Both the position numbers and the translations under genes were made by a program. The notes beneath the pieces are model-generated. The model ran no database searches. It was not told the origin of the DNA and saw only the letters and a list, made by a program, of their open reading frames with translations. A stretch of DNA of 64,000 nucleotides, taken from the NCBI GenBank assembly GCA_963760275.1, contig CAVXCM010000011.1:356463-420462 (forward strand). Reading direction: 5' to 3'. This DNA is from an uncultured Verrucomicrobiae bacterium. Lineage in GTDB: Bacteria > Verrucomicrobiota > Verrucomicrobiia > Limisphaerales > SIBH01. Below, one piece after another: positions 1 through 64,000 of this stretch (its first letter is position 1; every line of letters starts with the position of its first letter).

Positions 1-165
1 TTCACTGCATCAGCGCAACAGGAACCGGCGTAGGCGTCGGAGCCAACGAAGGTGCTCAGCCGCGCACTCATCCGGGAGACAGCTTCCCCCATTTTTTATG
101 TCCCTGAGTGCAACCTGGACCAAGGGACAAGGTTACGAGGCGTAATCCCGCGTTGGAGCGCCCGC

Positions 166-201
166 AAAAACAAAACCCCTTCCGGTTTCCCGGAAGGGGT
201 T
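166..201 (-). terminator. Rho-independent terminator downstream of the porin gene
   Basis: 12-bp stem AACCCCTTCCGG/CCGGAAGGGGTT (174-201) followed on the minus strand by a T-rich tail, 16 nt past the porin stop. Confidence 0.85.
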
Positions 202-217
202 GAAAGAACCAACCAGC

Positions 218-1420
218 TTAGAACTTGTAGATCAGATTCGCTGCCACGAGGACGGCATTCTTCTGGTCGGCACCGTTCGGATTCGCGACGCTAGCCAAAC
301 CGCCAGCCGTACCGCCGAAAGGACGAGGACCAGAGATGGCCGTATCCCAGCGCACTTCCAAACGGCTCAGGACGTTCGCCCAGAGGTCGTATTGGAGCGT
401 GCCAGTGACGCCAATGACTTCGGACGGAATGCCACCGGCCGCCGCGCCATCCGTGAAGTCAGCCCATTCTCCACGGAAGTGGAAGCTGAGCTTTTCTGTC
501 GCAGAAACGGAGGCATACAAAGCGACCGCCTGCGCGTGCCCGTTCGGGCCGAAGCCGTTGTCGTGGGCCGCTGCGTAGTCCCATGAGGCACCGAGTCGCA
601 ACTGCTTGATGGGCGTGGCCAACGTTCCGCCGACGTAGTAGCTGGTGATGTCATTGCCAAGTCCGCTGTTGAAGCCATCAACAACGCCGACATAGAGCGC
701 CGAACCCGCGAGAAAGCCGAAGCTGTCGGGGGCGGTGAGCGTCACAGCGCCCATGTAGGACTTGCTGGACTCTGCGCGGGGCGTACGATTGTTGATCCCA
801 GCGGACCATGTATTTGCAACGCCTGCCGAAACACCGATGGCCCGGTTGATCTGATACGAGGCAAGCAGACCGGTGTGTTGCGTGGGCTCGATGGTGTAAC
901 CCCATGAACGGGTGTAGTTCGGGTTGCTGCCCGAATTGAACACTTCGTAGCCGATAATCGTGTCAAAGGAACCGAGCTTCAGGTCCAGCCCGTTGCCGAC
1001 CGGGGCGCGCAGGGCGACATAAGCCTGCTTGATGCCGAAGTCGCTGTTGCCAGCGTTGCCAGCACCAGTGACTTGGTTGTTGAAAGAATTGTTCCAGCCG
1101 ACTGCATTCGGCCCGAAGATCAGGTCAGCCTTGTATCCCGCAGACCAAGTGCCTTCATCGAGAGGTTTCTCAATGACAAGGTTTACGACGTTCAAATTGA
1201 ACCCGTCCTGCTTGTTCGGCGTGTTGAAGGAATAGGCGGGCGTGTTTGCGTTGCCGGTGCCCGGATTCCAGTGAGCCGACGTGTCCACGTAGCCGCTGAT
1301 CGTCGTTGAAGAAAGGGCCGTCAGGAGCTGATTCGGCTTTTCCTCCGCTTGAACGACCGCAGGGAGACTGACCAGCCCGACGGCGGCCAGACCCAATGTC
1401 CACTTATTAATGTTAGTCAT
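218..1420 (-). CDS. Outer-membrane beta-barrel porin (BBP2/OmpL-like, DUF1597-type)
   Basis: Signal peptide; TISGYVD, F.LN...L.IEK, QAYV, G.F.T.IGYE and P..HTG motifs; C-terminal ...LIYKF; GGAGG RBS. Confidence 0.85.
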   Translation of the reverse strand: MTNINKWTLGLAAVGLVSLPAVVQAEEKPNQLLTALSSTTISGYVDTSAHWNPGTGNANTPAYSFNTPNKQDGFNLNVVNLVIEKPLDEGTWSAGYKADLIFGPNAVGWNNSFNNQVTGAGNAGNSDFGIKQAYVALRAPVGNGLDLKLGSFDTIIGYEVFNSGSNPNYTRSWGYTIEPTQHTGLLASYQINRAIGVSAGVANTWSAGINNRTPRAESSKSYMGAVTLTAPDSFGFLAGSALYVGVVDGFNSGLGNDITSYYVGGTLATPIKQLRLGASWDYAAAHDNGFGPNGHAQAVALYASVSATEKLSFHFRGEWADFTDGAAAGGIPSEVIGVTGTLQYDLWANVLSRLEVRWDTAISGPRPFGGTAGGLASVANPNGADQKNAVLVAANLIYKF

Positions 1421-1739
1421 GTAGTTCCTCCGCGTGTTTTCTGTTTTGTTATGCGTTTGTCACAGGCAAAACCCAGTTCGCCTGCGGCACCGACTGGTGC
1501 AGTTGGCGTTTTCTAAGGAATGCGTACCCCTTTGACAACAAGTATTTTCAAGGCTTTGCCTGCTTCAAGGACAGTTTTTGCCTCGGAATTGGCCATCAAC
1601 GTGCGACTTTTGTGGACGGCTAAACCGAGCGGGGCAGTGGATCGATTTTGGAATGAGACAGAAGGTCGCTGTCGGCGGCAAAATGCGTTCGATTTCCGAA
1701 AAGGGCTCCGGCCCCCAGTCTTTTTCGCGGTTATTCCCT

Positions 1740-2669
1740 TCAGAAGACTTCAGGCACTCCCTCGTCCAGAATGCGGATGTGTTTGCTCATTCCATTCTTT
1801 TCCGCCAGTTCACTTAACCAACGTGGGGGCTCCGCCAAGTCTTCGAAGGACAACTTGAAAGCGCCGAAATGCATCGGCACCAGCCATTTAGCCCCAATAT
1901 CCTCGAACACCTTTAATGCTTCGTCCGGCCCCATGTGAACGTTGCGGAATGAATCGGGGTAATAGGCCCCAATGGGCAGGAGCGCGATTTCGGGCTTGAG
2001 CAAGGCTCCAATGTCTTTGAATTCGTCGAAATAAGCGCTGTCCCCGGCGTGGTAAATCCGCCGCCCCTGATGTTCCAACACAAAGCCTCCGTAGCCCCGG
2101 TGCGCGTCCCGAATTGTGCGAGCCCCCCAATGCTTGCACGGCGTCAGCGTCACCTTCCAATCGCCATGGGAAAAACTTTCCCACTTTTGCAGTTCCACAA
2201 TACGCCCAAATCCCAAATCCCGAGCCAAGTCGCCGACGCCCCAGGGCATCACAGCAATCTTGGGCGATGGCAACCGTCGCAGCGTAGGCCGGTGAAAATG
2301 GTCGTAGTGGGCGTGGGTCAGCAAGACGAGGTCGATGGGAGGCAAATCTTCGATGCGGCAACCTGCCCGCTTGATGCGCTTGAGCAGAAACAGCCAATTG
2401 GCAAAGTTTGGGTCGATCAGCACATTCAGGTCATTGAATTGCACCAGGAACGAGGCGTGGCCAATCCACGTGATGGCAACCTTGCCATCCGTTAACTTAG
2501 GGAACTCGGGCTTGCGGCATTCACCGTGACGCCGGGTTAACCACGCTTTCCACACCATCTCGTAAAAAAAGGTCCGTGGATTGAAGTGGTTGCTCGGCGT
2601 TAATTCCTTAAACGAGCGTGGCAGGCGCCGGCGTGAAGGAGCGGGGGAATCAATTGGCTCGCTGGTCAT
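1740..2669 (-). CDS. MBL-fold metallo-hydrolase (NAPE-PLD/RomA/UlaG-like)
   Basis: TWIGHAS, LLTHAHYDH, YHAGDS, LPIGAY, HMGP and PMHFG motifs; ATG at 2669 chosen over GTG at 2699. Confidence 0.88.
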   Translation of the reverse strand: MTSEPIDSPAPSRRRLPRSFKELTPSNHFNPRTFFYEMVWKAWLTRRHGECRKPEFPKLTDGKVAITWIGHASFLVQFNDLNVLIDPNFANWLFLLKRIKRAGCRIEDLPPIDLVLLTHAHYDHFHRPTLRRLPSPKIAVMPWGVGDLARDLGFGRIVELQKWESFSHGDWKVTLTPCKHWGARTIRDAHRGYGGFVLEHQGRRIYHAGDSAYFDEFKDIGALLKPEIALLPIGAYYPDSFRNVHMGPDEALKVFEDIGAKWLVPMHFGAFKLSFEDLAEPPRWLSELAEKNGMSKHIRILDEGVPEVF

Positions 2670-2707
2670 GGTAAAAATCTTGGAAAGAGATAACGGCACC
2701 TCGAATA

Positions 2708-2818
2708 AATCTCAACTGACAGTGTCAAAGGTTGTGTGACCACCCCGTGATCGGGCGTTCATGTGTTGTTGGTTGAGGGTTCTCCCGCGCGACGCGTGTC
2801 GCGCGGGAGTTTTTGTTT
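2708..2818 (+). ncRNA. Candidate structured small RNA or leader ending in an intrinsic terminator
   Basis: Long G-U-rich stem (2711-2725 with 2763-2777) enclosing two small hairpins, then a perfect 12-bp GC hairpin plus U-tail, in a divergent intergenic region with no ORF. Confidence 0.4.
2782..2818 (+). terminator. Rho-independent terminator with no upstream + strand CDS
   Basis: CTCCCGCGCGAC-gcgt-GTCGCGCGGGAG followed by TTTTTGTTT. Confidence 0.75.
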
Positions 2819-3004
2819 AGCTCCGCGGGTGGATTAGACCAGGAACATTCGGTTGCACCTGGCGTTTACCGGACTTGGTTAACGGGCGGCGTCAGCACTT
2901 GATACCGGATTTATCATTCACTTTGCTTCTCCGAACAGAATGTGTCCAAGAGGGTGCCAGTTAGCGCCTTGTGTTTTAACGCCCTCTTTGCCCGAATCCG
3001 TTGT

Positions 3005-3553
3005 GTGAACGCACTACGCCAGCAACTCGACCGTTTTCTCAGACGCAAGCCCACTCTCGGTCGTGGTGTTTATCTTGCCCAAACCGCCGTGGTCGTAGGA
3101 GATGTCACCCTGGGAGAGCATTCAAGCGTCTGGTACCATGCCGTTCTCCGCGGCGACATCAATCGCATCGAGGTAGGGCACCATTCGAATATCCAAGACA
3201 ACGCGGTCCTTCATTTGTCCGATGACTTTCCCTGCTTGTTGGGAAACTACGTCACTGTCGGTCACTCCGCCGTGGTCCACGCGTGCACCGTGGGCGACGA
3301 ATGTCTGATCGGTATGGGTGCGGTGATTTTAGATGGAGCCGTCGTGGGGGAGCAATCCCTGGTGGGCGCAAAAGCGCTGGTCACGCAGCATATGCAGATC
3401 CCCGCCGGGTCACTTGTTATGGGAGCGCCCGCTAAAGTCGTGCGGCCGTTGACTTCGGAAGAACGCAACGGCTTGAAACATTGGGCACAAAAATATGTGG
3501 AGAACGCCGCCTACTGCCTCGAGCATCAAATCAACGTCGGTCGGCCAATGTAA
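3005..3553 (+). CDS. Gamma-carbonic anhydrase family protein (YrdA/PaaY-like)
   Basis: Hexapeptide repeats, LRGD, NIQDN..LH, VGH...VH.C and IGMGA motifs; start uncertain (GTG 3005 vs 2942). Confidence 0.92.
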   Translation: MNALRQQLDRFLRRKPTLGRGVYLAQTAVVVGDVTLGEHSSVWYHAVLRGDINRIEVGHHSNIQDNAVLHLSDDFPCLLGNYVTVGHSAVVHACTVGDECLIGMGAVILDGAVVGEQSLVGAKALVTQHMQIPAGSLVMGAPAKVVRPLTSEERNGLKHWAQKYVENAAYCLEHQINVGRPM

Positions 3554-3565
3554 TTTCCGTTTCAT

Positions 3566-4729
3566 TCACCCGCTGAGAAACTCTCCCACCGGAGTGAGCG
3601 GCTGGAAATGATCACAAAAAATTTTAAGCATCATCAGCATCGGAATCGACAAGAGCGCCCCTGGAATCCCCCACAACCACGTCCAGAACATCAGCGAAAT
3701 AAAGATGACCAATGGGTTGAGCGTCAGTCGGCGTCCAAGGATCATTGGCGTCACCAAATTCGATTCGATGGCGTGCAGGCCGAAGTAAATCAACGCCGGC
3801 AACACCGCTCGCCAAACCGCGTCAAAGCTGATGAAGCCGCCTATCAACAGAACCGCCACCCCCGTGATGGGCCCAAAGTAGGGGACAAAATTCAGGACGC
3901 CGGCAGGTACTCCCCACAGGACAGGATTTGGTAATCCCACGAAATACGCGGCGACCCCTACAGCGATACCCAGGGTGGCGTTGATGAGTGTGATCGTGAA
4001 AAGGAACGCCGAAAGGTTGTGTTGAAGTTCGTTCGCTATCTCGACCGCCTTCTTCTTGTCATGCAACGTGGGAAGAACCTTTACCAGCTTCTGCATGAAT
4101 AGATCGCCCGCCGCCAACATGAAGAAAAGCAACACCACTGTCTCAATCAAGCCGGCGAGAAAGCTCTTGGTGTAAGTCATGACGGTGTTCAGCAACACCG
4201 GGTGCTTCACCTCAACTTGGGGAGTGTTTTCCGCCGCCGGGCTCTTCGTCATGTCCTCGACCTGGGCCGCCGCTCTCGTAAGGCTTTCCGCGCGGCGAAA
4301 CACCTGATCGAAACGGTCCCGGGCCCGCTGCATCGTTTCCGGGGCGCGACCTAGCCATTCTGCCGCGGGTGTTGCCAGATGGCTCACGGCGAATGACAAG
4401 GTGGTGAAAAAGAGGGCAATCACGAGGATACTACCGATCACTTCTGGCATTCCGATTCGGGCCAACCAACGCACCACCGGTTTCAAAAGGAATGTTAATA
4501 GCCCCGCCAAAACAATGGGCATCACGAATGCCTTTGCGAAATAAAGAAACGCAATGAAGGCGAGCAAGAAGAGCCCGACCACCGCCACGGGGACTACCGC
4601 GCGGGTGCGCCTCATGAAGAGTGCCAAGTCGGATATCGGCGGGGTAGTGGGTGTCCGGGTAACAGCCGGCGCGCTGACGGAATCCTCCATCTCGCCTTCC
4701 TTAATCCTCAGTTCCAAATCAGTCGGCAT
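3566..4729 (-). CDS. AI-2E family transporter (PerM/TqsA-like)
   Basis: Multi-TM; LL.P.V..L, NFVPYFGP, ESN..TP.ILG...LNP and WG..GALL.IP motifs; alternative start at 4690 has an AAGGAAGG RBS. Confidence 0.9.
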   Translation of the reverse strand: MPTDLELRIKEGEMEDSVSAPAVTRTPTTPPISDLALFMRRTRAVVPVAVVGLFLLAFIAFLYFAKAFVMPIVLAGLLTFLLKPVVRWLARIGMPEVIGSILVIALFFTTLSFAVSHLATPAAEWLGRAPETMQRARDRFDQVFRRAESLTRAAAQVEDMTKSPAAENTPQVEVKHPVLLNTVMTYTKSFLAGLIETVVLLFFMLAAGDLFMQKLVKVLPTLHDKKKAVEIANELQHNLSAFLFTITLINATLGIAVGVAAYFVGLPNPVLWGVPAGVLNFVPYFGPITGVAVLLIGGFISFDAVWRAVLPALIYFGLHAIESNLVTPMILGRRLTLNPLVIFISLMFWTWLWGIPGALLSIPMLMMLKIFCDHFQPLTPVGEFLSG

Positions 4730-4791
4730 GGCACCCGTCCTTTCCGGCACCGTGGGGGAACACGATCGTGAAGTCAAATGCCCCCCGGTCA

Positions 4792-5553
4792 CTACCGCTT
4801 TCGGGCGACAAGGAATGAATTAAACATCATGTAACGCCAAGGCCCCAGATTCAGGGCGAGATCGATCGGAGCGGCCACGTACCGGTCGGTGCATTCCACG
4901 CGCTGCACTTCACAGCCGAAACGCTCCAGGAAGAACTTCATCTCGGCAGCGTTGGTCGCGACGATCGCGTCATCATCCGGCGTGAACGGTTGTTTGATGA
5001 TGGGCTTCATTCGATCGAAGCGCACGGCATCCGGTTGATGACGCATCTGCACCTGCTTTTGCCGAAGCCGCCGCCAGTTACGAAGCTTGTTACCGAGGCC
5101 GCGCATCCGGGGATGGTAATCGCGAAACCCGAAGACGCGGTAAAAGTTCGGGCTGGAGAGCACGATTTTGCCACTGCTGGCGACCACGCGAACAATCTCG
5201 CGTATGAACGCTTCAGGTTCATCTACGTGCTCCAACACATTTAAGGCACCGGCACTTGAGAAGTAGTTGTCGGCGAAAGGCAACGTGCGTCCGTCATAGA
5301 GTTGGCAGCGCGGGCAGGCCTTTTGCGCGCGCATAATGTTCGGCTCAGAGACATCCACTCCATGAGCCTCGAAGCCGGCCTCACTCAAGCGGGCCACGAC
5401 CTGCCCGACTCCACACCCGACATCCAGCACACGCCCGCCTGGCTGGCCCGGCTGCAAGGTGTCGGCGTACTTGGTGTAGAGATCCGCATCCCAGCCGGCG
5501 AGGTGTTCGGCGTAGGCTTCGTTATTCTTGTAGTACGATTCCTGATGGCTCAT
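4792..5553 (-). CDS. Class I SAM-dependent methyltransferase
   Basis: VLDVGCGVG, GVDVS, LPF.D and VLEHV motifs; ATGA overlap with the upstream YfhO-like gene. Confidence 0.88.
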   Translation of the reverse strand: MSHQESYYKNNEAYAEHLAGWDADLYTKYADTLQPGQPGGRVLDVGCGVGQVVARLSEAGFEAHGVDVSEPNIMRAQKACPRCQLYDGRTLPFADNYFSSAGALNVLEHVDEPEAFIREIVRVVASSGKIVLSSPNFYRVFGFRDYHPRMRGLGNKLRNWRRLRQKQVQMRHQPDAVRFDRMKPIIKQPFTPDDDAIVATNAAEMKFFLERFGCEVQRVECTDRYVAAPIDLALNLGPWRYMMFNSFLVARKR

Positions 5554-8189
5554 GCCTTGGCGGGCGTGGAACGGCGCGTCAGGAAAGCAACAACTGCTGC
5601 GAGGATTAGCATGAGAATGATCGCGCTCCAACTAACGTAGGCAGGGGTGAGGTCCGGCCGATACTGCCACACGACCGTGTGCTGTCCTGCGGGCACCTGA
5701 ACGGCACGCATGACGAAATTAGCCCGCATCAACTTTTCCGGCTTTCCATCGATGGTTACTCTCCAATCCGGATCGTGGTGATCATTCACGAGCAATACAG
5801 TCGGGACGCTGGAGGCGGTTCGCATCTCCAGCCTCTTTGGCGCATAGCTTAGGTACTCGACAGTACCATCCGCGCCCGCGGCGACGCTGGGAGGCGCCGG
5901 GATGGGTTCTTCAACAAGGACAACGTCGGCTGGCTTGAAGTTGGGATCAGCCAGAGTGGAGAGCGTGATCGCATCATTCGTTTGCACCTGCCATTGGGAA
6001 TAAAGTTTTGCACGCGGCAGCGCACCCGTGAATTCCAGCAACGCAAAGGGACCCGTCGCATTTGTCTCCACGCCATAGAAGCTGGAACCGGGCTTCTGGT
6101 TAAACGTGAATGCCATCGTCTGCCGAAAACGTTTCTGCTCAGGATCCAGTTGCTGGTTCAGCGCGTCGGCCAGGCCGGCCATTCCCAGGATGTAGCGGGT
6201 GTTGGTCAACTGCCAGTAACGAACGATGTTCGTGCCCAGATAGCGCAGGTACATTCCTTTAACACCTGAGGGGCGCCCGCCTTCATTGGCCACGTCTAGG
6301 GTCTGCACATTGAAGTATTGGAACTGATGTTGGAGCCATTCCGCGCGATAATAGTTTTGGAGGAAATCAAACTGCTCGTTGATGCGGAATGGCGCGATGG
6401 TGACACGATGCTCCCACCGTTTCTCCGAGAGCAAATCAAGGACGGGATTGGCGGCGTAACGACTCTTGTAATCGTAATACTGGATCCATGGCGCGTTCGC
6501 TCTCGCCAGGTCGCCGACCAGAATCAAGCCAAGCAATGCGCCCGCCCATCCCGCGCGGGGGCCACGAAATGTGCCGGTCTGCACGGCGACGAGTGCCCCG
6601 ACGCATAAACCCAGCACGAGCACAAAGTAACCGACTTCACGGATGCTGAACTTGGCGACTTCAACAGGCTGTGCCGCGTGACCAATTGCGTTTTCGCCCA
6701 TCCACTTCGCGATGTCCGCCTTTTGGGACGAGTAGAACATCCAACTGACCGCGGCGAGCAATACCACGCCAATGCAGGCAGAGGTCCAACGCCGTTCCCA
6801 CGAGGTCGCGTTGGCCCACCAACCTTGCGCGCCAACCTTGGCGGTCCGCGCCGTCCGCGTCACTTTCTCCAAGTATTCCCGGGACAGTCCTTGCAGGCCG
6901 TAGGCAAACAGGATCATGAGCGTCATGTGCCCGGGATGCATGAACTTCATCGGGTTGCGAATCGTGGACATGTAGGGCAGCGCATAAAAGAGCTGGTAGA
7001 ACGGCGCGTGCCGGCCCCAGCCAAAGATCACAGCCACTACGAACATTGCCGCCCAAAACCAGATCAGTTTCCTTTCCAACGGAGTGTATGTCTGCGCAGT
7101 CCGGCTGAAGGAGCGGGCGAGCGCCCAAGCCCCGATCAACACCACCAACACGCCAGCGTATTCTCCCGCGCCGGAAGACCGCCATTGAGTTTGCCGCAGG
7201 TAATTAAGCGCCTGCTGCTGCACCTGCGGATCGGGATTCTTGAGCTGCTTCTGCATTTCGGGAATCTGCATGTCGCTCCCCACGCCGCCCCAATATTCGC
7301 CGCCGCCCGGCGTATCCATTCGATAGCCGAAAACACCGGGGATGATCACCCGCAGTAATTCTTTTTTCGGCAAACTCCACATCGTCGCGCCCGCCCAGCG
7401 ACGCTCCTTCGAATCCACCGTTTGCTCCATGTCGATCTTGCCGACGATCTGGGTGCTGACCAGGCTCTTGATGCTGTTGAATGCGAGCACGCCCGCGCAC
7501 ACGGCCACAAGCGCCACCATCCCTATGCCGCGGATGACTCTTCTCCCCCACGAACCTTCGCCCACCAACGCGAGATAAAAGGTGAATGCGGCAATGTAGA
7601 GGCTGAATAGCATTCCATTGTCGGCGCCTTCGGTGACGGCCATCCCCGTGGCGAAACCAGCTAGGATCAGCTTCAGCACAGGGTAGCCTCGACGACTGCT
7701 CCAAATGCCGGCAAGTGCCAGGAAGGTTGCAGCCAATGCCGATCCGCGCGAGCCAACGCCCCAGCACGCATTGGAGAAAAAATTACTGTTCAACTCGGCG
7801 GCAATCCCAGCCAGGAGGCATACCATCGGACGAAATCCGAAGATGCGAAAACAAAAGGCCGCTGCTAATCCCGCCACGAACACAAAGGTGGGAGCGAGGA
7901 ATTTGGCCGCCATCACAGGACTGAACAGCCACATCATGAAGAAGGTGAAGGTGGGCGACGCGGTGCCGAGGCTGGCGCCCAGCCAGTTCGAGTCGAACCA
8001 AAAACCAGTGAACCCTTCGGGCAGGGAAAGATCTTCGGCCGCCATGATCCCAAGCGGCCCGTCACTTGAGAAGTGCACCAAGCCAGGCTTGAAGCTTTGG
8101 TGGAACATCACCGCCACGATGAGGGCCAGGATGGCCACGATGCCAATGCGGTCACGCCAACTCATCGGCGCAAGTGGAGCTTCGTTCAT
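5550..8189 (-). CDS. YfhO-family multi-TM membrane protein (putative GT-C glycosyltransferase)
   Basis: More than 10 TM helices, R.P.KF motif, C-terminal soluble domain ALPRA...PDW.VTIDG...RAN..MRAV.VPAG.H.V...Y.P and a final TM, typical of YfhO. Confidence 0.8.
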   Translation of the reverse strand: MNEAPLAPMSWRDRIGIVAILALIVAVMFHQSFKPGLVHFSSDGPLGIMAAEDLSLPEGFTGFWFDSNWLGASLGTASPTFTFFMMWLFSPVMAAKFLAPTFVFVAGLAAAFCFRIFGFRPMVCLLAGIAAELNSNFFSNACWGVGSRGSALAATFLALAGIWSSRRGYPVLKLILAGFATGMAVTEGADNGMLFSLYIAAFTFYLALVGEGSWGRRVIRGIGMVALVAVCAGVLAFNSIKSLVSTQIVGKIDMEQTVDSKERRWAGATMWSLPKKELLRVIIPGVFGYRMDTPGGGEYWGGVGSDMQIPEMQKQLKNPDPQVQQQALNYLRQTQWRSSGAGEYAGVLVVLIGAWALARSFSRTAQTYTPLERKLIWFWAAMFVVAVIFGWGRHAPFYQLFYALPYMSTIRNPMKFMHPGHMTLMILFAYGLQGLSREYLEKVTRTARTAKVGAQGWWANATSWERRWTSACIGVVLLAAVSWMFYSSQKADIAKWMGENAIGHAAQPVEVAKFSIREVGYFVLVLGLCVGALVAVQTGTFRGPRAGWAGALLGLILVGDLARANAPWIQYYDYKSRYAANPVLDLLSEKRWEHRVTIAPFRINEQFDFLQNYYRAEWLQHQFQYFNVQTLDVANEGGRPSGVKGMYLRYLGTNIVRYWQLTNTRYILGMAGLADALNQQLDPEQKRFRQTMAFTFNQKPGSSFYGVETNATGPFALLEFTGALPRAKLYSQWQVQTNDAITLSTLADPNFKPADVVLVEEPIPAPPSVAAGADGTVEYLSYAPKRLEMRTASSVPTVLLVNDHHDPDWRVTIDGKPEKLMRANFVMRAVQVPAGQHTVVWQYRPDLTPAYVSWSAIILMLILAAVVAFLTRRSTPAKA

Positions 8190-8244
8190 GCAAATATGCG
8201 GTTAATTGGGGCGCAACTTGCCGCAAGGACTGGAAAAGACCAAA

Positions 8245-9528
8245 TCAATTTGCGGCGGGAGGCGGGTCGGCGCGACGAAGAAAGACGAGCCACGCGATGA
8301 ACATAATCACGAAGCCGATGGCGGCCAAAATCGGCATGGTATTGAGCAAAACGTACGGATCCAAATCGGCCCTCGTCGGAGAAGCAAAATGAGCAACGCC
8401 CAGCAGCGTGGCCCAGTATCCCAAGCCAAGCCCGCCGTAAAGCAAACCCACTTTCAACCAGTGGCTGGCGAGCGCCCACATGCCCAGGGCTTGTATCAAG
8501 CCGACAAAAATCATCGTCATCGTCAGGTGCGGAATCATCGCACTGGCCTCCGGGAAAGAACGGCCGAAGATGATTCTTACGCAGAGGTCGCGGGCAAAGA
8601 ACAGGACGAGTGCTCCGGCCGCCAGACCCGCCGCGTAGAGCAGGAGCAAACCAAGTGGGCCGGCGAGGCGCTTGCCCGAGCGCTCGCTCGAGCGAGCGGT
8701 GAAGAGCACAACCAGAAGCGGACTCACCGCGAGATGCAGGCCGCTGGCGATCCTAACCGCACCGAAATAAGCATCTTGATCCGCGCGAGTGAAATAGTTC
8801 CCCACGACCAGCATGTCGCTCTGGGTGAAGCACCATTGCGCGCCGACTCCGGCGGCGGCAACGGCGAGGTAACGGAAAAAATCCTTGTCCCACGGTGAAA
8901 TGCGTTCGCCCGGCGTAAACACATCCCGCCACCAAAAGAAAACGGCCAGGTTCAACAACGTTCCCACGGCAACGGCGATGACGCCCACCTCGGCCACGGG
9001 ATGTTTTTGGAGCACGATCCACCCAAAGGCGATCTTCACCGCGACGACGGCGAGGCTGATCAGCGCCAACCGTTTGAACCAGCCCATCCCCTGCGCGAGA
9101 GCGGAGGCGTAACCGCTCCAGAGAGACACCAGCAACGTTACCAGCGCGGCAACCGTCAAGGAGGGCCGGGGAATGTTGAACAGGTGGCTGAGGGGCTGGA
9201 TCAGCAACACCCCCAGGACAGAGGCGATCAACGTGAACTTGAACAGGAAAGAGCGGCACCCGGCAATGAGCCCTCGCAGACGAGCCTCGTTGTTGGCGCC
9301 TCGGAAGTGGGCAATGTGATGAACGACCGCTGTGATCGCCATGCTCAAGGGCAGTCCCAGAAGCCCAACGAAAGCAATCGTTTGTCCGAACGCTCCAAAC
9401 TCGCCGCTCAGAGTTAATGCAGTCCCATTGATTTTCAGGAAGACGAGGTTGCCGATGCCGGAAATGAAGCTCAGCAAGGTGAAGATAATTCCACTGTGGA
9501 GGATCTTTTCTTTCAAGAATGAGCTCAT
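8245..9528 (-). CDS. Polysaccharide/oligosaccharide flippase (Wzx/MATE-like)
   Basis: About 12 TM helices, GEFGAF near the N-terminus, D.LVV...F....Y motif, glycan-locus context. Confidence 0.72.
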   Translation of the reverse strand: MSSFLKEKILHSGIIFTLLSFISGIGNLVFLKINGTALTLSGEFGAFGQTIAFVGLLGLPLSMAITAVVHHIAHFRGANNEARLRGLIAGCRSFLFKFTLIASVLGVLLIQPLSHLFNIPRPSLTVAALVTLLVSLWSGYASALAQGMGWFKRLALISLAVVAVKIAFGWIVLQKHPVAEVGVIAVAVGTLLNLAVFFWWRDVFTPGERISPWDKDFFRYLAVAAAGVGAQWCFTQSDMLVVGNYFTRADQDAYFGAVRIASGLHLAVSPLLVVLFTARSSERSGKRLAGPLGLLLLYAAGLAAGALVLFFARDLCVRIIFGRSFPEASAMIPHLTMTMIFVGLIQALGMWALASHWLKVGLLYGGLGLGYWATLLGVAHFASPTRADLDPYVLLNTMPILAAIGFVIMFIAWLVFLRRADPPPAAN

Positions 9529-10675
9529 GGCAGCGGCTGCACGTAATCTGATGGAATGGATTTTCCATCAAGCTGATCCTGAAGGAGATCAAGGATGCAC
9601 TGGGGATCGTAGAGTTGGATCACCTTGTCGCGAACGGCGAGGCAGTTTTCCCGGAGCTTGGGTTGCAAGGCCAGCGCTTCATCCAACTTTGCTTTGAATT
9701 CGGACGGAGAACTGCGCAGGGCATCGATGGTGAAAATGCACGGCCTTAGAAGCGGATATTCGTAAGGCAGCGGCCGACCCAGGACCGGAGTACCCATGCA
9801 GACGTATTCGAGGAACTTGGGAATGGAGGCCTCATGCATGCCGCCCGTCGCGATGCAGAAACGGCTTTGACGCACCACTCGGCAATACTCATCCCAACTC
9901 AATCGCCCATGCTGACGCCTGTCGAAGGTCGTGTAAGGACTGCCATCGACCTGCTTTATCCGATCGATTATTCGCTCCCGATCAAGGTAGAGGTTCGCAA
10001 AATCGTAGCGCGCGGAAGCGTAGGCACTGCGCATGAACCAGATGCCGTAGGTGGCACCGGTGAGGGAAACATCGTAGGCGGGCGTGTCCAATTTTAAAGG
10101 CGGCAAGTCATCCGGGTTAACCGAAATGGGAAAATAGAGCAGTCGTCTTGGTATTTGGATTATCCGACCGCCGACGCAATGTTTTGCACAAATCTCGAAA
10201 TGGACTGGAGAGCAATGCAAGCGGTCGCAACGCCGATCCAGCCAAATGAAATGGAATCATGAGTTCCGGTTTTGAAAAAAGCGGAGGGTTCCATCCGTTC
10301 GCGAATTGAGCCGCACCGCTGTGGACGTCGATGCCGTTATAAAGATTGAAGATCAGATATTCGGCATGGTGCGCATACCACCACGGGCTGTTCCACCAGT
10401 CGATGACGACCATCGAAAAATTCTTCCGGTCACGAAGGATTGGCTTCAAGTGCGCCATTTCATTCGGCGCGCAGTCCATGCAGAACAACATGAGCGTCTG
10501 TTTTCCACAGCATCTGCTTTAGCTGCGGAAGAGATGCGGTGTCGGACTTCATCCGCAATGAGTAGTTTTTCACGCCGCGCGCCTGCAAAGCGCGTGTGAC
10601 TGGCATAAAAACAGGATGCTCCGAGTGCGGACTGCGCACCCAGAAGCACTCTTCCAATTTTATTCGGCGCGGCAT
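9525..10675 (-). pseudogene. Putative GT-B/CgeB-like glycosyltransferase interrupted by two frameshifts (probably sequencing errors)
   Basis: Three overlapping minus-strand ORFs join into one ~380-aa protein starting at ATG 10675 (TGATG overlap with gmd); C-terminal SRFCIATGG...KFLEY..MGTPV motif. Confidence 0.6.
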
Positions 10676-11595
10676 CAGTTTGTGGTGCAACGCGCGTCGT
10701 CGATGAGCAAATGGATCATTTGCTCGAACGACACGCTTGGCTGCCAGCCAGTGGCGCGTCGCAGTTTCGTATTGTCTCCCAGCAGCATCACCGACTTTTT
10801 GGTCAGCAGGCCCGGGCGGGTTTGGACGCATTCGCGCCAGTTCACTCCAACGTAGTCGCAGGCGACGCGTAGAAAATCCTCCACGGTATGCGGCACGCCC
10901 GTGGATACGATAAAATCATCCGGGACAAGGTGCGCAAGAATTCGGCTCATGGCGTCGACGAAATCGGGCGCAAATCCCCAGTCCACGGTGGCGCTTAAAT
11001 CCCCAAGGGTCAGGCGCTGCGAGGAGTCCTTTTGGAATGCGAGGACGCCGCGAACGATCTTTTGCGAGAGAAACTTCACGGGCCGGCGGGGGGATTCGTG
11101 GTTGTAAAGTATGCCCACAGACGCAAAGACGCCTCGTTCGCGGCGGAAATAGCGACAGCAGTGAATGCCCGCGGTCTTGGTTATTCCGTAAACACCCTGT
11201 GGTTCCAGAGGTGTCGCTTCATTCTGTGGTTGTTCAAGCGGTGTTCCGAAGATGTGGGAGGAGGCTGCATAAAACAGCCGCGTCCCGGGTGAAAGCCGGT
11301 GGATGGCCTCCAAAAAGTGAAGAAGACCCTGCACATGCACCGCGTAGCTGCGCTCGAAAAGAAGCGAATCGTTCGACTCAATTTCCTTATCCTCCGCGGA
11401 GTGGTGAAACGCGGCGAGGTAATAGCACTCATTTGGTTTAAGCTGTGCCATTAATGCAAACACCTGCTCCCGCGATCCGATGTCGGGACCGGTCTTGCGA
11501 GTCAAGCCCGTTACCGTGTAACCACGTTGCTGGAGAAGTTCCGTGAGATAGAAACCATCCTGGCCGCCCGCCCCGACTATCAACGCGGTTTTCAA
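10675..11595 (-). CDS. gmd: GDP-mannose 4,6-dehydratase family protein
   Basis: ALIVGAGGQDG.YL, Y.LAA, YG.TK, ILYNHESPRR, KI, LGDL...DWG.A.D.V and DF.VSTG motifs; TTG start inferred. Confidence 0.82.
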   Translation of the reverse strand: MKTALIVGAGGQDGFYLTELLQQRGYTVTGLTRKTGPDIGSREQVFALMAQLKPNECYYLAAFHHSAEDKEIESNDSLLFERSYAVHVQGLLHFLEAIHRLSPGTRLFYAASSHIFGTPLEQPQNEATPLEPQGVYGITKTAGIHCCRYFRRERGVFASVGILYNHESPRRPVKFLSQKIVRGVLAFQKDSSQRLTLGDLSATVDWGFAPDFVDAMSRILAHLVPDDFIVSTGVPHTVEDFLRVACDYVGVNWRECVQTRPGLLTKKSVMLLGDNTKLRRATGWQPSVSFEQMIHLLIDDARCTTN

Positions 11596-11596
11596 A

Positions 11597-12826
11597 TCAA
11601 ACCGTATGGATTTCCGGTAACGGAAACAGAAGCTTGCCGCCACGCTTCAAGAAGGCTGCCTCGCGCTGAATCACGTTTTCTTTGAAGTGCCAGGGCAGCA
11701 CGAGCAGGTAATCGGGCTGGCGAGCGTGCCCGTCTAATTCTGAGATAATGGGAATCTTCGTTCCCGGCGTGAAGCAACCAAACTTGTCCGGGTTCACTTC
11801 CATAATTGCCGGCAACAAGTCCGAAGTGATGCCGCAGAACTGCAGGATAACGTTCCCCTTGGTGGAGGCGCCGTAGCCGAGCACCAACTTACCCGCACGC
11901 TTCAATTCCTGCAGCTTGTGGATGAGTTCATCGCGATGTTTGAACACGCGTTCTTTGAAGGCTTTGAACACCTCGAGCCCATCCAACCCCATGTCGCGTT
12001 CGTCCTGAAGCCACTTATTCACCTTCTCCGTCGCTTCAGGATACGCGCTCGCCTCGTGAGCAACCGTGATGGCAAAGCTTCCACCGTTGATGTCGTTCAG
12101 TTGCACATCGATGATTTTCAACCGCGCCCGATCCATCATCCACTTGATCTGCTTCAACCCGTAATATTCGAGGTGCTCGTGGCAAATCGTGTCGTAGGCA
12201 TTCACCTTCAACATGAGGGGCAGGTAACTTTGCTCCAGATGCCAGACGCCGTCAGGCGCGAGAATGTTCCGCACCTGCTCCACGAAGGAGAGCGGCATCT
12301 CCAAGTCGTAGAACATGGCGATGGACGTGACGATCTTCGCGTGCGTTGCTTCCACTTGCCGGCGAAATGTCTCCGCCGAAAAAAAGTCGACGATGAGCTT
12401 CGCGCCGGGCCGGTAGTAATGCCGAAATTTTTCCGCGGAAGGATCAATCCCGACGAGCTTCACATTGTCTGGGTAGGAGCTGAGCAACGTCCCGTCGCTG
12501 CTGCCGATGTCCAGCACCGTATCGCCGGCCTTGAGGGGGCAAATTTTTTGCAGGGCAGCTGTTTTCGAACGGAGATGTTCCACCATGGATTTGTTCAAGC
12601 CGGAACGATAGCCGTAGGTGGGACCGTACATGGCCGAGAGATCGTAGGAGTGGCGCAACTGCACCAGTCCACACAGGTCACATTTCACGAGCTCCAACTG
12701 CCCGCGGGCCAGCGATTGATTCGGCGTCGCCGGAAAAATCCCCGTGAGAGACTGCTCGCCAAGATCGATCAGCGAGGTCAGTTCGCGCGACTCGCAGAGC
12801 CGGCAGGCGGGGATAGCTTTGATCAT
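11597..12826 (-). CDS. NDP-hexose C-methyltransferase (Zn-binding, TylC3/EryBIII-like)
   Basis: CRLC...C..CGLVQL, DIGSSDG.LL, YDTICHEHLEYY, GYGASTKGN and K.G.FTPG..IPI motifs. Confidence 0.9.
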   Translation of the reverse strand: MIKAIPACRLCESRELTSLIDLGEQSLTGIFPATPNQSLARGQLELVKCDLCGLVQLRHSYDLSAMYGPTYGYRSGLNKSMVEHLRSKTAALQKICPLKAGDTVLDIGSSDGTLLSSYPDNVKLVGIDPSAEKFRHYYRPGAKLIVDFFSAETFRRQVEATHAKIVTSIAMFYDLEMPLSFVEQVRNILAPDGVWHLEQSYLPLMLKVNAYDTICHEHLEYYGLKQIKWMMDRARLKIIDVQLNDINGGSFAITVAHEASAYPEATEKVNKWLQDERDMGLDGLEVFKAFKERVFKHRDELIHKLQELKRAGKLVLGYGASTKGNVILQFCGITSDLLPAIMEVNPDKFGCFTPGTKIPIISELDGHARQPDYLLVLPWHFKENVIQREAAFLKRGGKLLFPLPEIHTV

Positions 12827-13027
12827 GGCGCAAGGTTTTGGGCGATACGCGAGGGGCGCCGCAAGAAAAAAGGCACCCGGCCGGGCTCATCGTTGGCGAG
12901 GTGGCGATAGGCCGCGCACAATGCCAGTCCTGCACGCAAACCTTGAAGTGGTGTTGGAGAGCCGGTACCGTCTGTGGCAAATCTCGGCTTGTGGTGCGGC
13001 AGGTTTCGCGCCCAGGGCGTGTCCCAA

Positions 13028-13921
13028 ATGAATTTCGCCAAAAAAGTTTTCGTGACCCTCCGCAGCATCGCCCAACACCCTCTGACGGGAAAATCCAAGG
13101 CGGCCGCAATGTGGAACTTCTGCGCCTCGCAGGTCGCGGTGCGCATGGTTCCTGGCGATACGTGCGTCACCTTTCCCAACGAGACGAGGCTCTTAATATC
13201 GCCACGCATGAAGGGCGCGGCGCACTTCATCACGCCCGGGCTGTGCGAGTTTGAGGAGATGTCGTTTGTCATGCACTTCCTGCGGCCGGAAGATCTTTTC
13301 GTCGATGTCGGGGCCAATGTAGGTGCCTACACGGTGCTGGCCAGCGGTGTGGTGGGGGCCAGGTCCATCTCCTTCGAACCCAGCGCATCCACCTACGAGT
13401 TCCTGCAGCGGAACGTGCAACTCAACGGCCTCTCCGGCCGAGTCACCACGCACAATGTGGCCTTGGGAAGCGAACACGGAACCGCCCGTTTCACCGAAAA
13501 TCTTGGTACAGAAAACCATTTGATCAGCAACGGCGACGAATCGGGCACTCGCGAAGTCAGGGTCGAATCCTTGGATGCAACGCTTGCTGGCTCCAAGCCG
13601 ACGTTGCTCAAGATTGATGTGGAAGGCTTCGAGACGAAAGTGCTCTCCGGGGCGAGGCACACCTTACGCGAACCATCCCTTCAGGCGTTCATCGTCGAAC
13701 GATCCAACATCGGCGCCACTTTTGGTTTCGATGAAGATAAGTTGCATGGCGAGATCCGCGCTTTGGGCTTCATTCCCTGCGTCTATGCGCCTTTGCCGAG
13801 GACTCTGACCCGCCTGCCCGACGACGCGCTGGGCAACATCATTTATGTGCGGGATTTTGCCGAGGCTCAGAGGCGATTGAAGGACGCTGCGCCCTACCAC
13901 TTCGGTGAGCACAGAGTTTGA
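13028..13921 (+). CDS. FkbM family methyltransferase
   Basis: FVDVGANVG, SFEP, ALG, LD and LKIDVEG.E..VL.GA motifs. Confidence 0.9.
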   Translation: MNFAKKVFVTLRSIAQHPLTGKSKAAAMWNFCASQVAVRMVPGDTCVTFPNETRLLISPRMKGAAHFITPGLCEFEEMSFVMHFLRPEDLFVDVGANVGAYTVLASGVVGARSISFEPSASTYEFLQRNVQLNGLSGRVTTHNVALGSEHGTARFTENLGTENHLISNGDESGTREVRVESLDATLAGSKPTLLKIDVEGFETKVLSGARHTLREPSLQAFIVERSNIGATFGFDEDKLHGEIRALGFIPCVYAPLPRTLTRLPDDALGNIIYVRDFAEAQRRLKDAAPYHFGEHRV

Positions 13922-14047
13922 GGTGAGGATCCGGTCCGCACTCCGATGCAAGCCGTTTGCCCCAAATTTGCTTGGCAGCAACCGTCCGCATCCATTTAGT
14001 CTGGCAAAAATATCTGGTGCGCCCGCGGCGCCGGCTGTGTCGTAACT

Positions 14048-14641
14048 ATGATTGGTAAACTGCTGTGCGAGCTTTCGTTTGAAGTAAGGCGCAATCGCCT
14101 CACCCGGCTGCTGCACCGTCCGGATATCGCAAAAAAGCTGCATCCCGGGAGCTCCGAGCCTGCGGTAACCGCCTGTATCGTCGATGGTAACTGGAATGGT
14201 CCGGTTTGGGATGTCGGAGGATTCGTCGGCCAACTCGCTTATGAAATCGCCCAGCGCCACAAGGTCCTGGTCTTCGAACCGAACCTTTGCAACCTCTACT
14301 ATCTTTCCTACAAACTGAAGGACCTTCCCAACGCCACCATCGTTCCATGCGCCCTCACGCTGGAAGGAAAGCCGTGGCAGGCGTCCATCAACCCCGACTT
14401 CACGAAACCCGCCGATGGACCGCAGGCGATCACTCTTTCCGTCGAAGAAGCCCTTCGCAAATTTGGCAAGCCAGGGTTGATCAAACTCGATATCGAAGGC
14501 GGCGAGTATGAAGTTATGAAGTCTCCTGCGCTCGTTGGGATTCCCATGCTGGTCGAGTGGCACCGGGACATCCCCCAGCAGCTCGAGCACTGGCACGTCA
14601 AGCCCCTGGATGCCGTGCATACGCTACTAACACCGAAATAG
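14048..14641 (+). CDS. Short FkbM-like methyltransferase
   Basis: VWDVGGFVG, VFEPN, IKLDIEGGEY and VEWH motifs. Confidence 0.72.
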   Translation: MIGKLLCELSFEVRRNRLTRLLHRPDIAKKLHPGSSEPAVTACIVDGNWNGPVWDVGGFVGQLAYEIAQRHKVLVFEPNLCNLYYLSYKLKDLPNATIVPCALTLEGKPWQASINPDFTKPADGPQAITLSVEEALRKFGKPGLIKLDIEGGEYEVMKSPALVGIPMLVEWHRDIPQQLEHWHVKPLDAVHTLLTPK

Positions 14642-14655
14642 GCGTCCTCCAGCTC

Positions 14656-15540
14656 ATGGGTCTCGATATCAACGCCATTCAATTCCTCATCCTTGCCCGC
14701 AAGGATGGAATCGAACTGGGCGACGTCGTCATGCTGGGGCGGCAGGACCTCAACGTTTACCCGGCCAGGATGCGCGCCATCCTGGCGAAGCACGGTTTTC
14801 CCACCGATGCATTCGAGCCGGGCGCGCCGGACACCGGATTTGCCGAACCGGCTTTCAAAGCGCTCGGCGCTAAAAGCATCTCATCGTTGGACGCTTCAGA
14901 TTTTGAGGGAGCGACCGTGGTGCATGACCTCAACCAGCCCTTGCCTGCTGAATTCCGGGAGCGGTTCGATGTGGTTTACGACGGCGGGACTTTGGAACAC
15001 GTCTTCAACTATCCCCTGGCGCTGAAGAGTTGCATGGAAATGGTTCGCCCCGGTGGCTGTTTCATCACGCACACCGCCGCCAACAATTGGTGCGGGCACG
15101 GCTTCTACCAATTCAGTCCCGAACTATTCTACAGCGCCCTCAGCCCTGAAAATGGCTTCAAGGTCGAGCGGCTCATTGCCCATCGTGTCGGTCCCTACGG
15201 CCGCTGGTACCAAGTTTCCGACCCAGGCAAAGTCAGGACTCGTGTGGAAGCCATGACCTTTGCGCCCTACCAACTGCTCGTGCGGGCGCGGCGCGAAAAA
15301 ACTGCGCCCATCTTCGCCAGAGCCCCGCAACAAAGTGATTACTCCCCGCGCTGGAGTGAGGACGCCGGCGGTGCCGCCGCAGATGCCGCTGGAAACCGTT
15401 ACGCCCCTTCCCGGCCCTGGCTCGCCCGCTACTTCCCCGCGGCCGCACGCCTTTGGAATGTCATCGTTAATGGCGTGCGAATTTACCGCACTCTTTCACT
15501 GCACAATCGCAAAAACTTTCGCCCCGTGCCTCGCCCCTGA
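14656..15540 (+). CDS. Class I SAM-dependent methyltransferase
   Basis: LGRQ, SLDAS.FEGA..VHDLN.P, FDVVYDGGTLEHVFN and HGFYQFSP motifs. Confidence 0.78.
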   Translation: MGLDINAIQFLILARKDGIELGDVVMLGRQDLNVYPARMRAILAKHGFPTDAFEPGAPDTGFAEPAFKALGAKSISSLDASDFEGATVVHDLNQPLPAEFRERFDVVYDGGTLEHVFNYPLALKSCMEMVRPGGCFITHTAANNWCGHGFYQFSPELFYSALSPENGFKVERLIAHRVGPYGRWYQVSDPGKVRTRVEAMTFAPYQLLVRARREKTAPIFARAPQQSDYSPRWSEDAGGAAADAAGNRYAPSRPWLARYFPAAARLWNVIVNGVRIYRTLSLHNRKNFRPVPRP

Positions 15541-15549
15541 ACCGCGCTT

Positions 15550-16407
15550 ATGCTTCGCCACTTCTTGAAGTTCACCGCGCTCGGCCGGGTGGTTCTGATC
15601 CCCATCCGTCTCTGGGGCGCACTCAGTTACGCATGGCCCCAATTGGGCCTGATGCTCCGCTGGGCCTTTACCTCCAAGGAACATTACAACCACACGTATC
15701 ATCTCACACCCCTGAGCCGCGCTTACCTGGCCAGCTACACGGCAGTCATTTGCGGGCATCCTGAAGCCGAGATCGAAAAGTACTTTGCCGAACTGGAACA
15801 GGATGAAGAACTCCGACAATCCCTCGTGCAACGCGCGCTCGCCAGCCCGGACAGGCACAATTCCGACGTCGAGCCGCGCTACGGCCGGCGCCTCGGGTGG
15901 TACGCGCTTGTTCGCGCTACCAAACCAATGATCATCGTTGAAACCGGCGTCGATCGCGGGTTGGGCACCGTAGTCATCGCCGCTGCCTTGCGCCGCAACG
16001 CCAGGGAGGGCTTTCCCGGAATGCTCTACGCTACGGACATCGTTCCATCGTGCGGGCACCTGATGTCGGAAACCTATCGGCATTACGCGAAAATTATTCT
16101 CGGCGATTCGGTGGCCACCTTGAAGAACTTCGACCAACCCGTGGACATATTCATCCATGACAGCGACCACCGCCCGGAATACGAATGGGCCGAGTTCATC
16201 GCCATTGAACCGAAACTCCATCCCGGCTCAATCACGATGAGTGATAACTCCCAGCAGACATCGAAACTGCTTGAGTTCGCCCATCGCATCAACCGGAGCT
16301 TCCTTTATTTCCAGGATCAACCCTGGAAACATTGGTGGCCGGGCGATGGGATTGGCGCTGCTTTCATTCCTGGCAAGCACTACTATTTTCCCGACGAAAG
16401 GAAATGA
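15550..16407 (+). CDS. Class I SAM methyltransferase (Methyltransf_24-like)
   Basis: LVRA.KP..IVETGV..G.GT, GDS, VD.FIHDSDH and SDN motifs. Confidence 0.82.
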   Translation: MLRHFLKFTALGRVVLIPIRLWGALSYAWPQLGLMLRWAFTSKEHYNHTYHLTPLSRAYLASYTAVICGHPEAEIEKYFAELEQDEELRQSLVQRALASPDRHNSDVEPRYGRRLGWYALVRATKPMIIVETGVDRGLGTVVIAAALRRNAREGFPGMLYATDIVPSCGHLMSETYRHYAKIILGDSVATLKNFDQPVDIFIHDSDHRPEYEWAEFIAIEPKLHPGSITMSDNSQQTSKLLEFAHRINRSFLYFQDQPWKHWWPGDGIGAAFIPGKHYYFPDERK

Positions 16408-17237
16408 CGCCCGGCCGTTCAGCGATCGTCACGGTGGCTTTCGGTCATTCGACCGAACACCTCGACTACACCTTCCTGAGCTTTGCGAAAAAGAATCCCG
16501 CGGTCCCGTTGCACGCATTTATAGTAGGCGACCGACTGCCTACTCAACGACTGCCGGAAATCACCTACCATCTCGTGGCGCCGGTGCCGGACTTTTCCCA
16601 TCCCTTGCGCGAAATCTACTTCCGTCGTCACGAACTGATCGATCGACTCGAGGTGGACTACGCGCTGGTCGTTGATTCCTACGACGTGCTCTGCCTGCAG
16701 CCGCTCAACTCATTCGAGAAGATTCTGGCGGGCTTCGACATGGCCGCCGCGACGGAACACATGGGTTCGCGCTACATTCTTGGCCAGGGCTACACCTCGA
16801 ATTTTCTCAACGGCGGCGTGACGTTTTGGAACGTGCCGAGGAGCCGGGATATGCGGTCTGAAATCATCCAGCGAGGCAAAACGCGCTTTCGGATCGTCGC
16901 CGACGATCAGCTCGTCATCAACGAAGTGGTCCACACGAAATACTTCGAGCGAGTGAGGATACTGCCCTGCCAGTATAATTTCCGCCCGTTCTTCCGAGGC
17001 AGTGTTCTGGAACGATTCTGGCGATGGATTCGGTTTCGGGGCTGGCCGGCAGTCCAACACCTGGACGGAGCGATCATCTACCACAATCTCACCTCAATGG
17101 ATTTGGTGAAGGCACAGCCGCAGTTTAAACCTCGCGCCTATCTTCCCCAGTTGGCGACCGACGCTGGGCCATTGCACGGCAAGTGGGCTCAGAATTTCAG
17201 AAAACTCTTCCCCGGACGAACCGTCGAGCGGAAATAA
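16404..17237 (+). CDS. Putative GT-A glycosyltransferase (GT8/PLOD-GT-like)
   Basis: VDSYDVL (DxD-like), FLNGGV, DDQLVIN, LPCQYN and IYH motifs; ATGA overlap with the upstream gene. Confidence 0.68.
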   Translation: MTPGRSAIVTVAFGHSTEHLDYTFLSFAKKNPAVPLHAFIVGDRLPTQRLPEITYHLVAPVPDFSHPLREIYFRRHELIDRLEVDYALVVDSYDVLCLQPLNSFEKILAGFDMAAATEHMGSRYILGQGYTSNFLNGGVTFWNVPRSRDMRSEIIQRGKTRFRIVADDQLVINEVVHTKYFERVRILPCQYNFRPFFRGSVLERFWRWIRFRGWPAVQHLDGAIIYHNLTSMDLVKAQPQFKPRAYLPQLATDAGPLHGKWAQNFRKLFPGRTVERK

Positions 17238-17241
17238 CAGT

Positions 17242-18054
17242 TTACGCCTTCCGGTAAGTCAGAAAGGACCCTTCGTCATTGTGCCGCACGAACTGATAGT
17301 ATTTTAGCCCAAGATCCACCGACTTCAGTTCAGGGAAGTTTTTCCCAAGCCATGCCTTCCATTCCGCGTTGGTCCACTTGGTTTGATGCAAGTCCACGCC
17401 GTCATGGATATCAGGGCGAGAGGTGGTAGAAGCTATAAAGTAACCGCCGGGCGCGAGATGATGGACAATGTTGCGGAACAGCTGAGGCAAATCAGACGTC
17501 GGAATATGCTCCAGCACCTCCCACATCGTAACGAGATGAAACCGTGCCAACTGGGCACCATCGAACACCTGAAAGGGCTTCGTGACATCGCATGTAAACA
17601 GCTTCTTTCCGCCCAGTTCGGGCCAGTTTGCACGACCGTGCTTCAAGGAAAAGTCCGAGCCCTCCAAGCCCGCGGCAAACCAACCGAGATCAGCAAAGTC
17701 TTTCACTAACTGGCCACCGGAACAGCCGAGGTCCAATGCCCCAAAGCGCGGACCCGAAGATTCCCGTGTGATACGTTCTGCCATGAGGCAGACAAATTTC
17801 TTGTTTGTGCTGTTATCGCGCGCGGTCCCCCAGGGGATCATGTGGTCGGGGGATTCAAAGGCGATGGGATGTTTCGATTCGAGACGTATCACCGACGAAT
17901 CGGGTGGCGGCAATCGGCCAAAAAAACGATACTGGAGCGCAAACAAAAACTCGTGCCATTGTTTGTAGGCACGCATCCACACCTCCGCTAGCAGGAACTT
18001 CGTTTCCCCGTGCTTAATGAGATGGCATGCCCATTTAATTGCTCGAAACAGCAT
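17242..18054 (-). CDS. Class I SAM-dependent methyltransferase
   Basis: LDLGCSGG, GLEGS, WEVLEHI and L.PGG.F motifs. Confidence 0.85.
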   Translation of the reverse strand: MLFRAIKWACHLIKHGETKFLLAEVWMRAYKQWHEFLFALQYRFFGRLPPPDSSVIRLESKHPIAFESPDHMIPWGTARDNSTNKKFVCLMAERITRESSGPRFGALDLGCSGGQLVKDFADLGWFAAGLEGSDFSLKHGRANWPELGGKKLFTCDVTKPFQVFDGAQLARFHLVTMWEVLEHIPTSDLPQLFRNIVHHLAPGGYFIASTTSRPDIHDGVDLHQTKWTNAEWKAWLGKNFPELKSVDLGLKYYQFVRHNDEGSFLTYRKA

Positions 18055-18225
18055 AATTGCGATCGACGTTACGAACGGGGCGGAAGCCGAACCAGCAGAA
18101 ACTTAAGTCACGCTATTGCCGGACTCGCTGCGGTCGTCACTCAAAGTCGCGAACTATTTCTGCAAGTTATCCCCGAGAGAATGAAAGCGCATTTGCGAAG
18201 GCGAGCGGGTTCTGTAATGAAGTGC

Positions 18226-19362
18226 TCAAGGCACTTCTGAAACTCGGAAATAGCGCCCGGTAACATCCACATCGAACTCGCTATCCGTTGATTCAGATTG
18301 TGCGGTAAAGGGAGGGCCAGTTGGGGTCCAATTCACCAAGTCCGTAGTCGCTTCCAATACATAGTTTCTGCCCACCATCAAGCGCTGCGTCACCCGCACT
18401 TTGCTAACCCTAATACTCAATGTCGGGACAAACGGGGGCGAGCCAATCACAATCCTCGGAGGATTTGTGTAACAGCAGCCCGCGGCAGTAATATTGATGG
18501 CGGTTACCATCCCCCCGCTAATTGTGGCGGTAGCAGTTGCGTTCGAACCGCCGCCCCCGCTAATCGACACGGGAGGAGCGCTCGTGTACCCACATCCGTA
18601 ATCGGTGATCGTCGCTCCCACAACAAATCCATTCACCAAGGTAGCTGTCGCAGTCGCCGCATGGGGCGAACAGATTTCGTTGTAAGAGTATAGTTGGGCG
18701 ACTTCGTTAGCGGAGAGGGCGCGATTGTAGATGCGCACGTCGTCGATCAAACCGTTAAAATAACGAAGATTGTTGTTCTGCCCGCCAATGGTGAAGTCCG
18801 TTGGAACCGAGTATGTAATTGGTCCGGCGTCCACAGATTGGTTGCCATTAATGTAAAACAACAAGTTTCCTGAGGCGCGAAGCATTACGACGTGATACCA
18901 CGCATTCGTATTCCCGATAACTTGACCGCTGCTCCTCCATCCTCCGGGAGTAGCGGGAAGCAATGCCTCCCAAGTCGAACTATTGTTGAATCCAAAACCG
19001 AAACCATCGCCACTGGAACCGTTATCCATGCCGACATTCACTGCAATTCCGTGCTGGGGTAACGCCGCTGGCTTTATCCAGGCTGACAAAGTCCAATTCA
19101 TGACTTGGGCTATCGGTGGCGCATTGAATTCTATCCTGCTGCTCGTTCCGTTGAAACGATAAGCGGAATTAGCGTGCCCCTGTCGATTTGACGTAAGCGT
19201 CGCTCCCACAATTGTCCCGTTATTAGTTCCAAAAACATTATTTGCGTTACCATTTAGCGGATAATGCGCAACGAGTCCGTTAGTTAGAAAAGACTGACCA
19301 CTCACATTCAGCCAAGAAAGCGCCAAAACTCCGGAAACTGCCAATATCTTGTATGCGTTCAT
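18226..19362 (-). CDS. Secreted LamG-like jellyroll protein with beta-repeats and a C-terminal T/S-DL..W...YFR domain
   Basis: Signal peptide; GLVAHYPLNGNA, T.SAWIK, WYHVV, YING and FNG.IDDVRIYNRALS..EV..LY motifs. Confidence 0.88.
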   Translation of the reverse strand: MNAYKILAVSGVLALSWLNVSGQSFLTNGLVAHYPLNGNANNVFGTNNGTIVGATLTSNRQGHANSAYRFNGTSSRIEFNAPPIAQVMNWTLSAWIKPAALPQHGIAVNVGMDNGSSGDGFGFGFNNSSTWEALLPATPGGWRSSGQVIGNTNAWYHVVMLRASGNLLFYINGNQSVDAGPITYSVPTDFTIGGQNNNLRYFNGLIDDVRIYNRALSANEVAQLYSYNEICSPHAATATATLVNGFVVGATITDYGCGYTSAPPVSISGGGGSNATATATISGGMVTAINITAAGCCYTNPPRIVIGSPPFVPTLSIRVSKVRVTQRLMVGRNYVLEATTDLVNWTPTGPPFTAQSESTDSEFDVDVTGRYFRVSEVP

Positions 19363-19527
19363 GAGGGATTCTGTATTGCGAGCGTTAAGTCATGACTTTG
19401 CAGCAACTACGATGGGGTTGGCAATTTGTTTCGGAGATCACACCTTCATTTTCCACACGCGGGAAACTAGTATTTATCTTGTAAGAACCACCCAATTCGC
19501 AGAGCTTTTGAGCTCCAGCCTAAGTTT

Positions 19528-22116
19528 ATGAAAAATCTTCCATCGAAACCACTATCGATCTTCATCTGTCTCCTCGCGTTGACAGTGCTTTTTCAAAAGA
19601 ACGCACATTCTGCACCTGCTCCGGTCAGCATCTGGCATGGCGAGAGCAACGCAATGGATTCGGCAGGGAACAATCACGGCACTCTGATGGGGGGAGTTGG
19701 TTTCACGCAAGGAGCGGTCGGTCAAGGTTTCCTCTTGGACGGGGCAAATGATTTCATCCGCATTCCTGACAGCATTTCCCTTCATCTGACCAATGAGTTG
19801 ACGGTCGAGATGTGGTTCAAGCGCGCCGATGCTGCCAGCTACGGCGCCCTGATTGACAAGCGCAATTGGACAACCTGCAATTTTGGAATAATCATGTCAG
19901 GGCTCTGGGGGTTTCAACTCTACTACAATGACCCCAGCAATGGCGGGCAGTTTGAGATCTCGTTTTCATCACTGCCTTCCCCCGGCGTTTTCCACCATGT
20001 CGCCGGCACCTACCGGCAGATTGATAGCAGCCACGTAGAACTTAAAACTTACCTGGATGGGCAGTTGGTCCGTACCGATACCTTGCCAGGTAATCTGGCT
20101 AACACTTTCAATGGTGATGCCCTGTCGTTGGGGGTGGACCGCGATGGCCACGGCGGCTCCTTCTTTCGCGGTGTCATTGATGAAGTTGCCATTTATAACT
20201 ACGCCCTCAGCCCTTCGCAGATCCTTTCCAATTACAGCTCTGTCACCGTGTTGCCTCCCCCGCCCACGCCCCCTGCGGCTACAAACAGCGTCGGAAGCCT
20301 GGTTGCAGTCTGGCATGGCGAGAGCAACGCAATGGATTCGGCAGGGAACAATCACGGCACTCTGATGGGGGGAGTTGGTTTCACGCAAGGAGCGGTCGGT
20401 CAAGGTTTCCTCTTGGACGGGGCAAATGATTTCATCCGCATTCCTGACAGCATTTCCCTTCATCTGACCAATGAGTTGACGGTCGAGATGTGGTTCAAGC
20501 GCGCCGATGCTGCCAGCTACGGCGCCCTGATTGACAAGCGCAATTGGACAACCTGCAATTTTGGAATAATCATGTCAGGGCTCTGGGGGTTTCAACTCTA
20601 CTACAATGACCCCAGCAATGGCGGGCAGTTTGAGATCTCGTTTTCATCACTGCCTTCCCCCGGCGTTTTCCACCATGTCGCCGGCACCTACCGGCAGATT
20701 GATAGCAGCCACGTAGAACTTAAAACTTACCTGGATGGGCAGTTGGTCCGTACCGATACCTTGCCAGGTAATCTGGCTAACACTTTCAATGGTGATGCCC
20801 TGTCGTTGGGGGTGGACCGCGATGGCCACGGCGGCTCCTTCTTTCGCGGTGTCATTGATGAAGTTGCCATTTATAACTACGCCCTCAGCCCTTCGCAGAT
20901 CCTTTCCAATTACAGCTCTGTCACCATAAGTGCGCCGCAAATTGTAATGCAGCCGGCCAGCCTCGCCATTGCGCAGGGTCAAACAGCGACATTTTCCGTG
21001 AGCGCGGTGGGTGCAGCTCTCCTGTCGTATCAGTGGCGCTTTGGCTCGGTCGATCTCGTCGGCCAGACAAATCAGGAGTTGATCATTGCAACGGCTCAAT
21101 CCGCCGACGCCGGCCATTACGATGTGGTGATTGTGAATGCTTCTGGCAGCGTAACCAGCGCGGTCGCGGCCCTGACCGTAAGCGGGGCGGGACTTCCACC
21201 GTCCTTCACCTCGGCCCCGGCGGCGGTCACGTCCATTTCCGCGGGATCTACCTTGGCGCTTCACGCTGTCGTCGCCGGCACGCCCCCATTTGCCTACCAA
21301 TGGTTTTATGAAGGCATCGCACTTCCTGAAGCGACTGCGGGCACGCTCACTTTGAGCAATGCACAGCCGCAGAATGGGGGAGTTTACCGGCTCGTGGTTA
21401 CGAATACCTTCGGCGTCATTGTCAGCCCGGGATCGGTGGTCAACGTCCCCGAGACTGGTTCGGGTGGAACGATCCATTTCGCCAATTCGGCGAGCAACCG
21501 GGTATTCGATGTTGATCGTCTTACTGGCGTACCCGCCGGTGCTGGTTTTGTCGCCACGCTCCATGCCGGCTCTGCCTCCAACGCGCTGACCGCCGTGGCT
21601 GGGGGGCCCGCGGCGTTTATCACCCCGGGCCGTTTCCTGGGCGGGATCCGCACCTTGCCATCAGTGCCTCCAGGCCAGATGGCGTTTGTTCAGGTCCGAG
21701 TCTGGGATTCCGCCGTGGCGGCCACCTACGACGAGGCCCTGGCGCTCGGGGCAAGGCGAGGAGAGTCGCCGGTTTTCAACGTGATGCTGGGTGGCGGAGT
21801 GATTCCGCCGGCAAGTATTTACACCATGCCGAGCTTTGCCTTGAACGCGGGTACCGGCGTTCAAAGCCGTCGCGGCGTCCAACTGACGAGTACCGCCCCG
21901 ACGCGGATCGAGGGCTTTTCACGCTCCGCGGCCGGCGTGAGTTTTGTGGTGAGTGGCCCACCCGGCGCTGCGTTCGCTATCGAGGTTTCCTCAGACCTTT
22001 CAAACTGGACGCTGCTGGAACATGTGGTCAACAACACGGGGGCTTTAAAGTTCAATGATGCGGCTGCCGTATCACAGGCAACCCGCTTCTACCGCGCCCG
22101 ATTGGTTGGCCCATGA
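19528..22116 (+). CDS. Secreted multidomain protein: 2x LamG, 2x Ig-like, an unknown domain and a C-terminal SSDL..W...FYR domain
   Basis: Signal peptide; LamG motifs (TVEMWFK, FHHVAGTY, YLDG, F.G.IDEVAIYN.ALS) twice; Ig motifs (QP.S....G..ATFSV, YQW, D.G.Y.V.I.N). Confidence 0.9.
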   Translation: MKNLPSKPLSIFICLLALTVLFQKNAHSAPAPVSIWHGESNAMDSAGNNHGTLMGGVGFTQGAVGQGFLLDGANDFIRIPDSISLHLTNELTVEMWFKRADAASYGALIDKRNWTTCNFGIIMSGLWGFQLYYNDPSNGGQFEISFSSLPSPGVFHHVAGTYRQIDSSHVELKTYLDGQLVRTDTLPGNLANTFNGDALSLGVDRDGHGGSFFRGVIDEVAIYNYALSPSQILSNYSSVTVLPPPPTPPAATNSVGSLVAVWHGESNAMDSAGNNHGTLMGGVGFTQGAVGQGFLLDGANDFIRIPDSISLHLTNELTVEMWFKRADAASYGALIDKRNWTTCNFGIIMSGLWGFQLYYNDPSNGGQFEISFSSLPSPGVFHHVAGTYRQIDSSHVELKTYLDGQLVRTDTLPGNLANTFNGDALSLGVDRDGHGGSFFRGVIDEVAIYNYALSPSQILSNYSSVTISAPQIVMQPASLAIAQGQTATFSVSAVGAALLSYQWRFGSVDLVGQTNQELIIATAQSADAGHYDVVIVNASGSVTSAVAALTVSGAGLPPSFTSAPAAVTSISAGSTLALHAVVAGTPPFAYQWFYEGIALPEATAGTLTLSNAQPQNGGVYRLVVTNTFGVIVSPGSVVNVPETGSGGTIHFANSASNRVFDVDRLTGVPAGAGFVATLHAGSASNALTAVAGGPAAFITPGRFLGGIRTLPSVPPGQMAFVQVRVWDSAVAATYDEALALGARRGESPVFNVMLGGGVIPPASIYTMPSFALNAGTGVQSRRGVQLTSTAPTRIEGFSRSAAGVSFVVSGPPGAAFAIEVSSDLSNWTLLEHVVNNTGALKFNDAAAVSQATRFYRARLVGP
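19631..20925 (+). repeat. Direct repeat of 2 x 617 nt (19631-20247 and 20309-20925), period 678 nt
   Basis: The two LamG-coding segments read identically by eye, and their alternative-frame ORF translations are also identical. Confidence 0.92.
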
Positions 22117-22314
22117 TTCGAATACACTCCACCTTTCTTTAAACGCGCGGCCTGCTCGGGTCCGCCGCCAGCTCGAGGTTTCCCTTGCTCGGCGCCTTTG
22201 CTCCATCGAACAATGTAGGGATTGAGTTGCTTACAAACGATAGCGTCGGGGCCACGCCCTCCCTCCGGGACGGCGAGGGCTCCCTGAAAGAGTCGAGAAG
22301 CAGTCTTCCTACAC

Positions 22315-23187
22315 ATGGATAGCGTCAAACAGTCTAATGAGAAGGCTTGGGTCGCTCATACCGCACTGCGGGATAGGATCTACGGCTCAACGCTGCTTCG
22401 TTCATTGAATGATGTCCGGATGAAAATTTCGGCGAGCTGCAAGCGCGACCGTTTTATCATCAGGCACCTGCGGCAACACGCGCAGTCTTTGGGTCGCTCA
22501 CTTCAAATTCTCGATGTCGGATGCGGCGGCGGACGTTTATATCTGAAAAATTTCGGCGAAGTGCGCGGCGTTGAGCCCGATGAAACACTCCGGCAGGCCG
22601 CAAGCCGTCAATACATCGAGGTGAAACCCGGGTTGGCCAACGACATCCCCTACCCAACAAACACGTTCGACGTGGTCACTCTTATTGATGTTTTTGGCCA
22701 CATTGAAGCGCAGGGGAAGGATGCTTCCATTGCGGAGATGTTTCGCGTGCTTCGACCGGGCGGCATTTTCATCGGATTTATCGAGTGCAATGCAGATAAT
22801 TTCTGGTATCGCACGGCTAAGCGCCGTCCTGATCTGTTTCAGCGCGACTTTGTGGACCGGCTTGGTCACTTCGGCTTGGAACGCGCGACGGAGGCCAATG
22901 CGCGGTTTGCGCGAGCTGGCGCCGAACCCGTAAAGGTGCTTCCGATTGATGGTTTTTTTCCTGCCGTTGGTTACTTGAACTGCATTTTTGAGAAAGAATA
23001 TCGCGAAGAGTTCAAGTGGCTGAAACCGCTTGTTTCCGTCAGCAAGGTCTTGGGGGCGACCATGGTGACCGGTGAGATGTTCAATTGCCTCTTATCTCCT
23101 GTCTCCAGTCTCATGGACCGGATATCGCCACCGGATCATTGCACGGCGCTGATGGCGTGCTATCGGAAACCTGCTGCGGGGAAATAA
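22315..23187 (+). CDS. Class I SAM-dependent methyltransferase
   Basis: ILDVGCGGG, GVEPD, IPY...FDVV..IDV..H and RVLRPGG motifs. Confidence 0.87.
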   Translation: MDSVKQSNEKAWVAHTALRDRIYGSTLLRSLNDVRMKISASCKRDRFIIRHLRQHAQSLGRSLQILDVGCGGGRLYLKNFGEVRGVEPDETLRQAASRQYIEVKPGLANDIPYPTNTFDVVTLIDVFGHIEAQGKDASIAEMFRVLRPGGIFIGFIECNADNFWYRTAKRRPDLFQRDFVDRLGHFGLERATEANARFARAGAEPVKVLPIDGFFPAVGYLNCIFEKEYREEFKWLKPLVSVSKVLGATMVTGEMFNCLLSPVSSLMDRISPPDHCTALMACYRKPAAGK

Positions 23188-23214
23188 ACGTGTCTTGGAT
23201 TGCCGGCAGCCCGA

Positions 23215-24264
23215 TCAGCGCAGCAACTCCCACTGCCAAGCCATCAATTCTCCGTCCAGAGGACCTTCGTCGCGGGCGATCTGCACCAGCGCAGCGCGAC
23301 TGGCAATAATCGTGGGGTCAATCCCCAACTCATGAGCCCGCCGATTCCTTTTTTTCTCCAGCTCATGATAGCGGCGCTTCTCTTCCGCGCTCTGGCGATA
23401 GTGGGCGGTGCGAACCAACTGCGGTTTTCCAGGACTGTGCAAGCCGCGCTGAACGGCCTTCAATAACGCAGCCTGCCGACGTGGCGAAAATCGCTTCGGA
23501 ATGAGGAAATCGATAGACTTGCCCTCAACCGCCGCGATGGAGATCGCGATCATGATTTCGGGTTGAAGGATAAAATAAGGGGGCTTGTTGGAGGCAACGG
23601 CTTCCTTTTCGCGCCAATGCCAGACATCTCGAAGAACGGCCAGTGAGTCCGGTGCGAGATGGTAGCTTCCCTTGATGCGCCAAATCTGATCTGGGTCGGG
23701 AGTTCGCAGCACAGAGCATTCTTCGATAAGCCGCTGGCAAGCTTCCTCGTGCCATTTCAAACGGCCCTCCTTACGGAGCTGCTCCCGCAGAATATCAGCG
23801 ATGGGCTTGAGGAACCGCGTATCATTGCGGGCATATTCCTCCATGCGAGGCGTCAACGGCCGTCGCGACCAGTCAGCCTTCTGAGGCCCCTTCTCCAGCT
23901 TCACGTTCAGGAACTTCTGCACAAGGTTCCCTAAACCAAATTCACGACAACCCAACAATCGCGCGGCCAGCATCGTGTCGAAAATGGCCGTGGGTCGAAA
24001 CCCAAACGTTTTCCGCAGGAGACGCAGATCGTAATCGGACCCGTGCAGGATGAGCTCGTGATCATGAAAGATCTTCAGCAAGGGCTCGAGGCTGATTGAG
24101 GCCAAAGGATCGACAAGCGCTTCGACTCCTTCACTGGAAATCTGGATCAGGCAAAGCTTCTCCGGGTAGGCGTGCAAACTGTCCGCCTCGGTATCGAGCG
24201 CAATCCAAGGTGCCGCTCGCAAGGCAGGCAGCAAGGCCGACAATTTCTCTTCCGTATCGATCAC
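23215..24264 (-). CDS. rnd: Ribonuclease D (DEDD 3'-5' exonuclease plus HRDC domain)
   Basis: ALDTEAD, LCLIQ, H..DYD, FDT..AA.LLG, DWS.RPL...YA.ND and WRE..A...N.PP motifs; GTG start inferred. Confidence 0.88.
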   Translation of the reverse strand: MIDTEEKLSALLPALRAAPWIALDTEADSLHAYPEKLCLIQISSEGVEALVDPLASISLEPLLKIFHDHELILHGSDYDLRLLRKTFGFRPTAIFDTMLAARLLGCREFGLGNLVQKFLNVKLEKGPQKADWSRRPLTPRMEEYARNDTRFLKPIADILREQLRKEGRLKWHEEACQRLIEECSVLRTPDPDQIWRIKGSYHLAPDSLAVLRDVWHWREKEAVASNKPPYFILQPEIMIAISIAAVEGKSIDFLIPKRFSPRRQAALLKAVQRGLHSPGKPQLVRTAHYRQSAEEKRRYHELEKKRNRRAHELGIDPTIIASRAALVQIARDEGPLDGELMAWQWELLR

Positions 24265-24391
24265 GCGCACGAATATGTCGGTGCTGCGGAAAAATTTCCA
24301 TCTTTCACGATGAACGATTCGAAACTGCGTCGCCCCCGCTGGGGCTTGACGCAGAAAAGGTTGGGGCATTTGATCCGGGTGAAACCAAAAC

Positions 24392-25882
24392 ATGAATCTA
24401 TCAACTGCCTTTCATGATTCCGCCCAGCGGCATCTGAGCAAAACAGCGGTATTTTGGGGCGCGGACGAGATCAATTACGAGAATTTATTGATGCGTTCCC
24501 AGTTAGTCTCCTCCTGCCTTCGGAAGGAGGCCGGTTTCCGAGAGGGAGACAGGGTCGCGCTTTGGATGAAGAATTGCCCTGAATTCATCCCGGCATTGTT
24601 CGGTATCTTATTCGCCGGGGGCGTAGTCGTGCCGGTGAATAATTTCCTCAAACCGGATGAGGTCGCTTTCATCCTTCGAGACGCCGAAATCACGACAGTC
24701 ATTATTGATGAGAGCCTCAGTGAGGCGGCAGAAAAGTTGGGACAATCCATGCCAGGAGTGCGGTTGCTACGTGTGGATCAATGCCTGAAGGACACGGCTG
24801 GCCCCCTGGAGGCAGCTCTTGGAAATCATCGATCAAAAGATGACTTGGCGGTGCTTATCTACACTTCCGGGACTACGGGACACCCAAAGGGAGCCATGCT
24901 TTCGCACGGGAATTTACTCGCCAACGTGGAAAGCTGCCGAAAAGTGCTGGCTGCGTTCGAAGGCGACCGGTTCGTGGTCTTGTTGCCGATGTTCCACAGT
25001 TTCATGCTCACTGTGGGTGTATTGCTTCCTTTGTTGGTGGGCGGTTCGCTGTTGTTAATTAAATCTGTGCACCCCCCGAAAAACGTCGTTGCGGAGATCA
25101 TGGAGCGGCGGGCGACAATCCTGCCGGCCGTTCCGCAGTTTTTCAGAGCGATTTGCCACGCGGGGGCACCTGCCGACTTCCCCGTTCGACTTTGTATCAG
25201 TGGCGGTGCCCCTTTGCCGGCCGAGATACTGAGGGAATTCACCGAGCGGATGCCCGTACCGCTTTTGGAGGGTTACGGCCTGAGCGAGGCCAGCCCTGTG
25301 GTGACGATCAATCCGATCCAAGGACCTTGGAAAGCAGGATCGATCGGGGTCCCGATCCCGGATGTCGAAGTAAGCGTTCAGGATGATGACGGAAGGTTTC
25401 TTGAAGTGGGCGCTACCGGGGAGATTTGCGTTCGCGGGGAAAACGTCATGCAAGGCTACTGGAGGCAACCTGACGAGACCGCCAAAGCAATTCGCAATGG
25501 CTGGCTTCTCACCGGCGACGTGGGGCACCGGGACACCGAAGGGTATTTTTACATTACGGACCGGAAGAAAGACATGCTGCTCGTTAACGGCATCAATGTT
25601 TATCCGCGTGAAATCGAGGAGGTACTTTACAAATTCCCCGGCGTCAGGGAAGCGGCGGTCGTAGGGATGCCTGACGCACGGCGCGGAGAACATCCGGTTG
25701 CCTTCGTCTCTGCCATGGAGGGCGCCACCCTCAATCCAGCGGATCTGCAAGAATTCCTGCGCGAACGCCTCGCCGACTACAAAGTTCCCAAACACCTGAC
25801 CGTCCTGCCCTCCCTCCCCAGAAACGCCACAGGCAAAATCCTCAAAACGGTGCTTCGCAAAAGCGTGTCCGGCACTGGCTAG
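24392..25882 (+). CDS. Long-chain-fatty-acid--CoA ligase (AMP-binding)
   Basis: YTSGTTGHPKG, EGYGLSE, TGD, DRKKD, NVYP.EIE and LPRNATGKI motifs. Confidence 0.92.
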   Translation: MNLSTAFHDSAQRHLSKTAVFWGADEINYENLLMRSQLVSSCLRKEAGFREGDRVALWMKNCPEFIPALFGILFAGGVVVPVNNFLKPDEVAFILRDAEITTVIIDESLSEAAEKLGQSMPGVRLLRVDQCLKDTAGPLEAALGNHRSKDDLAVLIYTSGTTGHPKGAMLSHGNLLANVESCRKVLAAFEGDRFVVLLPMFHSFMLTVGVLLPLLVGGSLLLIKSVHPPKNVVAEIMERRATILPAVPQFFRAICHAGAPADFPVRLCISGGAPLPAEILREFTERMPVPLLEGYGLSEASPVVTINPIQGPWKAGSIGVPIPDVEVSVQDDDGRFLEVGATGEICVRGENVMQGYWRQPDETAKAIRNGWLLTGDVGHRDTEGYFYITDRKKDMLLVNGINVYPREIEEVLYKFPGVREAAVVGMPDARRGEHPVAFVSAMEGATLNPADLQEFLRERLADYKVPKHLTVLPSLPRNATGKILKTVLRKSVSGTG

Positions 25883-26166
25883 CCCTGACCGTCAACTGTC
25901 TCGGTTAATTACACTCGGACGAACGCGAAGTTCAGAAGTCGCGTTTCAGGCTGATTCTATTGGAGAAAATTGCGGTGTCTCGGATCGCACGGACTGTGTC
26001 TCATTTTGAATCACCGTAAAAAATTTTGGTCGCGCCACTCTTTTTTTGAGCATTCACCCCTTTCACACAGTCTGTCGCACGTTACTATACGCACACTCAG
26101 GGAAAGTCCTGAGCGACGGTTCCGGGGGATGGAGGGGCGGACCGCCAATTAAACATTTAATGCCCA

Positions 26167-27138
26167 ATGATTAATAACCCGATTTTGCCGCCGCACACCG
26201 CAGACCCGTGGATGATTTTCCACGAAGGGTTCTACTACTATTGCCAGAGCGCCAATGGCGACACTGGCATCCGCCTGCGCCGGTCCACCTCCATCGCTGG
26301 CATCGCCCATGACGAGGGCGTCGTCGTATGGAAAGCCCCAACCAAGGGCCTCAATTCGCGGGAAATCTGGGCGCCGGAACTCCATTTCATCGACGGCAAA
26401 TGGTTCATCTATTATGCAGCAGATGATGGGGACAATGTGAATCACCGCATGTGGGTCTTGGAATCCGCGACGTCCGATCCGCTGAGTGCCTACTCGTGCC
26501 GGGGCTGTTTGCAGACCGGTGGTTGGGCTATCGACGGGACGCCCTTGATTCTGGCCGATGGGCGCAAGTTTTTCGTGTGGTCGGGATGGCGAGGCAAAAA
26601 AAACGGCGAGCAGAATCTCTACATCGCTCCCATGAGCAATCCCTACACGTTGAGCGGCCCCCGTGTGCTCATCTGCGCACCAGACCAATCCTGGGAGCGT
26701 ATCGCGATGCCCATTTGTGAAGGGCCTCAGGTACTTCAAAACAACGGGAAGACGTTTATCGTTTACTCCGCCAGTGGCAGTTGGACCGAGGATTATTGCC
26801 TTGGCTTGCTGACGAATGAAGACGGAGATGTTTTGAACCCGGCATCTTGGAGCAAGCGTCCGAACCCCGTTTTCAAAAAGACTGAACACGTTTGGGGCTT
26901 GGGCCATTGCTCGTTCGTCAAGTCACCCTGCCGCAAACAGGATTTCATTATTTACCACGCGAAATCCTCCAGAAAGGAAGGTTGGGGCGACCGCGACGTG
27001 CACGCGAAGGAATTCATTTGGACGCCCGAAGGTTTGCCGGACTTCGGCACGCCCGTTGCCCGCGCCCGCACTTTGCCTTTCGACCCCGATTGGGCTCCCG
27101 CAGCCAATGCCGGCGTCGGGGCTGCAATTGCTGCGTAA
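26167..27138 (+). CDS. Glycoside hydrolase family 43 (arabinofuranosidase-like), no signal peptide
   Basis: ADPW, WAPELH, WAID, EGPQ, YSASG, GH.SF and IYHA motifs. Confidence 0.9.
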   Translation: MINNPILPPHTADPWMIFHEGFYYYCQSANGDTGIRLRRSTSIAGIAHDEGVVVWKAPTKGLNSREIWAPELHFIDGKWFIYYAADDGDNVNHRMWVLESATSDPLSAYSCRGCLQTGGWAIDGTPLILADGRKFFVWSGWRGKKNGEQNLYIAPMSNPYTLSGPRVLICAPDQSWERIAMPICEGPQVLQNNGKTFIVYSASGSWTEDYCLGLLTNEDGDVLNPASWSKRPNPVFKKTEHVWGLGHCSFVKSPCRKQDFIIYHAKSSRKEGWGDRDVHAKEFIWTPEGLPDFGTPVARARTLPFDPDWAPAANAGVGAAIAA

Positions 27139-27209
27139 AACATCCACCCCATTCCCGTAATCCTTTGGCTTTCAAAAAAACCTCTATCGCGCTACCGCGA
27201 ACAGGCTCG

Positions 27210-28103
27210 ATGACGTCACCCGCCCTTTTGGGGCCCATTGGGATTAAGCGCCTCTTCGCAATGTGGATCGCCCTCGTGACTTTGTTGAGCACGACGGGCT
27301 TCAGTTTCGGTGACGGCTTGCCCGGGAAGCTCAAGGTGATTACAGAACGGGATGAGACCGGCACACGCTTCTTGGTCAAGAATTTCGAGCTTGTCGACAT
27401 GACCGCTACTCTCGAAGTCGGTGCCGTCAACATGAAGAGCAGTGTGCCGCTTCCCTGCACGCTGACCGTGCCGGCGGGAAAGACTGTTTTCGCCCTGAAG
27501 CTCACGCCGCTTAAAGGTGAGGAAAGCGATTGGTCGTTCAGCTACACCAATCATTACACCGTTGGGAGGCACGATGCAGTTCACGATGATTCGGAACTTT
27601 ATTTCCTACCGTATGCCGCCGGGGCGAGTTTTAAGGTGACGCAAGGCTATCACGGAACGTTTAGCCACACGGGGCCGGATGAGTATGCCATCGACTGGAA
27701 AATGCCCGAGGGCACGGCCGTTATGGCTGCACGAGGTGGCGTGGTTGTTTCTGTAAAGGACGGCTTTGAAAAAGGCGGCCCTCACCGGAAATTCGAGGAC
27801 TGCGCCAATGTGATCGTGGTCCAGCATGAAGATGGGACCATGGCTCACTACTGCCATCTGGCGCCGCGCAGCGCGAAGGTTAGCGCCGGAGAAAAGGTTC
27901 GCGCCGGAGATCGACTTGCTGCTTCGGGCAACACCGGTTTCACCAGCGGACCTCATTTGCACTTCGCTGTCTTCAAGGCCCGTAATGGTTTTGGCCGCCA
28001 AACCATCCCCGTCAAGTTCCGCACGGCAGAAAAGTCGAGTGTCACGCTCGTCTCCGGTCAGAGTTACCGCGCTACGGATCCCGCAGCGATGGCGCGGTAT
28101 TAA
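27210..28103 (+). CDS. M23 family metallopeptidase
   Basis: AIDWKMPEGTAVMAARGG, H.DG....Y.HL and SGNTG.T.GPHLHF motifs; start uncertain (27210 or 27261). Confidence 0.88.
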   Translation: MTSPALLGPIGIKRLFAMWIALVTLLSTTGFSFGDGLPGKLKVITERDETGTRFLVKNFELVDMTATLEVGAVNMKSSVPLPCTLTVPAGKTVFALKLTPLKGEESDWSFSYTNHYTVGRHDAVHDDSELYFLPYAAGASFKVTQGYHGTFSHTGPDEYAIDWKMPEGTAVMAARGGVVVSVKDGFEKGGPHRKFEDCANVIVVQHEDGTMAHYCHLAPRSAKVSAGEKVRAGDRLAASGNTGFTSGPHLHFAVFKARNGFGRQTIPVKFRTAEKSSVTLVSGQSYRATDPAAMARY

Positions 28104-28176
28104 TTCAGGTATCCGTCAGCACTGCCCCGGCGCATTTTACTTTTTCACTGATACGTCCTCCTCCAAGCTCCGCCCG

Positions 28177-28434
28177 ATGAAACCGGCGCTTCGCATGTTT
28201 TTATTGGTTCCGGCTCTTGCTGGGTTGCTTTTCTTCCTGTCGTTCAACGTGGAGAATCTCGGTCCCAAGCAAACAGTCACCGTCGGGTTCAATCTGTCTC
28301 CTTGGCTTACTTGGTCACGGATTAAGGGGATGGGAGACTTCGGAAAGAAGGTGGAGGTAAATTTTCTCTCCTGGTCGTCTGTTGGATTGGCCGCGGGGGT
28401 CGTGCTCCTTTTTCTGCGCTCACGGATCAAATAG
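28177..28434 (+). CDS. Small hypothetical membrane protein (2 TM)
   Basis: 85-aa ORF from ATG 28177 with N- and C-terminal hydrophobic helices filling the gap. Confidence 0.55.
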   Translation: MKPALRMFLLVPALAGLLFFLSFNVENLGPKQTVTVGFNLSPWLTWSRIKGMGDFGKKVEVNFLSWSSVGLAAGVVLLFLRSRIK

Positions 28435-28437
28435 CAT

Positions 28438-28734
28438 TCACAGCTCGTCGGACGATTTGCGATCACGCTCCGCTTCGTTCCCAGCTTCCTCCAATGTCCG
28501 CTCCATCAGCTTTTCCTGATCCTTTTGCGCGGCTCTCCGAGTGGCTCGCAAGTCGAGAAGCGCAGTCACAATAGCTGCCATGGTGCAAAGAAAACACAGG
28601 CCCCAGTAAATGAGGAATGCGACACCCGCGAGTCGGTCACGGAGCACGGTTTGCCCCCAGACCAAAAGTCCAAAAGCGGCCGCTAAAAATAAAAGACCGA
28701 ACCAACGGCGCAGTGCGTCGGCTGATTTGGGCAT
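28438..28734 (-). CDS. Small hypothetical membrane protein (2 TM plus charged tail)
   Basis: Two clear TM helices followed by a coiled, charged C-terminus. Confidence 0.65.
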   Translation of the reverse strand: MPKSADALRRWFGLLFLAAAFGLLVWGQTVLRDRLAGVAFLIYWGLCFLCTMAAIVTALLDLRATRRAAQKDQEKLMERTLEEAGNEAERDRKSSDEL

Positions 28735-28843
28735 GCCCCGAGCATACAAAGTTCCCATTTCAAATCCCAAGTCCGAAGTGACCAATTGTTCCAAAGCGGG
28801 GGCTCGGAGCGCGAGCGTTCGCATACCCGGATACCGACCGAGA

Positions 28844-30373
28844 TCATCTCAGTTCACTGCCCGGGCGCGCTCCAAAAAGACGCTTCACTTGGACATGATC
28901 TCGCGTGCGCGCCCATTCGCCCGCAACAACGATCCGGCCGCGTTCAAGGAATAATCCGTGAGTCATGCAGTGGGGTAAGTCGTCCAGATGATGGGTTACG
29001 ATGATTAATTGCGTTCCGCGGTTGGCTACTTCTTCCAGCGCGGCCGCGAACTCGCGCTTGGAAACTACATCCAGCCCATCGAATGGCTCATCGAGGATGA
29101 GTAAATCAGGATCATGCACCAATGCCCGCAAGGTGAGCATCTTACGCCGCTCGCCGAACGACAAACGGTTCATCTGTTCGTGACGCAGGTGGTCCAAGCC
29201 AAAACTCCGCATCAAGCGACGGACCGTGCGCAACTGCATCCTGGTGGGGTTGTCCATCAATCCGACGCTGGAGAAAAAGCCTGAAGCCACCACCTGCTCA
29301 GCCGTGATCTGTTCACAGTAATGAGTCTGCAACAAAGGCGAGACGCACCCGATGCGTCGCCTCAGGTCCCAGATTGTGTTGTCAGCCGTGAACTCAAAGC
29401 GCTGAACCCGCGAGCCAAATACCGGATACAAATCGCTGGCGATCAGCTTGAGAAAAGTCGTTTTTCCTGCACCGTTCGAGCCCAGCACCACCCAGTGCTC
29501 GCCCCGGCGTAACTTCCAATCAATTCCGTGCAGCACCTTCTGCCCGTCCAGAAAGACATCGGCATTTCCAATGTCGATAAGGGGTGCTGAATGCTCGGCT
29601 GCCTTGGGTCCAGTGCGTCGGAGAAGGTCCACCGGCTTTGCTTCACGGCTTCGTTTTGCAGATGCGGCGAGTGCACTCCACTTGGCTTGGCGCAGGTGTC
29701 CGTTCTCAAATTCTGCCACATGTGTAATGACGGAGAGAACCTCGTCATCTCGGTGGGTTGTGTAAATAATCTGGGTTCCATTGCTCGCGATCACTTCGAT
29801 CATTCGCAGGAGGCCACCGCGAAAATGCGCGTCGAGCCCATCACAGACTTCATCCAGCAACAGCACTCGAGGCCGGCCCACCACCGCACGGCAGACGAGG
29901 AGCTTCCTGAGCTCGCCGGTTGAAAGGGACTGCATATCCCGCTCGAGAAGTGGAGTGATCCCCAACTCGCGGCTTACTCCCTCTGCCCGTGTTTTTTGCG
30001 CACGACTCAGTTTGACGTAGAGCATGTCGGTCTGCGCAAACCCGGTTTCAATCACGTCCCGCCCGGTCATGCGCCACTCCTGTTGGAGGTAGCGCTCCTG
30101 CACTTCCGGCGAGACCAAGGCGATGTGTGGGCGCACTTCGATGGCAGTCAATTGCGTGCTGCCGTCGAGCCGATAAATTCGGTCGCCGCCCTTGGGCATC
30201 GGCCATACTTCGCCACGAAGCAATCTGAGAAAGGTGCTCTTGCCTGAGCCATTGCCGCCCCGGATTAACCAATGCTGGCCTCCATGGAGACTCCAGCTTA
30301 CATCGCGCAACACGGTGGCGCCGTCGAAAGCCACATCCACATTACAGAGTTCAATCAGTGCTTCGTTGTTCAA
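28844..30373 (-). CDS. ModF-like ABC ATPase with two nucleotide-binding domains
   Basis: GGNGSGKST/LSTGE/LLLDE and GSNGAGKTT/LSFGE/LILDEP motifs; start uncertain (30373 or 30409). Confidence 0.88.
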   Translation of the reverse strand: MNNEALIELCNVDVAFDGATVLRDVSWSLHGGQHWLIRGGNGSGKSTFLRLLRGEVWPMPKGGDRIYRLDGSTQLTAIEVRPHIALVSPEVQERYLQQEWRMTGRDVIETGFAQTDMLYVKLSRAQKTRAEGVSRELGITPLLERDMQSLSTGELRKLLVCRAVVGRPRVLLLDEVCDGLDAHFRGGLLRMIEVIASNGTQIIYTTHRDDEVLSVITHVAEFENGHLRQAKWSALAASAKRSREAKPVDLLRRTGPKAAEHSAPLIDIGNADVFLDGQKVLHGIDWKLRRGEHWVVLGSNGAGKTTFLKLIASDLYPVFGSRVQRFEFTADNTIWDLRRRIGCVSPLLQTHYCEQITAEQVVASGFFSSVGLMDNPTRMQLRTVRRLMRSFGLDHLRHEQMNRLSFGERRKMLTLRALVHDPDLLILDEPFDGLDVVSKREFAAALEEVANRGTQLIIVTHHLDDLPHCMTHGLFLERGRIVVAGEWARTRDHVQVKRLFGARPGSELR

Positions 30374-30507
30374 CACGAAGACGAAACACAAACCGGCGGA
30401 CATCTCCAAATACGAAATCGACTGTCGGGCAGGAAAACATCCTTGGGGACCAAGGAACCTGAAAAGAAACTTGAGTTCATTCCGGCCTTTTCCTGAAATT
30501 CCCAGCC

Positions 30508-31275
30508 TTGAATCCCATCAAAACATTTCAAGTGGATGAATTGGCGGTGCGTGTATACGCCACACAGAAGGACCTGGCCGCCGACGCCGCGCGTGAGGCA
30601 CAGGCATTTCTGATCGATTGCCTGGCCGAACGCGGTGAAGCCAGCGCGATTCTCGCCACGGGCAATTCCCAAATTCAATTCCTCGACGCACTGCTGCGCC
30701 TGGGCGGCGTGGATTGGTCCAAGGTCACGCTGTTCCACATGGATGAATATCTTGGCATCGACGAGAACCATCCGGCCAGTTTCCGCCGTTACATGCGCGA
30801 ACGGGTCGAGAGTCGCGTGAAGCCCAAAGCATTCCATTACATCCGCGGCGACGCCGACCAGCCGCTCAACGAATGCGCACGTTACTGCGATTTGCTTCAG
30901 GCCCAGGAAATTGATCTCTGCTGCATGGGCATTGGGGAGAATGGTCACATCGCCTTTAATGATCCGCACGTGGCGGAGTTCGATGATCCGTGGTCGGTCA
31001 AAGTAGTAAGTCTTGATTTGAAATGCCGGCAGCAGCAAGTGGATGAAGGCCATTTTCCGAACGTGAACGACATGCCCCGTTACGCTTACACGCTCACTAT
31101 CCCAACGCTTTGTGCAGTGCGCAAAATCATCTGCATCGCTCCCGAGAAACGTAAAGCCCGCGCCGTACATGATGCCTTGCGCGAATCCGTCAGCACTCAT
31201 TGCCCGGCGTCCTACCTGCGCACCCGGCAGCAGGCAGTCATGCTACTTGATACGGATTCCGCAGCGCTGCTGTAA
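30508..31275 (+). CDS. nagB: Glucosamine-6-phosphate deaminase
   Basis: LATGNS, FHMDEY, HPASF, GIGENGHIAFNDP and CPAS.L motifs. Confidence 0.85.
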   Translation: MNPIKTFQVDELAVRVYATQKDLAADAAREAQAFLIDCLAERGEASAILATGNSQIQFLDALLRLGGVDWSKVTLFHMDEYLGIDENHPASFRRYMRERVESRVKPKAFHYIRGDADQPLNECARYCDLLQAQEIDLCCMGIGENGHIAFNDPHVAEFDDPWSVKVVSLDLKCRQQQVDEGHFPNVNDMPRYAYTLTIPTLCAVRKIICIAPEKRKARAVHDALRESVSTHCPASYLRTRQQAVMLLDTDSAALL

Positions 31276-31278
31276 GCC

Positions 31279-32013
31279 TTACGCAAACAGAACCCGGGCT
31301 AGCTTCATCAAAACGGGAGCCAGGAGCAGCGCCGGCAAGTAATTGCCTATCTCAACTTTTTTGATCTCGAAGATGACCAAGGCGATGTAGGTCATAATCA
31401 ATCCGCAGCTGGCATGAACGACTCCCAGCACTCCATGGGCGTCGAGCCACGGCTCCAGGCGATCGCCAAGCAGCGTGAGGCCGGAAAGCAGCGCTGCGAC
31501 GGGAAAAGCCGCCAGGGCCGCAGTCCAACCGAAGAGGCGCGCAAAGGAAAAGGCGGCAAGGCAATCCATCACGGCCTTAATCGCCAGCGGTTGAAAGTAA
31601 CGTTGCAGCCCATCTTCCAAAGCCCCGATCAAACCCAAAGGAGCCGCGCAAAAAAGGAGGGCCGCGGCCATCAGTCCGTCACCGGCCGCCTTCTTTCCAT
31701 TGAGGGCGGCGAGTTCCAGCTTCGATTTCGCCTGCTGCCCAAGCCTATTCATCCATGTCTGGATGCCGATCAACCTGCCAATCAGGTGCCCAAACACCAT
31801 CGCCAACAGAACGATGCCGAACTTGGGAAAAAACGAGCCGTTCGTGTCGGACTTCAGGCCCATCCACACAAGCTTCAACCCGAAAAACGAGGTTGCCACA
31901 CCCAACAGAATTTTAATCTGCTGCTGGAGGCGTGCGGAAAGTTCGGTTTTGGTCATGAGACCGACCAAGGCTCCTAGCACGATCGCTCCGCTGTTGAACA
32001 GGGTTCCCAACAT
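31279..32013 (-). CDS. DUF554 family membrane protein
   Basis: MLGT.FN..AIV.G...G, LLFC..P...IGA..DG and KA..D motifs, multi-TM. Confidence 0.8.
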   Translation of the reverse strand: MLGTLFNSGAIVLGALVGLMTKTELSARLQQQIKILLGVATSFFGLKLVWMGLKSDTNGSFFPKFGIVLLAMVFGHLIGRLIGIQTWMNRLGQQAKSKLELAALNGKKAAGDGLMAAALLFCAAPLGLIGALEDGLQRYFQPLAIKAVMDCLAAFSFARLFGWTAALAAFPVAALLSGLTLLGDRLEPWLDAHGVLGVVHASCGLIMTYIALVIFEIKKVEIGNYLPALLLAPVLMKLARVLFA

Positions 32014-32458
32014 TTGAGCCCGCAGCCTAATGACGGTCAATCTTCCCTGACAACGCACAAGTGCGTCAGCCGCGAGGGAGAGTGCGAGTTCGATTTGCGC
32101 CGGAGCGCAGCGCGGGACCTGCGATTGCCGCAACGCGCCAACGCCCGTTCGAAGCATGAAGACGTGAACGGTTTAAAGCCGTCGGTTCCAAAAACAGGGT
32201 AACTTCTCAACGGAGAATCCCCAGGAATCTTGGCCGCTTGACCCGAAATTGCGTCTTGCGCCTTGGCGCTTACTCCCTATCTTCTGCCCCGCCTGAGCGC
32301 GGCGTGTGCCGATGCTCGTTGAGGCTGAGAAAAGAAAGTTAACGAACAACCGAACATTCAACCTCCGTTGCCACGGATCGTTTGCGTTCGGCAATGGAGA
32401 CCAGCATGCCAATCCGCCTGCCCGTCTCCCGTCTGCGAAAGTTAGTCCGTAAATCATT

Positions 32459-34126
32459 ATGCTCACCATGGAAGAAGCCCTGAAGGGCAGCTCCGTCGGC
32501 TTTACGACGGGTCAGATCGTCAAAGGTAGAATCATCGAAGTCCGCCCCAAGGAAGTGTTGGTGGACATTGGTTACAAATCCGAAGGCGCCGTCAATGGCG
32601 GCGAATTCGACGATATCAAAGCCGTTAAAGTCGGCGATGAAGTCGAAGTGCTCATCGAGAAACTCGAAGACAAAGACGGCATGGTCGTTCTCTCCAAGGA
32701 GAAGGCCGAGTTTAAGAAGAATTGGGAACGCATTGTTTTAATCGCCGGCGAAGGCACGACGGTGACTGGCAAAGTGAAAAGCGCCGTCAAAGGCGGCTTG
32801 GTGGTCAACATCGGCGTGGAAGCTTTTCTTCCCGCCTCCCAAATCGACGTCATCCCCCCTAAGAATTTACAGCCGTTCATCGGCAACACCTACGAGTTCA
32901 AGGTCGTCAAAATCAACGCTGACCGCCAGAACGTCGTCTTGTCCCGCCGCGAACTGATCGAAGCCGAGCGTGCCACCCGCCGCGCTGCGTTGCTCACCGA
33001 CATGACCCCCGGCGATATTCGCAAGGGTGTGGTGAAGAACATCACCGACTTCGGCGCGTTCATCGACCTCAACGGCCTGGATGGATTGCTCCACATCACC
33101 GACATGAGCTGGGGCCGCATCGGGCATCCGAGCGAAATACTCAAAGTTGGCCAGGAGCTCGACGTGGTGGTGCTCGACGTGAACCGCGAGAAGGAACGCG
33201 TCAGCCTCGGACTCAAGCAGAAGCTCGCCAATCCCTGGGAGCAAATCGAAGCCAAGTACACCGTTGGTCAGAAGGTCAAAGGCAAGGTGGTCAACCTCGT
33301 GCCTTACGGCGCATTCGTGGAGTTGGAACCCGGAGTCGAAGGTCTCGTGCACGTCACGGAGCTTTCGTGGACCAAGCGCATTGCCAAGCCGTCCGACGTG
33401 CTCAAGCAAGGCCAGGAAATCGAAGCTGTCGTGCTCGGCATCAATCGCGACGAGCAGAAAATCAGCCTCGGCGTGCGCCAGCTTGAGACTAATCCTTGGG
33501 AGAAAGCCGCGGAGAAGTATCCGCCCGGCACCCGTGTCAAAGGCAAGATTCGCAACCTGACCAGCTACGGCGCATTCCTCGAACTCGAGGAAGGCATCGA
33601 CGGCATGATTCACGTCTCGGACGTTTCCTGGACGCGCAAGATCAATCACCCGAGCGAAGTGCTGAAGAAGGGCGACGACGTCGAAGCCATCGTGCTCGAA
33701 GTCGACAAAGCCAACCAGCGCATCGCCCTCGGTGTGAAGCAGCTCAGCGAAGATCCTTGGGCCAACATCGACAAGTTCTACAAGGTCGGCGACCTCGTGA
33801 ACGGCAAGGTCACGAAGCTCGCGAGCTTCGGCGCCTTCGTCGGGCTCGAACATGACATCGATGGCTTGGTGCACATCTCGCAGGTGAGCGAAGAGCGCAT
33901 CGACAAGATCAAGAACGTGCTCAAGCCCGGCCAGGATGTGTCGGCGCGCGTGATCAAAATCGACAAGGGCGAGCGCCGCATCGGCCTGTCGATCAAGGCG
34001 GCCAGCTACAGCGACGAACAGCTGCGCGAAGAGCAGAAGCTGTTGGATTCCCTCAAGCCCGGCGAAGACCTCGTCGCGCTCCAGCACGCGTTTGACGCGG
34101 CCGAAGTTACGGACGAGAAGCCGTAA
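32459..34126 (+). CDS. rpsA: 30S ribosomal protein S1
   Basis: Six S1 domains (VDIGYKSEG, NITDFGAFIDL, GL.H.T..SW, RI.LG.KQ); strongly biased codon usage. Confidence 0.98.
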   Translation: MLTMEEALKGSSVGFTTGQIVKGRIIEVRPKEVLVDIGYKSEGAVNGGEFDDIKAVKVGDEVEVLIEKLEDKDGMVVLSKEKAEFKKNWERIVLIAGEGTTVTGKVKSAVKGGLVVNIGVEAFLPASQIDVIPPKNLQPFIGNTYEFKVVKINADRQNVVLSRRELIEAERATRRAALLTDMTPGDIRKGVVKNITDFGAFIDLNGLDGLLHITDMSWGRIGHPSEILKVGQELDVVVLDVNREKERVSLGLKQKLANPWEQIEAKYTVGQKVKGKVVNLVPYGAFVELEPGVEGLVHVTELSWTKRIAKPSDVLKQGQEIEAVVLGINRDEQKISLGVRQLETNPWEKAAEKYPPGTRVKGKIRNLTSYGAFLELEEGIDGMIHVSDVSWTRKINHPSEVLKKGDDVEAIVLEVDKANQRIALGVKQLSEDPWANIDKFYKVGDLVNGKVTKLASFGAFVGLEHDIDGLVHISQVSEERIDKIKNVLKPGQDVSARVIKIDKGERRIGLSIKAASYSDEQLREEQKLLDSLKPGEDLVALQHAFDAAEVTDEKP

Positions 34127-34147
34127 TTCGACCAACAACAATTCACG

Positions 34148-34183
34148 ACAGGCGGACTCGCAAGGGTCCGCCTGTTTTGTTTT
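34148..34183 (+). terminator. Rho-independent terminator after rpsA
   Basis: ACAGGCGGAC...GTCCGCCTGT stem with a GCAA loop followed by TTTGTTTT. Confidence 0.85.
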
Positions 34184-34235
34184 CCGCTTTCACCTTGAGC
34201 CGACTTCATCGACTCCCGTTAAACTAGGCACTCAA

Positions 34236-35516
34236 ATGGACATCATTGCTGAACTACAGTGGCGTGGACTGTTGGCGGACTGCACCGATCTGGAAACGCT
34301 TTCCAAGCGATTGGCCACAAGCCCGACGACGCTCTATTGCGGCTTCGATCCCACGGCGGACTCGCTGCATGTCGGTAATCTCGTTCCGTTGTTGGCGCTG
34401 CGACGCTTTCAACTGGCGGGGCACAGCCCCATTGCATTGGCTGGGGGGGCGACAGGTTGCATCGGCGACCCGAGCGGGAAGGCAGCCGAACGCCAGTTGC
34501 TCACGCGCGAGCAAATCGATCACAACATCCAGAGCATCAAGGGACAGCTCACGTCGTTGCTTGATTTTGAGACGAAGACAAACCCCGCGCGACTCCTCGA
34601 CAATGCCAGTTGGACGAACCCCATGTCGTTCATCGATTTCCTGCGCGACATCGGCAAGCACTTCTCCGTGAACCAGATGATGCAAAAGGAAAGCGTGCGC
34701 GCCCGCATGGAGGACCGCGAAGTCGGCATCAGCTACACCGAGTTCAGCTACCAACTGCTCCAAGCCTTCGACTTCTACCACTTGCGCAAGGAGTTGATTT
34801 GCGAGCTACAGGTCGGCGCGACGGATCAGTGGGGGAACATCACGGCGGGCATCGACCTCTGCCGCAAGAAGCTCGGCGCAACGGTCTTCGGATTGACGTT
34901 CCCGCTCATGACAAAAGCCGACGGCACCAAGTACGGGAAGACTGCCAGCGGCGCCGTTTACCTGGATGCAAAGAAGACCAGTCCTTACCGCTTTTACCAA
35001 TTCTTCATCCAACTGGAGGACGGGGATGTAATTAAGATTCTCAAGATGCTTTCGTTCGCTGACCGGGCGACGGTAGCGGACCTCGAACAGCAACATCTCG
35101 CGAACCCCGGGGCGCGGGCACCTCACAAATTTCTCGCCCGCGAGTTGACCGGCTTGGTGCATGGGCCCAACGCAGCCGAAGACGCCGTGCGCGCGAGCGA
35201 TGTGCTATTTGGCGGCAACTTGGATGGAATATCCGAACGGACATTCAACGATCTGGTGGGCGAAGTGCCTTCGAAGGATCTGGCCAAAGCGCAATTGGAA
35301 GCTGCAGGTATGCCGTTGATCGACCTTCTGGTTCACGCGGGGTTGTGCCCCTCCAAAGGCCAGGCGCGAAAAGACGTCGAGCAAGGGGGCATTAACATCA
35401 ACAACGTGCGCGAAGCGAACGCCCTGCGGGCGGTGACGACCGGCGACCTGCTTTTCGGCCAGCACCTGCTGTTGCGCAAAGGCAAGCGCAACTACGTCGT
35501 GATCACGGCAAAATAG
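34236..35516 (+). CDS. tyrS: Tyrosine--tRNA ligase
   Basis: YCGFDPTADSLHVGN, EFSYQLLQAFD, QVGATDQWGNI and KYGKT motifs; C-terminal S4 domain LRKGK. Confidence 0.97.
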   Translation: MDIIAELQWRGLLADCTDLETLSKRLATSPTTLYCGFDPTADSLHVGNLVPLLALRRFQLAGHSPIALAGGATGCIGDPSGKAAERQLLTREQIDHNIQSIKGQLTSLLDFETKTNPARLLDNASWTNPMSFIDFLRDIGKHFSVNQMMQKESVRARMEDREVGISYTEFSYQLLQAFDFYHLRKELICELQVGATDQWGNITAGIDLCRKKLGATVFGLTFPLMTKADGTKYGKTASGAVYLDAKKTSPYRFYQFFIQLEDGDVIKILKMLSFADRATVADLEQQHLANPGARAPHKFLARELTGLVHGPNAAEDAVRASDVLFGGNLDGISERTFNDLVGEVPSKDLAKAQLEAAGMPLIDLLVHAGLCPSKGQARKDVEQGGININNVREANALRAVTTGDLLFGQHLLLRKGKRNYVVITAK

Positions 35517-35576
35517 CGGCGAACCGCCCGCCCGCGACAGGCTCTGACACTGGAAATATCAGGAGGCCGGAGCGCA

Positions 35577-35969
35577 TTATTCCTGCGCAAGGAAGTCGAA
35601 GACGAAGACGCCTTTATCCGCGAGCACGCCATCGAGCAGTTTCGTAAACTTGGTGTGAGCTTCGTGTCCGAGATAAACGTCGCGGTCCTTTTCACTGGCG
35701 AACGTGATGACGAAGGCTTCATGGAATCCTTTATCGAATCCTTCCTTGCTGATGTTCGGACCATGCTGGACGGAAACGATCTGTGGAATCTTCCCTTTCA
35801 ACGCCACCAAGGCATCGGCGATTTCTTTCTTCTTCGCCTCTGTAACCGCCTTCTTGTACTTGAACGCCACGATGTGAACGACTTTGCCTTTGGCCGGCGC
35901 GTCCGCCGCCATCACCGGAAGAGCAGACAACATCGTGAACACCACGAGAGCTATGAAGAAACGTTTCAT
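35577..35969 (-). CDS. Secreted Dabb (stress-responsive alpha/beta barrel) protein
   Basis: Signal peptide; HIVAFK, L...IP.I, G.N.S.E, F...F..TF, Y..H..H and VFDF motifs. Confidence 0.85.
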   Translation of the reverse strand: MKRFFIALVVFTMLSALPVMAADAPAKGKVVHIVAFKYKKAVTEAKKKEIADALVALKGKIPQIVSVQHGPNISKEGFDKGFHEAFVITFASEKDRDVYLGHEAHTKFTKLLDGVLADKGVFVFDFLAQE

Positions 35970-36213
35970 GGAGGCGCAGCCTAGCGACTTCGCAATGTCT
36001 GGCAAGTGCGCGCCGAAGTAAGGGACGTAAAACAACGATCTGCCCTTGAGCGCAGCGCGGGTAATATTTTTCTGCAAACTTCCGCTCCGAATCATTCCCT
36101 GCTCCCTCATCGGTCCATTCACACATCGGATGATCCTGGTTTGATCCCGGCATCGTGCAATCACGGAGCCTTCCTTGCCTTGACCGAATGCTGCCGCTAC
36201 CGTCCGGCCCCTG

Positions 36214-37341
36214 ATGCGATTGCTCGACCGCTACCTGCTGCGCGAACTGCTCCTGCCGCTGAGCTACTGCATTCTCGGATTTCTCGTTTCCTTCATCGCG
36301 TTCGACCTCTTCGGATCGCTGGCGGATTTTCAACGCGACAAGATGAGTTTCGGGGATGTGATCGAATACTACTTCTACCGCATCCCGGAGTTTCTCGTTA
36401 GCAGTTACGTCCTGCCGATGTCGCTCCTGCTCGCCTTGCTCTATTCGTTGACGAATCATGCGAGACACAACGAGCTGACGGCAATGCGGGCGGCCGCCAT
36501 TCCTCTCTGGAGAATCTCCCTGCCTTACATGGTTACCGGCCTGTTCTTCAGCGGTCTGGTTTTTTATCTAAACGAAAAATTGCTTCCCGCCGGCGTAGAC
36601 GCGGCCGCGCAGGTGCGTTTGCGACATGCGAGTAACCAACCGAAAGGCAACGATAAAATATGGCAGCGGAACGTCTTCTTCCTGAATCCCATTGCCAATC
36701 GCACCTGGCGAATCGGCGCTTACCACATGCGCGCAAACGTCATGTATCGGCCCCAATTCGATTGGCGGCGGGAGGATGGCACCCGACTTCAGGTTTTGGC
36801 GGATAACGCTTATTGGATCAAGCGACGCTGGGTTTTCACCAATGTGGATCAACTTGAATTCTCCTCGGCCGTCGATGCGCTGCCGGAGATTTCCAAGACC
36901 AACCAACTGATCCTGACCGACCTCAGCGAGACCCCGCGCATCATCAAAAGTGAGATTAAAATCAGCGGCCTCGACAGTTTGCGGTCCATGCGGCGCACGC
37001 AGCTTTCATCGTTGGAGATTCTAGACTACCTGAGACTTCACCCTTCTTTGGAGCGCAAGAAGCTGGATGCCCTTCTAACAATGTTTCACAGCCGGATGGC
37101 GGCTCCGTGGATTTGTTTTGTTGTGGTATTGATCGCCGTTCCGTTCGGGGCGCTGCCGGGTCGGCGCAACGTCTTTGTGGGCGTCGCCTCCAGCATCACC
37201 ATCTGCTGTTTGTTCTTCCTTACGAAGGAGCTGACACTCGCGCTGGGGAGCGGTGGTTATGTGCCGGCCTGGATAGCGGCCTGGGCGCCCAATTTCTTAT
37301 TCGGCAGCACGGGGATCCTCTTGATGCAACGCGTGCGGTGA
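36214..37341 (+). CDS. LPS export permease LptF/LptG family
   Basis: LLDRYLLRE, NELTAMRAA and AAWAPN motifs; 6-TM layout with a periplasmic beta domain. Confidence 0.9.
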   Translation: MRLLDRYLLRELLLPLSYCILGFLVSFIAFDLFGSLADFQRDKMSFGDVIEYYFYRIPEFLVSSYVLPMSLLLALLYSLTNHARHNELTAMRAAAIPLWRISLPYMVTGLFFSGLVFYLNEKLLPAGVDAAAQVRLRHASNQPKGNDKIWQRNVFFLNPIANRTWRIGAYHMRANVMYRPQFDWRREDGTRLQVLADNAYWIKRRWVFTNVDQLEFSSAVDALPEISKTNQLILTDLSETPRIIKSEIKISGLDSLRSMRRTQLSSLEILDYLRLHPSLERKKLDALLTMFHSRMAAPWICFVVVLIAVPFGALPGRRNVFVGVASSITICCLFFLTKELTLALGSGGYVPAWIAAWAPNFLFGSTGILLMQRVR

Positions 37342-37563
37342 TTACGGGCCGGAACCCAGTCTAGGACGTGAGGGCCTTCCAAACGACTCTTCTCCCATGC
37401 TTGGTATAAACACATCCGAGCTGCCCCCTTCCTTTTGGAAAATTCGCGCCAGATCAGCGGCGTCCTCGTCGATTAATTTCTGGCAGGCCACGCAGATGTT
37501 TTGATTCCGTGGACTCGCGACCAGCAACTTTTCCGCACAACACAAACAAATCTGCAGCGACAT
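37342..37563 (-). CDS. Small hypothetical protein with CxxC...CxxC (putative zinc finger)
   Basis: MSLQICLCCAEKL...NICVAC; AGGA RBS upstream of ATG 37563. Confidence 0.5.
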   Translation of the reverse strand: MSLQICLCCAEKLLVASPRNQNICVACQKLIDEDAADLARIFQKEGGSSDVFIPSMGEESFGRPSRPRLGSGP

Positions 37564-37743
37564 AGCGGTTTCCTTTCCTGTCACATATCCGCCACCGACC
37601 TTGGTCACGTCCGATTGAAATACGCAACGGCAAGAACTCTCCAATTTTTGCTCCCAACGCCGTTCGGTTTTTGCAGTCCGGACCTCCCGCACTGACGGTA
37701 TTCCACTATTCCGCTCATCCCGACTTTGGTTGAATGGCTCGGC

Positions 37744-39471
37744 GTGAAGGACGAACTAGCAGATCTCAAACAGCGTCACGAGCGGCTCAAGCTTCTTTAC
37801 GACGTCAGCAACACGTTGCACTCGTCGCTGGACGCGCAGGAGGCCTTGCGGCTCATCGTGAGCGAAGCCGTGCGTTTGACGCGCGCCAATAGCGGCTCTG
37901 TCGCGCTGTTCAATCCCACCTCCAATTCCCTCACAATTGAAGCCTCGCACGGATTACCACCCGAAGTCCTGGCGTTAAGCATGCCCGTTCATTTCGGCAT
38001 CACCGGCTGGGTGGCACGTCACGGCAAATCCGCTCGGGTCCCCAACGTTCAGCAAGATCGTCGTTACATTGCTCTGCGCCCGGAGGTGCGTTCCGAGCTG
38101 GCCGTTCCTCTCGAGGTGAACGGTGAGGTGCGTGGTGTCATCAACGTGGATTCAGATCGGGAAGATGCGTTCAGCGAAGAGGACGAATCGCTCCTGGAGG
38201 AACTCGCGCGGCTGGCCGCCAACGTCATCCATCACACGTGGCTCTATGAACAGATTCGCTTCAAGGCGCGCATGTTCGAATCGCTCGTCAGCATCAGCCA
38301 GACTATCAATTCCACGTTCAACCTTGATGACGCGCTCCGGACCATCACACGCGAAGCCTGCGTGCTGATGAAATCAAAAATGAGCTCGTTGCTGTTGCTG
38401 GATACCACCGGCGCATGGCTGGATCTCCGGGCCAGTTACGGAGCCGGCTCGCACTATTTAGCCAAACCACGACTAAGCGCGGCGGAGAGCCTCGTGGGCG
38501 TCGTCATGCGTCGCAAAAAGCCGCTGCAAATTGAGAACGTTCAAACCTCATCCCGTTACCAGAGCGTCGAAATCGCGGCCAACGAAGGCCTGACCTCACT
38601 ACTCAGTGCGCCCTTGATGTACAATGACGCGGCGATTGGAGTGCTCAATGTTTACACCGCGCGCAGCTACACATTTTCCAACGAAGAGATCCAGACCCTG
38701 ACCGCCCTGGCGGAGCTGTCGGCGCTTGCCATCGAGAAGGCCCGCCTCTACGAGCGCGTGGTGGATGTGGAAGAACAGTTGCGCCAAAGCGAAAAACTTT
38801 CGGCGTTGGGATTGCTCGCCGCGGAAGTGGCGCACGAGATTCGAAACCCCCTCACCGTGATGAAAATGCTCTTTCACTCACTGAACCTCCAATTCCCATC
38901 CGGAGATCCCAGGGAAAAGGATGCCAAGATCATGGGGGAGAAAATGGATCATCTGAACAAGATCGTTGAGCAGATTCTGGACTTCGCCCGGACCACCGAG
39001 CCGGCCCTGCGCGCAATCAATGCGAATCAACTCATCCAGGATTTGGCCCTTTTGGTGCGGCACAAGTTGACGAATCAGGCCATTCGTTTCGAACAACACC
39101 TTGAAGATGGCCTGCCGGACATTGCAGGCGATGCCGCCCAGCTGGAACAAGCGTTTCTCAACCTCACGTTGAATGCAGTGGAGGCCATGCCGAATGGGGG
39201 CAGCCTGACCATCACGACGAAGTCATTGCGCCTGCCCCGAAACAATCCCGGCCCCACTCATCTGCAAATTGAATTTACCGACACGGGTGCCGGGATGACG
39301 CCAGAGATGCGCGATCGCATGCATGATTCGCTTCTCAGCACCACAAAGGAAAAAGGGACGGGTCTGGGTTTGGCGATTGTGCGGCGAATCATCGAAGCGC
39401 ACCGGGGCAAATTGAAGATTCGGTCCGCCCCAGGCCGCGGGACGACAATGGCCGTCATCCTGCCGCTCTAA
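37744..39471 (+). CDS. Cytoplasmic sensor histidine kinase (2x GAF plus HisKA/HATPase)
   Basis: GITGWVA, SELAVPL, AHEIRNPL, NL..NA.EAM, D.G.G and TTK.KGTGLGL motifs; no TM. Confidence 0.92.
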   Translation: MKDELADLKQRHERLKLLYDVSNTLHSSLDAQEALRLIVSEAVRLTRANSGSVALFNPTSNSLTIEASHGLPPEVLALSMPVHFGITGWVARHGKSARVPNVQQDRRYIALRPEVRSELAVPLEVNGEVRGVINVDSDREDAFSEEDESLLEELARLAANVIHHTWLYEQIRFKARMFESLVSISQTINSTFNLDDALRTITREACVLMKSKMSSLLLLDTTGAWLDLRASYGAGSHYLAKPRLSAAESLVGVVMRRKKPLQIENVQTSSRYQSVEIAANEGLTSLLSAPLMYNDAAIGVLNVYTARSYTFSNEEIQTLTALAELSALAIEKARLYERVVDVEEQLRQSEKLSALGLLAAEVAHEIRNPLTVMKMLFHSLNLQFPSGDPREKDAKIMGEKMDHLNKIVEQILDFARTTEPALRAINANQLIQDLALLVRHKLTNQAIRFEQHLEDGLPDIAGDAAQLEQAFLNLTLNAVEAMPNGGSLTITTKSLRLPRNNPGPTHLQIEFTDTGAGMTPEMRDRMHDSLLSTTKEKGTGLGLAIVRRIIEAHRGKLKIRSAPGRGTTMAVILPL

Positions 39472-39872
39472 TCGCCTTCATCGCCGGCATCCATCTTGAA
39501 CGGCGGAATGCGGGTCAGCACTTTCCGTCCGCGTTCGTCCACGCCGATGTAGCTCCCTTCCGCCAAGGCCGTGGTCGTATCGTTCAAGTGAAAGCTGTTG
39601 TAGGAAAAGCTTTCGCCCGGATCGATCGTGGGAAACTGACCTACCACACCGTCGCCTTCAACAGCCGTGATCTCCCCACGTGAATTTTTCACAACCCACT
39701 TGCGACCCTTGATGGTTACGGAGACGTCGCTGTCGTTGTGAATAGTGATGAAGTAGGCGAAGCAATGAGGACGATCCTCCGGCGTCTGCGCCTCACGATG
39801 ATGGATGACACGGTCCACCGTGACTCGCAACCCAGGCAACTCCAGGAAATCCGTCTTTACGCTCACGGGCAC
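39468..39872 (-). CDS. apaG: ApaG domain protein
   Basis: FAY.ITI.N, R.W, VEG.GVVG..P.I.PG..F.Y.S and IP.F motifs; start uncertain. Confidence 0.85.
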   Translation of the reverse strand: MPVSVKTDFLELPGLRVTVDRVIHHREAQTPEDRPHCFAYFITIHNDSDVSVTIKGRKWVVKNSRGEITAVEGDGVVGQFPTIDPGESFSYNSFHLNDTTTALAEGSYIGVDERGRKVLTRIPPFKMDAGDEGD

Positions 39873-39963
39873 AATGTAGCGCAGCGATTCCGCCATACAC
39901 GCACGAACTGCTGCGAACAACACAAGCTTGCACCGATCTGTTGCCTCGCGTTCTGTTTGCCGC

Positions 39964-41358
39964 ATGAGAATCCAGTTCTGCGGCGCCACTCGCACCACGA
40001 CCGGCTCCATGTTCCTCTTGGAAGTAAACGGTCAACAAATTCTCCTCGAGTGCGGGCTATACCAGGGTCGGCGGGATGAATCGATCGCGCGCAACCGGAC
40101 CTTTCCATTCGACCCTTCCAAGGTGTCCGCCGCCATCGTTAGCCACGCTCATATCGATCACGTCGGAAATTTTCCCAATCTCTGCCGGCAAGGCTTTGTG
40201 GGAAACGTCTACTGCACGTTCGCCACGCGCGACCTGGCGGCCATCATGCTCGAAGATTCGGCGCAGATTCAGCATGATGACGCGGCATTTATCTCGAAGC
40301 AGCGCGCCAAGAAAGGTCTTCCTCCGGTCGAGCCGCTTTACTCGGGTGAGGATGCGCAGCGCGCCATCCAACAGTTCGTGACGTTCAACTACGATCGTCC
40401 GATGTCCATTGCCAACGGAGTGACGCTCACATTTCGGGATGCGGGCCACATCCTGGGCTCAGCGCAAGTGGTCCTCGACATCAACGAGAATGGCCGGAAG
40501 TTCCGTTACCTTTTCAGTGGCGACGTGGGGCGCGGAAACGATGAAATCCTGCGCGACCCAGATCCGGTTGAGAACGTGGACTTCCTGCAGATTGAGTCCA
40601 CGTACGGGGGACGTGATCACACCCTAAAAACCGATTCCGTCGAGAAGCTCGCCCGTCTGGTCAATGAAACTGTTGCGCGGAATGGCAAGGTGATTATTCC
40701 TGCCTTCGCGGTCGGACGCACGCAGCAACTGGTTTTCACGCTCCATCAACTGACTCTCGCCGGAAAAATTTCCCGGCTGGCGATGTTCGTGGATAGCCCG
40801 CTCAGCGTAAACGCCACGGAAGTGTTTCGACTTCACCCCGAGTGTTTCAACGAGGCCACCTACCGGTTCCTTCGCGAGAAAGCCAATCCGTTCGGCATGG
40901 AGAACCTCACCTACATCCGGGAGGTGATGCACTCGATGAAGCTGAACGAGCTGAAAGATCCGGCAATCATCATCAGTGCCTCAGGCATGGCCGAGGCCGG
41001 CCGCATTCGCCATCACTTAAAGAACAACATCGGTGATCCGAAAAACCTCATCCTCTTCGTCGGCTACTGTGCTGAACACACCTTGGGAGCCCAGATCGTC
41101 GCAGGTCGCTCACCCGTGAATATCTTCGGAGAGCCGTATCCGGTTCGGGCGCAGGTCGCTTCGCTTGATGCTTTTTCCGGGCATGCAGACCGCGGTGAAT
41201 TGAAGCAATACGTCAAAGCTATCACCGGCGACATAAAGAAGATTGCCGTCGTTCATGGCGAAGAATCGCAGGCCCTCGCGTTTGTGGATGAACTGAAGCA
41301 GATGAAGCCAAACGCAGAAGTGTTTGCCCCTGTGTACGGACAGGCTGCGGATTTTTGA
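39964..41358 (+). CDS. MBL-fold beta-CASP ribonuclease (YSH1-like)
   Basis: SHAHIDH, AGHILGSA, FSGD, ESTYG, PAFAVGRTQ, SASGM..GR..HH, FSGHAD and VHGE motifs. Confidence 0.93.
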   Translation: MRIQFCGATRTTTGSMFLLEVNGQQILLECGLYQGRRDESIARNRTFPFDPSKVSAAIVSHAHIDHVGNFPNLCRQGFVGNVYCTFATRDLAAIMLEDSAQIQHDDAAFISKQRAKKGLPPVEPLYSGEDAQRAIQQFVTFNYDRPMSIANGVTLTFRDAGHILGSAQVVLDINENGRKFRYLFSGDVGRGNDEILRDPDPVENVDFLQIESTYGGRDHTLKTDSVEKLARLVNETVARNGKVIIPAFAVGRTQQLVFTLHQLTLAGKISRLAMFVDSPLSVNATEVFRLHPECFNEATYRFLREKANPFGMENLTYIREVMHSMKLNELKDPAIIISASGMAEAGRIRHHLKNNIGDPKNLILFVGYCAEHTLGAQIVAGRSPVNIFGEPYPVRAQVASLDAFSGHADRGELKQYVKAITGDIKKIAVVHGEESQALAFVDELKQMKPNAEVFAPVYGQAADF

Positions 41359-41379
41359 GCGATGACGGGCGGAGGCTCT

Positions 41380-42555
41380 TCAGTTCCCACGCGCCCGTTT
41401 GACGAAGCCGCCCATTCGATCGATCGCCACTTGGATTTGATCGACGGCCGTTGCGAAACAAGCGCGCACGTAACCTTCGCCGCTCGCCCCGAATGCTCCT
41501 CCTGGCACGCACGCGACTTTTTCCTGTTCGAGGAGTTTCCACGCAAATTCCTTGGAGCTGAGACCTGTGCTCTTGATGCAAGGGAACGCGTAAAACGAAC
41601 CCCGCGGCAAATGACACGGAAGCCCCATGTCGTTGAAGCCCTTTACGATCAGGTTGCGGCGCAGACCATACTGTTCGCGCATTTCCAACATGTCCGGCCA
41701 GCCATGTTGGATGGCTTCAATTGCCGCTTCCTGGCTGATGATGCTCGCGCATAGCATCGAATATTGATGAATCTTCATCATGGCCTCGATGATCTCCACA
41801 GGTCCGCACGCGTAGCCGATGCGAAATCCCGTCATCGCGTAGGCCTTCGAAAAACCGTGCAGAAAGATGGTCCGTTCCGCCATATCCGGCAGCGACGCAA
41901 TGCTGGTGTGTTCGCCCTCAAAGGTCAGTTCCGAATAAATCTCGTCGGTAAACACCAGCAGGTTGTGACGCTTCACCAACGCGGCAATTTTCAGCAATTC
42001 GTCGCGCGTCATGGTGCCGCCCGTGGGATTGGTCGGGAAATTCAGGACGAGCACTTTGCTCCGGGGCGTGATCACTTTCTCAATCGCCGCCGCAGTGACG
42101 GCGAAGCCATTCTCCGCGCGGCACGAAACTGCCACGGGCACTCCATGGGCCATCGCAATGCTCGGCGAATAACTCACATAGCACGGTTCGTGGTAGATGA
42201 TCTCGTCGCCCGGATTCGTCACCGCGCGGAAGGCGATGTCCATCGCCTCGCTCACTCCCACCGCAATGATGATTTGATTCTTGGGGTTGTATCGGATGCG
42301 GAACTTTTCCGCGATATGGTCCGCAATCACTTCACGAAGCTTCAGCAACCCCAGGTTCGACGTGTAACCTGTCCTGCCGCGTTCCAGCGCGAAGATAGCC
42401 GCTTCGCGAATGTGCCAGGGAGTGACAAAGTCCGGTTCGCCCACACCCAGCGAGATGACGTCCTTCATGCCTTGAACGATGTCAAAAAAGTCGCGAATGC
42501 CCGAACGCGGAATGTCGCGCACGTTGCCTGCGATGAATTTGTCTGCTGTGAACAT
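41380..42555 (-). CDS. PLP-dependent aminotransferase class I/II (YugH/AlaT-like)
   Basis: SLGVGEPDF, NPTG, DEIY, GFSKAYAMTG.RIG and PG.AFG..GEG motifs. Confidence 0.93.
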   Translation of the reverse strand: MFTADKFIAGNVRDIPRSGIRDFFDIVQGMKDVISLGVGEPDFVTPWHIREAAIFALERGRTGYTSNLGLLKLREVIADHIAEKFRIRYNPKNQIIIAVGVSEAMDIAFRAVTNPGDEIIYHEPCYVSYSPSIAMAHGVPVAVSCRAENGFAVTAAAIEKVITPRSKVLVLNFPTNPTGGTMTRDELLKIAALVKRHNLLVFTDEIYSELTFEGEHTSIASLPDMAERTIFLHGFSKAYAMTGFRIGYACGPVEIIEAMMKIHQYSMLCASIISQEAAIEAIQHGWPDMLEMREQYGLRRNLIVKGFNDMGLPCHLPRGSFYAFPCIKSTGLSSKEFAWKLLEQEKVACVPGGAFGASGEGYVRACFATAVDQIQVAIDRMGGFVKRARGN

Positions 42556-42640
42556 GGTTATCGTGTGTTGAGTCGGTGAGTAAAATCAGGCGGAGGAAAA
42601 TCCGCAACGCCGCACTGCTGGCGGTCCAGCAATGCGGCCG

Positions 42641-43934
42641 TCAAGCGGCAGCTTTGTCGCTCTTGGCGCGGATGAGCGGCTTGGCTTCGCCACGCACGGT
42701 GGCAGCGGTAATTTTGATGGCTGCGACGTCATCCCGGCTGGGGATCTCGTACATCACATCGAGCATCAGCCTCTCGATTAGGCTGCGCAGAGCCCGGGCA
42801 CCGGTGCCTTTCTTGATGGCCAGTGTCGGCAAGCTCACGCAAAGCATCGTCGGAGAATTCGAGCTCTACATCTTCAAGCGCCATCAGCTTGGCATACTGT
42901 TTGGTCAGCGAATTCCGCGGCTCAGTCAGAATCTGAACGAGCTGGTCTTCGGTCAGTTGCTCCAGGACAGTCACCATGGGCAGGCGCCCAATGAATTCAG
43001 GAATGAACCCGTAGCTGATCAAGATCTTCCGGCTCCACGTGCTGGAGAATCTCGTCGCGATCGAATTCCGCCACTCTCTGCCCGTGTTCAACCGCACCGA
43101 AACCCATCACGCGATTGCCCAACCGGCGTTGGATGATTTTCTCCAGGCCAACGAACGCGCCGCCACAAATGAAGAGAATGCCGCTGGTATTGACGCGAAT
43201 GTATTCCTGCTGCGGATGCTTGCGTCCTCCTTGCGGAGGCACATTGCACACCGTGCCTTCCAGAATTTTGAGCAAGTGCCTGCTGCACGCCTTCGCCGGA
43301 CACGTCGCGCGTGATCGAAACGTTCTCTGTCTTGCGCGCGATCTTGTCGATTTCGTCGATGTAAACAATGCCACGCTGCGCGCGTTTCACGTCGTAATCG
43401 GAATTCTGAAGCAGGCGCAGGATGATGTTCTCAACGTCTTCACCCACATAACCCGCTTCGGTGAGCGTGGTGGCATCGGCGATGGCGAAGGGCACGTCCA
43501 GGATCCGGGCCAGGGTGCGCGCCAGCAACGTCTTGCCCGAGCCGGTATGGCCGATGAGCAGAATGTTGCTCTTTTCGAGTTCAACCTCGGCATCGCGCTG
43601 GGCCTTGAGTTCATCGCCGCCCTTCGCCTGCGTCGGCTCATGCAGGACGCGCTTGTAATGATTGTGCACCGCCACCGCCAAGTGTCTTCTTCGCCTGGTC
43701 CTGCCCAATGCAGTACTTGTCGAGGTAGTTCTTGATCTCGACCGGCTTGGGGACAGAGTTGATCGAGCGCTGGCTTTTTCGACTCAACGGCAGCAAGTTC
43801 CTTGTCCAGGACGCTTTTGCAGAGGATGACGCAGTTGTCGCAGATGTAAACGCCCGGCCCTGAATGAGCTTCTTCACCTCTGCGTGGGATTTCCCGCAGA
43901 AGCTGCAAAGCGTGATGTTCGTTGGACGCGCCAT
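42641..43934 (-). pseudogene. clpX: ATP-dependent Clp protease ATPase ClpX, broken by ~6 single-base indels (probably sequencing errors)
   Basis: [62 protein letters not shown] and TGARALRS motifs spread across several frames. Confidence 0.9.
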
Positions 43935-43946
43935 CCGGCGTACAAC

Positions 43947-44578
43947 TTACGCCGATGACCGAAGTGCGGTCAGGCAAATTCGTCATCTCTTTGCGGGAAA
44001 CCACGACCTCGTCCACGATGCCCAAACGCCTTGGCTTCCTCGGACGTCATGAAGTTATCGCGATCACACGCTTTCTCCACGACCTCGATCGGTTGGCCGG
44101 TATGTTTTGCCAGAATGTGTTCAAGCGCTGCTTAAGCTTGAGCATGTACTTGACGCGGATCTCCACGTCAGTCGCCTGGCCTTCCGCTCCGCCCAGCACC
44201 TGATGAATCATGATGTTCGCGTTCGGCAGGGCGTAACGTTTGCCCTTCGTGCCGCCCGCCAGCAGAACCGCGCCCATGCTCGCCGCCTGGCCAATGCAAT
44301 AGGTGTTCACGTCGCAGGTCATGAATTGCATCGTGTCGTAGATGGCCAATCCAGCCGTCACGCTGCCGCCGGGAGAGTTGATGTAAAGATGGATGTCCTT
44401 CTTCGGATCGCTCATCTGCAGGAACAAGCAGCTGGGCGATGATGACGTTGGCCACCATGTCGTCGATGGGCGTGCCGAGAAAAACGATGCGGTCCACCAG
44501 CAGGCGCGAGTAAATATCATAACCGCGCTCACCGCGACCGGTCTGCTCGATGACGTGGGGGATTAAGAAATTTTGCAT
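43947..44578 (-). pseudogene. clpP: Clp protease proteolytic subunit ClpP, broken by ~4 indels (probably sequencing errors)
   Basis: [46 protein letters not shown] and G.VD.V motifs across frames. Confidence 0.9.
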
Positions 44579-44651
44579 ATTCAATTCTGGCGACAAATCA
44601 TCGCGCGCGAACCTACCGAAGGCCCATGGGTGCGTCAAGGAACCGCCCCCG

Positions 44652-44804
44652 TCAGAACAGGGAGTAGATGAAGGGAGCCAAGGGAGACGTGGGGGCAAAC
44701 GCCAGAAACAGACCGAGCAACATCAAGATGACTACGAAAGGAACAAGCCACCATTTCTTCTCCTGCCGGAGGAAGAGCAAAAACTCTTTGAAAACGGACC
44801 ACAC
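44652..44804 (-). CDS. 50-aa membrane microprotein, DUF5989/SxtK-like (absent from the ORF track)
   Basis: My translation: [50 protein letters not shown]; KKWWL.P and APFIY.LF match the family pattern. Confidence 0.8.
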
Positions 44805-44889
44805 CACCGCAGTGAAGCATCAAAGAATGCTCATTGAAACTCTATTCAGCATTCTCTGGCACACAGCGTAACCTCACCCTGCCGAGGGG

Positions 44890-47435
44890 TTATTTTTTGT
44901 CCAATTTATCCTCAGGAGCACCAATGACCATGACGCCCTCGGCCCCGGCATTCTCCTCGGGAATGCGCATGTCGTAGAACGAGCGGTAGACAAAGATCAG
45001 GGCGACAAGGAAAAAGAAAATACCAATGCCGAGCCGGTATTGTGATATTTGGGATCGCTCATCGTCACTGCTATTTCCACTGCGAGCAGACCAAAGAGCG
45101 TTGTGAATTTGATCACGGGGTTCAGCGCCACGGAGGAAGTGTCCTTGAACGGATCGCCCACGGTGTCGCCCACGACCGTCGCGGCGTGCAACTCGGTTCC
45201 TTTCTGGCGCAGATCGACTTCGACGATCTTTTTGGCGTTGTCCCATGCGCCGCCTGCGTTGGCCATGAAGATGGCTTGGAACAATCCGAAGAACGCGATG
45301 CCGATCAGGTAGCCGATGAAGAAGTAGGCGTTGAAGAAGGGCAGTGCGAGCGCGAAGCAAAAGACGACGATGAAGATGTTCCACATGCCCTTTTGCGCGT
45401 AGACGGTGCAGATGCGAACGACTTCCTTGCTGTCCTTCTCGGATGCAGTGGTCGCATCGAGCTTCATGTTCTCCTTGATGTAAACGACTGCGCGATAAGC
45501 GCCCGTCACAACCGCCTGGCACGAAGCGCCGGTGAACCAGTAGATCACCGAGCCGCCCATGATGAGTCCGAGAATGATTTCCGGTTGCACGATGCTCAGT
45601 GCGTCGATGACCGGTTTGAAAGGCCCTCCAGCTCCAGCGGCCAACTGCACCTCATACATCTGCTGCAACAGAATGATGATGCCGAACACCATCGTGGTCG
45701 CGCCGACGACGGCGGTGCCAATGAGCACGGGCTTGGCCGTGGCTTTGAAGGTGTTGCCGGCGCCGTCGCCTTTTTCCAGTTGGTGCTTGGCATTCTCAAA
45801 ATCAGGATCGAATCCAAAATCCCGTTCGAATCTCCTCCTTGATGCCTCTGCTTCCCCTCGATCTGGCTCAACTCATAAACCGATTGGGCGTTGTCCGTCA
45901 CCGGGCCGTAGCTGTCCACCGCGATGGTGACCGGCCCCATGCCGAGGAAACCAAAGGCCACCAGACCGAAGGCAAAGATGGGCGCGGCGAACAGGAATTT
46001 CGCCGGCATGAGCGCGAGCAACGCGGCATTCTGGGAGAAATAATACGCGGCGCCCATCAGCGCCATGATGCAAAGCCCCATCCAGAACGCGGAGAAATTG
46101 CCCGCCACGAATCCGGACAGAATGTTCAGCGACGCGCCACCATGCTTGGAGCAATTCGTCACTTCGCGCACATGACGGGAGCTGGTGCTGACGAACACCT
46201 TGGTGAACTCCGGGATCACCGCGCCAGCCACCGTGCCGCAACTGATGATGCACGACAGCACCCACCACAGAGCAGGCTGCGCGGCTCCAGTGGCATCTCG
46301 GAAATCGCCCAGCAGCATTTTGCTCGCGATGAAGGTGACGGCGATGGAAACCGCCGAGGTGATCCAAACGAGATGCGTCAGCGGCGCTTCGAAATCGAAA
46401 TCCTTCTTGCCGCCGAACATGGCTTTGCTCAGGCCTTCGTTCACGAAGTAGGAGACGAGCGACGTCACGATCATCAACGCGCGCATGACGAACAGCCAGA
46501 TGATGAGCGTCGCCACGATCGCAGGCGTGGCCGCCAGCGCCAGCGCGAGGAAGGCGATCAAGCGCCACGCCCGTGACGCCGTAGGTTTCAAAACCGTCCG
46601 CCGTCGGGCCCACGGAGTCGCCCGCGTTGTCGCCGGTGCAGTCCGCGATGACGCCGGGGTTCTTCGGATCGTCTTCGGGCAGTTTGAAAACGATCTTCAT
46701 CAGGTCCGAGCCGATGTCCGCAATCTTGGTGAAGATGCCGCCGCAAATGCGCAGCACGCTCGCGCCGAGCGATTCACCGATGGCGAATCCGATGAAGCAC
46801 GGGCCGACCAGATCGCGCGGCAGAAACATCAGGATGCAAATCATGAAGAACAATTCCACCGCCACGAGCAGCAACCCCACGCTCATGCCGGAGCGCAGCG
46901 GAATGCCGAGCGTCGCCAAGCGGATTGCCTTTCAGCGCGGAGAACGCGGTGCGCGAATTGGAGACGGTGTTGATGCGAATGCCGAACCACGCCACGCCGT
47001 AGGAACCGAGGATGCCCAGGATGGAGGCCAGCAGGATCACAACGACATGCCCAACCGAGTTGCCTCTGCAGAGGCGCCGAAATAATAAACCATGCACGCC
47101 GCGATGAGCAGCCAGAGGATGGCGAGGAACTTACCCTGCGTGAACAGATAGGTTTTGCACGTCTCCCAAATCGTGTGGGAGACGTTCGCCATGCTGGCGT
47201 GAACGGGCAGCGCTTTGGTTTGCAAATATTGAACGAGGCCGAACGCAGCGCCGACGGCACAGATGCCAATGCCGATGTACATGAGCATGGCACCGCTCAT
47301 GCCGCCCAAGCCGTCGAACCGAACGGCGCTCAGATCCGGAATCTTGATGTCAGCTTCGCTGGCGAAAAGATTCGGTGTGAATGTGAAAAGAAGAAGAAAC
47401 AGAAGGCCCCAAAACGGACGTATTAATTTGCCCAT
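44890..47435 (-). pseudogene. hppA: Membrane-integral (H+/Na+) pyrophosphatase, broken by at least 5 indels (probably sequencing errors)
   Basis: GGIFTK.AD.G.DL, EDDPKNPGVIAD..GDN.GD, DSYGP..DNA, GNTFKA, N.GGAWDNAKK and VGDTVGDPFKDT motifs across six overlapping ORFs. Confidence 0.9.
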
Positions 47436-47517
47436 AGGATTGGTCGTAAGTTGCTAAGTGCAGCGACATGAGCCAAGCCCAAACTTTGATCCAGCCCATT
47501 TGTCCGGCTTCGGCCAA

Positions 47518-48723
47518 TCAAATCGGCAGGGTGAAATAGAATTGCGCTCCCTGTCCTGTCTCGCTCTCCACCCATACCTTTCCGCCATGCGACTGAATGA
47601 TGTGCTTGACGATGGCAAGTCCCAAACCAGTGCCGCCCGCGTCGCGTGAACGCGCCTTGTCCACACGATAGAACCGTTCGAAAACTCGCTCCCGTGCCTC
47701 GGCCGGGATGCCGGGGCCGTCGTCCGATACACAGAGTTCCACCTGCCCAGGGATCGCACGGCCCTTGACCGTCACTCGGCCATTGAGGCGCCCGTACTTG
47801 ATAGCATTCTCGATCAGGTTGACGAGGACTTGTTCCAATCGATCCGGATCGGCCCGCCCGTGCAGGGCCTCAGGAATTTCATTCACAACGAGCGTGCCTC
47901 GTTCCTTCGCCCTCGTTTGAAGCTCCGCGATCAGCGACGCGGTGAACGCCTTCAAGGGAACGGTTTTTAGCTGCAACGTAATTTGGCCGGACTCCAGGCG
48001 TGAAATGGTCAGCAGGTCCTCGATTAGATTGGTCAGCCGATTGGAGTGCCGCTCGATGGTGCCCAAGAATTTGGCTGATGTCACAGGGTCAGTGACCGCC
48101 CCATCCAGGAGAGTTTCCACGTAGCCCTTGATCAGGGAGAGGGGGGTGCGCAGCTCATGGCTGACATTGGCGACAAATTCACGACGCGTATTTTCCAACT
48201 GTCGAATGCGTGTGAGATCATGAAAAACGAAGATGGTGCCTTGCTGGCGGTTTTCCCGATCCACCACCGTGGCCGCGCTAACTTCGAAATACCTCGGCTC
48301 CATTCCGCCGACTTCCAACTCGCAACTCAAAACATTCCTCTCCGTGTCCAGACGGGCAAGCAGTTGCGATAACTCCGGACGGCGAAAGGCCTCGTTCAAG
48401 GTGCGGCCGCGTACATCCACATTCAGGGCCAATTGTTTTTCGAGAGATTGATTAACCAGTTGGACTCGGCCGCTGCGGTCCAGCAGCACCACGCCTTCGA
48501 CCATGCTGTTAAATAAGGTTTGTCGCTCGGCTTTGGCTTGGTCTTCCAATTCACGCTGATGCCTGGCTGCAATGTCGCGTTCGTTACGCATGGCATGAAG
48601 CTGCGAATGAGCGGCGCGCAGTCTGGATTGGTAGAAGAGGACGATTCCAAGCAGCAGCAGCGCAATGCCCCCCGCCGCAATTGGCCATCCCCAGCTTGTT
48701 ATTTCAGCAAGGTCGACATTCAC
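47518..48723 (-). CDS. phoR: Phosphate regulon sensor kinase (1 TM, PAS, HisKA, HATPase)
   Basis: EFVANVSHELRTPL, NLIENAIKY and FERFYRVDKARSR..GGTGLGL motifs; follows phoB and pst. Confidence 0.88.
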   Translation of the reverse strand: MNVDLAEITSWGWPIAAGGIALLLLGIVLFYQSRLRAAHSQLHAMRNERDIAARHQRELEDQAKAERQTLFNSMVEGVVLLDRSGRVQLVNQSLEKQLALNVDVRGRTLNEAFRRPELSQLLARLDTERNVLSCELEVGGMEPRYFEVSAATVVDRENRQQGTIFVFHDLTRIRQLENTRREFVANVSHELRTPLSLIKGYVETLLDGAVTDPVTSAKFLGTIERHSNRLTNLIEDLLTISRLESGQITLQLKTVPLKAFTASLIAELQTRAKERGTLVVNEIPEALHGRADPDRLEQVLVNLIENAIKYGRLNGRVTVKGRAIPGQVELCVSDDGPGIPAEARERVFERFYRVDKARSRDAGGTGLGLAIVKHIIQSHGGKVWVESETGQGAQFYFTLPI

Positions 48724-49406
48724 GCTTTATCGACGAAGCGGTATCCCACCCCGCGGACGGTGTCGAGATGAGAAGCCGCCTTGCCCAGTTTGTCGCGCAA
48801 CCGCCGCATGTGCGTATCCACCGTGCGGGTGTCGATGAGGTTGTCGTATTCCCAAACGTCCCGAAGAAGCGCCTCACGAGACTGGACTCGCCCCCGGCGC
48901 TCAGCGAGGACCGTGAGCAACTTGAATTCGGTGGCAGTCAGGTCAACACGCTTTCCCTCCACGAGAATCTCATGCCGCGGGATATCGATCGTGAGATCTG
49001 CGAAATCCATGTTCTCGGGTTCGGGTTCGGTCGGCGCGCGGCGGCGTAGCAACGACTTAACCCGCAACACTAACTCCCGCGGACTGAAAGGCTTCGTCAC
49101 ATAGTCGTCCGCTCCCAATTCGAGCCCCAACACCCGGTCAATCTCGCCGGCCTTCGCCGTGAGCATGATGATCGGAATAGTCGCGGTGATTGGCTCCCGG
49201 CGCAGGGTCTTGCACACTTCCAATCCGTCCACCTCTGGCAGCATCACGTCCAGGATGACGAGAGCGGGATGCGACGCGCGCGCTTTCTTGATTGCCTCCT
49301 CACCGTCCGCTGCGACGACTACGTCGTAGCCGGCCGCCTTCAAGTTGTATTGAATCAGCTCCAGCGCATCGGGCTCGTCATCGACAACTAGAATCTTGGG
49401 CTTCAT
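48720..49406 (-). CDS. phoB: OmpR-family response regulator PhoB
   Basis: ILVVDDE, LDVMLP, MLTAK, GADDYVTKPFSPREL, RTVDTH.RRLR.KL and TVRG.GY motifs. Confidence 0.88.
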   Translation of the reverse strand: MKPKILVVDDEPDALELIQYNLKAAGYDVVVAADGEEAIKKARASHPALVILDVMLPEVDGLEVCKTLRREPITATIPIIMLTAKAGEIDRVLGLELGADDYVTKPFSPRELVLRVKSLLRRRAPTEPEPENMDFADLTIDIPRHEILVEGKRVDLTATEFKLLTVLAERRGRVQSREALLRDVWEYDNLIDTRTVDTHMRRLRDKLGKAASHLDTVRGVGYRFVDKA

Positions 49407-49462
49407 AAAAAACTGTGCTTCCAGACCAACTGCCGTGAACAACCCGACATCCGACGCAAGGC

Positions 49463-50278
49463 TCAGCCGTATCGACCCTCGATATACTCCGCTGTCTTTG
49501 GGTTGCTGGGATTCAGGAATAACTGAGCCGTCGGGCTGTGCTCCACCAGTTTTCCCATGAGCATGAAGATACATTCGTCGCTGGCGCGGCGAGCCTGCGC
49601 CATGTTGTGAGTCACGATGACGATGGTGTATTTGCCCTTCAGATCAAACATGAGTTCCTCGATCGCGCGAGTTCCTTCCACATCGAGGGCGCTACACGGT
49701 TCATCCATCAGGATGATCTCCGGCTTCAAAGGCAGGAGTCGGGCGATGCAAAGTTTTTGCTGCTGTTCGAGCTGGAGCGTGATGGCCTTTTGATCCAGCC
49801 GATCCTTGAGGTCCTTCCAAAGGCCCGTCTCCGTCAGGGCTTTCTCCACCGCATCATCCAAGTCCGACTTCTTCAGCGATGAGGAAGGGTTGTGAACTCG
49901 CAAGCCGAACACGACATTTTCGTAAACAGAGATGGGGAGCGGGTTGGGCCGTTGGAAAACCATTCCCACCGACTTGCGCAGCTCGATTAGCGATACGTCC
50001 GGGTCGTAGATGTTCTTTCCGTGAAGCTGGATCAACCCCTTGGTCGTTACGTATCCGTAGCGTTCGTTCACGCGATTGAAGCAGCGCAGCAACGTGGTCT
50101 TGCCGCATCCACTCGGACCGATCAGGGACGTGATGATCCCCCGTTTGATATCGGTGCTCACGTCGAGGAGAGCCTGGAACTTGGCGTACCAGAGATTCAC
50201 ATCGCGCGTGATGATCGCGTATTGCTTATCCAAATCCGCCACGGAATCCGGCGGCGCGATGGTGGCGTCAGTGTTCAT
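49463..50278 (-). CDS. pstB: Phosphate ABC transporter ATPase
   Basis: GPSGCGKT, VGMVFQ.PNP, MDEPCSALD, VTHNM.QA.R and Y..GRYG motifs; ABC signature degenerate (LQLEQQQ). Confidence 0.92.
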   Translation of the reverse strand: MNTDATIAPPDSVADLDKQYAIITRDVNLWYAKFQALLDVSTDIKRGIITSLIGPSGCGKTTLLRCFNRVNERYGYVTTKGLIQLHGKNIYDPDVSLIELRKSVGMVFQRPNPLPISVYENVVFGLRVHNPSSSLKKSDLDDAVEKALTETGLWKDLKDRLDQKAITLQLEQQQKLCIARLLPLKPEIILMDEPCSALDVEGTRAIEELMFDLKGKYTIVIVTHNMAQARRASDECIFMLMGKLVEHSPTAQLFLNPSNPKTAEYIEGRYG

Positions 50279-51042
50279 CCGAAAATTCCATTTACGTAAT
50301 CAGCCGTCCGCTTGTCCTTCGTGCGATCGCTGAAGATGACGTCATTGCGGTCGAGTTCAATGATGTCGCCGTTCCAGAGGAACATGGTGCGGGCGGCGAG
50401 GCGACGCGCCTGTTGCACCAGATTAGTCACGAGGATAATGGTCATCTCCTTCTTCAATTCCTTCAGCACATCTTCGATTCGCATGGTGGTGACGGGATCG
50501 ATGGCGATGGAAAACTCGTCGAGGCAGAGAATCTCCGGCTGATGCGACAGCGCGCGCGCGATTGTGAGGCGCTGTTGCTGCCCACCGCTGAGCTTGGTGC
50601 CAAGTGAATCAAGCCGATCCTTCACCTCGTCCCAGAGCGCGGCCTGGCGGAGACATTTTTCCACATGGGCATCGAGGAAGGACTTGTCGTTTACGCCCGA
50701 GGAGCGGGGGGCGAACGCGACATTCTCGTAAATCGTGAGGGGCAGACCGACGGGCAAGGGCGCGACCATGCCAATCTTTCTTCGCAATTCGTAAACGTTG
50801 CGCACTTTTTTCACGTCCTCGCCATCCACCTTGATGGTGCCAGTCATCCGGCTGCCCGGCGTGAACTCCAAGGTCCGGTTGATGGCGCGAAGCAACGTGG
50901 TCTTGCCGGATTGAGCGGGACCGATGATGGCAAAAATCTCGTTCGGCTCGATGTGAAAGGAAATGCCATGATGAACCTCCTTCGACCCGTAAAAGGTCCG
51001 GAGATTGGCGACTTCGACCTTATGTTGACCAGTGGCAGGCAT
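50275..51042 (-). CDS. pstB: Second phosphate ABC transporter ATPase
   Basis: GPAQSGKTT, LWDEVKDRL, LSGGQQQRL.IARAL and LDE motifs; own ATG at 51042, just after the pstA stop. Confidence 0.88.
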   Translation of the reverse strand: MPATGQHKVEVANLRTFYGSKEVHHGISFHIEPNEIFAIIGPAQSGKTTLLRAINRTLEFTPGSRMTGTIKVDGEDVKKVRNVYELRRKIGMVAPLPVGLPLTIYENVAFAPRSSGVNDKSFLDAHVEKCLRQAALWDEVKDRLDSLGTKLSGGQQQRLTIARALSHQPEILCLDEFSIAIDPVTTMRIEDVLKELKKEMTIILVTNLVQQARRLAARTMFLWNGDIIELDRNDVIFSDRTKDKRTADYVNGIFG

Positions 51043-51050
51043 GGGTTCAG

Positions 51051-51948
51051 TTACCATTTCTTCCGGGAACGGAGATAAACGCGAAACGCAATGGCCGTGG
51101 CGTTTACAATCAAAACCACCGCGACCAACACGGTCGGCAATGGCGTAGGGCGTCGCCTTCGGCACGTTATTCGCCTGCGTGGCGATGTAATAAAGATGCA
51201 TGGAGAGCGCCATGCATTGGTCCTTGATCGGGTGATAAAGAAACAGGCCGGTGTTATCCAGGAGCTTGTAAGTAGCCACCCCAGTCAGCATCACAGGCGC
51301 CGTTTCACCCGCCGTCCGGCTCACTTGCAAGATCACGCCAGTCAGAATCCCGCTGATCGAATTGGGTAGCACGATGCGCCAGATGGTTTGCCAGCGCGTA
51401 GCACCCACGTTCCAACACGCCTCGCGAAACTGCCGGGGAACGGCCGATAAGGCTTCCTTGGTCGATGCGATAATGACTGGCAAGGTCATGACGGCGAGCG
51501 TCAGGGCAGCGGCGATGATGGATTTTTTCCCGTTGTTGAAGTTCGCAAAATAGACGAATGCGCCGACGCCGAAGAGCCCATGCACGATGGAAGGGACGCC
51601 CGCAAGGTTGACCACGGCCAGATTGACGACGCGGGTGAACCAATTTTCACGAGCGTATTCGCTCAAGTAAACAGCCGCGAGTACGCCGATCGGCGCGGAG
51701 ATAACGAGGGAAAAGAAGACGATGTAAATGGTGCCAACGAGCGCGGCCCAAATACCACCTTTCGCTCCTCCGCTGCGCGGGTTCTCGGTGAGGAACTCCC
51801 AGGAAATAGCAGGAGCGCCTTGCACCACGAGATAGCTGACGATCATGACAAGCGGAATGACCATGGCGGCCGCCATGCCGCCAAAGAAGCATTTCGCGAT
51901 CAGTTCGTTCCGCTTTTTCTTACGTATGAAAGGTGTCTCTACAAACAT
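51051..51948 (-). CDS. pstA: Phosphate ABC permease PstA (one-base insertion near 51135)
   Basis: GGI..AL.GT, YLSEY, LAGVPSIV.GLFG and R.AGETAP motifs; natural C-terminus ...VYLRSRKKW* lies in the shifted frame, ending at 51051. Confidence 0.88.
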
Positions 51949-51954
51949 GGCGTC

Positions 51955-52906
51955 TTACTTTTTGCGGATTCCCTTTACGATGAAGTCGGCCGTGAGGTTC
52001 ACCACAAAGGTGATGGAAAAGAGCAGCACGCCAATCAGGAAAAGCACCTGGTAGTGCGACGAGCCTTGCGAGGTCTCTCCCAGTTCCGCGGCGATTGTCG
52101 CGGTCAATGTCCGGACTGGATCGAAAATTGAGTGCGGAATGTTGCACGGAATGCCCCGTGGCCATCAGTACGGCCATCGTTTCGCCGATCGCGCGACCCA
52201 CGCCCAGTAACACGGCAGCGAGCAAGCCGTTCTTGGCGGCAGGGAGAAGCACGCGATAAACGAGCTGCCATTTCGTGGCGCCCAGCGCGATCCCGGCTTC
52301 GCGATAACTGTCAGGTACCGCTTTCAGTGCGTCTTCACCGATACTGACCATGATTGGTACGCTCATGAGGGCTAGCAGCAACGCGGCATTCAAAAGATTC
52401 ACGCCGACCGGCACGTGGAAAGTACTGATGAGTATCGGGCTCATCACGCTCAACCCGATGAATCCCCAAACGACGCTGGGAATGGCGGCCAGCAATTCAA
52501 TCACGATCTTGAGTGTCTCCTTCACTTTGCCGGTGCAGAACTCGGAGACGAAGATGGCAGCTCCCAAGCCAAAGGGGACGGCAATCAGCATCGCCAGCAT
52601 GGTGACGCTCAACGTGCCGACAATGAGCGCGCCGGTGCCGTACTTGGGTTGCACCGACGAGGTGGGGATCCATTCCTTGCTGAAAAAGAACTCGCTGAAA
52701 TTGAGCTTCGAGAGAAAAGGAGCGCCTTCTTTGAAGACAAAGAAGAAGATTCCAAAGACGAAGATAATCGCACTAAAACCACAGATATAAACAATGCCTT
52801 CGATAACGCGCTCCCCAAACTGGGCAAGCCCGCTCCGTCGATGGCGCTTCACAGGCGCGAGGGATTTTTGGGCAGGGACCGTCGGTGCTGTATCGGTTTG
52901 TAACAT
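51955..52906 (-). CDS. pstC: Phosphate ABC permease PstC (one-base insertion near 52145)
   Basis: GT, IELLAAIPSVV.G, ALGATKWQ and GRAIGETMAVLM..G motifs; C-terminus TLTATIAAELGE...ADFIVKGIRKK* lies in the shifted frame. Confidence 0.88.
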
Positions 52907-52963
52907 TGAGTGAATGCAGGGCTGCGAGCCGCCGCCAAGGTATCAACGGCGGCTCGGAAATGA

Positions 52964-53872
52964 TTACTTCTTCGGCAGCGGCACGTAGCCCGTGCTTTCG
53001 ACGATTTTCTGCCCCTCCTCCGACATGGTCCAATCAATGTACTGCTTCAGATGCGGGGCAGGTTCGCCGGCGGTGTAAAAAAAGAGCGGCCGCGCAATTG
53101 GATAGGTTTTGTCCTGGGTCGTGGCGATGCTCGGGGCGACCGCGGGCTGACCTTTGGCTTTCGAAACTTTCAACATTTTGACAGACGGGTTGGCGTAGCC
53201 CATGCCGGAGTAACCGATGGCGTTCGGTGTCTTGCCGACGAGTTCCACGACGTCTTTCGAGCCGTTCATGTCGAGGGAGCCGAGCTTGAACTCGTTCTTC
53301 TTACCGACGACCGCTTCCTTGAAATACTCGTACGTTCCGGAATTGTTCTGGCGGCTGACACGGATGATTTCATCGCCTTTCGCTCCAGGAATGCTGGTGA
53401 CGCCGAGGTCGCTCCATTTGGTGATCTTGCCATCAGCGCGGTAAATATCACCCAATTGCTCGACGGTGATCTCGTTGAGCGGATTATTTTTATGGACGTA
53501 AACCGAGAGGGCATCGAAACCAACGATATATTCCTTCGCGTCGAGCTTTCGCTTCTCCTTCAACTCCGCCGACTCCTTTTCTTCGATATGCCGGCTGCTG
53601 TTGGCGAGCTCAGCAGTGCCATTGATTAATCCCTTTATCCCAACACCCGAACCGCCTCCACCGACTTCGATGAGCGTGTTCTTGTCGACGGCGCCGTAAG
53701 CCTCCGCCCAAGCAGCTGCGAGATTGACCATCGTGTCGGAGCCGATGTTGGCGACAGTGACCTTCTTGCCGGAAGAACCGCCGCTCTCAGTGCCTGAAGA
53801 GGAGTCTTTCTTGCCGCAACCCGTCAGCATCAAGGCCGCTGCAGCCACTGTCATAAGGAACTTCATTTTCAT
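52964..53872 (-). CDS. pstS: Phosphate-binding lipoprotein PstS
   Basis: Lipobox LTGC; GSDT, GGGSG.G, SSR, R...SGT, IGY and YPIARPL motifs. Confidence 0.93.
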   Translation of the reverse strand: MKMKFLMTVAAAALMLTGCGKKDSSSGTESGGSSGKKVTVANIGSDTMVNLAAAWAEAYGAVDKNTLIEVGGGGSGVGIKGLINGTAELANSSRHIEEKESAELKEKRKLDAKEYIVGFDALSVYVHKNNPLNEITVEQLGDIYRADGKITKWSDLGVTSIPGAKGDEIIRVSRQNNSGTYEYFKEAVVGKKNEFKLGSLDMNGSKDVVELVGKTPNAIGYSGMGYANPSVKMLKVSKAKGQPAVAPSIATTQDKTYPIARPLFFYTAGEPAPHLKQYIDWTMSEEGQKIVESTGYVPLPKK

Positions 53873-53879
53873 AATTTTG

Positions 53880-54983
53880 TTAATCGCTGTCTTCGACCAA
53901 GGCCTGCACGAGCTCGCGCACGTGCGTGTTGATGTATTCAAATGTCTGCTCGTAAGCATCCCGCACGTCCGCCAGGGAACCCGGACGCGTCGAGGGATCC
54001 TCGACCGCCCAGTCCAATGCCACGGTCTTGGTCGGCGCGGGCGGGAATACTTTCCTGGCGTTTTTCGCCAACGCGATGATGACGTGATAGTGATCGATGT
54101 TCGGAATCTGGCTGATGGACTTGCTCTTCTGCTGAGCTATTTCGATCCCCTTTTCCTTCAGGAACTCAACCGTGCGCCAGTCGAGGGCGCGTGATTCGAG
54201 GCCGGCGCTGCTGAAAACAATTCCTTGTGTCACAAGGCTATTGGCAATGGCTTCGGCCATTTGGCTGCGGCATGAATTATTCTCGTCGACGAACAGGATA
54301 CGCAGCACTTCGGCCCCCTTGTGCTTGATGTACTCTCCCGTGCACATGTAGAGGGTTTCCTCGCAAATATTTTTCGCCTGATCGGCCACTCGCTCAAAGC
54401 GGCGAGCGATGGTCTGCAACGGATTAAGCGCACTGATTGGAATGGCACCGGACTGAAACAGGCCCAAAAGTTCGACATCGAGTTTCCCGCGTAACACGTC
54501 GGCCTTGTCTTCCTCCACCATCGCTTCACGCGCCAACGCAACGTCCTGCTCGATGAACGCCCTCATGGCGTCGCGCAGCATGGGAATGGAAATCCCGGCA
54601 AGAGCGCGGAAATCGTCCAGGGGCAACTTATCGTGCACGCTACTCACCTTGAGCACCTGGCGGGAAATGCTCTCGGCATAATCGCCAATGCGCTCCAACT
54701 CCAAATTGATCTTGATGGTGGCGTAGGCAAACCGGAGGTGCCCCGCCACGGGTTGTTGTCGCACGAGAAATTCGAGACACAGCCGGTCCACCTCTTTCTC
54801 CAGCTCGTCGATGTATTGGTCACGAAGGATGACGGAGTAGGCGAGGGTCAGGTTTTTATCCAATAAGGCAGTGAGGCTGTCCCGCAAAGCCCGGTCCGCC
54901 AATTGGGCCATTGCCGAAACTTTGCTGCGGATCAGGTCAATGTCTCGCTGCAGATGCTCTTCGTAATGAGTCGTGGCTTTCAA
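53880..54983 (-). CDS. phoU: PhoU fused to a C-terminal LMW-PTP/ArsC-like domain
   Basis: QPVA.HLR, LERIGD.A and ERVADQA.NI.E (PhoU), then ILFVDENNSCRSQMAEA, SAG and W..EDP (LMWPc fold); start uncertain. Confidence 0.88.
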   Translation of the reverse strand: MKATTHYEEHLQRDIDLIRSKVSAMAQLADRALRDSLTALLDKNLTLAYSVILRDQYIDELEKEVDRLCLEFLVRQQPVAGHLRFAYATIKINLELERIGDYAESISRQVLKVSSVHDKLPLDDFRALAGISIPMLRDAMRAFIEQDVALAREAMVEEDKADVLRGKLDVELLGLFQSGAIPISALNPLQTIARRFERVADQAKNICEETLYMCTGEYIKHKGAEVLRILFVDENNSCRSQMAEAIANSLVTQGIVFSSAGLESRALDWRTVEFLKEKGIEIAQQKSKSISQIPNIDHYHVIIALAKNARKVFPPAPTKTVALDWAVEDPSTRPGSLADVRDAYEQTFEYINTHVRELVQALVEDSD

Positions 54984-54996
54984 CGAGAGGACATAT

Positions 54997-55045
54997 ATGA
55001 CACCGGTGTTACGCCCAAAGGTCGCCCAGGTTACAATTGTGCAAC
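54997..55045 (-). promoter_or_regulatory. Pho-box-like 11-bp-phased repeats upstream of the phoU-pst operon
   Basis: Minus-strand GTCAT (54997-55001), GTAAC (55008-55012), GTAAC (55030-55034) and GTTGC (55041-55045), all on one 11-nt register. Confidence 0.65.
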
Positions 55046-55083
55046 GCGTTGACGGGCCGGCAGGCGGGAAAGGGAAATGGGCG

Positions 55084-55608
55084 CTAGAAAATTTCGGCGC
55101 CTCGGTCCAAGTGTCGCGCGATATCGAGGCGTTCGGTAGCATTCTCTATCACGTGGCGGCGGAGACCAGCGGGCAGGTCTCGAATCTGGCTCCCTTCCTC
55201 GAAGCGGGTTTTCAAAGCGCGGGTCAGCACGTTGGCCACGGACCACTTGAACACGCCACGGTTTTCCTGCCGAAACCGTTTCATCTCGGCCGGAACGGGA
55301 GGAAGCTTCGGACGCACCATCCGAAATTCAGGGTTGTCCGAGCAATGACGGGCAATTTCCTCTGCGCCAAAAATGCCTGTGGCATAGGCGAGGGTCATGG
55401 TGGCAAGCAGGGCCTTGGGCTCGAAGTGAGGCAACTGCCGCAATTGTTCCAGCAAGTCCGGGTTGGTCCAATCTACGGAATTAAGGTCCGCAAGAATCCA
55501 TTCCGCCAACTGCGCAACAGGCACCCACGCCCCCAAGTCATGGGGAATAGCCAGTTGGTGTTCCCATACCATCCTCGAAGGAATCTCGACTGTTGCCGGT
55601 TCAATCAT
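55084..55608 (-). CDS. Hypothetical protein resembling the N-terminal DUF772 domain of IS1182 transposases, with no DDE domain
   Basis: P.ALL..MT.AYATGIFGAEEI...C..N..FR...P......RFR..N pattern; ORF ends soon after it; start uncertain. Confidence 0.6.
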   Translation of the reverse strand: MIEPATVEIPSRMVWEHQLAIPHDLGAWVPVAQLAEWILADLNSVDWTNPDLLEQLRQLPHFEPKALLATMTLAYATGIFGAEEIARHCSDNPEFRMVRPKLPPVPAEMKRFRQENRGVFKWSVANVLTRALKTRFEEGSQIRDLPAGLRRHVIENATERLDIARHLDRGAEIF

Positions 55609-55735
55609 CTGCAGCGAACATCGCACTTTTGTGTGACAAGGCGATGTCGCGATAATCACGTTTGAGCGACATCATAAGAGCGGCAGAATCTACAAAGCCG
55701 TCCTCGTCTTAAGCGAATAAGAGGCTCGGCGAAAA

Positions 55736-57094
55736 TTAAAACCTCCACATGGCATCGATCAGCAAGCGCCCCGTTTGGCTTTCCGTCTCCTGCCCGTTCA
55801 CGACGCTCGGGTCGATCAACTCAGACAGGACGTAGGTGAGGGTCAGCGTGAAGGCATCGGCCGGTGAGTAACTCGCCCTGAAGATGTGCCCTTTTACGTT
55901 GGTGCCGGCACGATAACCAGAGCCTGTAGCTGAGTTGGCAAAGGCGGTTTGATAAAAAGCCCCGTAATCGGAATCAACGACCTCCTCATACCAGGCATCG
56001 CGGTCCAGATAACGCCAGCGGTAGCCCAGTTCCCACGTCCCTTTCTTGCCGGACTTACCAGCCGTCGCCCCCACCTCGTAGCCAGTATTGTTTCGCGACG
56101 GTCCAAAATTATTCACGAACGTTCCGGCCATCCTCACCGGGAATTTGCCGTTATAACCCGGCATTGATGCAAATGAGTACGTTACCGCAGCATCCAACAC
56201 CAGCGGCGTGTAGTTGTGCACCAAAGTCCCGTCCGCGGCGCGGGTGTTGCCAATATTGAGGTTCGGCACGGAGAAATTGGTGAGCGACCGCTCGTCCGTA
56301 ATGGCAAGGAAGGCGGCCCCCATTGAACTCTCCCACGCTGGCGCCCATTTAGCATCCCATCGCGCCTGGACCCCCATCATGAATGGATCCTGATCGGACT
56401 GTTGCCCCTGGCTAATCTCATCCAACAGGAAAAAGCCACCCGCGAACTTCAAGGCGTGTTGCTGGTTAAGAGTGTAGGTGCTGCCAACGCCAAACCCTTC
56501 TGGCGTATAATCCTCGTCAAACACCAAGGAGGATAGGACGAAGGGATTTTCCATTTTGCCCACCGTGCCGCTGAGCTTCCATGCATCGTGGTTGATCGGC
56601 GTCCATTTGCCGTAAGCCTGATCTACCCACAGGAATTTTTTGGATCCATTATCCTGGAGAGTGCTGTTGCCCGAAATTGGATCCCCGCCGAAGTTTGACT
56701 GTGGATCGCCAGAGGTGAGACGAAATCCCAACTCCAAGCTGTCTTTCAACGTGGCAATCGCACCAACCCGAAGCCGATAACGCATACGAGTGCGGTCATG
56801 ATTCGGAGCGCCCGCCGTGTCGTTGTCCGTGTAGATGCCATCGAAGCGCCCTCGAAAATCCCCGTAGATTCGGAGGGAAGTGACATAGTCTGGCAGCCCA
56901 GTCTTGGCTCGAAAGGACCTGTCGTAACCGGATGCGGATTCTTTCTTAAGCTCATCGGCTTCCTGCTTCGTGAGCACTCCTTTCGAAACCAACTTCTCCA
57001 GCAACGCATCGTTGGATTGTGCTGTGGAGGATATCGTTCCGAAGGAAAGGAGAGTCGCAGAAATGGCAGCTACTCCGAGTGCGTTCAACTTCAT
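55736..57094 (-). CDS. Putative (phosphate-selective) outer-membrane porin, Porin_5-like
   Basis: Signal peptide; LL.KLV.KGVLT..EA, GDFR.R, R.RYRLR, DQAY, GKMENP, D.D..PEG and TN.KGH motifs; terminal WRF. Confidence 0.85.
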   Translation of the reverse strand: MKLNALGVAAISATLLSFGTISSTAQSNDALLEKLVSKGVLTKQEADELKKESASGYDRSFRAKTGLPDYVTSLRIYGDFRGRFDGIYTDNDTAGAPNHDRTRMRYRLRVGAIATLKDSLELGFRLTSGDPQSNFGGDPISGNSTLQDNGSKKFLWVDQAYGKWTPINHDAWKLSGTVGKMENPFVLSSLVFDEDYTPEGFGVGSTYTLNQQHALKFAGGFFLLDEISQGQQSDQDPFMMGVQARWDAKWAPAWESSMGAAFLAITDERSLTNFSVPNLNIGNTRAADGTLVHNYTPLVLDAAVTYSFASMPGYNGKFPVRMAGTFVNNFGPSRNNTGYEVGATAGKSGKKGTWELGYRWRYLDRDAWYEEVVDSDYGAFYQTAFANSATGSGYRAGTNVKGHIFRASYSPADAFTLTLTYVLSELIDPSVVNGQETESQTGRLLIDAMWRF

Positions 57095-57119
57095 TGGGCA
57101 CGCACCCTACCGACCTATT

Positions 57120-57157
57120 GTGACGACACAAGTGCGATTTCGTAACGGATGGGTTAC
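57120..57157 (-). promoter_or_regulatory. Pho-box-like repeats upstream of the porin
   Basis: Minus-strand GTCAC (57120-57124), GTTAC (57142-57146) and GTAAC (57153-57157) on an 11-nt register. Confidence 0.55.
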
Positions 57158-57243
57158 GGGAGTTGGCATCCCATCGGAAACCTCCCTAGTTTCTCAAACG
57201 CAAGCATCCTTTCTCTCCATCTCGGATAATTTCTCGTGCGTTT

Positions 57244-57261
57244 CGTAACCATTCTGTAACA
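57244..57261 (+). promoter_or_regulatory. Pho-box-like direct repeat just upstream of DUF47-pit
   Basis: CGTAACCATTC-TGTAACA: GTAAC at 57245 and 57256 (11-nt period), ending 11 nt before the ATG. Confidence 0.6.
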
Positions 57262-57271
57262 ACTAGGGGCC

Positions 57272-57898
57272 ATGTTCTCATTGCAAAAGTTTCTAGGCAA
57301 AGATGATCAGTTTTTTGAACTTCTTCAGGCTAGCGCGGAAGAAGGTTTGCATAGTGTCAGAGCATTGAACCGGATCCTGACGAACCCATCCATCACGCCC
57401 ACCCTGGACGAATTCGTGGCGTCCCGTCGCAAAGATAAGGAAATCACCAACCAAATCAGCGAACTACTGGTTAAGACCTTCGTGACAGCATTGGAGCGGG
57501 AGGACATCGAGGCGCTCTCCAACGTCCTCTACAAGGTCCCCAAGACAATCGAGAAATTTGCGGAACGCTATATACTCTGCGCGCCCCGCCTGCGCGGAGT
57601 GAAGTTCGACAAGCAGATGCTCATGATGGAAGAGGCCATTAACATCGTGGTTTCGATGTTGAAAGAACTGAAGAAAAACGATCTCAGCTCCATTTCAAAA
57701 CAGAACACGAAGCTTCAACGCCTGGAAGGGGACGCGGACAAGCTCATGCTGGAAGAATTCCGCGAACTCTACAGCGGAAAACACGAACCCCTTACGGCCA
57801 TGGCGCTTAAGGACCTCTACGAACTCCTGGAGAAAGTCTTCGACCGATGCCGCGATGCCGGCAATGTGATTTCCAATGTCGTGTTGAAACATTCGTGA
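57272..57898 (+). CDS. DUF47 / PhoU-like Pit accessory protein
   Basis: FF.LL, TFVT.LEREDI..L, LE..AD and Y..LE...DRC.D..N motifs; precedes pit. Confidence 0.9.
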   Translation: MFSLQKFLGKDDQFFELLQASAEEGLHSVRALNRILTNPSITPTLDEFVASRRKDKEITNQISELLVKTFVTALEREDIEALSNVLYKVPKTIEKFAERYILCAPRLRGVKFDKQMLMMEEAINIVVSMLKELKKNDLSSISKQNTKLQRLEGDADKLMLEEFRELYSGKHEPLTAMALKDLYELLEKVFDRCRDAGNVISNVVLKHS

Positions 57899-57905
57899 AG
57901 CGACC

Positions 57906-59285
57906 ATGACGCTGATCATCACGGTTATCGTCGTCGCATTGATTTTCGAGTACATCAATGGCTTCCACGACACGGCCAATTCAATCGCCACGGTTGTCTC
58001 TACGAAGGTTTTAACGCCGCGCCAGGCGATCATTCTCGCCGCCCTGACGAATCTTTTGGGCGCCTTCTTCGGGCTGGCTGTAGCCAAGACGATTTCGAGC
58101 GGTCTGGTGGAATCGTCATTCGTGACGCAAGAGGTGATCATCTGCGCACTGCTCGGCGCCATTAGCTGGAATTTGCTCACGTGGTGGTTTGGGATTCCCA
58201 GCAGTTCCACTCATGCTCTCGTGGGCGGATTGGTGGGAGCGACGCTCGCTGCCGCCGTCTGCATCGCCGCCGCCAAACCGCTGGTCAACAAAGCCGGGCA
58301 GCCGGTGTCGGTCTGGAGCTCGATCAAGTGGAAGGAAGTTAAAGAGAAAAAAGATCACAGCCTCACTGCGGCGCCGCCAGAGGTAATTGCCGCGCTGGGC
58401 GACCGGGTGAACACAAACGGCACCCACTCCCTCCAAATAGGAACCAATAAAGTCCAAGCCGTAGTGTTCTCCGGCCGTGTGAAGATGGTCAGGGAGAAAA
58501 TGAAAATGGATCGCGGCGGAGTCCTGCACAAGGTGGTCATTCCAATGATCACTTCGCCCCTGATCGGTTTTGTCGGAGGGTTGTTGCTGATGAGCCTTCT
58601 TTACCTGCTGCTTCTGAAAGCCCGCCCCGATTGGGTGAACCGCGTCTTCGGCAAGCTTCAGCTGGTGAGCGCCGGGTACATGGGTTTCAGCCACGGCATG
58701 AACGACGCTACGAAGACGATGGGCATCATCACCCTCGCCTTGGTGGCCGCAACGAACACCGGCGTTTTGAAAGATATTTCCCCGGCATTTTCCTTTCTCG
58801 TCACCCCGGAAGGTTCGGACCCGCTGCATCTTCCTGTTGGCAGTCAACTCATCAGCTGGCTGCCTTCATGGCTGCAATTCGGCTACATGCCACCCATTGG
58901 TGACGCCAAAAACCAGCTGGTTCCGCCTTGGGTTGTCGTCACCTGTGCCTTGACCATGGCTGCGGGCACCGCGGCGGGCGGCTGGAAAATTATTAAAACA
59001 ATGGGCCACAAAATGGTGAAGCTTCAGCCTGTGCATGGTTTCGCGGCGGAAACCACAGCCGCAACCGTCCTTGCCGTCACCGGCACTTTGGGAATGCCAG
59101 TATCCACCACTCATGCAATCACGACCTCGATCCTGGGTGTAGGCTGCGCGAAAAGGCTTAGCTCGCTGAAGTTTAAGGTAATCGAGCGTATCATCTGGGC
59201 GTGGATCTTTACGATTCCCGCCACGGCGGCGGTGGCCTTTGCGATGGTTTGGCTCAGTAATAAGCTCGGGTTGATTCGTTTTTGA
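57906..59285 (+). CDS. pit: Inorganic phosphate transporter (PiT family)
   Basis: NGFHDTANSIAT, GIPSSSTHAL.GG, SHGMND..K.MG, GG..I.KT.G and G.PVSTTH motifs. Confidence 0.93.
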   Translation: MTLIITVIVVALIFEYINGFHDTANSIATVVSTKVLTPRQAIILAALTNLLGAFFGLAVAKTISSGLVESSFVTQEVIICALLGAISWNLLTWWFGIPSSSTHALVGGLVGATLAAAVCIAAAKPLVNKAGQPVSVWSSIKWKEVKEKKDHSLTAAPPEVIAALGDRVNTNGTHSLQIGTNKVQAVVFSGRVKMVREKMKMDRGGVLHKVVIPMITSPLIGFVGGLLLMSLLYLLLLKARPDWVNRVFGKLQLVSAGYMGFSHGMNDATKTMGIITLALVAATNTGVLKDISPAFSFLVTPEGSDPLHLPVGSQLISWLPSWLQFGYMPPIGDAKNQLVPPWVVVTCALTMAAGTAAGGWKIIKTMGHKMVKLQPVHGFAAETTAATVLAVTGTLGMPVSTTHAITTSILGVGCAKRLSSLKFKVIERIIWAWIFTIPATAAVAFAMVWLSNKLGLIRF

Positions 59286-59438
59286 GTCATCGCGGGCGTT
59301 CACCCGACGCTGACTTGGACTTCCTCAATTAACCGCTTGCGCCATCGGAGGTCGTTCCTATAGTCCGCGTGCAGTTGTCGCCGGGGCACCGTGGATTGAG
59401 CGCGACACCAAACTCGAATTCCAAATTAAAGGACAATC

Positions 59439-60053
59439 ATGGCTTACCAATACGTGAACAAGCAGGAAGCTCTCTTTGCAAAAGTGAAGGGCAAGACCGG
59501 CAAGATTTCCGACAAAACTCACGAAGAGCACCTCAAACTTTATACGGGTTACATCAACAAGACGAATGCGATCCTGAAGGAACTGGAAACGCTTTCCGCC
59601 ACACTGGATCCCGCAAATCCGGCGCACGCCAACCAGATTTACTCAGAGATTCGCTCGCGCAAAGTTGATTTCACCTTCGCACTTGGCGGCGTGATCAACC
59701 ATGAGTTGTATTTCAACAACCTCGGTGGCAAGGGCGGGCCCGCAACCGGCAAAGTTGCGGAATTGATTAACAAGAGCTTCGGCAGTTTCGACGCTTACAA
59801 AAAAGACCTCAAGGCCACAGGGATTGCCGCGCGCGGCTGGGTGTGGACTGGTTACGATGCGCAGACTGGTCTTCTCTTCAATTACTTGGGCGACGCGCAA
59901 AACACCTTTCCCGTCTGGGGGGTCAAACCGGTGCTCGCCCTCGACGTCTACGAACATGCGTACTTCGCCGACTTCTTCACAGCTCGCGCCGTCTACATCG
60001 ATGAGTTCATGAACTTCATCGATTGGGATGCGGTCAATGCGCAACTTGGCTGA
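59439..60053 (+). CDS. Fe/Mn superoxide dismutase family protein
   Basis: H..H..LY.GY, NHELYF.NL, FGS, GW and LDVYEHAY..D motifs; AAGGA RBS. Confidence 0.9.
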   Translation: MAYQYVNKQEALFAKVKGKTGKISDKTHEEHLKLYTGYINKTNAILKELETLSATLDPANPAHANQIYSEIRSRKVDFTFALGGVINHELYFNNLGGKGGPATGKVAELINKSFGSFDAYKKDLKATGIAARGWVWTGYDAQTGLLFNYLGDAQNTFPVWGVKPVLALDVYEHAYFADFFTARAVYIDEFMNFIDWDAVNAQLG

Positions 60054-60070
60054 AACATTTAGGACTTTGC

Positions 60071-60106
60071 AACGCGGCGGCCGAAAGGTTCGCCGCGTTT
60101 TCTTTT
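60071..60106 (+). terminator. Rho-independent terminator after SOD
   Basis: AACGCGGCG...CGCCGCGTT stem with a GAAA-containing loop followed by TTCTTTT. Confidence 0.8.
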
Positions 60107-60205
60107 GCGGCCGAATACTCCACACGACGGACAGCCGGCTTTCATGACGGGGGAAAAACTCGTTGCGCAGCCTTCCCGAGCTCTGCACATTAACGCCACT
60201 TCGGC

Positions 60206-60293
60206 GGAGAGATGGCTGAGTGGTTTAAGGCACACGCCTGGAAAGCGTGCGTAGGTAACACTACCGGGGGTTCGAATCCCCCTCTCTCCGCCA
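60206..60293 (+). tRNA. tRNA-Ser(GGA)
   Basis: GGAGAGA/TCTCTCC acceptor stem, anticodon arm CACGC-CT-GGA-AA-GCGTG, long variable arm, TTCGAAT T-loop, encoded CCA. Confidence 0.97.
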
Positions 60294-60420
60294 GGTCTCT
60301 CTGCGGCATCTTCCACTTCCCAGCTGGGAATGATTCGCACAACTCTGCAAACCTCTCATCCTGGATATCTTCACTGAGCGACGAATCGTCGCCATTCGCC
60401 CGACCGTTTTTGGACGTATT

Positions 60421-60831
60421 CTACCTTTCAGGGGGAAGCGGCCTCGGCGGGCGGGCGGATAAAGAACTGGCAGAAAGATTGTGTTGGAAAATTAACTTTT
60501 GTAGCGTCAACGCAAGCTCATCGGCGTTAAAAGGCTTCCAAATGAACGCATCACCGTTCATGACCAAATCACTGTCACATTGTCCACTCATAAACATGAC
60601 TGGTATGCGGGCTGTGGAAGGATTCGACTTCAGAGCCACGAGGACATCCGCCCCTCCCATTCCTGGCATTCGCATGTCGCAAAGGACGGCATCAGGCATC
60701 TCCGCGCCGACTAATTCTATCCCGCTCAAACCGGAGGTGGCCACTTGGACGTCATAACCGTGAATCCGTAAAAGGGCCGCAGTGACATGGCCCACCATTT
60801 CATCATCATCAATTACAACAATTTTATACAC
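60421..60831 (-). CDS. Single-domain response regulator (receiver)
   Basis: IVVIDDD, CDMRMP.M.G, PV.FMS and KPF motifs. Confidence 0.82.
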   Translation of the reverse strand: MYKIVVIDDDEMVGHVTAALLRIHGYDVQVATSGLSGIELVGAEMPDAVLCDMRMPGMGGADVLVALKSNPSTARIPVMFMSGQCDSDLVMNGDAFIWKPFNADELALTLQKLIFQHNLSASSLSARPPRPLPPER

Positions 60832-61066
60832 GGTTAGATCCCAGCGGAAACGAATCGCAGTTAACGTCTTGACGGGGTTTTCAACCGGATATTCGACGAA
60901 GTTCCAAGGCGCAGTCGTTGGACGGCAAGCGTGTACGCGATAGCGGAGGGATCTCTTGCCGAATCGCCGAAAGGCTCCTGACCGCTTGCCGCATCGCGCC
61001 CGGTTTCCCTAAGGTCTCGCTTGTAGACAGCCGAAACTAACGGCACGACGATCAACTCGAAACAAC

Positions 61067-62482
61067 ATGGCTCAAATTAAATTCGGGACCGACGGATGGC
61101 GTGCAATTATCGCCGAAGATTTCACTTTCCAGAATCTCGAACGAGTGGCGCAAGCGACGGCCGACTTTTGGAAACGTCATCCCGTAGCAGGCGCTGAAAA
61201 GCACATCATCGTTGGGTATGACCGCCGATTCCTGTCGGATCAATTCGCGCGTCGAACTGCCGAGGTAATGCTGGGCAACGACTTCGAAGTGACTCTGACT
61301 TCCAACCCCACCCCGACGCCATCCGTTTCCTTTGCCGTGAAAGCAGCCCGCGCGACGGGAGGAATCATGATTACGGCGAGCCACAATCCACCGGCCTTCA
61401 ACGGCTTTAAACTCAAGGCACATTTCGGCGGCTCTGCGGAACCGAGCACCTGCCAGGCGATCGAAGGACTGCTCGACGCGTCGCCAGTCCAGGCAAAATC
61501 GTTCCCGACTCAGAGCAACGGTGCAGTCCACCTGAAGGATATCCGCGCGGAACATTTCGCTGCCATCAAGGGCCTTGTGGATTTCAAACTCATCGCCAAA
61601 TCCAAGTTGAAGTTTGCGCATGATCCACTCTTCGGCGTTGGCGCCGGCTGCTTCGAACAATTGCTTGCCGGCACCACCTGTCGTGTGACCACCCTGAACG
61701 CCAATCACGATCCAAACTTCGGGGGAATCAATCCGGAACCGATCGCGAAAAATTACACAAAGACCACCGCCTACCTTAAAAAGCATCCCCATGACATTTG
61801 CCTGGTGACGGATGGCGATGCAGACCGCGTCGGCGGCATGGATGGACGGGGCAACCCGCTATCGACCCATCAGCTTATCTGCCTGTTGCTTCATCATTAT
61901 GTGGTTAATCGCCGGGCCAAGGGACGCATGATTAAAGCCCTTACGACCACATCAATGGTGGACAAGATGTGCGCGGCGCTTGGGTTGGAATTGGTGGAAA
62001 CCGGCGTGGGCTTCAAGTACATCGCCGCCGAAATGCTGAAAGGTAACTACGTCCTTGGCGCTGAGGAAAGCGGCGGGATCGGTTTTCCAGGACATATTCC
62101 CGAACGTGACGGCATCATGGCTGGACTGATGTTGCTCGAGATGCTGGCCACGGAAAAAACATCGATCAATAAGCTAATCGCTCGCTTGGAAAAGGAATTC
62201 GGCCCGCATCATTACGCGCGAATCGATGCTCACTTCCCTGTGGAAAAGCGATTGGCATTGATGGAGTTCTGCAAAGCCAACCCGCCGTCGAAATTAATCA
62301 AATCGCCACTGGCTGAAGTAAAAGCCTACGACGGAGTGAAGTTCATTGCGCGCGACGGCGCGTGGTTGATGCTGCGAGGCTCCGGCACCGAACCCATCCT
62401 GCGCATCTACGCGGAAGCATCGACCCAGGCGGGAGCCCATCGACTGCTGGAGGAGGGATTGCGCATGACCAAACGGGTTTAG
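61067..62482 (+). CDS. Phosphoglucomutase/phosphomannomutase family protein
   Basis: FGTDGWR, TASHNP, DGDADR, GFKY, EESGG and R.SGTEP..RIYAE motifs. Confidence 0.94.
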   Translation: MAQIKFGTDGWRAIIAEDFTFQNLERVAQATADFWKRHPVAGAEKHIIVGYDRRFLSDQFARRTAEVMLGNDFEVTLTSNPTPTPSVSFAVKAARATGGIMITASHNPPAFNGFKLKAHFGGSAEPSTCQAIEGLLDASPVQAKSFPTQSNGAVHLKDIRAEHFAAIKGLVDFKLIAKSKLKFAHDPLFGVGAGCFEQLLAGTTCRVTTLNANHDPNFGGINPEPIAKNYTKTTAYLKKHPHDICLVTDGDADRVGGMDGRGNPLSTHQLICLLLHHYVVNRRAKGRMIKALTTTSMVDKMCAALGLELVETGVGFKYIAAEMLKGNYVLGAEESGGIGFPGHIPERDGIMAGLMLLEMLATEKTSINKLIARLEKEFGPHHYARIDAHFPVEKRLALMEFCKANPPSKLIKSPLAEVKAYDGVKFIARDGAWLMLRGSGTEPILRIYAEASTQAGAHRLLEEGLRMTKRV

Positions 62483-62582
62483 GCGCTTTGAGTAGCCAGC
62501 CTTGGTGCAGGGTTGAAACCGTCATCGGCGCACCCGCGTCTGTGTTTGTCGTTCGCAATACGAAATCTCAACACCTGCATCC

Positions 62583-63282
62583 ATGAAACAAACACTCTTA
62601 TTGATGACGCTCGGCTTATTCACTTCCGCCTTATTAGCCGCAGAAAATCCGAAGGCAGAAGTAAAGGCCGCGGCCAAGAAACTCGGTGACAAACCCAACT
62701 ACAGTTGGACCTCGACGCCAAAGATGGAAGGCGGTGGCGGCGGAGGAAACTTTCGACCCGGCCCGACCGATGGCCAAACGGCCGATGGGATTGTTTATCT
62801 CAAGTCGACCGTCGGCGATCGCACGATGGAAATTGCCGCTAAGGGCGAAAAAGTGATGGTCAAAGGCGAGGAAGGCTGGGAACCGGCAGAGGAGGCGCAG
62901 GGTCTCGCACAATTTGCGTCGCGCCGCATGCGCACATTCAAAGCACCCGCGGCAGAAGCAGCCGACTTGGCAGATAAAGCGAAGTCTTTAAAGGCCGCGG
63001 ACGGCGTAATCACCGGTGACCTCACCGAAGATGGAGCCAAGGCCTTATTGAGTATGGGGCGCCGATTGAACGCGGATGCTCCCGCACCCAAAGAGGCCAA
63101 AGGCTCCGTGAAGTTTTGGGTGAAGGACGGCGAGTTGGCAAAGTACCGAGTACAACGTTCAAGGCAAGGTCATTGGCCGCGAGGACAATGAAATCGAAGT
63201 GAACCGCACAACGACCGTGGAAATCAAAGACGCAGGCAAAACCAAGCTCGGGTTGTCGGACGACATTAAGAAACGCCTTTGA
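62583..63282 (+). CDS. Secreted hypothetical protein (one-base insertion near 63146)
   Basis: Signal peptide; after ...GELAKY the shifted frame continues EYNVQGKVIGREDNEIEVNRTTTVEIKDAGKTK...KKRL* to 63282. Confidence 0.7.
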
Positions 63283-63411
63283 AGGATCTGGATGAAGCAG
63301 AACCCGGCACGGAAACGTGCCGGGTCTATAATTGCCTCCGCATTGCCTAGCCGAGTCACGATGGGAGATTTTCTTGCCGTCATCTTCCCACAAGGCATAT
63401 TCCGCAAGGTT

Positions 63412-63488
63412 GCGCGCGTAGCTCAATTGGATAGAGCGTTGGCCTCCGAAGCCGAAGGTTGTGGGTTCAACTCCCACCGCACGCACCA
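63412..63488 (+). tRNA. tRNA-Arg(CCG)
   Basis: D-arm GCTC-AATTGGATA-GAGC, anticodon arm TTGGC-CT-CCG-AA-GCCGA, GTGGG-TTCAACT-CCCAC T-arm, encoded CCA; C4:A69 mismatch in the acceptor stem. Confidence 0.93.
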
Positions 63489-63492
63489 CTTC

Positions 63493-63903
63493 TTAACGAA
63501 TGCGCGGAGCTGTTCCCGGTGATGGCGCATTGCCCACGGACGGAGCGTTACCTACCGATGGCGCCTTTCCCACGGACGGAGCTTCTCCAACTGACGGGGC
63601 GTTCCCAAGCGACGGCGCACTTCCCGGCGCGGGGGTTTCCACGGGCGGGCCTTTACGCTCTCCGGAATCCAAAACATTTCCAGGCGGAGCCACTTGGTTT
63701 AGTCCGTTCGTGCGCAAGCCATTCGTAAAACTGCCTGCACTTTGTCCCGCATCTCTAGCGGGGGCACCCACGCCGAGCGCGTTGGTTTGAATCCTCGGAT
63801 CGCTCGGGAACACCGGCTTCAGACGGCGGTCGCTCTGGGCAGATAAGCTCGCTGCTCCAAACGTAAATGCCATCACGCCATATAGAATAATTCTGTAAGT
63901 CAT
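63493..63903 (-). CDS. Secreted low-complexity protein with GxAPSV hexapeptide repeats
   Basis: AAGGAGG RBS, ATG 63903, signal peptide, Pro/Gly-rich body. Confidence 0.72.
   Translation of the reverse strand: MTYRIILYGVMAFTFGAASLSAQSDRRLKPVFPSDPRIQTNALGVGAPARDAGQSAGSFTNGLRTNGLNQVAPPGNVLDSGERKGPPVETPAPGSAPSLGNAPSVGEAPSVGKAPSVGNAPSVGNAPSPGTAPRIR
63505..63625 (-). repeat. About 6.5 degenerate 18-nt tandem units encoding G[SNEKT]APS[LVP]
   Basis: Units vary at synonymous positions while the peptide repeat is kept. Confidence 0.8.
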
Positions 63904-64000
63904 AATTCCTCCTTGGCCGCATCGAGAGCGACAACCCAACCTCAATGCAATCCGCTCCCGCGCAAGGGATCCCATCTCCGGGAGATTCCCTCGGGCCGAT

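Follow-up and report, generated by a model that had tools for sequence, protein, structure and literature searches.

A PhoU joined to an ArsC-type domain with Asp at the nucleophile position heads a pst-phoBR operon in an uncultured Verrucomicrobiae bacterium

The window, a 64,000-nucleotide stretch of a contig from an uncultured Verrucomicrobiae bacterium, harbours on its minus strand an operon in the order phoU-LMWP-pstS-pstC-pstA-pstB1-pstB2-phoB-phoR, headed by the fusion gene phoU-LMWP (53880..54983) as originally predicted. The minus-strand frame is open across 53880..55142. The TTG at 54983 is the start of a conserved N-terminus, MKATTHYEE..., and the homologues begin with MKAT or MTHYE; this start yields a product of 367 residues followed by a stop, and leaves the predicted coordinates unchanged. 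The pstS gene (52964..53872), coding for a lipoprotein-type phosphate-binding protein, begins with an ATG 7 bp past the phoU-LMWP stop. It is followed by pstC (51920..52906), which in this assembly changes frame near 52143-52148, and by pstA (~51136-51948) and pstB1 (50278-51066), which are joined in one 557-aa ORF (50275..51948). The operon continues with pstB2 (49463..50278), a phoB-type response regulator gene (48720..49406) and a phoR-type histidine kinase gene (47518..48723), the product of which has PAS, HisKA and HATPase domains. A second, porin-pstSCAB operon in the genome is canonical, having one PstB and a plain PhoU of 221 aa.

Upstream of the fusion gene are the Pho-box-like phased repeats that had been anticipated there, GTAACaccggtGTCAT and GTTGCacaattGTAAC (54997..55045, minus strand). 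They are of the GTNAC type with 11-bp phasing, and the block is kept in two relatives (L001 and L002). Such repeats recur in the divergent promoter region between the porin gene and phoU_div-pitA (57142..57260), which contains two perfect GTHAC-N6-GTHAC sites (57142-57157 and 57245-57260). For this motif, four strand-hits were counted in the porin/pitA intergenic region vs 0.30 expected, and 0 of 100 shuffles reached four.

The product had been described as an in-frame fusion of PhoU with a LMW-phosphatase/ArsC domain. HMM searches for PhoU and LMWPc found both domains in the 367-aa protein, and the predicted model matches both folds, confirming that a full PhoU is joined to an ArsC-type LMWP fold. 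The PhoU half (residues 1-218; 54330..54983) is composed of two PhoU repeats, with the motifs ELERIGDY and FERVADQ. The Pfam profile PF01895 matches two stretches (119 bits vs a cut-off of 23.5, E 1.2e-34), and the NCBIfam profile TIGR02135 (phoU_full) scores 148.4 bits, above its cut-off of 130.25. Each repeat has an E/D-xxx-D motif. Residues E97, R98, G100, D101, Y102 and R198 are invariant in an 86-sequence family alignment, and D201 is conserved at >=90%. Six long helices span residues 6-215 in the AF2 model of the fusion protein (pLDDT 94.3), corresponding to the all-helical PhoU bundle, and the match with 1T72 has a TMt of 0.95 and an rmsd of 1.8. The bundle is alike in the canonical PhoU proteins of A. 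aeolicus (1T72), P. aeruginosa (4Q25) and S. pneumoniae (2I0M), with TMt values of 0.93-0.95. E. coli PhoU also resembles the fusion in its two repeats, its E/D-xxx-D motifs and a pst operon adjoining phoBR. In contrast with canonical PhoU proteins, the fusion has an additional 140-aa C-terminal domain, its gene comes first or second in the operon and not at its end, and it goes with a two-PstB importer.

A linker of ~10 residues leads to the extra domain (residues 228-362; 53898..54302), which is, based on profiles, alignments and the model, a probable ArsC-type LMWP-fold pseudoenzyme domain. LMWPc of Pfam matches residues 229-358 with 57 bits (cut-off 23.2, E 3.4e-15), and TIGR02691 (arsC_pI258_fam) gives 71.3 bits, under its cut-off of 174.3 and hence outside curated ArsC membership. 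The LMWP (Rossmann-like) fold is recognizable in the AF2 model from its matches with B. subtilis ArsC (1JL3, TMt 0.85) and 8P6M (TMt 0.87); it is common to the domain and to ArsCs such as those of S. aureus pI258 (1LJL), B. subtilis and Synechocystis (2L17), the last being the best solved match by sequence (E 1.1e-14). The predicted hallmarks ILFV-D-ENNSCRSQMAEA, SAG and DWAVEDP were all found in the protein. The domain shares the NSCRSQMAE motif, the SAG loop and W-x-x-DP with thioredoxin-coupled ArsCs, but unlike in those enzymes Asp replaces Cys and both redox Cys residues are gone.

In HMMER alignments, Asp233 (GAC codon, 54285-54287) of the degenerate P-loop D233-E-N-N236-S-C-R239-S240 (54264..54287) is opposite the nucleophilic Cys of solved ArsCs (2L17: FVCKRNSCRSQMAE; 1JL3: FLCTGNSCRSQMAE). 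The redox-Cys positions in HVIIALAKNARKVFPP are occupied by Ala/Asn relative to 2L17, or by Ala/Phe relative to 1JL3. A C-x5-R-(S/T) P-loop with a Cys nucleophile is therefore missing, Arg239 and Ser240 being present. As regards LMW protein tyrosine/arginine phosphatases, Arg239 and D329-P330 (53994..53999), the counterpart of the 'DP' acid motif of ArsC and LMW-PTP, are found without the Cys. Since neither the nucleophile nor the redox cysteines are present, ArsC or PTP catalysis by the domain is very improbable, and in this the original prediction, which had noted the two losses, agrees with the alignments. A separate, Cys-complete ArsC is also encoded in the genome. A HAD- or receiver-like reading of 'LFVDE' was considered and rejected: no HAD or Response_reg match was found in Pfam at E up to 0.01, and the motif is D-E-N-N, with no DxDxT.

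Full-length fusions account for all of the best 120 database matches (120/120) and all genome loci (80/80), which led us to reject an assembly artefact as the source of the fusion. A sequencing error was likewise rejected as the source of Asp233, since a Cys codon requires two base changes and the Asp is common to all 120 close homologues. Among public reads, no RNA run was found, and one soil run had a small share, with five short contigs, none of them spanning the codon of Asp233 or the sites of frameshift. Carriers of the fusion belong to Verrucomicrobiota, Acidobacteriota, Myxococcota, Gemmatimonadota, Rhodothermales and Proteobacteria, and Accumulibacter and Dechloromonas, which accumulate polyphosphate, are among them. 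One complete Dechloromonas genome yielded no PhoU-domain protein other than the fusion (two matches, both in the fusion), which can thus be the sole PhoU of a genome.

We also looked for stand-alone Asp-type domains with a search for shorter proteins, which yielded 23 matches from 36 candidates. Of the 10 matches inspected, eight are fusion fragments, seven of which begin within the PhoU C-terminus and one within the LMWP domain, and two are canonical ArsCs at 31-34% identity. Short Asp-type entries occur among the representatives as well, and many of them begin mid-domain. A genuine stand-alone Asp-type domain was not established from these 10 of 23 short matches and the representatives.

The original reading hinged on the conservation of Asp in homologous fusions. 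It is present at the nucleophile position in 120/120 close matches, at 73/80 loci and in 80/86 members of the family alignment, and all six departures from it in the 86-member tree are terminal. The other pocket residues are more variable. Asn236 is kept in 75/86 members, Ser240 in 68/86, and the SAG loop is conserved family-wide. Arg239 of the P-loop is kept in 105/120 close matches, but it is found in only 40/86 members of the family and has changed at least 13 times on the tree; 49/86 members have the DP Asp, which is absent or gapped in 37/86. The claim that the anion-binding Asn, Arg, Ser and DP are retained thus stands for this protein and its near clade and fails family-wide for Arg and DP. 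Based on these two residues, a canonical Arg-dependent oxyanion site cannot be the common function of the family, as far as the alignment goes.

An Arg or Lys immediately after SAG (position 262) is found in none of the 40 members with Arg239 vs 19 of the 46 members without it. These 19 proteins form the type-B clade, which is devoid of the P-loop Arg and shows Arg or Lys at SAG+1 throughout (19/19); the other 27 of the 46 have neither Arg239 nor Arg/Lys262. Statistical covariation between the two positions was rejected, because the 19 cases belong to one clade and therefore count as a single evolutionary event. The mean pairwise identity is 0.38 for the extra domain and 0.46 for the PhoU half, with a correlation of 0.89 over 3655 pairs, indicating purifying selection on the extra domain.

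A thioredoxin-type arsenate reductase (ArsC) with the LMWP fold is the probable ancestor of the C-terminal half. In the trees, Cys-bearing relatives branch basally, and Ser and Gly forms are found between them and two large clades in which Asp is fixed. The family thus seems to record how an enzyme became a pseudoenzyme step by step. Two Cys-complete PhoU-ArsC fusions, P0280 and P0288, have the same domain order as the Asp-type fusion and differ from it in keeping C-x5-R, the redox pair and DP. P0280 is 37% identical to the Asp-type fusion over its full length, and a 100/99 split separates its PhoU half, together with the fusion family, from six plain PhoUs; no relatives of P0280 above 38% identity were found in 301 genomes of the phylum of locus L035. 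The PhoU half of P0288 groups with a plain PhoU (100/100), its ArsC half groups with stand-alone ArsCs, and its gene (locus L090) sits after a single canonical PstB. P0288 represents an independent fusion event.

The second distinctive feature of these loci, in which the fusion gene always belongs to a variant pst operon, is the PstB pair. In the window, PstB1 lacks the Q-loop Gln (GMVAPLP) and the H-loop His (LVTNL) and keeps LSGGQ; PstB2 has a degenerate signature (LQLEQ), its Walker A, Q-loop, Walker B and H-loop motifs being canonical. PstB1 was found at 69/80 fusion loci, the remaining 11 loci stopping short of that point. Across loci, its Q-loop Gln is replaced with Pro (69/69) and its H-loop His with Asn (68/68), and LSGGQ is invariant (69/69). 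PstB2 has the Q-loop Gln in 54/54 cases, the H-loop His in 38/38 and an L-x-L-E signature in 41/41. The losses in the two proteins are therefore complementary, and we infer that they form a heterodimer in which one ATP site is of the consensus type and the other is degenerate, as in other ABC transporters with one degenerate nucleotide site. Two adjacent pstB genes in a single pst operon are also described for Firmicutes, as pstB1/pstB2 in E. faecalis and pstBA/pstBB in B. subtilis (PMC12096839, PMC11466899). The complementary degeneration of PstB1 and PstB2 sets the fusion operon apart from these tandem PstBs. Firmicute pst operons also differ in having a plain PhoU or, as in B. subtilis, no known PhoU.

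We tentatively favour the view that the extra domain serves regulation or docking and binds no small-molecule ligand. The fusion would be a second, specialised PhoU. Its PhoU half would be interposed between the ATPase of Pst and the PAS domain of PhoR and restrain both at phosphate sufficiency, by homology with E. coli PhoU, which interacts with PstB and the PhoR PAS domain (PMC4423584); PhoU-like docking of the fusion to PstB and PhoR is likely on the same grounds. The extra domain would be a non-catalytic pseudoenzyme module for regulation, in the manner of pseudophosphatases, in which a dead phosphatase fold is kept as a regulatory module. The Asp carboxylate would replace the Cys thiolate or the bound oxyanion and hold the P-loop cradle fixed and filled. 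The domain would also fit PhoU to a Pst importer whose PstB1/PstB2 ATPase has one working and one degenerate site. Both the structural role of Asp and the contact with PstB1/PstB2 are presumed here, and co-folding of PstB1, PstB2 and residues 224-367 (36-row alignment each, no control runs) gave a score of 0.00, which weighs neither for nor against such contact.

On the side of such a ligand-free module we counted the loss of catalysis, selection on the domain, the prevalence of Asp together with the variable Arg and DP, and the co-occurrence of the fusion with an asymmetric PstB pair, in contrast with the plain PhoU of this genome and the Cys-complete P0288, which go with a single canonical PstB. 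On the other side, the fusion and PstB1/PstB2 could occur together because they were inherited as one operon, with no physical contact between them. A ligand- or metal-binding residue would likewise be expected to be Asp much more often than Ser, Ala or Gly, and oxyanion-pocket residues (Asn236, Ser240 and the SAG loop) are still conserved.

A built-in oxyanion sensor is possible, though we regard it as doubtful. The former ArsC pocket would reversibly bind cytoplasmic phosphate or arsenate, and its occupancy would alter the restraint exerted by PhoU on PstB1/PstB2 and PhoR, such that internal Pi is read directly. The P-loop of the ancestral enzyme binds arsenate or phosphate, and Asn, Arg, Ser and DP are kept here and in most of the near clade, with the pocket-shaping Asn236, Ser240 and SAG conserved more widely. 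The native nucleophile of PTPs and ArsCs is a thiolate; Asp has the same charge, so that an oxyanion would not have to be repelled, and a weak affinity in the millimolar range would be appropriate for cytoplasmic Pi. The Arg or Lys that follows SAG in the Arg-less type-B clade hints that a positive charge is still wanted in the pocket, which favours a sensor. Nevertheless, the P-loop Arg supplies most of the oxyanion binding in the ArsC/PTP family, and its absence from 46/86 members, more than half of which have no Arg/Lys262 either, argues against sensing, as does the frequent loss of the DP Asp. A further point on the side of a sensor is that PhoB/PhoR of Salmonella is controlled by cytoplasmic P, with a signal and a receptor given as unknown in a 2024 study (PMC11389368). 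In a fuller version of the sensor proposal, which we consider rather unlikely, the domain would be the sensor of cytoplasmic oxyanions that has long been sought in Pho systems: the Asp-lined P-loop would bind internal phosphate, or arsenate let in by Pst, and, via PhoU, close the asymmetric PstB1/PstB2 pump and turn PhoR off, having evolved from a PhoU-tethered, active arsenate reductase that formerly detoxified arsenate at the transporter mouth.

It is improbable that Asp233 and Glu234 form a metal site for Mg2+ or Mn2+, perhaps a metal-phosphate site. Such a site would extend the metal binding by PhoU reportedly observed in E. coli, and position 234, beside the near-invariant Asp233, is Glu or Asp in 56/86 members; however, it is non-acidic in 30/86, and the backbone amides of the ArsC/LMW-PTP P-loop point inward to form an anion hole, not a cation site. 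Residual catalysis with Asp as the nucleophile, as a phosphatase or a phosphoryl acceptor from, e.g., PhoR~P, PhoB~P or acetyl phosphate, is very improbable, since the profiles match only LMWPc/ArsC, there is no HAD-type DxDx(T/V) motif, and the family can dispense with Arg239 and the DP acid, even if two large clades have Asp rather than Ser, Ala or Gly and a Cys-to-Asp mutant of PTP1B has reportedly been characterised.

The fusion is real and widespread, and seemingly undescribed: in openly accessible article texts, we found no description of a PhoU-ArsC/LMWP fusion, nor of a degenerate PstB or a pseudophosphatase module in a Pst/PhoU system. The fusion bears on the question, still open, of how phosphate is perceived by the Pst-PhoU-PhoR complex. 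Since the extra domain derives from an oxyanion-binding enzyme, it represents a natural experiment and an easily purified candidate for phosphate or arsenate binding. Even if it is a mere docking module, a pseudoenzyme-bearing PhoU together with an ABC importer with one degenerate site would be new for Pst.

The minus-strand ORF ending at window position 53880 has an open frame up to 55142, and the start of the fusion protein is a TTG codon at 54983 (MKATTHYEE...), where homologues begin as well (MKAT.. or MTHYE..). A domain profile search of the 367-residue product (window 53880-54983, minus strand) identified two PhoU repeats and an LMWPc domain (residues 229-358), in frame as originally predicted. 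The protein passes the NCBI curated PhoU model (148.4 bits; cut-off 130.25), and its C-terminal part scores 71.3 bits against the pI258-type ArsC model, under the cut-off of 174.3. The AlphaFold2 model, based on an 86-row alignment (mean pLDDT 94.3, pTM 0.64), indicates two well-defined predicted domains whose mutual position is less certain, and Foldseek matched it to PhoU (1T72, TMt 0.95) and to Bacillus subtilis ArsC (1JL3, TMt 0.85). When the protein is aligned with solved ArsCs in HMMER, Asp233 (GAC, 54285-54287) lies opposite the nucleophilic Cys, and the redox Cys pair is replaced by Ala/Asn or Ala/Phe, both of which agree with the original prediction. Asn236, Arg239, Ser240, the SAG loop and the W-x-x-D329-P330 motif are retained.

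The Asp residue recurs in homologous fusions. We searched a database of 5.8 billion proteins and took the best 120 matches (62-100% identity), all of which contain PF01895 and PF01451 and have Asp at the nucleophile position; the P-loop Arg position is occupied by Arg (105), Leu (13), Val (1) or Pro (1). When one genome per species was scanned, at least 80 loci emerged, and all 80 listed encode a full-length fusion. Asp occupies the nucleophile position at 73 of these listed loci, Glu at three, Ser at two, and Gly and Cys at one each. Based on record titles, they belong to Verrucomicrobiota, Acidobacteriota, Myxococcota, Gemmatimonadota, Rhodothermales and Alpha-, Beta- and Gammaproteobacteria, with Accumulibacter, Dechloromonas, Thiodiazotropha and Magnetococcales among the Proteobacteria. 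The extra domain alone, used as a query at E of at most 1e-20, matched 4 genomes, the window's own counted in, out of 301 sampled from the same phylum. The family is patchy in distribution.

Analyses of the genetic environments revealed that a variant pst operon hosts the fusion gene at all of the at least 80 loci listed. In the window, the fusion gene is followed on the minus strand by pstS, 7 bp downstream, and then by pstC, pstA, pstB1, pstB2 and genes for a PhoB-type regulator and a PhoR-type kinase with a PAS domain. This order (phoU-LMWP, pstS, pstC, pstA, pstB1, pstB2; type A) characterizes one major clade, and the other has pstS, phoU-LMWP, pstC, pstA, pstB1, pstB2 (type B). A PstB1-type gene was found at 69 of these loci, the remaining 11 stopping short of its place. 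In PstB1, the Q-loop Gln is replaced by Pro (69/69) and the H-loop His by Asn (68/68), with the Walker A Lys and LSGGQ retained (69/69). PstB2 retains the Gln in all 54 proteins covered and the His in 38 of 38, and its signature is L-x-L-E rather than LSGG (41/41). As ABC ATPases dimerize head-to-tail in their standard geometry, these losses would leave one consensus and one degenerate ATP site in a putative PstB1-PstB2 heterodimer. In the window, the pstC frame changes near 52145 (52143-52148), the pstA tail merges into pstB1 as one 557-residue ORF (about 51066-51136), and the ClpX, ClpP and H+-pyrophosphatase region (43387-47085) is split across overlapping frames. These breaks look like assembly indel errors rather than pseudogenes; the genome is 70% complete, in 15 contigs.

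Pho-box-like repeats had also been predicted ahead of the fusion gene, and the sequence supports this. The 100 bp upstream of its start contain heptamers with 11-bp phasing, in a block almost invariant between the window and two loci (L001 and L002; 78% protein identity), in which they read TTGTCGC / TCGTAAC / (GCGACCT) / CTGTAAC / GTGTCAT after a terminator-like hairpin. The window has just two mismatch-free GTHAC-N6-GTHAC sites, and the two share the divergent intergenic region between the porin and phoU_div-pitA genes (four strand-hits vs 0.30 expected; four reached in 0 of 100 shuffles). With one mismatch permitted (22 hits vs 11.4 expected in the window), two further sites lie directly upstream of the fusion gene. 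PhoB probably binds these repeats. A 191-residue ORF between the porin and fusion genes (55084-55659, minus), also present there in L001 and L002, matches the DUF772 transposase domain only weakly, below the threshold (21.8 vs 23.1 bits). Elsewhere in the window, a 204-residue ORF (59439-60053, plus) resembles Fe/Mn superoxide dismutase by eye, and the 16-mer ATTACAGCTCTGTCAC occurs identically at 20231-20246 and 20909-20924, 678 bp apart, which may represent a local repeat or duplication.

About 39 kb away, the same genome harbours an operon of the canonical type, porin-pstS-pstC-pstA-pstB-phoU (L088; G000:C11:443000-456000). It codes for a 420-residue PstC, just one PstB, in which every motif is intact, and a plain PhoU of 221 residues. 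The genome also has a separate, Cys-complete ArsC. A third LMWPc domain (L085, G000:C3:180046-180468; 113.6 bits) lies within a 722-residue open frame, which might encode a phosphatase joined to a further domain. Homologous Porin_5-family outer-membrane porins, probably phosphate-starvation porins, precede both pst operons (window 55736-57094, minus; L088 11727-12959). Genes for a PhoU_div (DUF47) protein and for a phosphate transporter of the PHO4/PitA type lie at 57272-59285 (plus), divergent from the porin gene. Four of five other carrier genomes searched have an extra plain PhoU. In a complete Dechloromonas genome, PhoU-domain matches are confined to the fusion, which can therefore be the sole PhoU.

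We aligned 86 sequences, namely 23 database proteins including that of the window and 63 loci. Ala243 and Trp325 are invariant (86/86 each), and Asp233 (80/86), Asn236 (75/86), Ser240 (68/86) and Ser259-Ala260-Gly261 (80, 79 and 84 of 86) are well conserved. Arg239 is present in 40 of 86 (Leu in 20, Gln in 7, Ala in 6, others) and Asp329 in 49, with 27 gaps. Thus, the original statement that the N, R, S and DP residues are kept holds for the window protein, but not for Arg239 and Asp329 across the family. In a maximum-likelihood tree, all six departures from Asp233 are single tips, and the Arg239 state changed at least 13 times. Selection thus maintains the Asp and the residues shaping the P-loop, but not the Arg or DP acid, which perform the catalytic chemistry in ArsC and LMW-PTP. 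Mean pairwise identity is 0.38 for the extra domain and 0.46 for the PhoU half (correlation 0.89); as the former evolves only slightly faster, it is under purifying selection. These comparisons support a selected domain that is predicted to be non-catalytic.

We tentatively regard the extra domain as a regulatory or docking module. The Asp carboxylate would stand for the thiolate or oxyanion, keeping the P-loop filled, and the domain would fit PhoU to the asymmetric ATPase formed by PstB1 and PstB2, or to PhoR. By analogy with work on Escherichia coli PhoU (PMC4423584), the PhoU half would itself dock to PstB and PhoR. Consistent with such a module, the Arg and DP acid are dispensable in the family, and the extra domain strictly accompanies the degenerate PstB pair, whereas the partner of plain PhoUs is a single canonical PstB; shared inheritance could also account for this co-occurrence. 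It is also possible, if somewhat less likely, that the domain senses an oxyanion, as its ancestry, its conserved pocket-shaping residues, the Arg kept in most of type A and the Arg/Lys that replaces it in much of type B would suggest; control of PhoB/PhoR by cytoplasmic P, as concluded for Salmonella (PMC11389368), would fit this reading. Nevertheless, 27 of the 86 proteins lack a basic residue both at Arg239 and directly after SAG. Arg or Lys right after SAG characterizes a 19-member clade of Arg239-less proteobacterial proteins and is absent from all 40 members with Arg239; confined to one clade, it counts as one event. A metal site is improbable, and Asp-based catalysis even more so.

Using the extra domain as a query against representatives of 50%-identity clusters, we found Cys-bearing PhoU fusions. 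P0280, 37% identical to the window protein over its full length, has the complete ArsC set (C-x5-R, redox pair, DP). In the PhoU-half tree, six plain PhoUs and another fusion, P0288, are separated from all other fusions (support 100/99), and P0280 is sister to the other 38 (100/96). In the LMWP-half tree, the 38 domains of the family group in a clade of their own (100/99), to which P0280 attaches weakly (58/78). The first branches within this clade are Cys forms (L035, P0197) and Ser/Gly forms, and types A and B, nearly all with Asp, are sisters (97/90). In two variants, L144 and L145, the nucleophile position is Ser and one former redox-pair Cys is left (TLCDGA). In the simplest history suggested by these trees, a working ArsC would have joined PhoU, the redox pair would have been lost first and the nucleophile next, and Asp would have been fixed once, ahead of the type A/type B split. 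P0280 possibly arose independently, the plain PhoUs compared being few. The PhoU half of P0288 (L090 969-2084), encoded after a single canonical pstB, groups with a plain PhoU (100/100) and its LMWP half with stand-alone ArsCs; judging from both trees, it is an independent PhoU-ArsC fusion. Such fusions with a catalytically complete ArsC set (P0280, P0288) are rare metagenomic proteins.

In the full-text literature searched, we found no description of the PhoU-LMWP fusion or of the degenerate PstB. Databases name the fusion PhoU or 'phosphate transport system protein', and its fragments arsenate reductase/phosphatase. The finding builds on known kinds of proteins, namely PhoU, the class of pseudophosphatases and ABC ATPases in which one site is degenerate. 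Phosphate transporters let arsenate into cells, and the repeated fusion of PhoU with ArsC suggests that the control of Pst is functionally tied to the chemistry of arsenate or phosphate.
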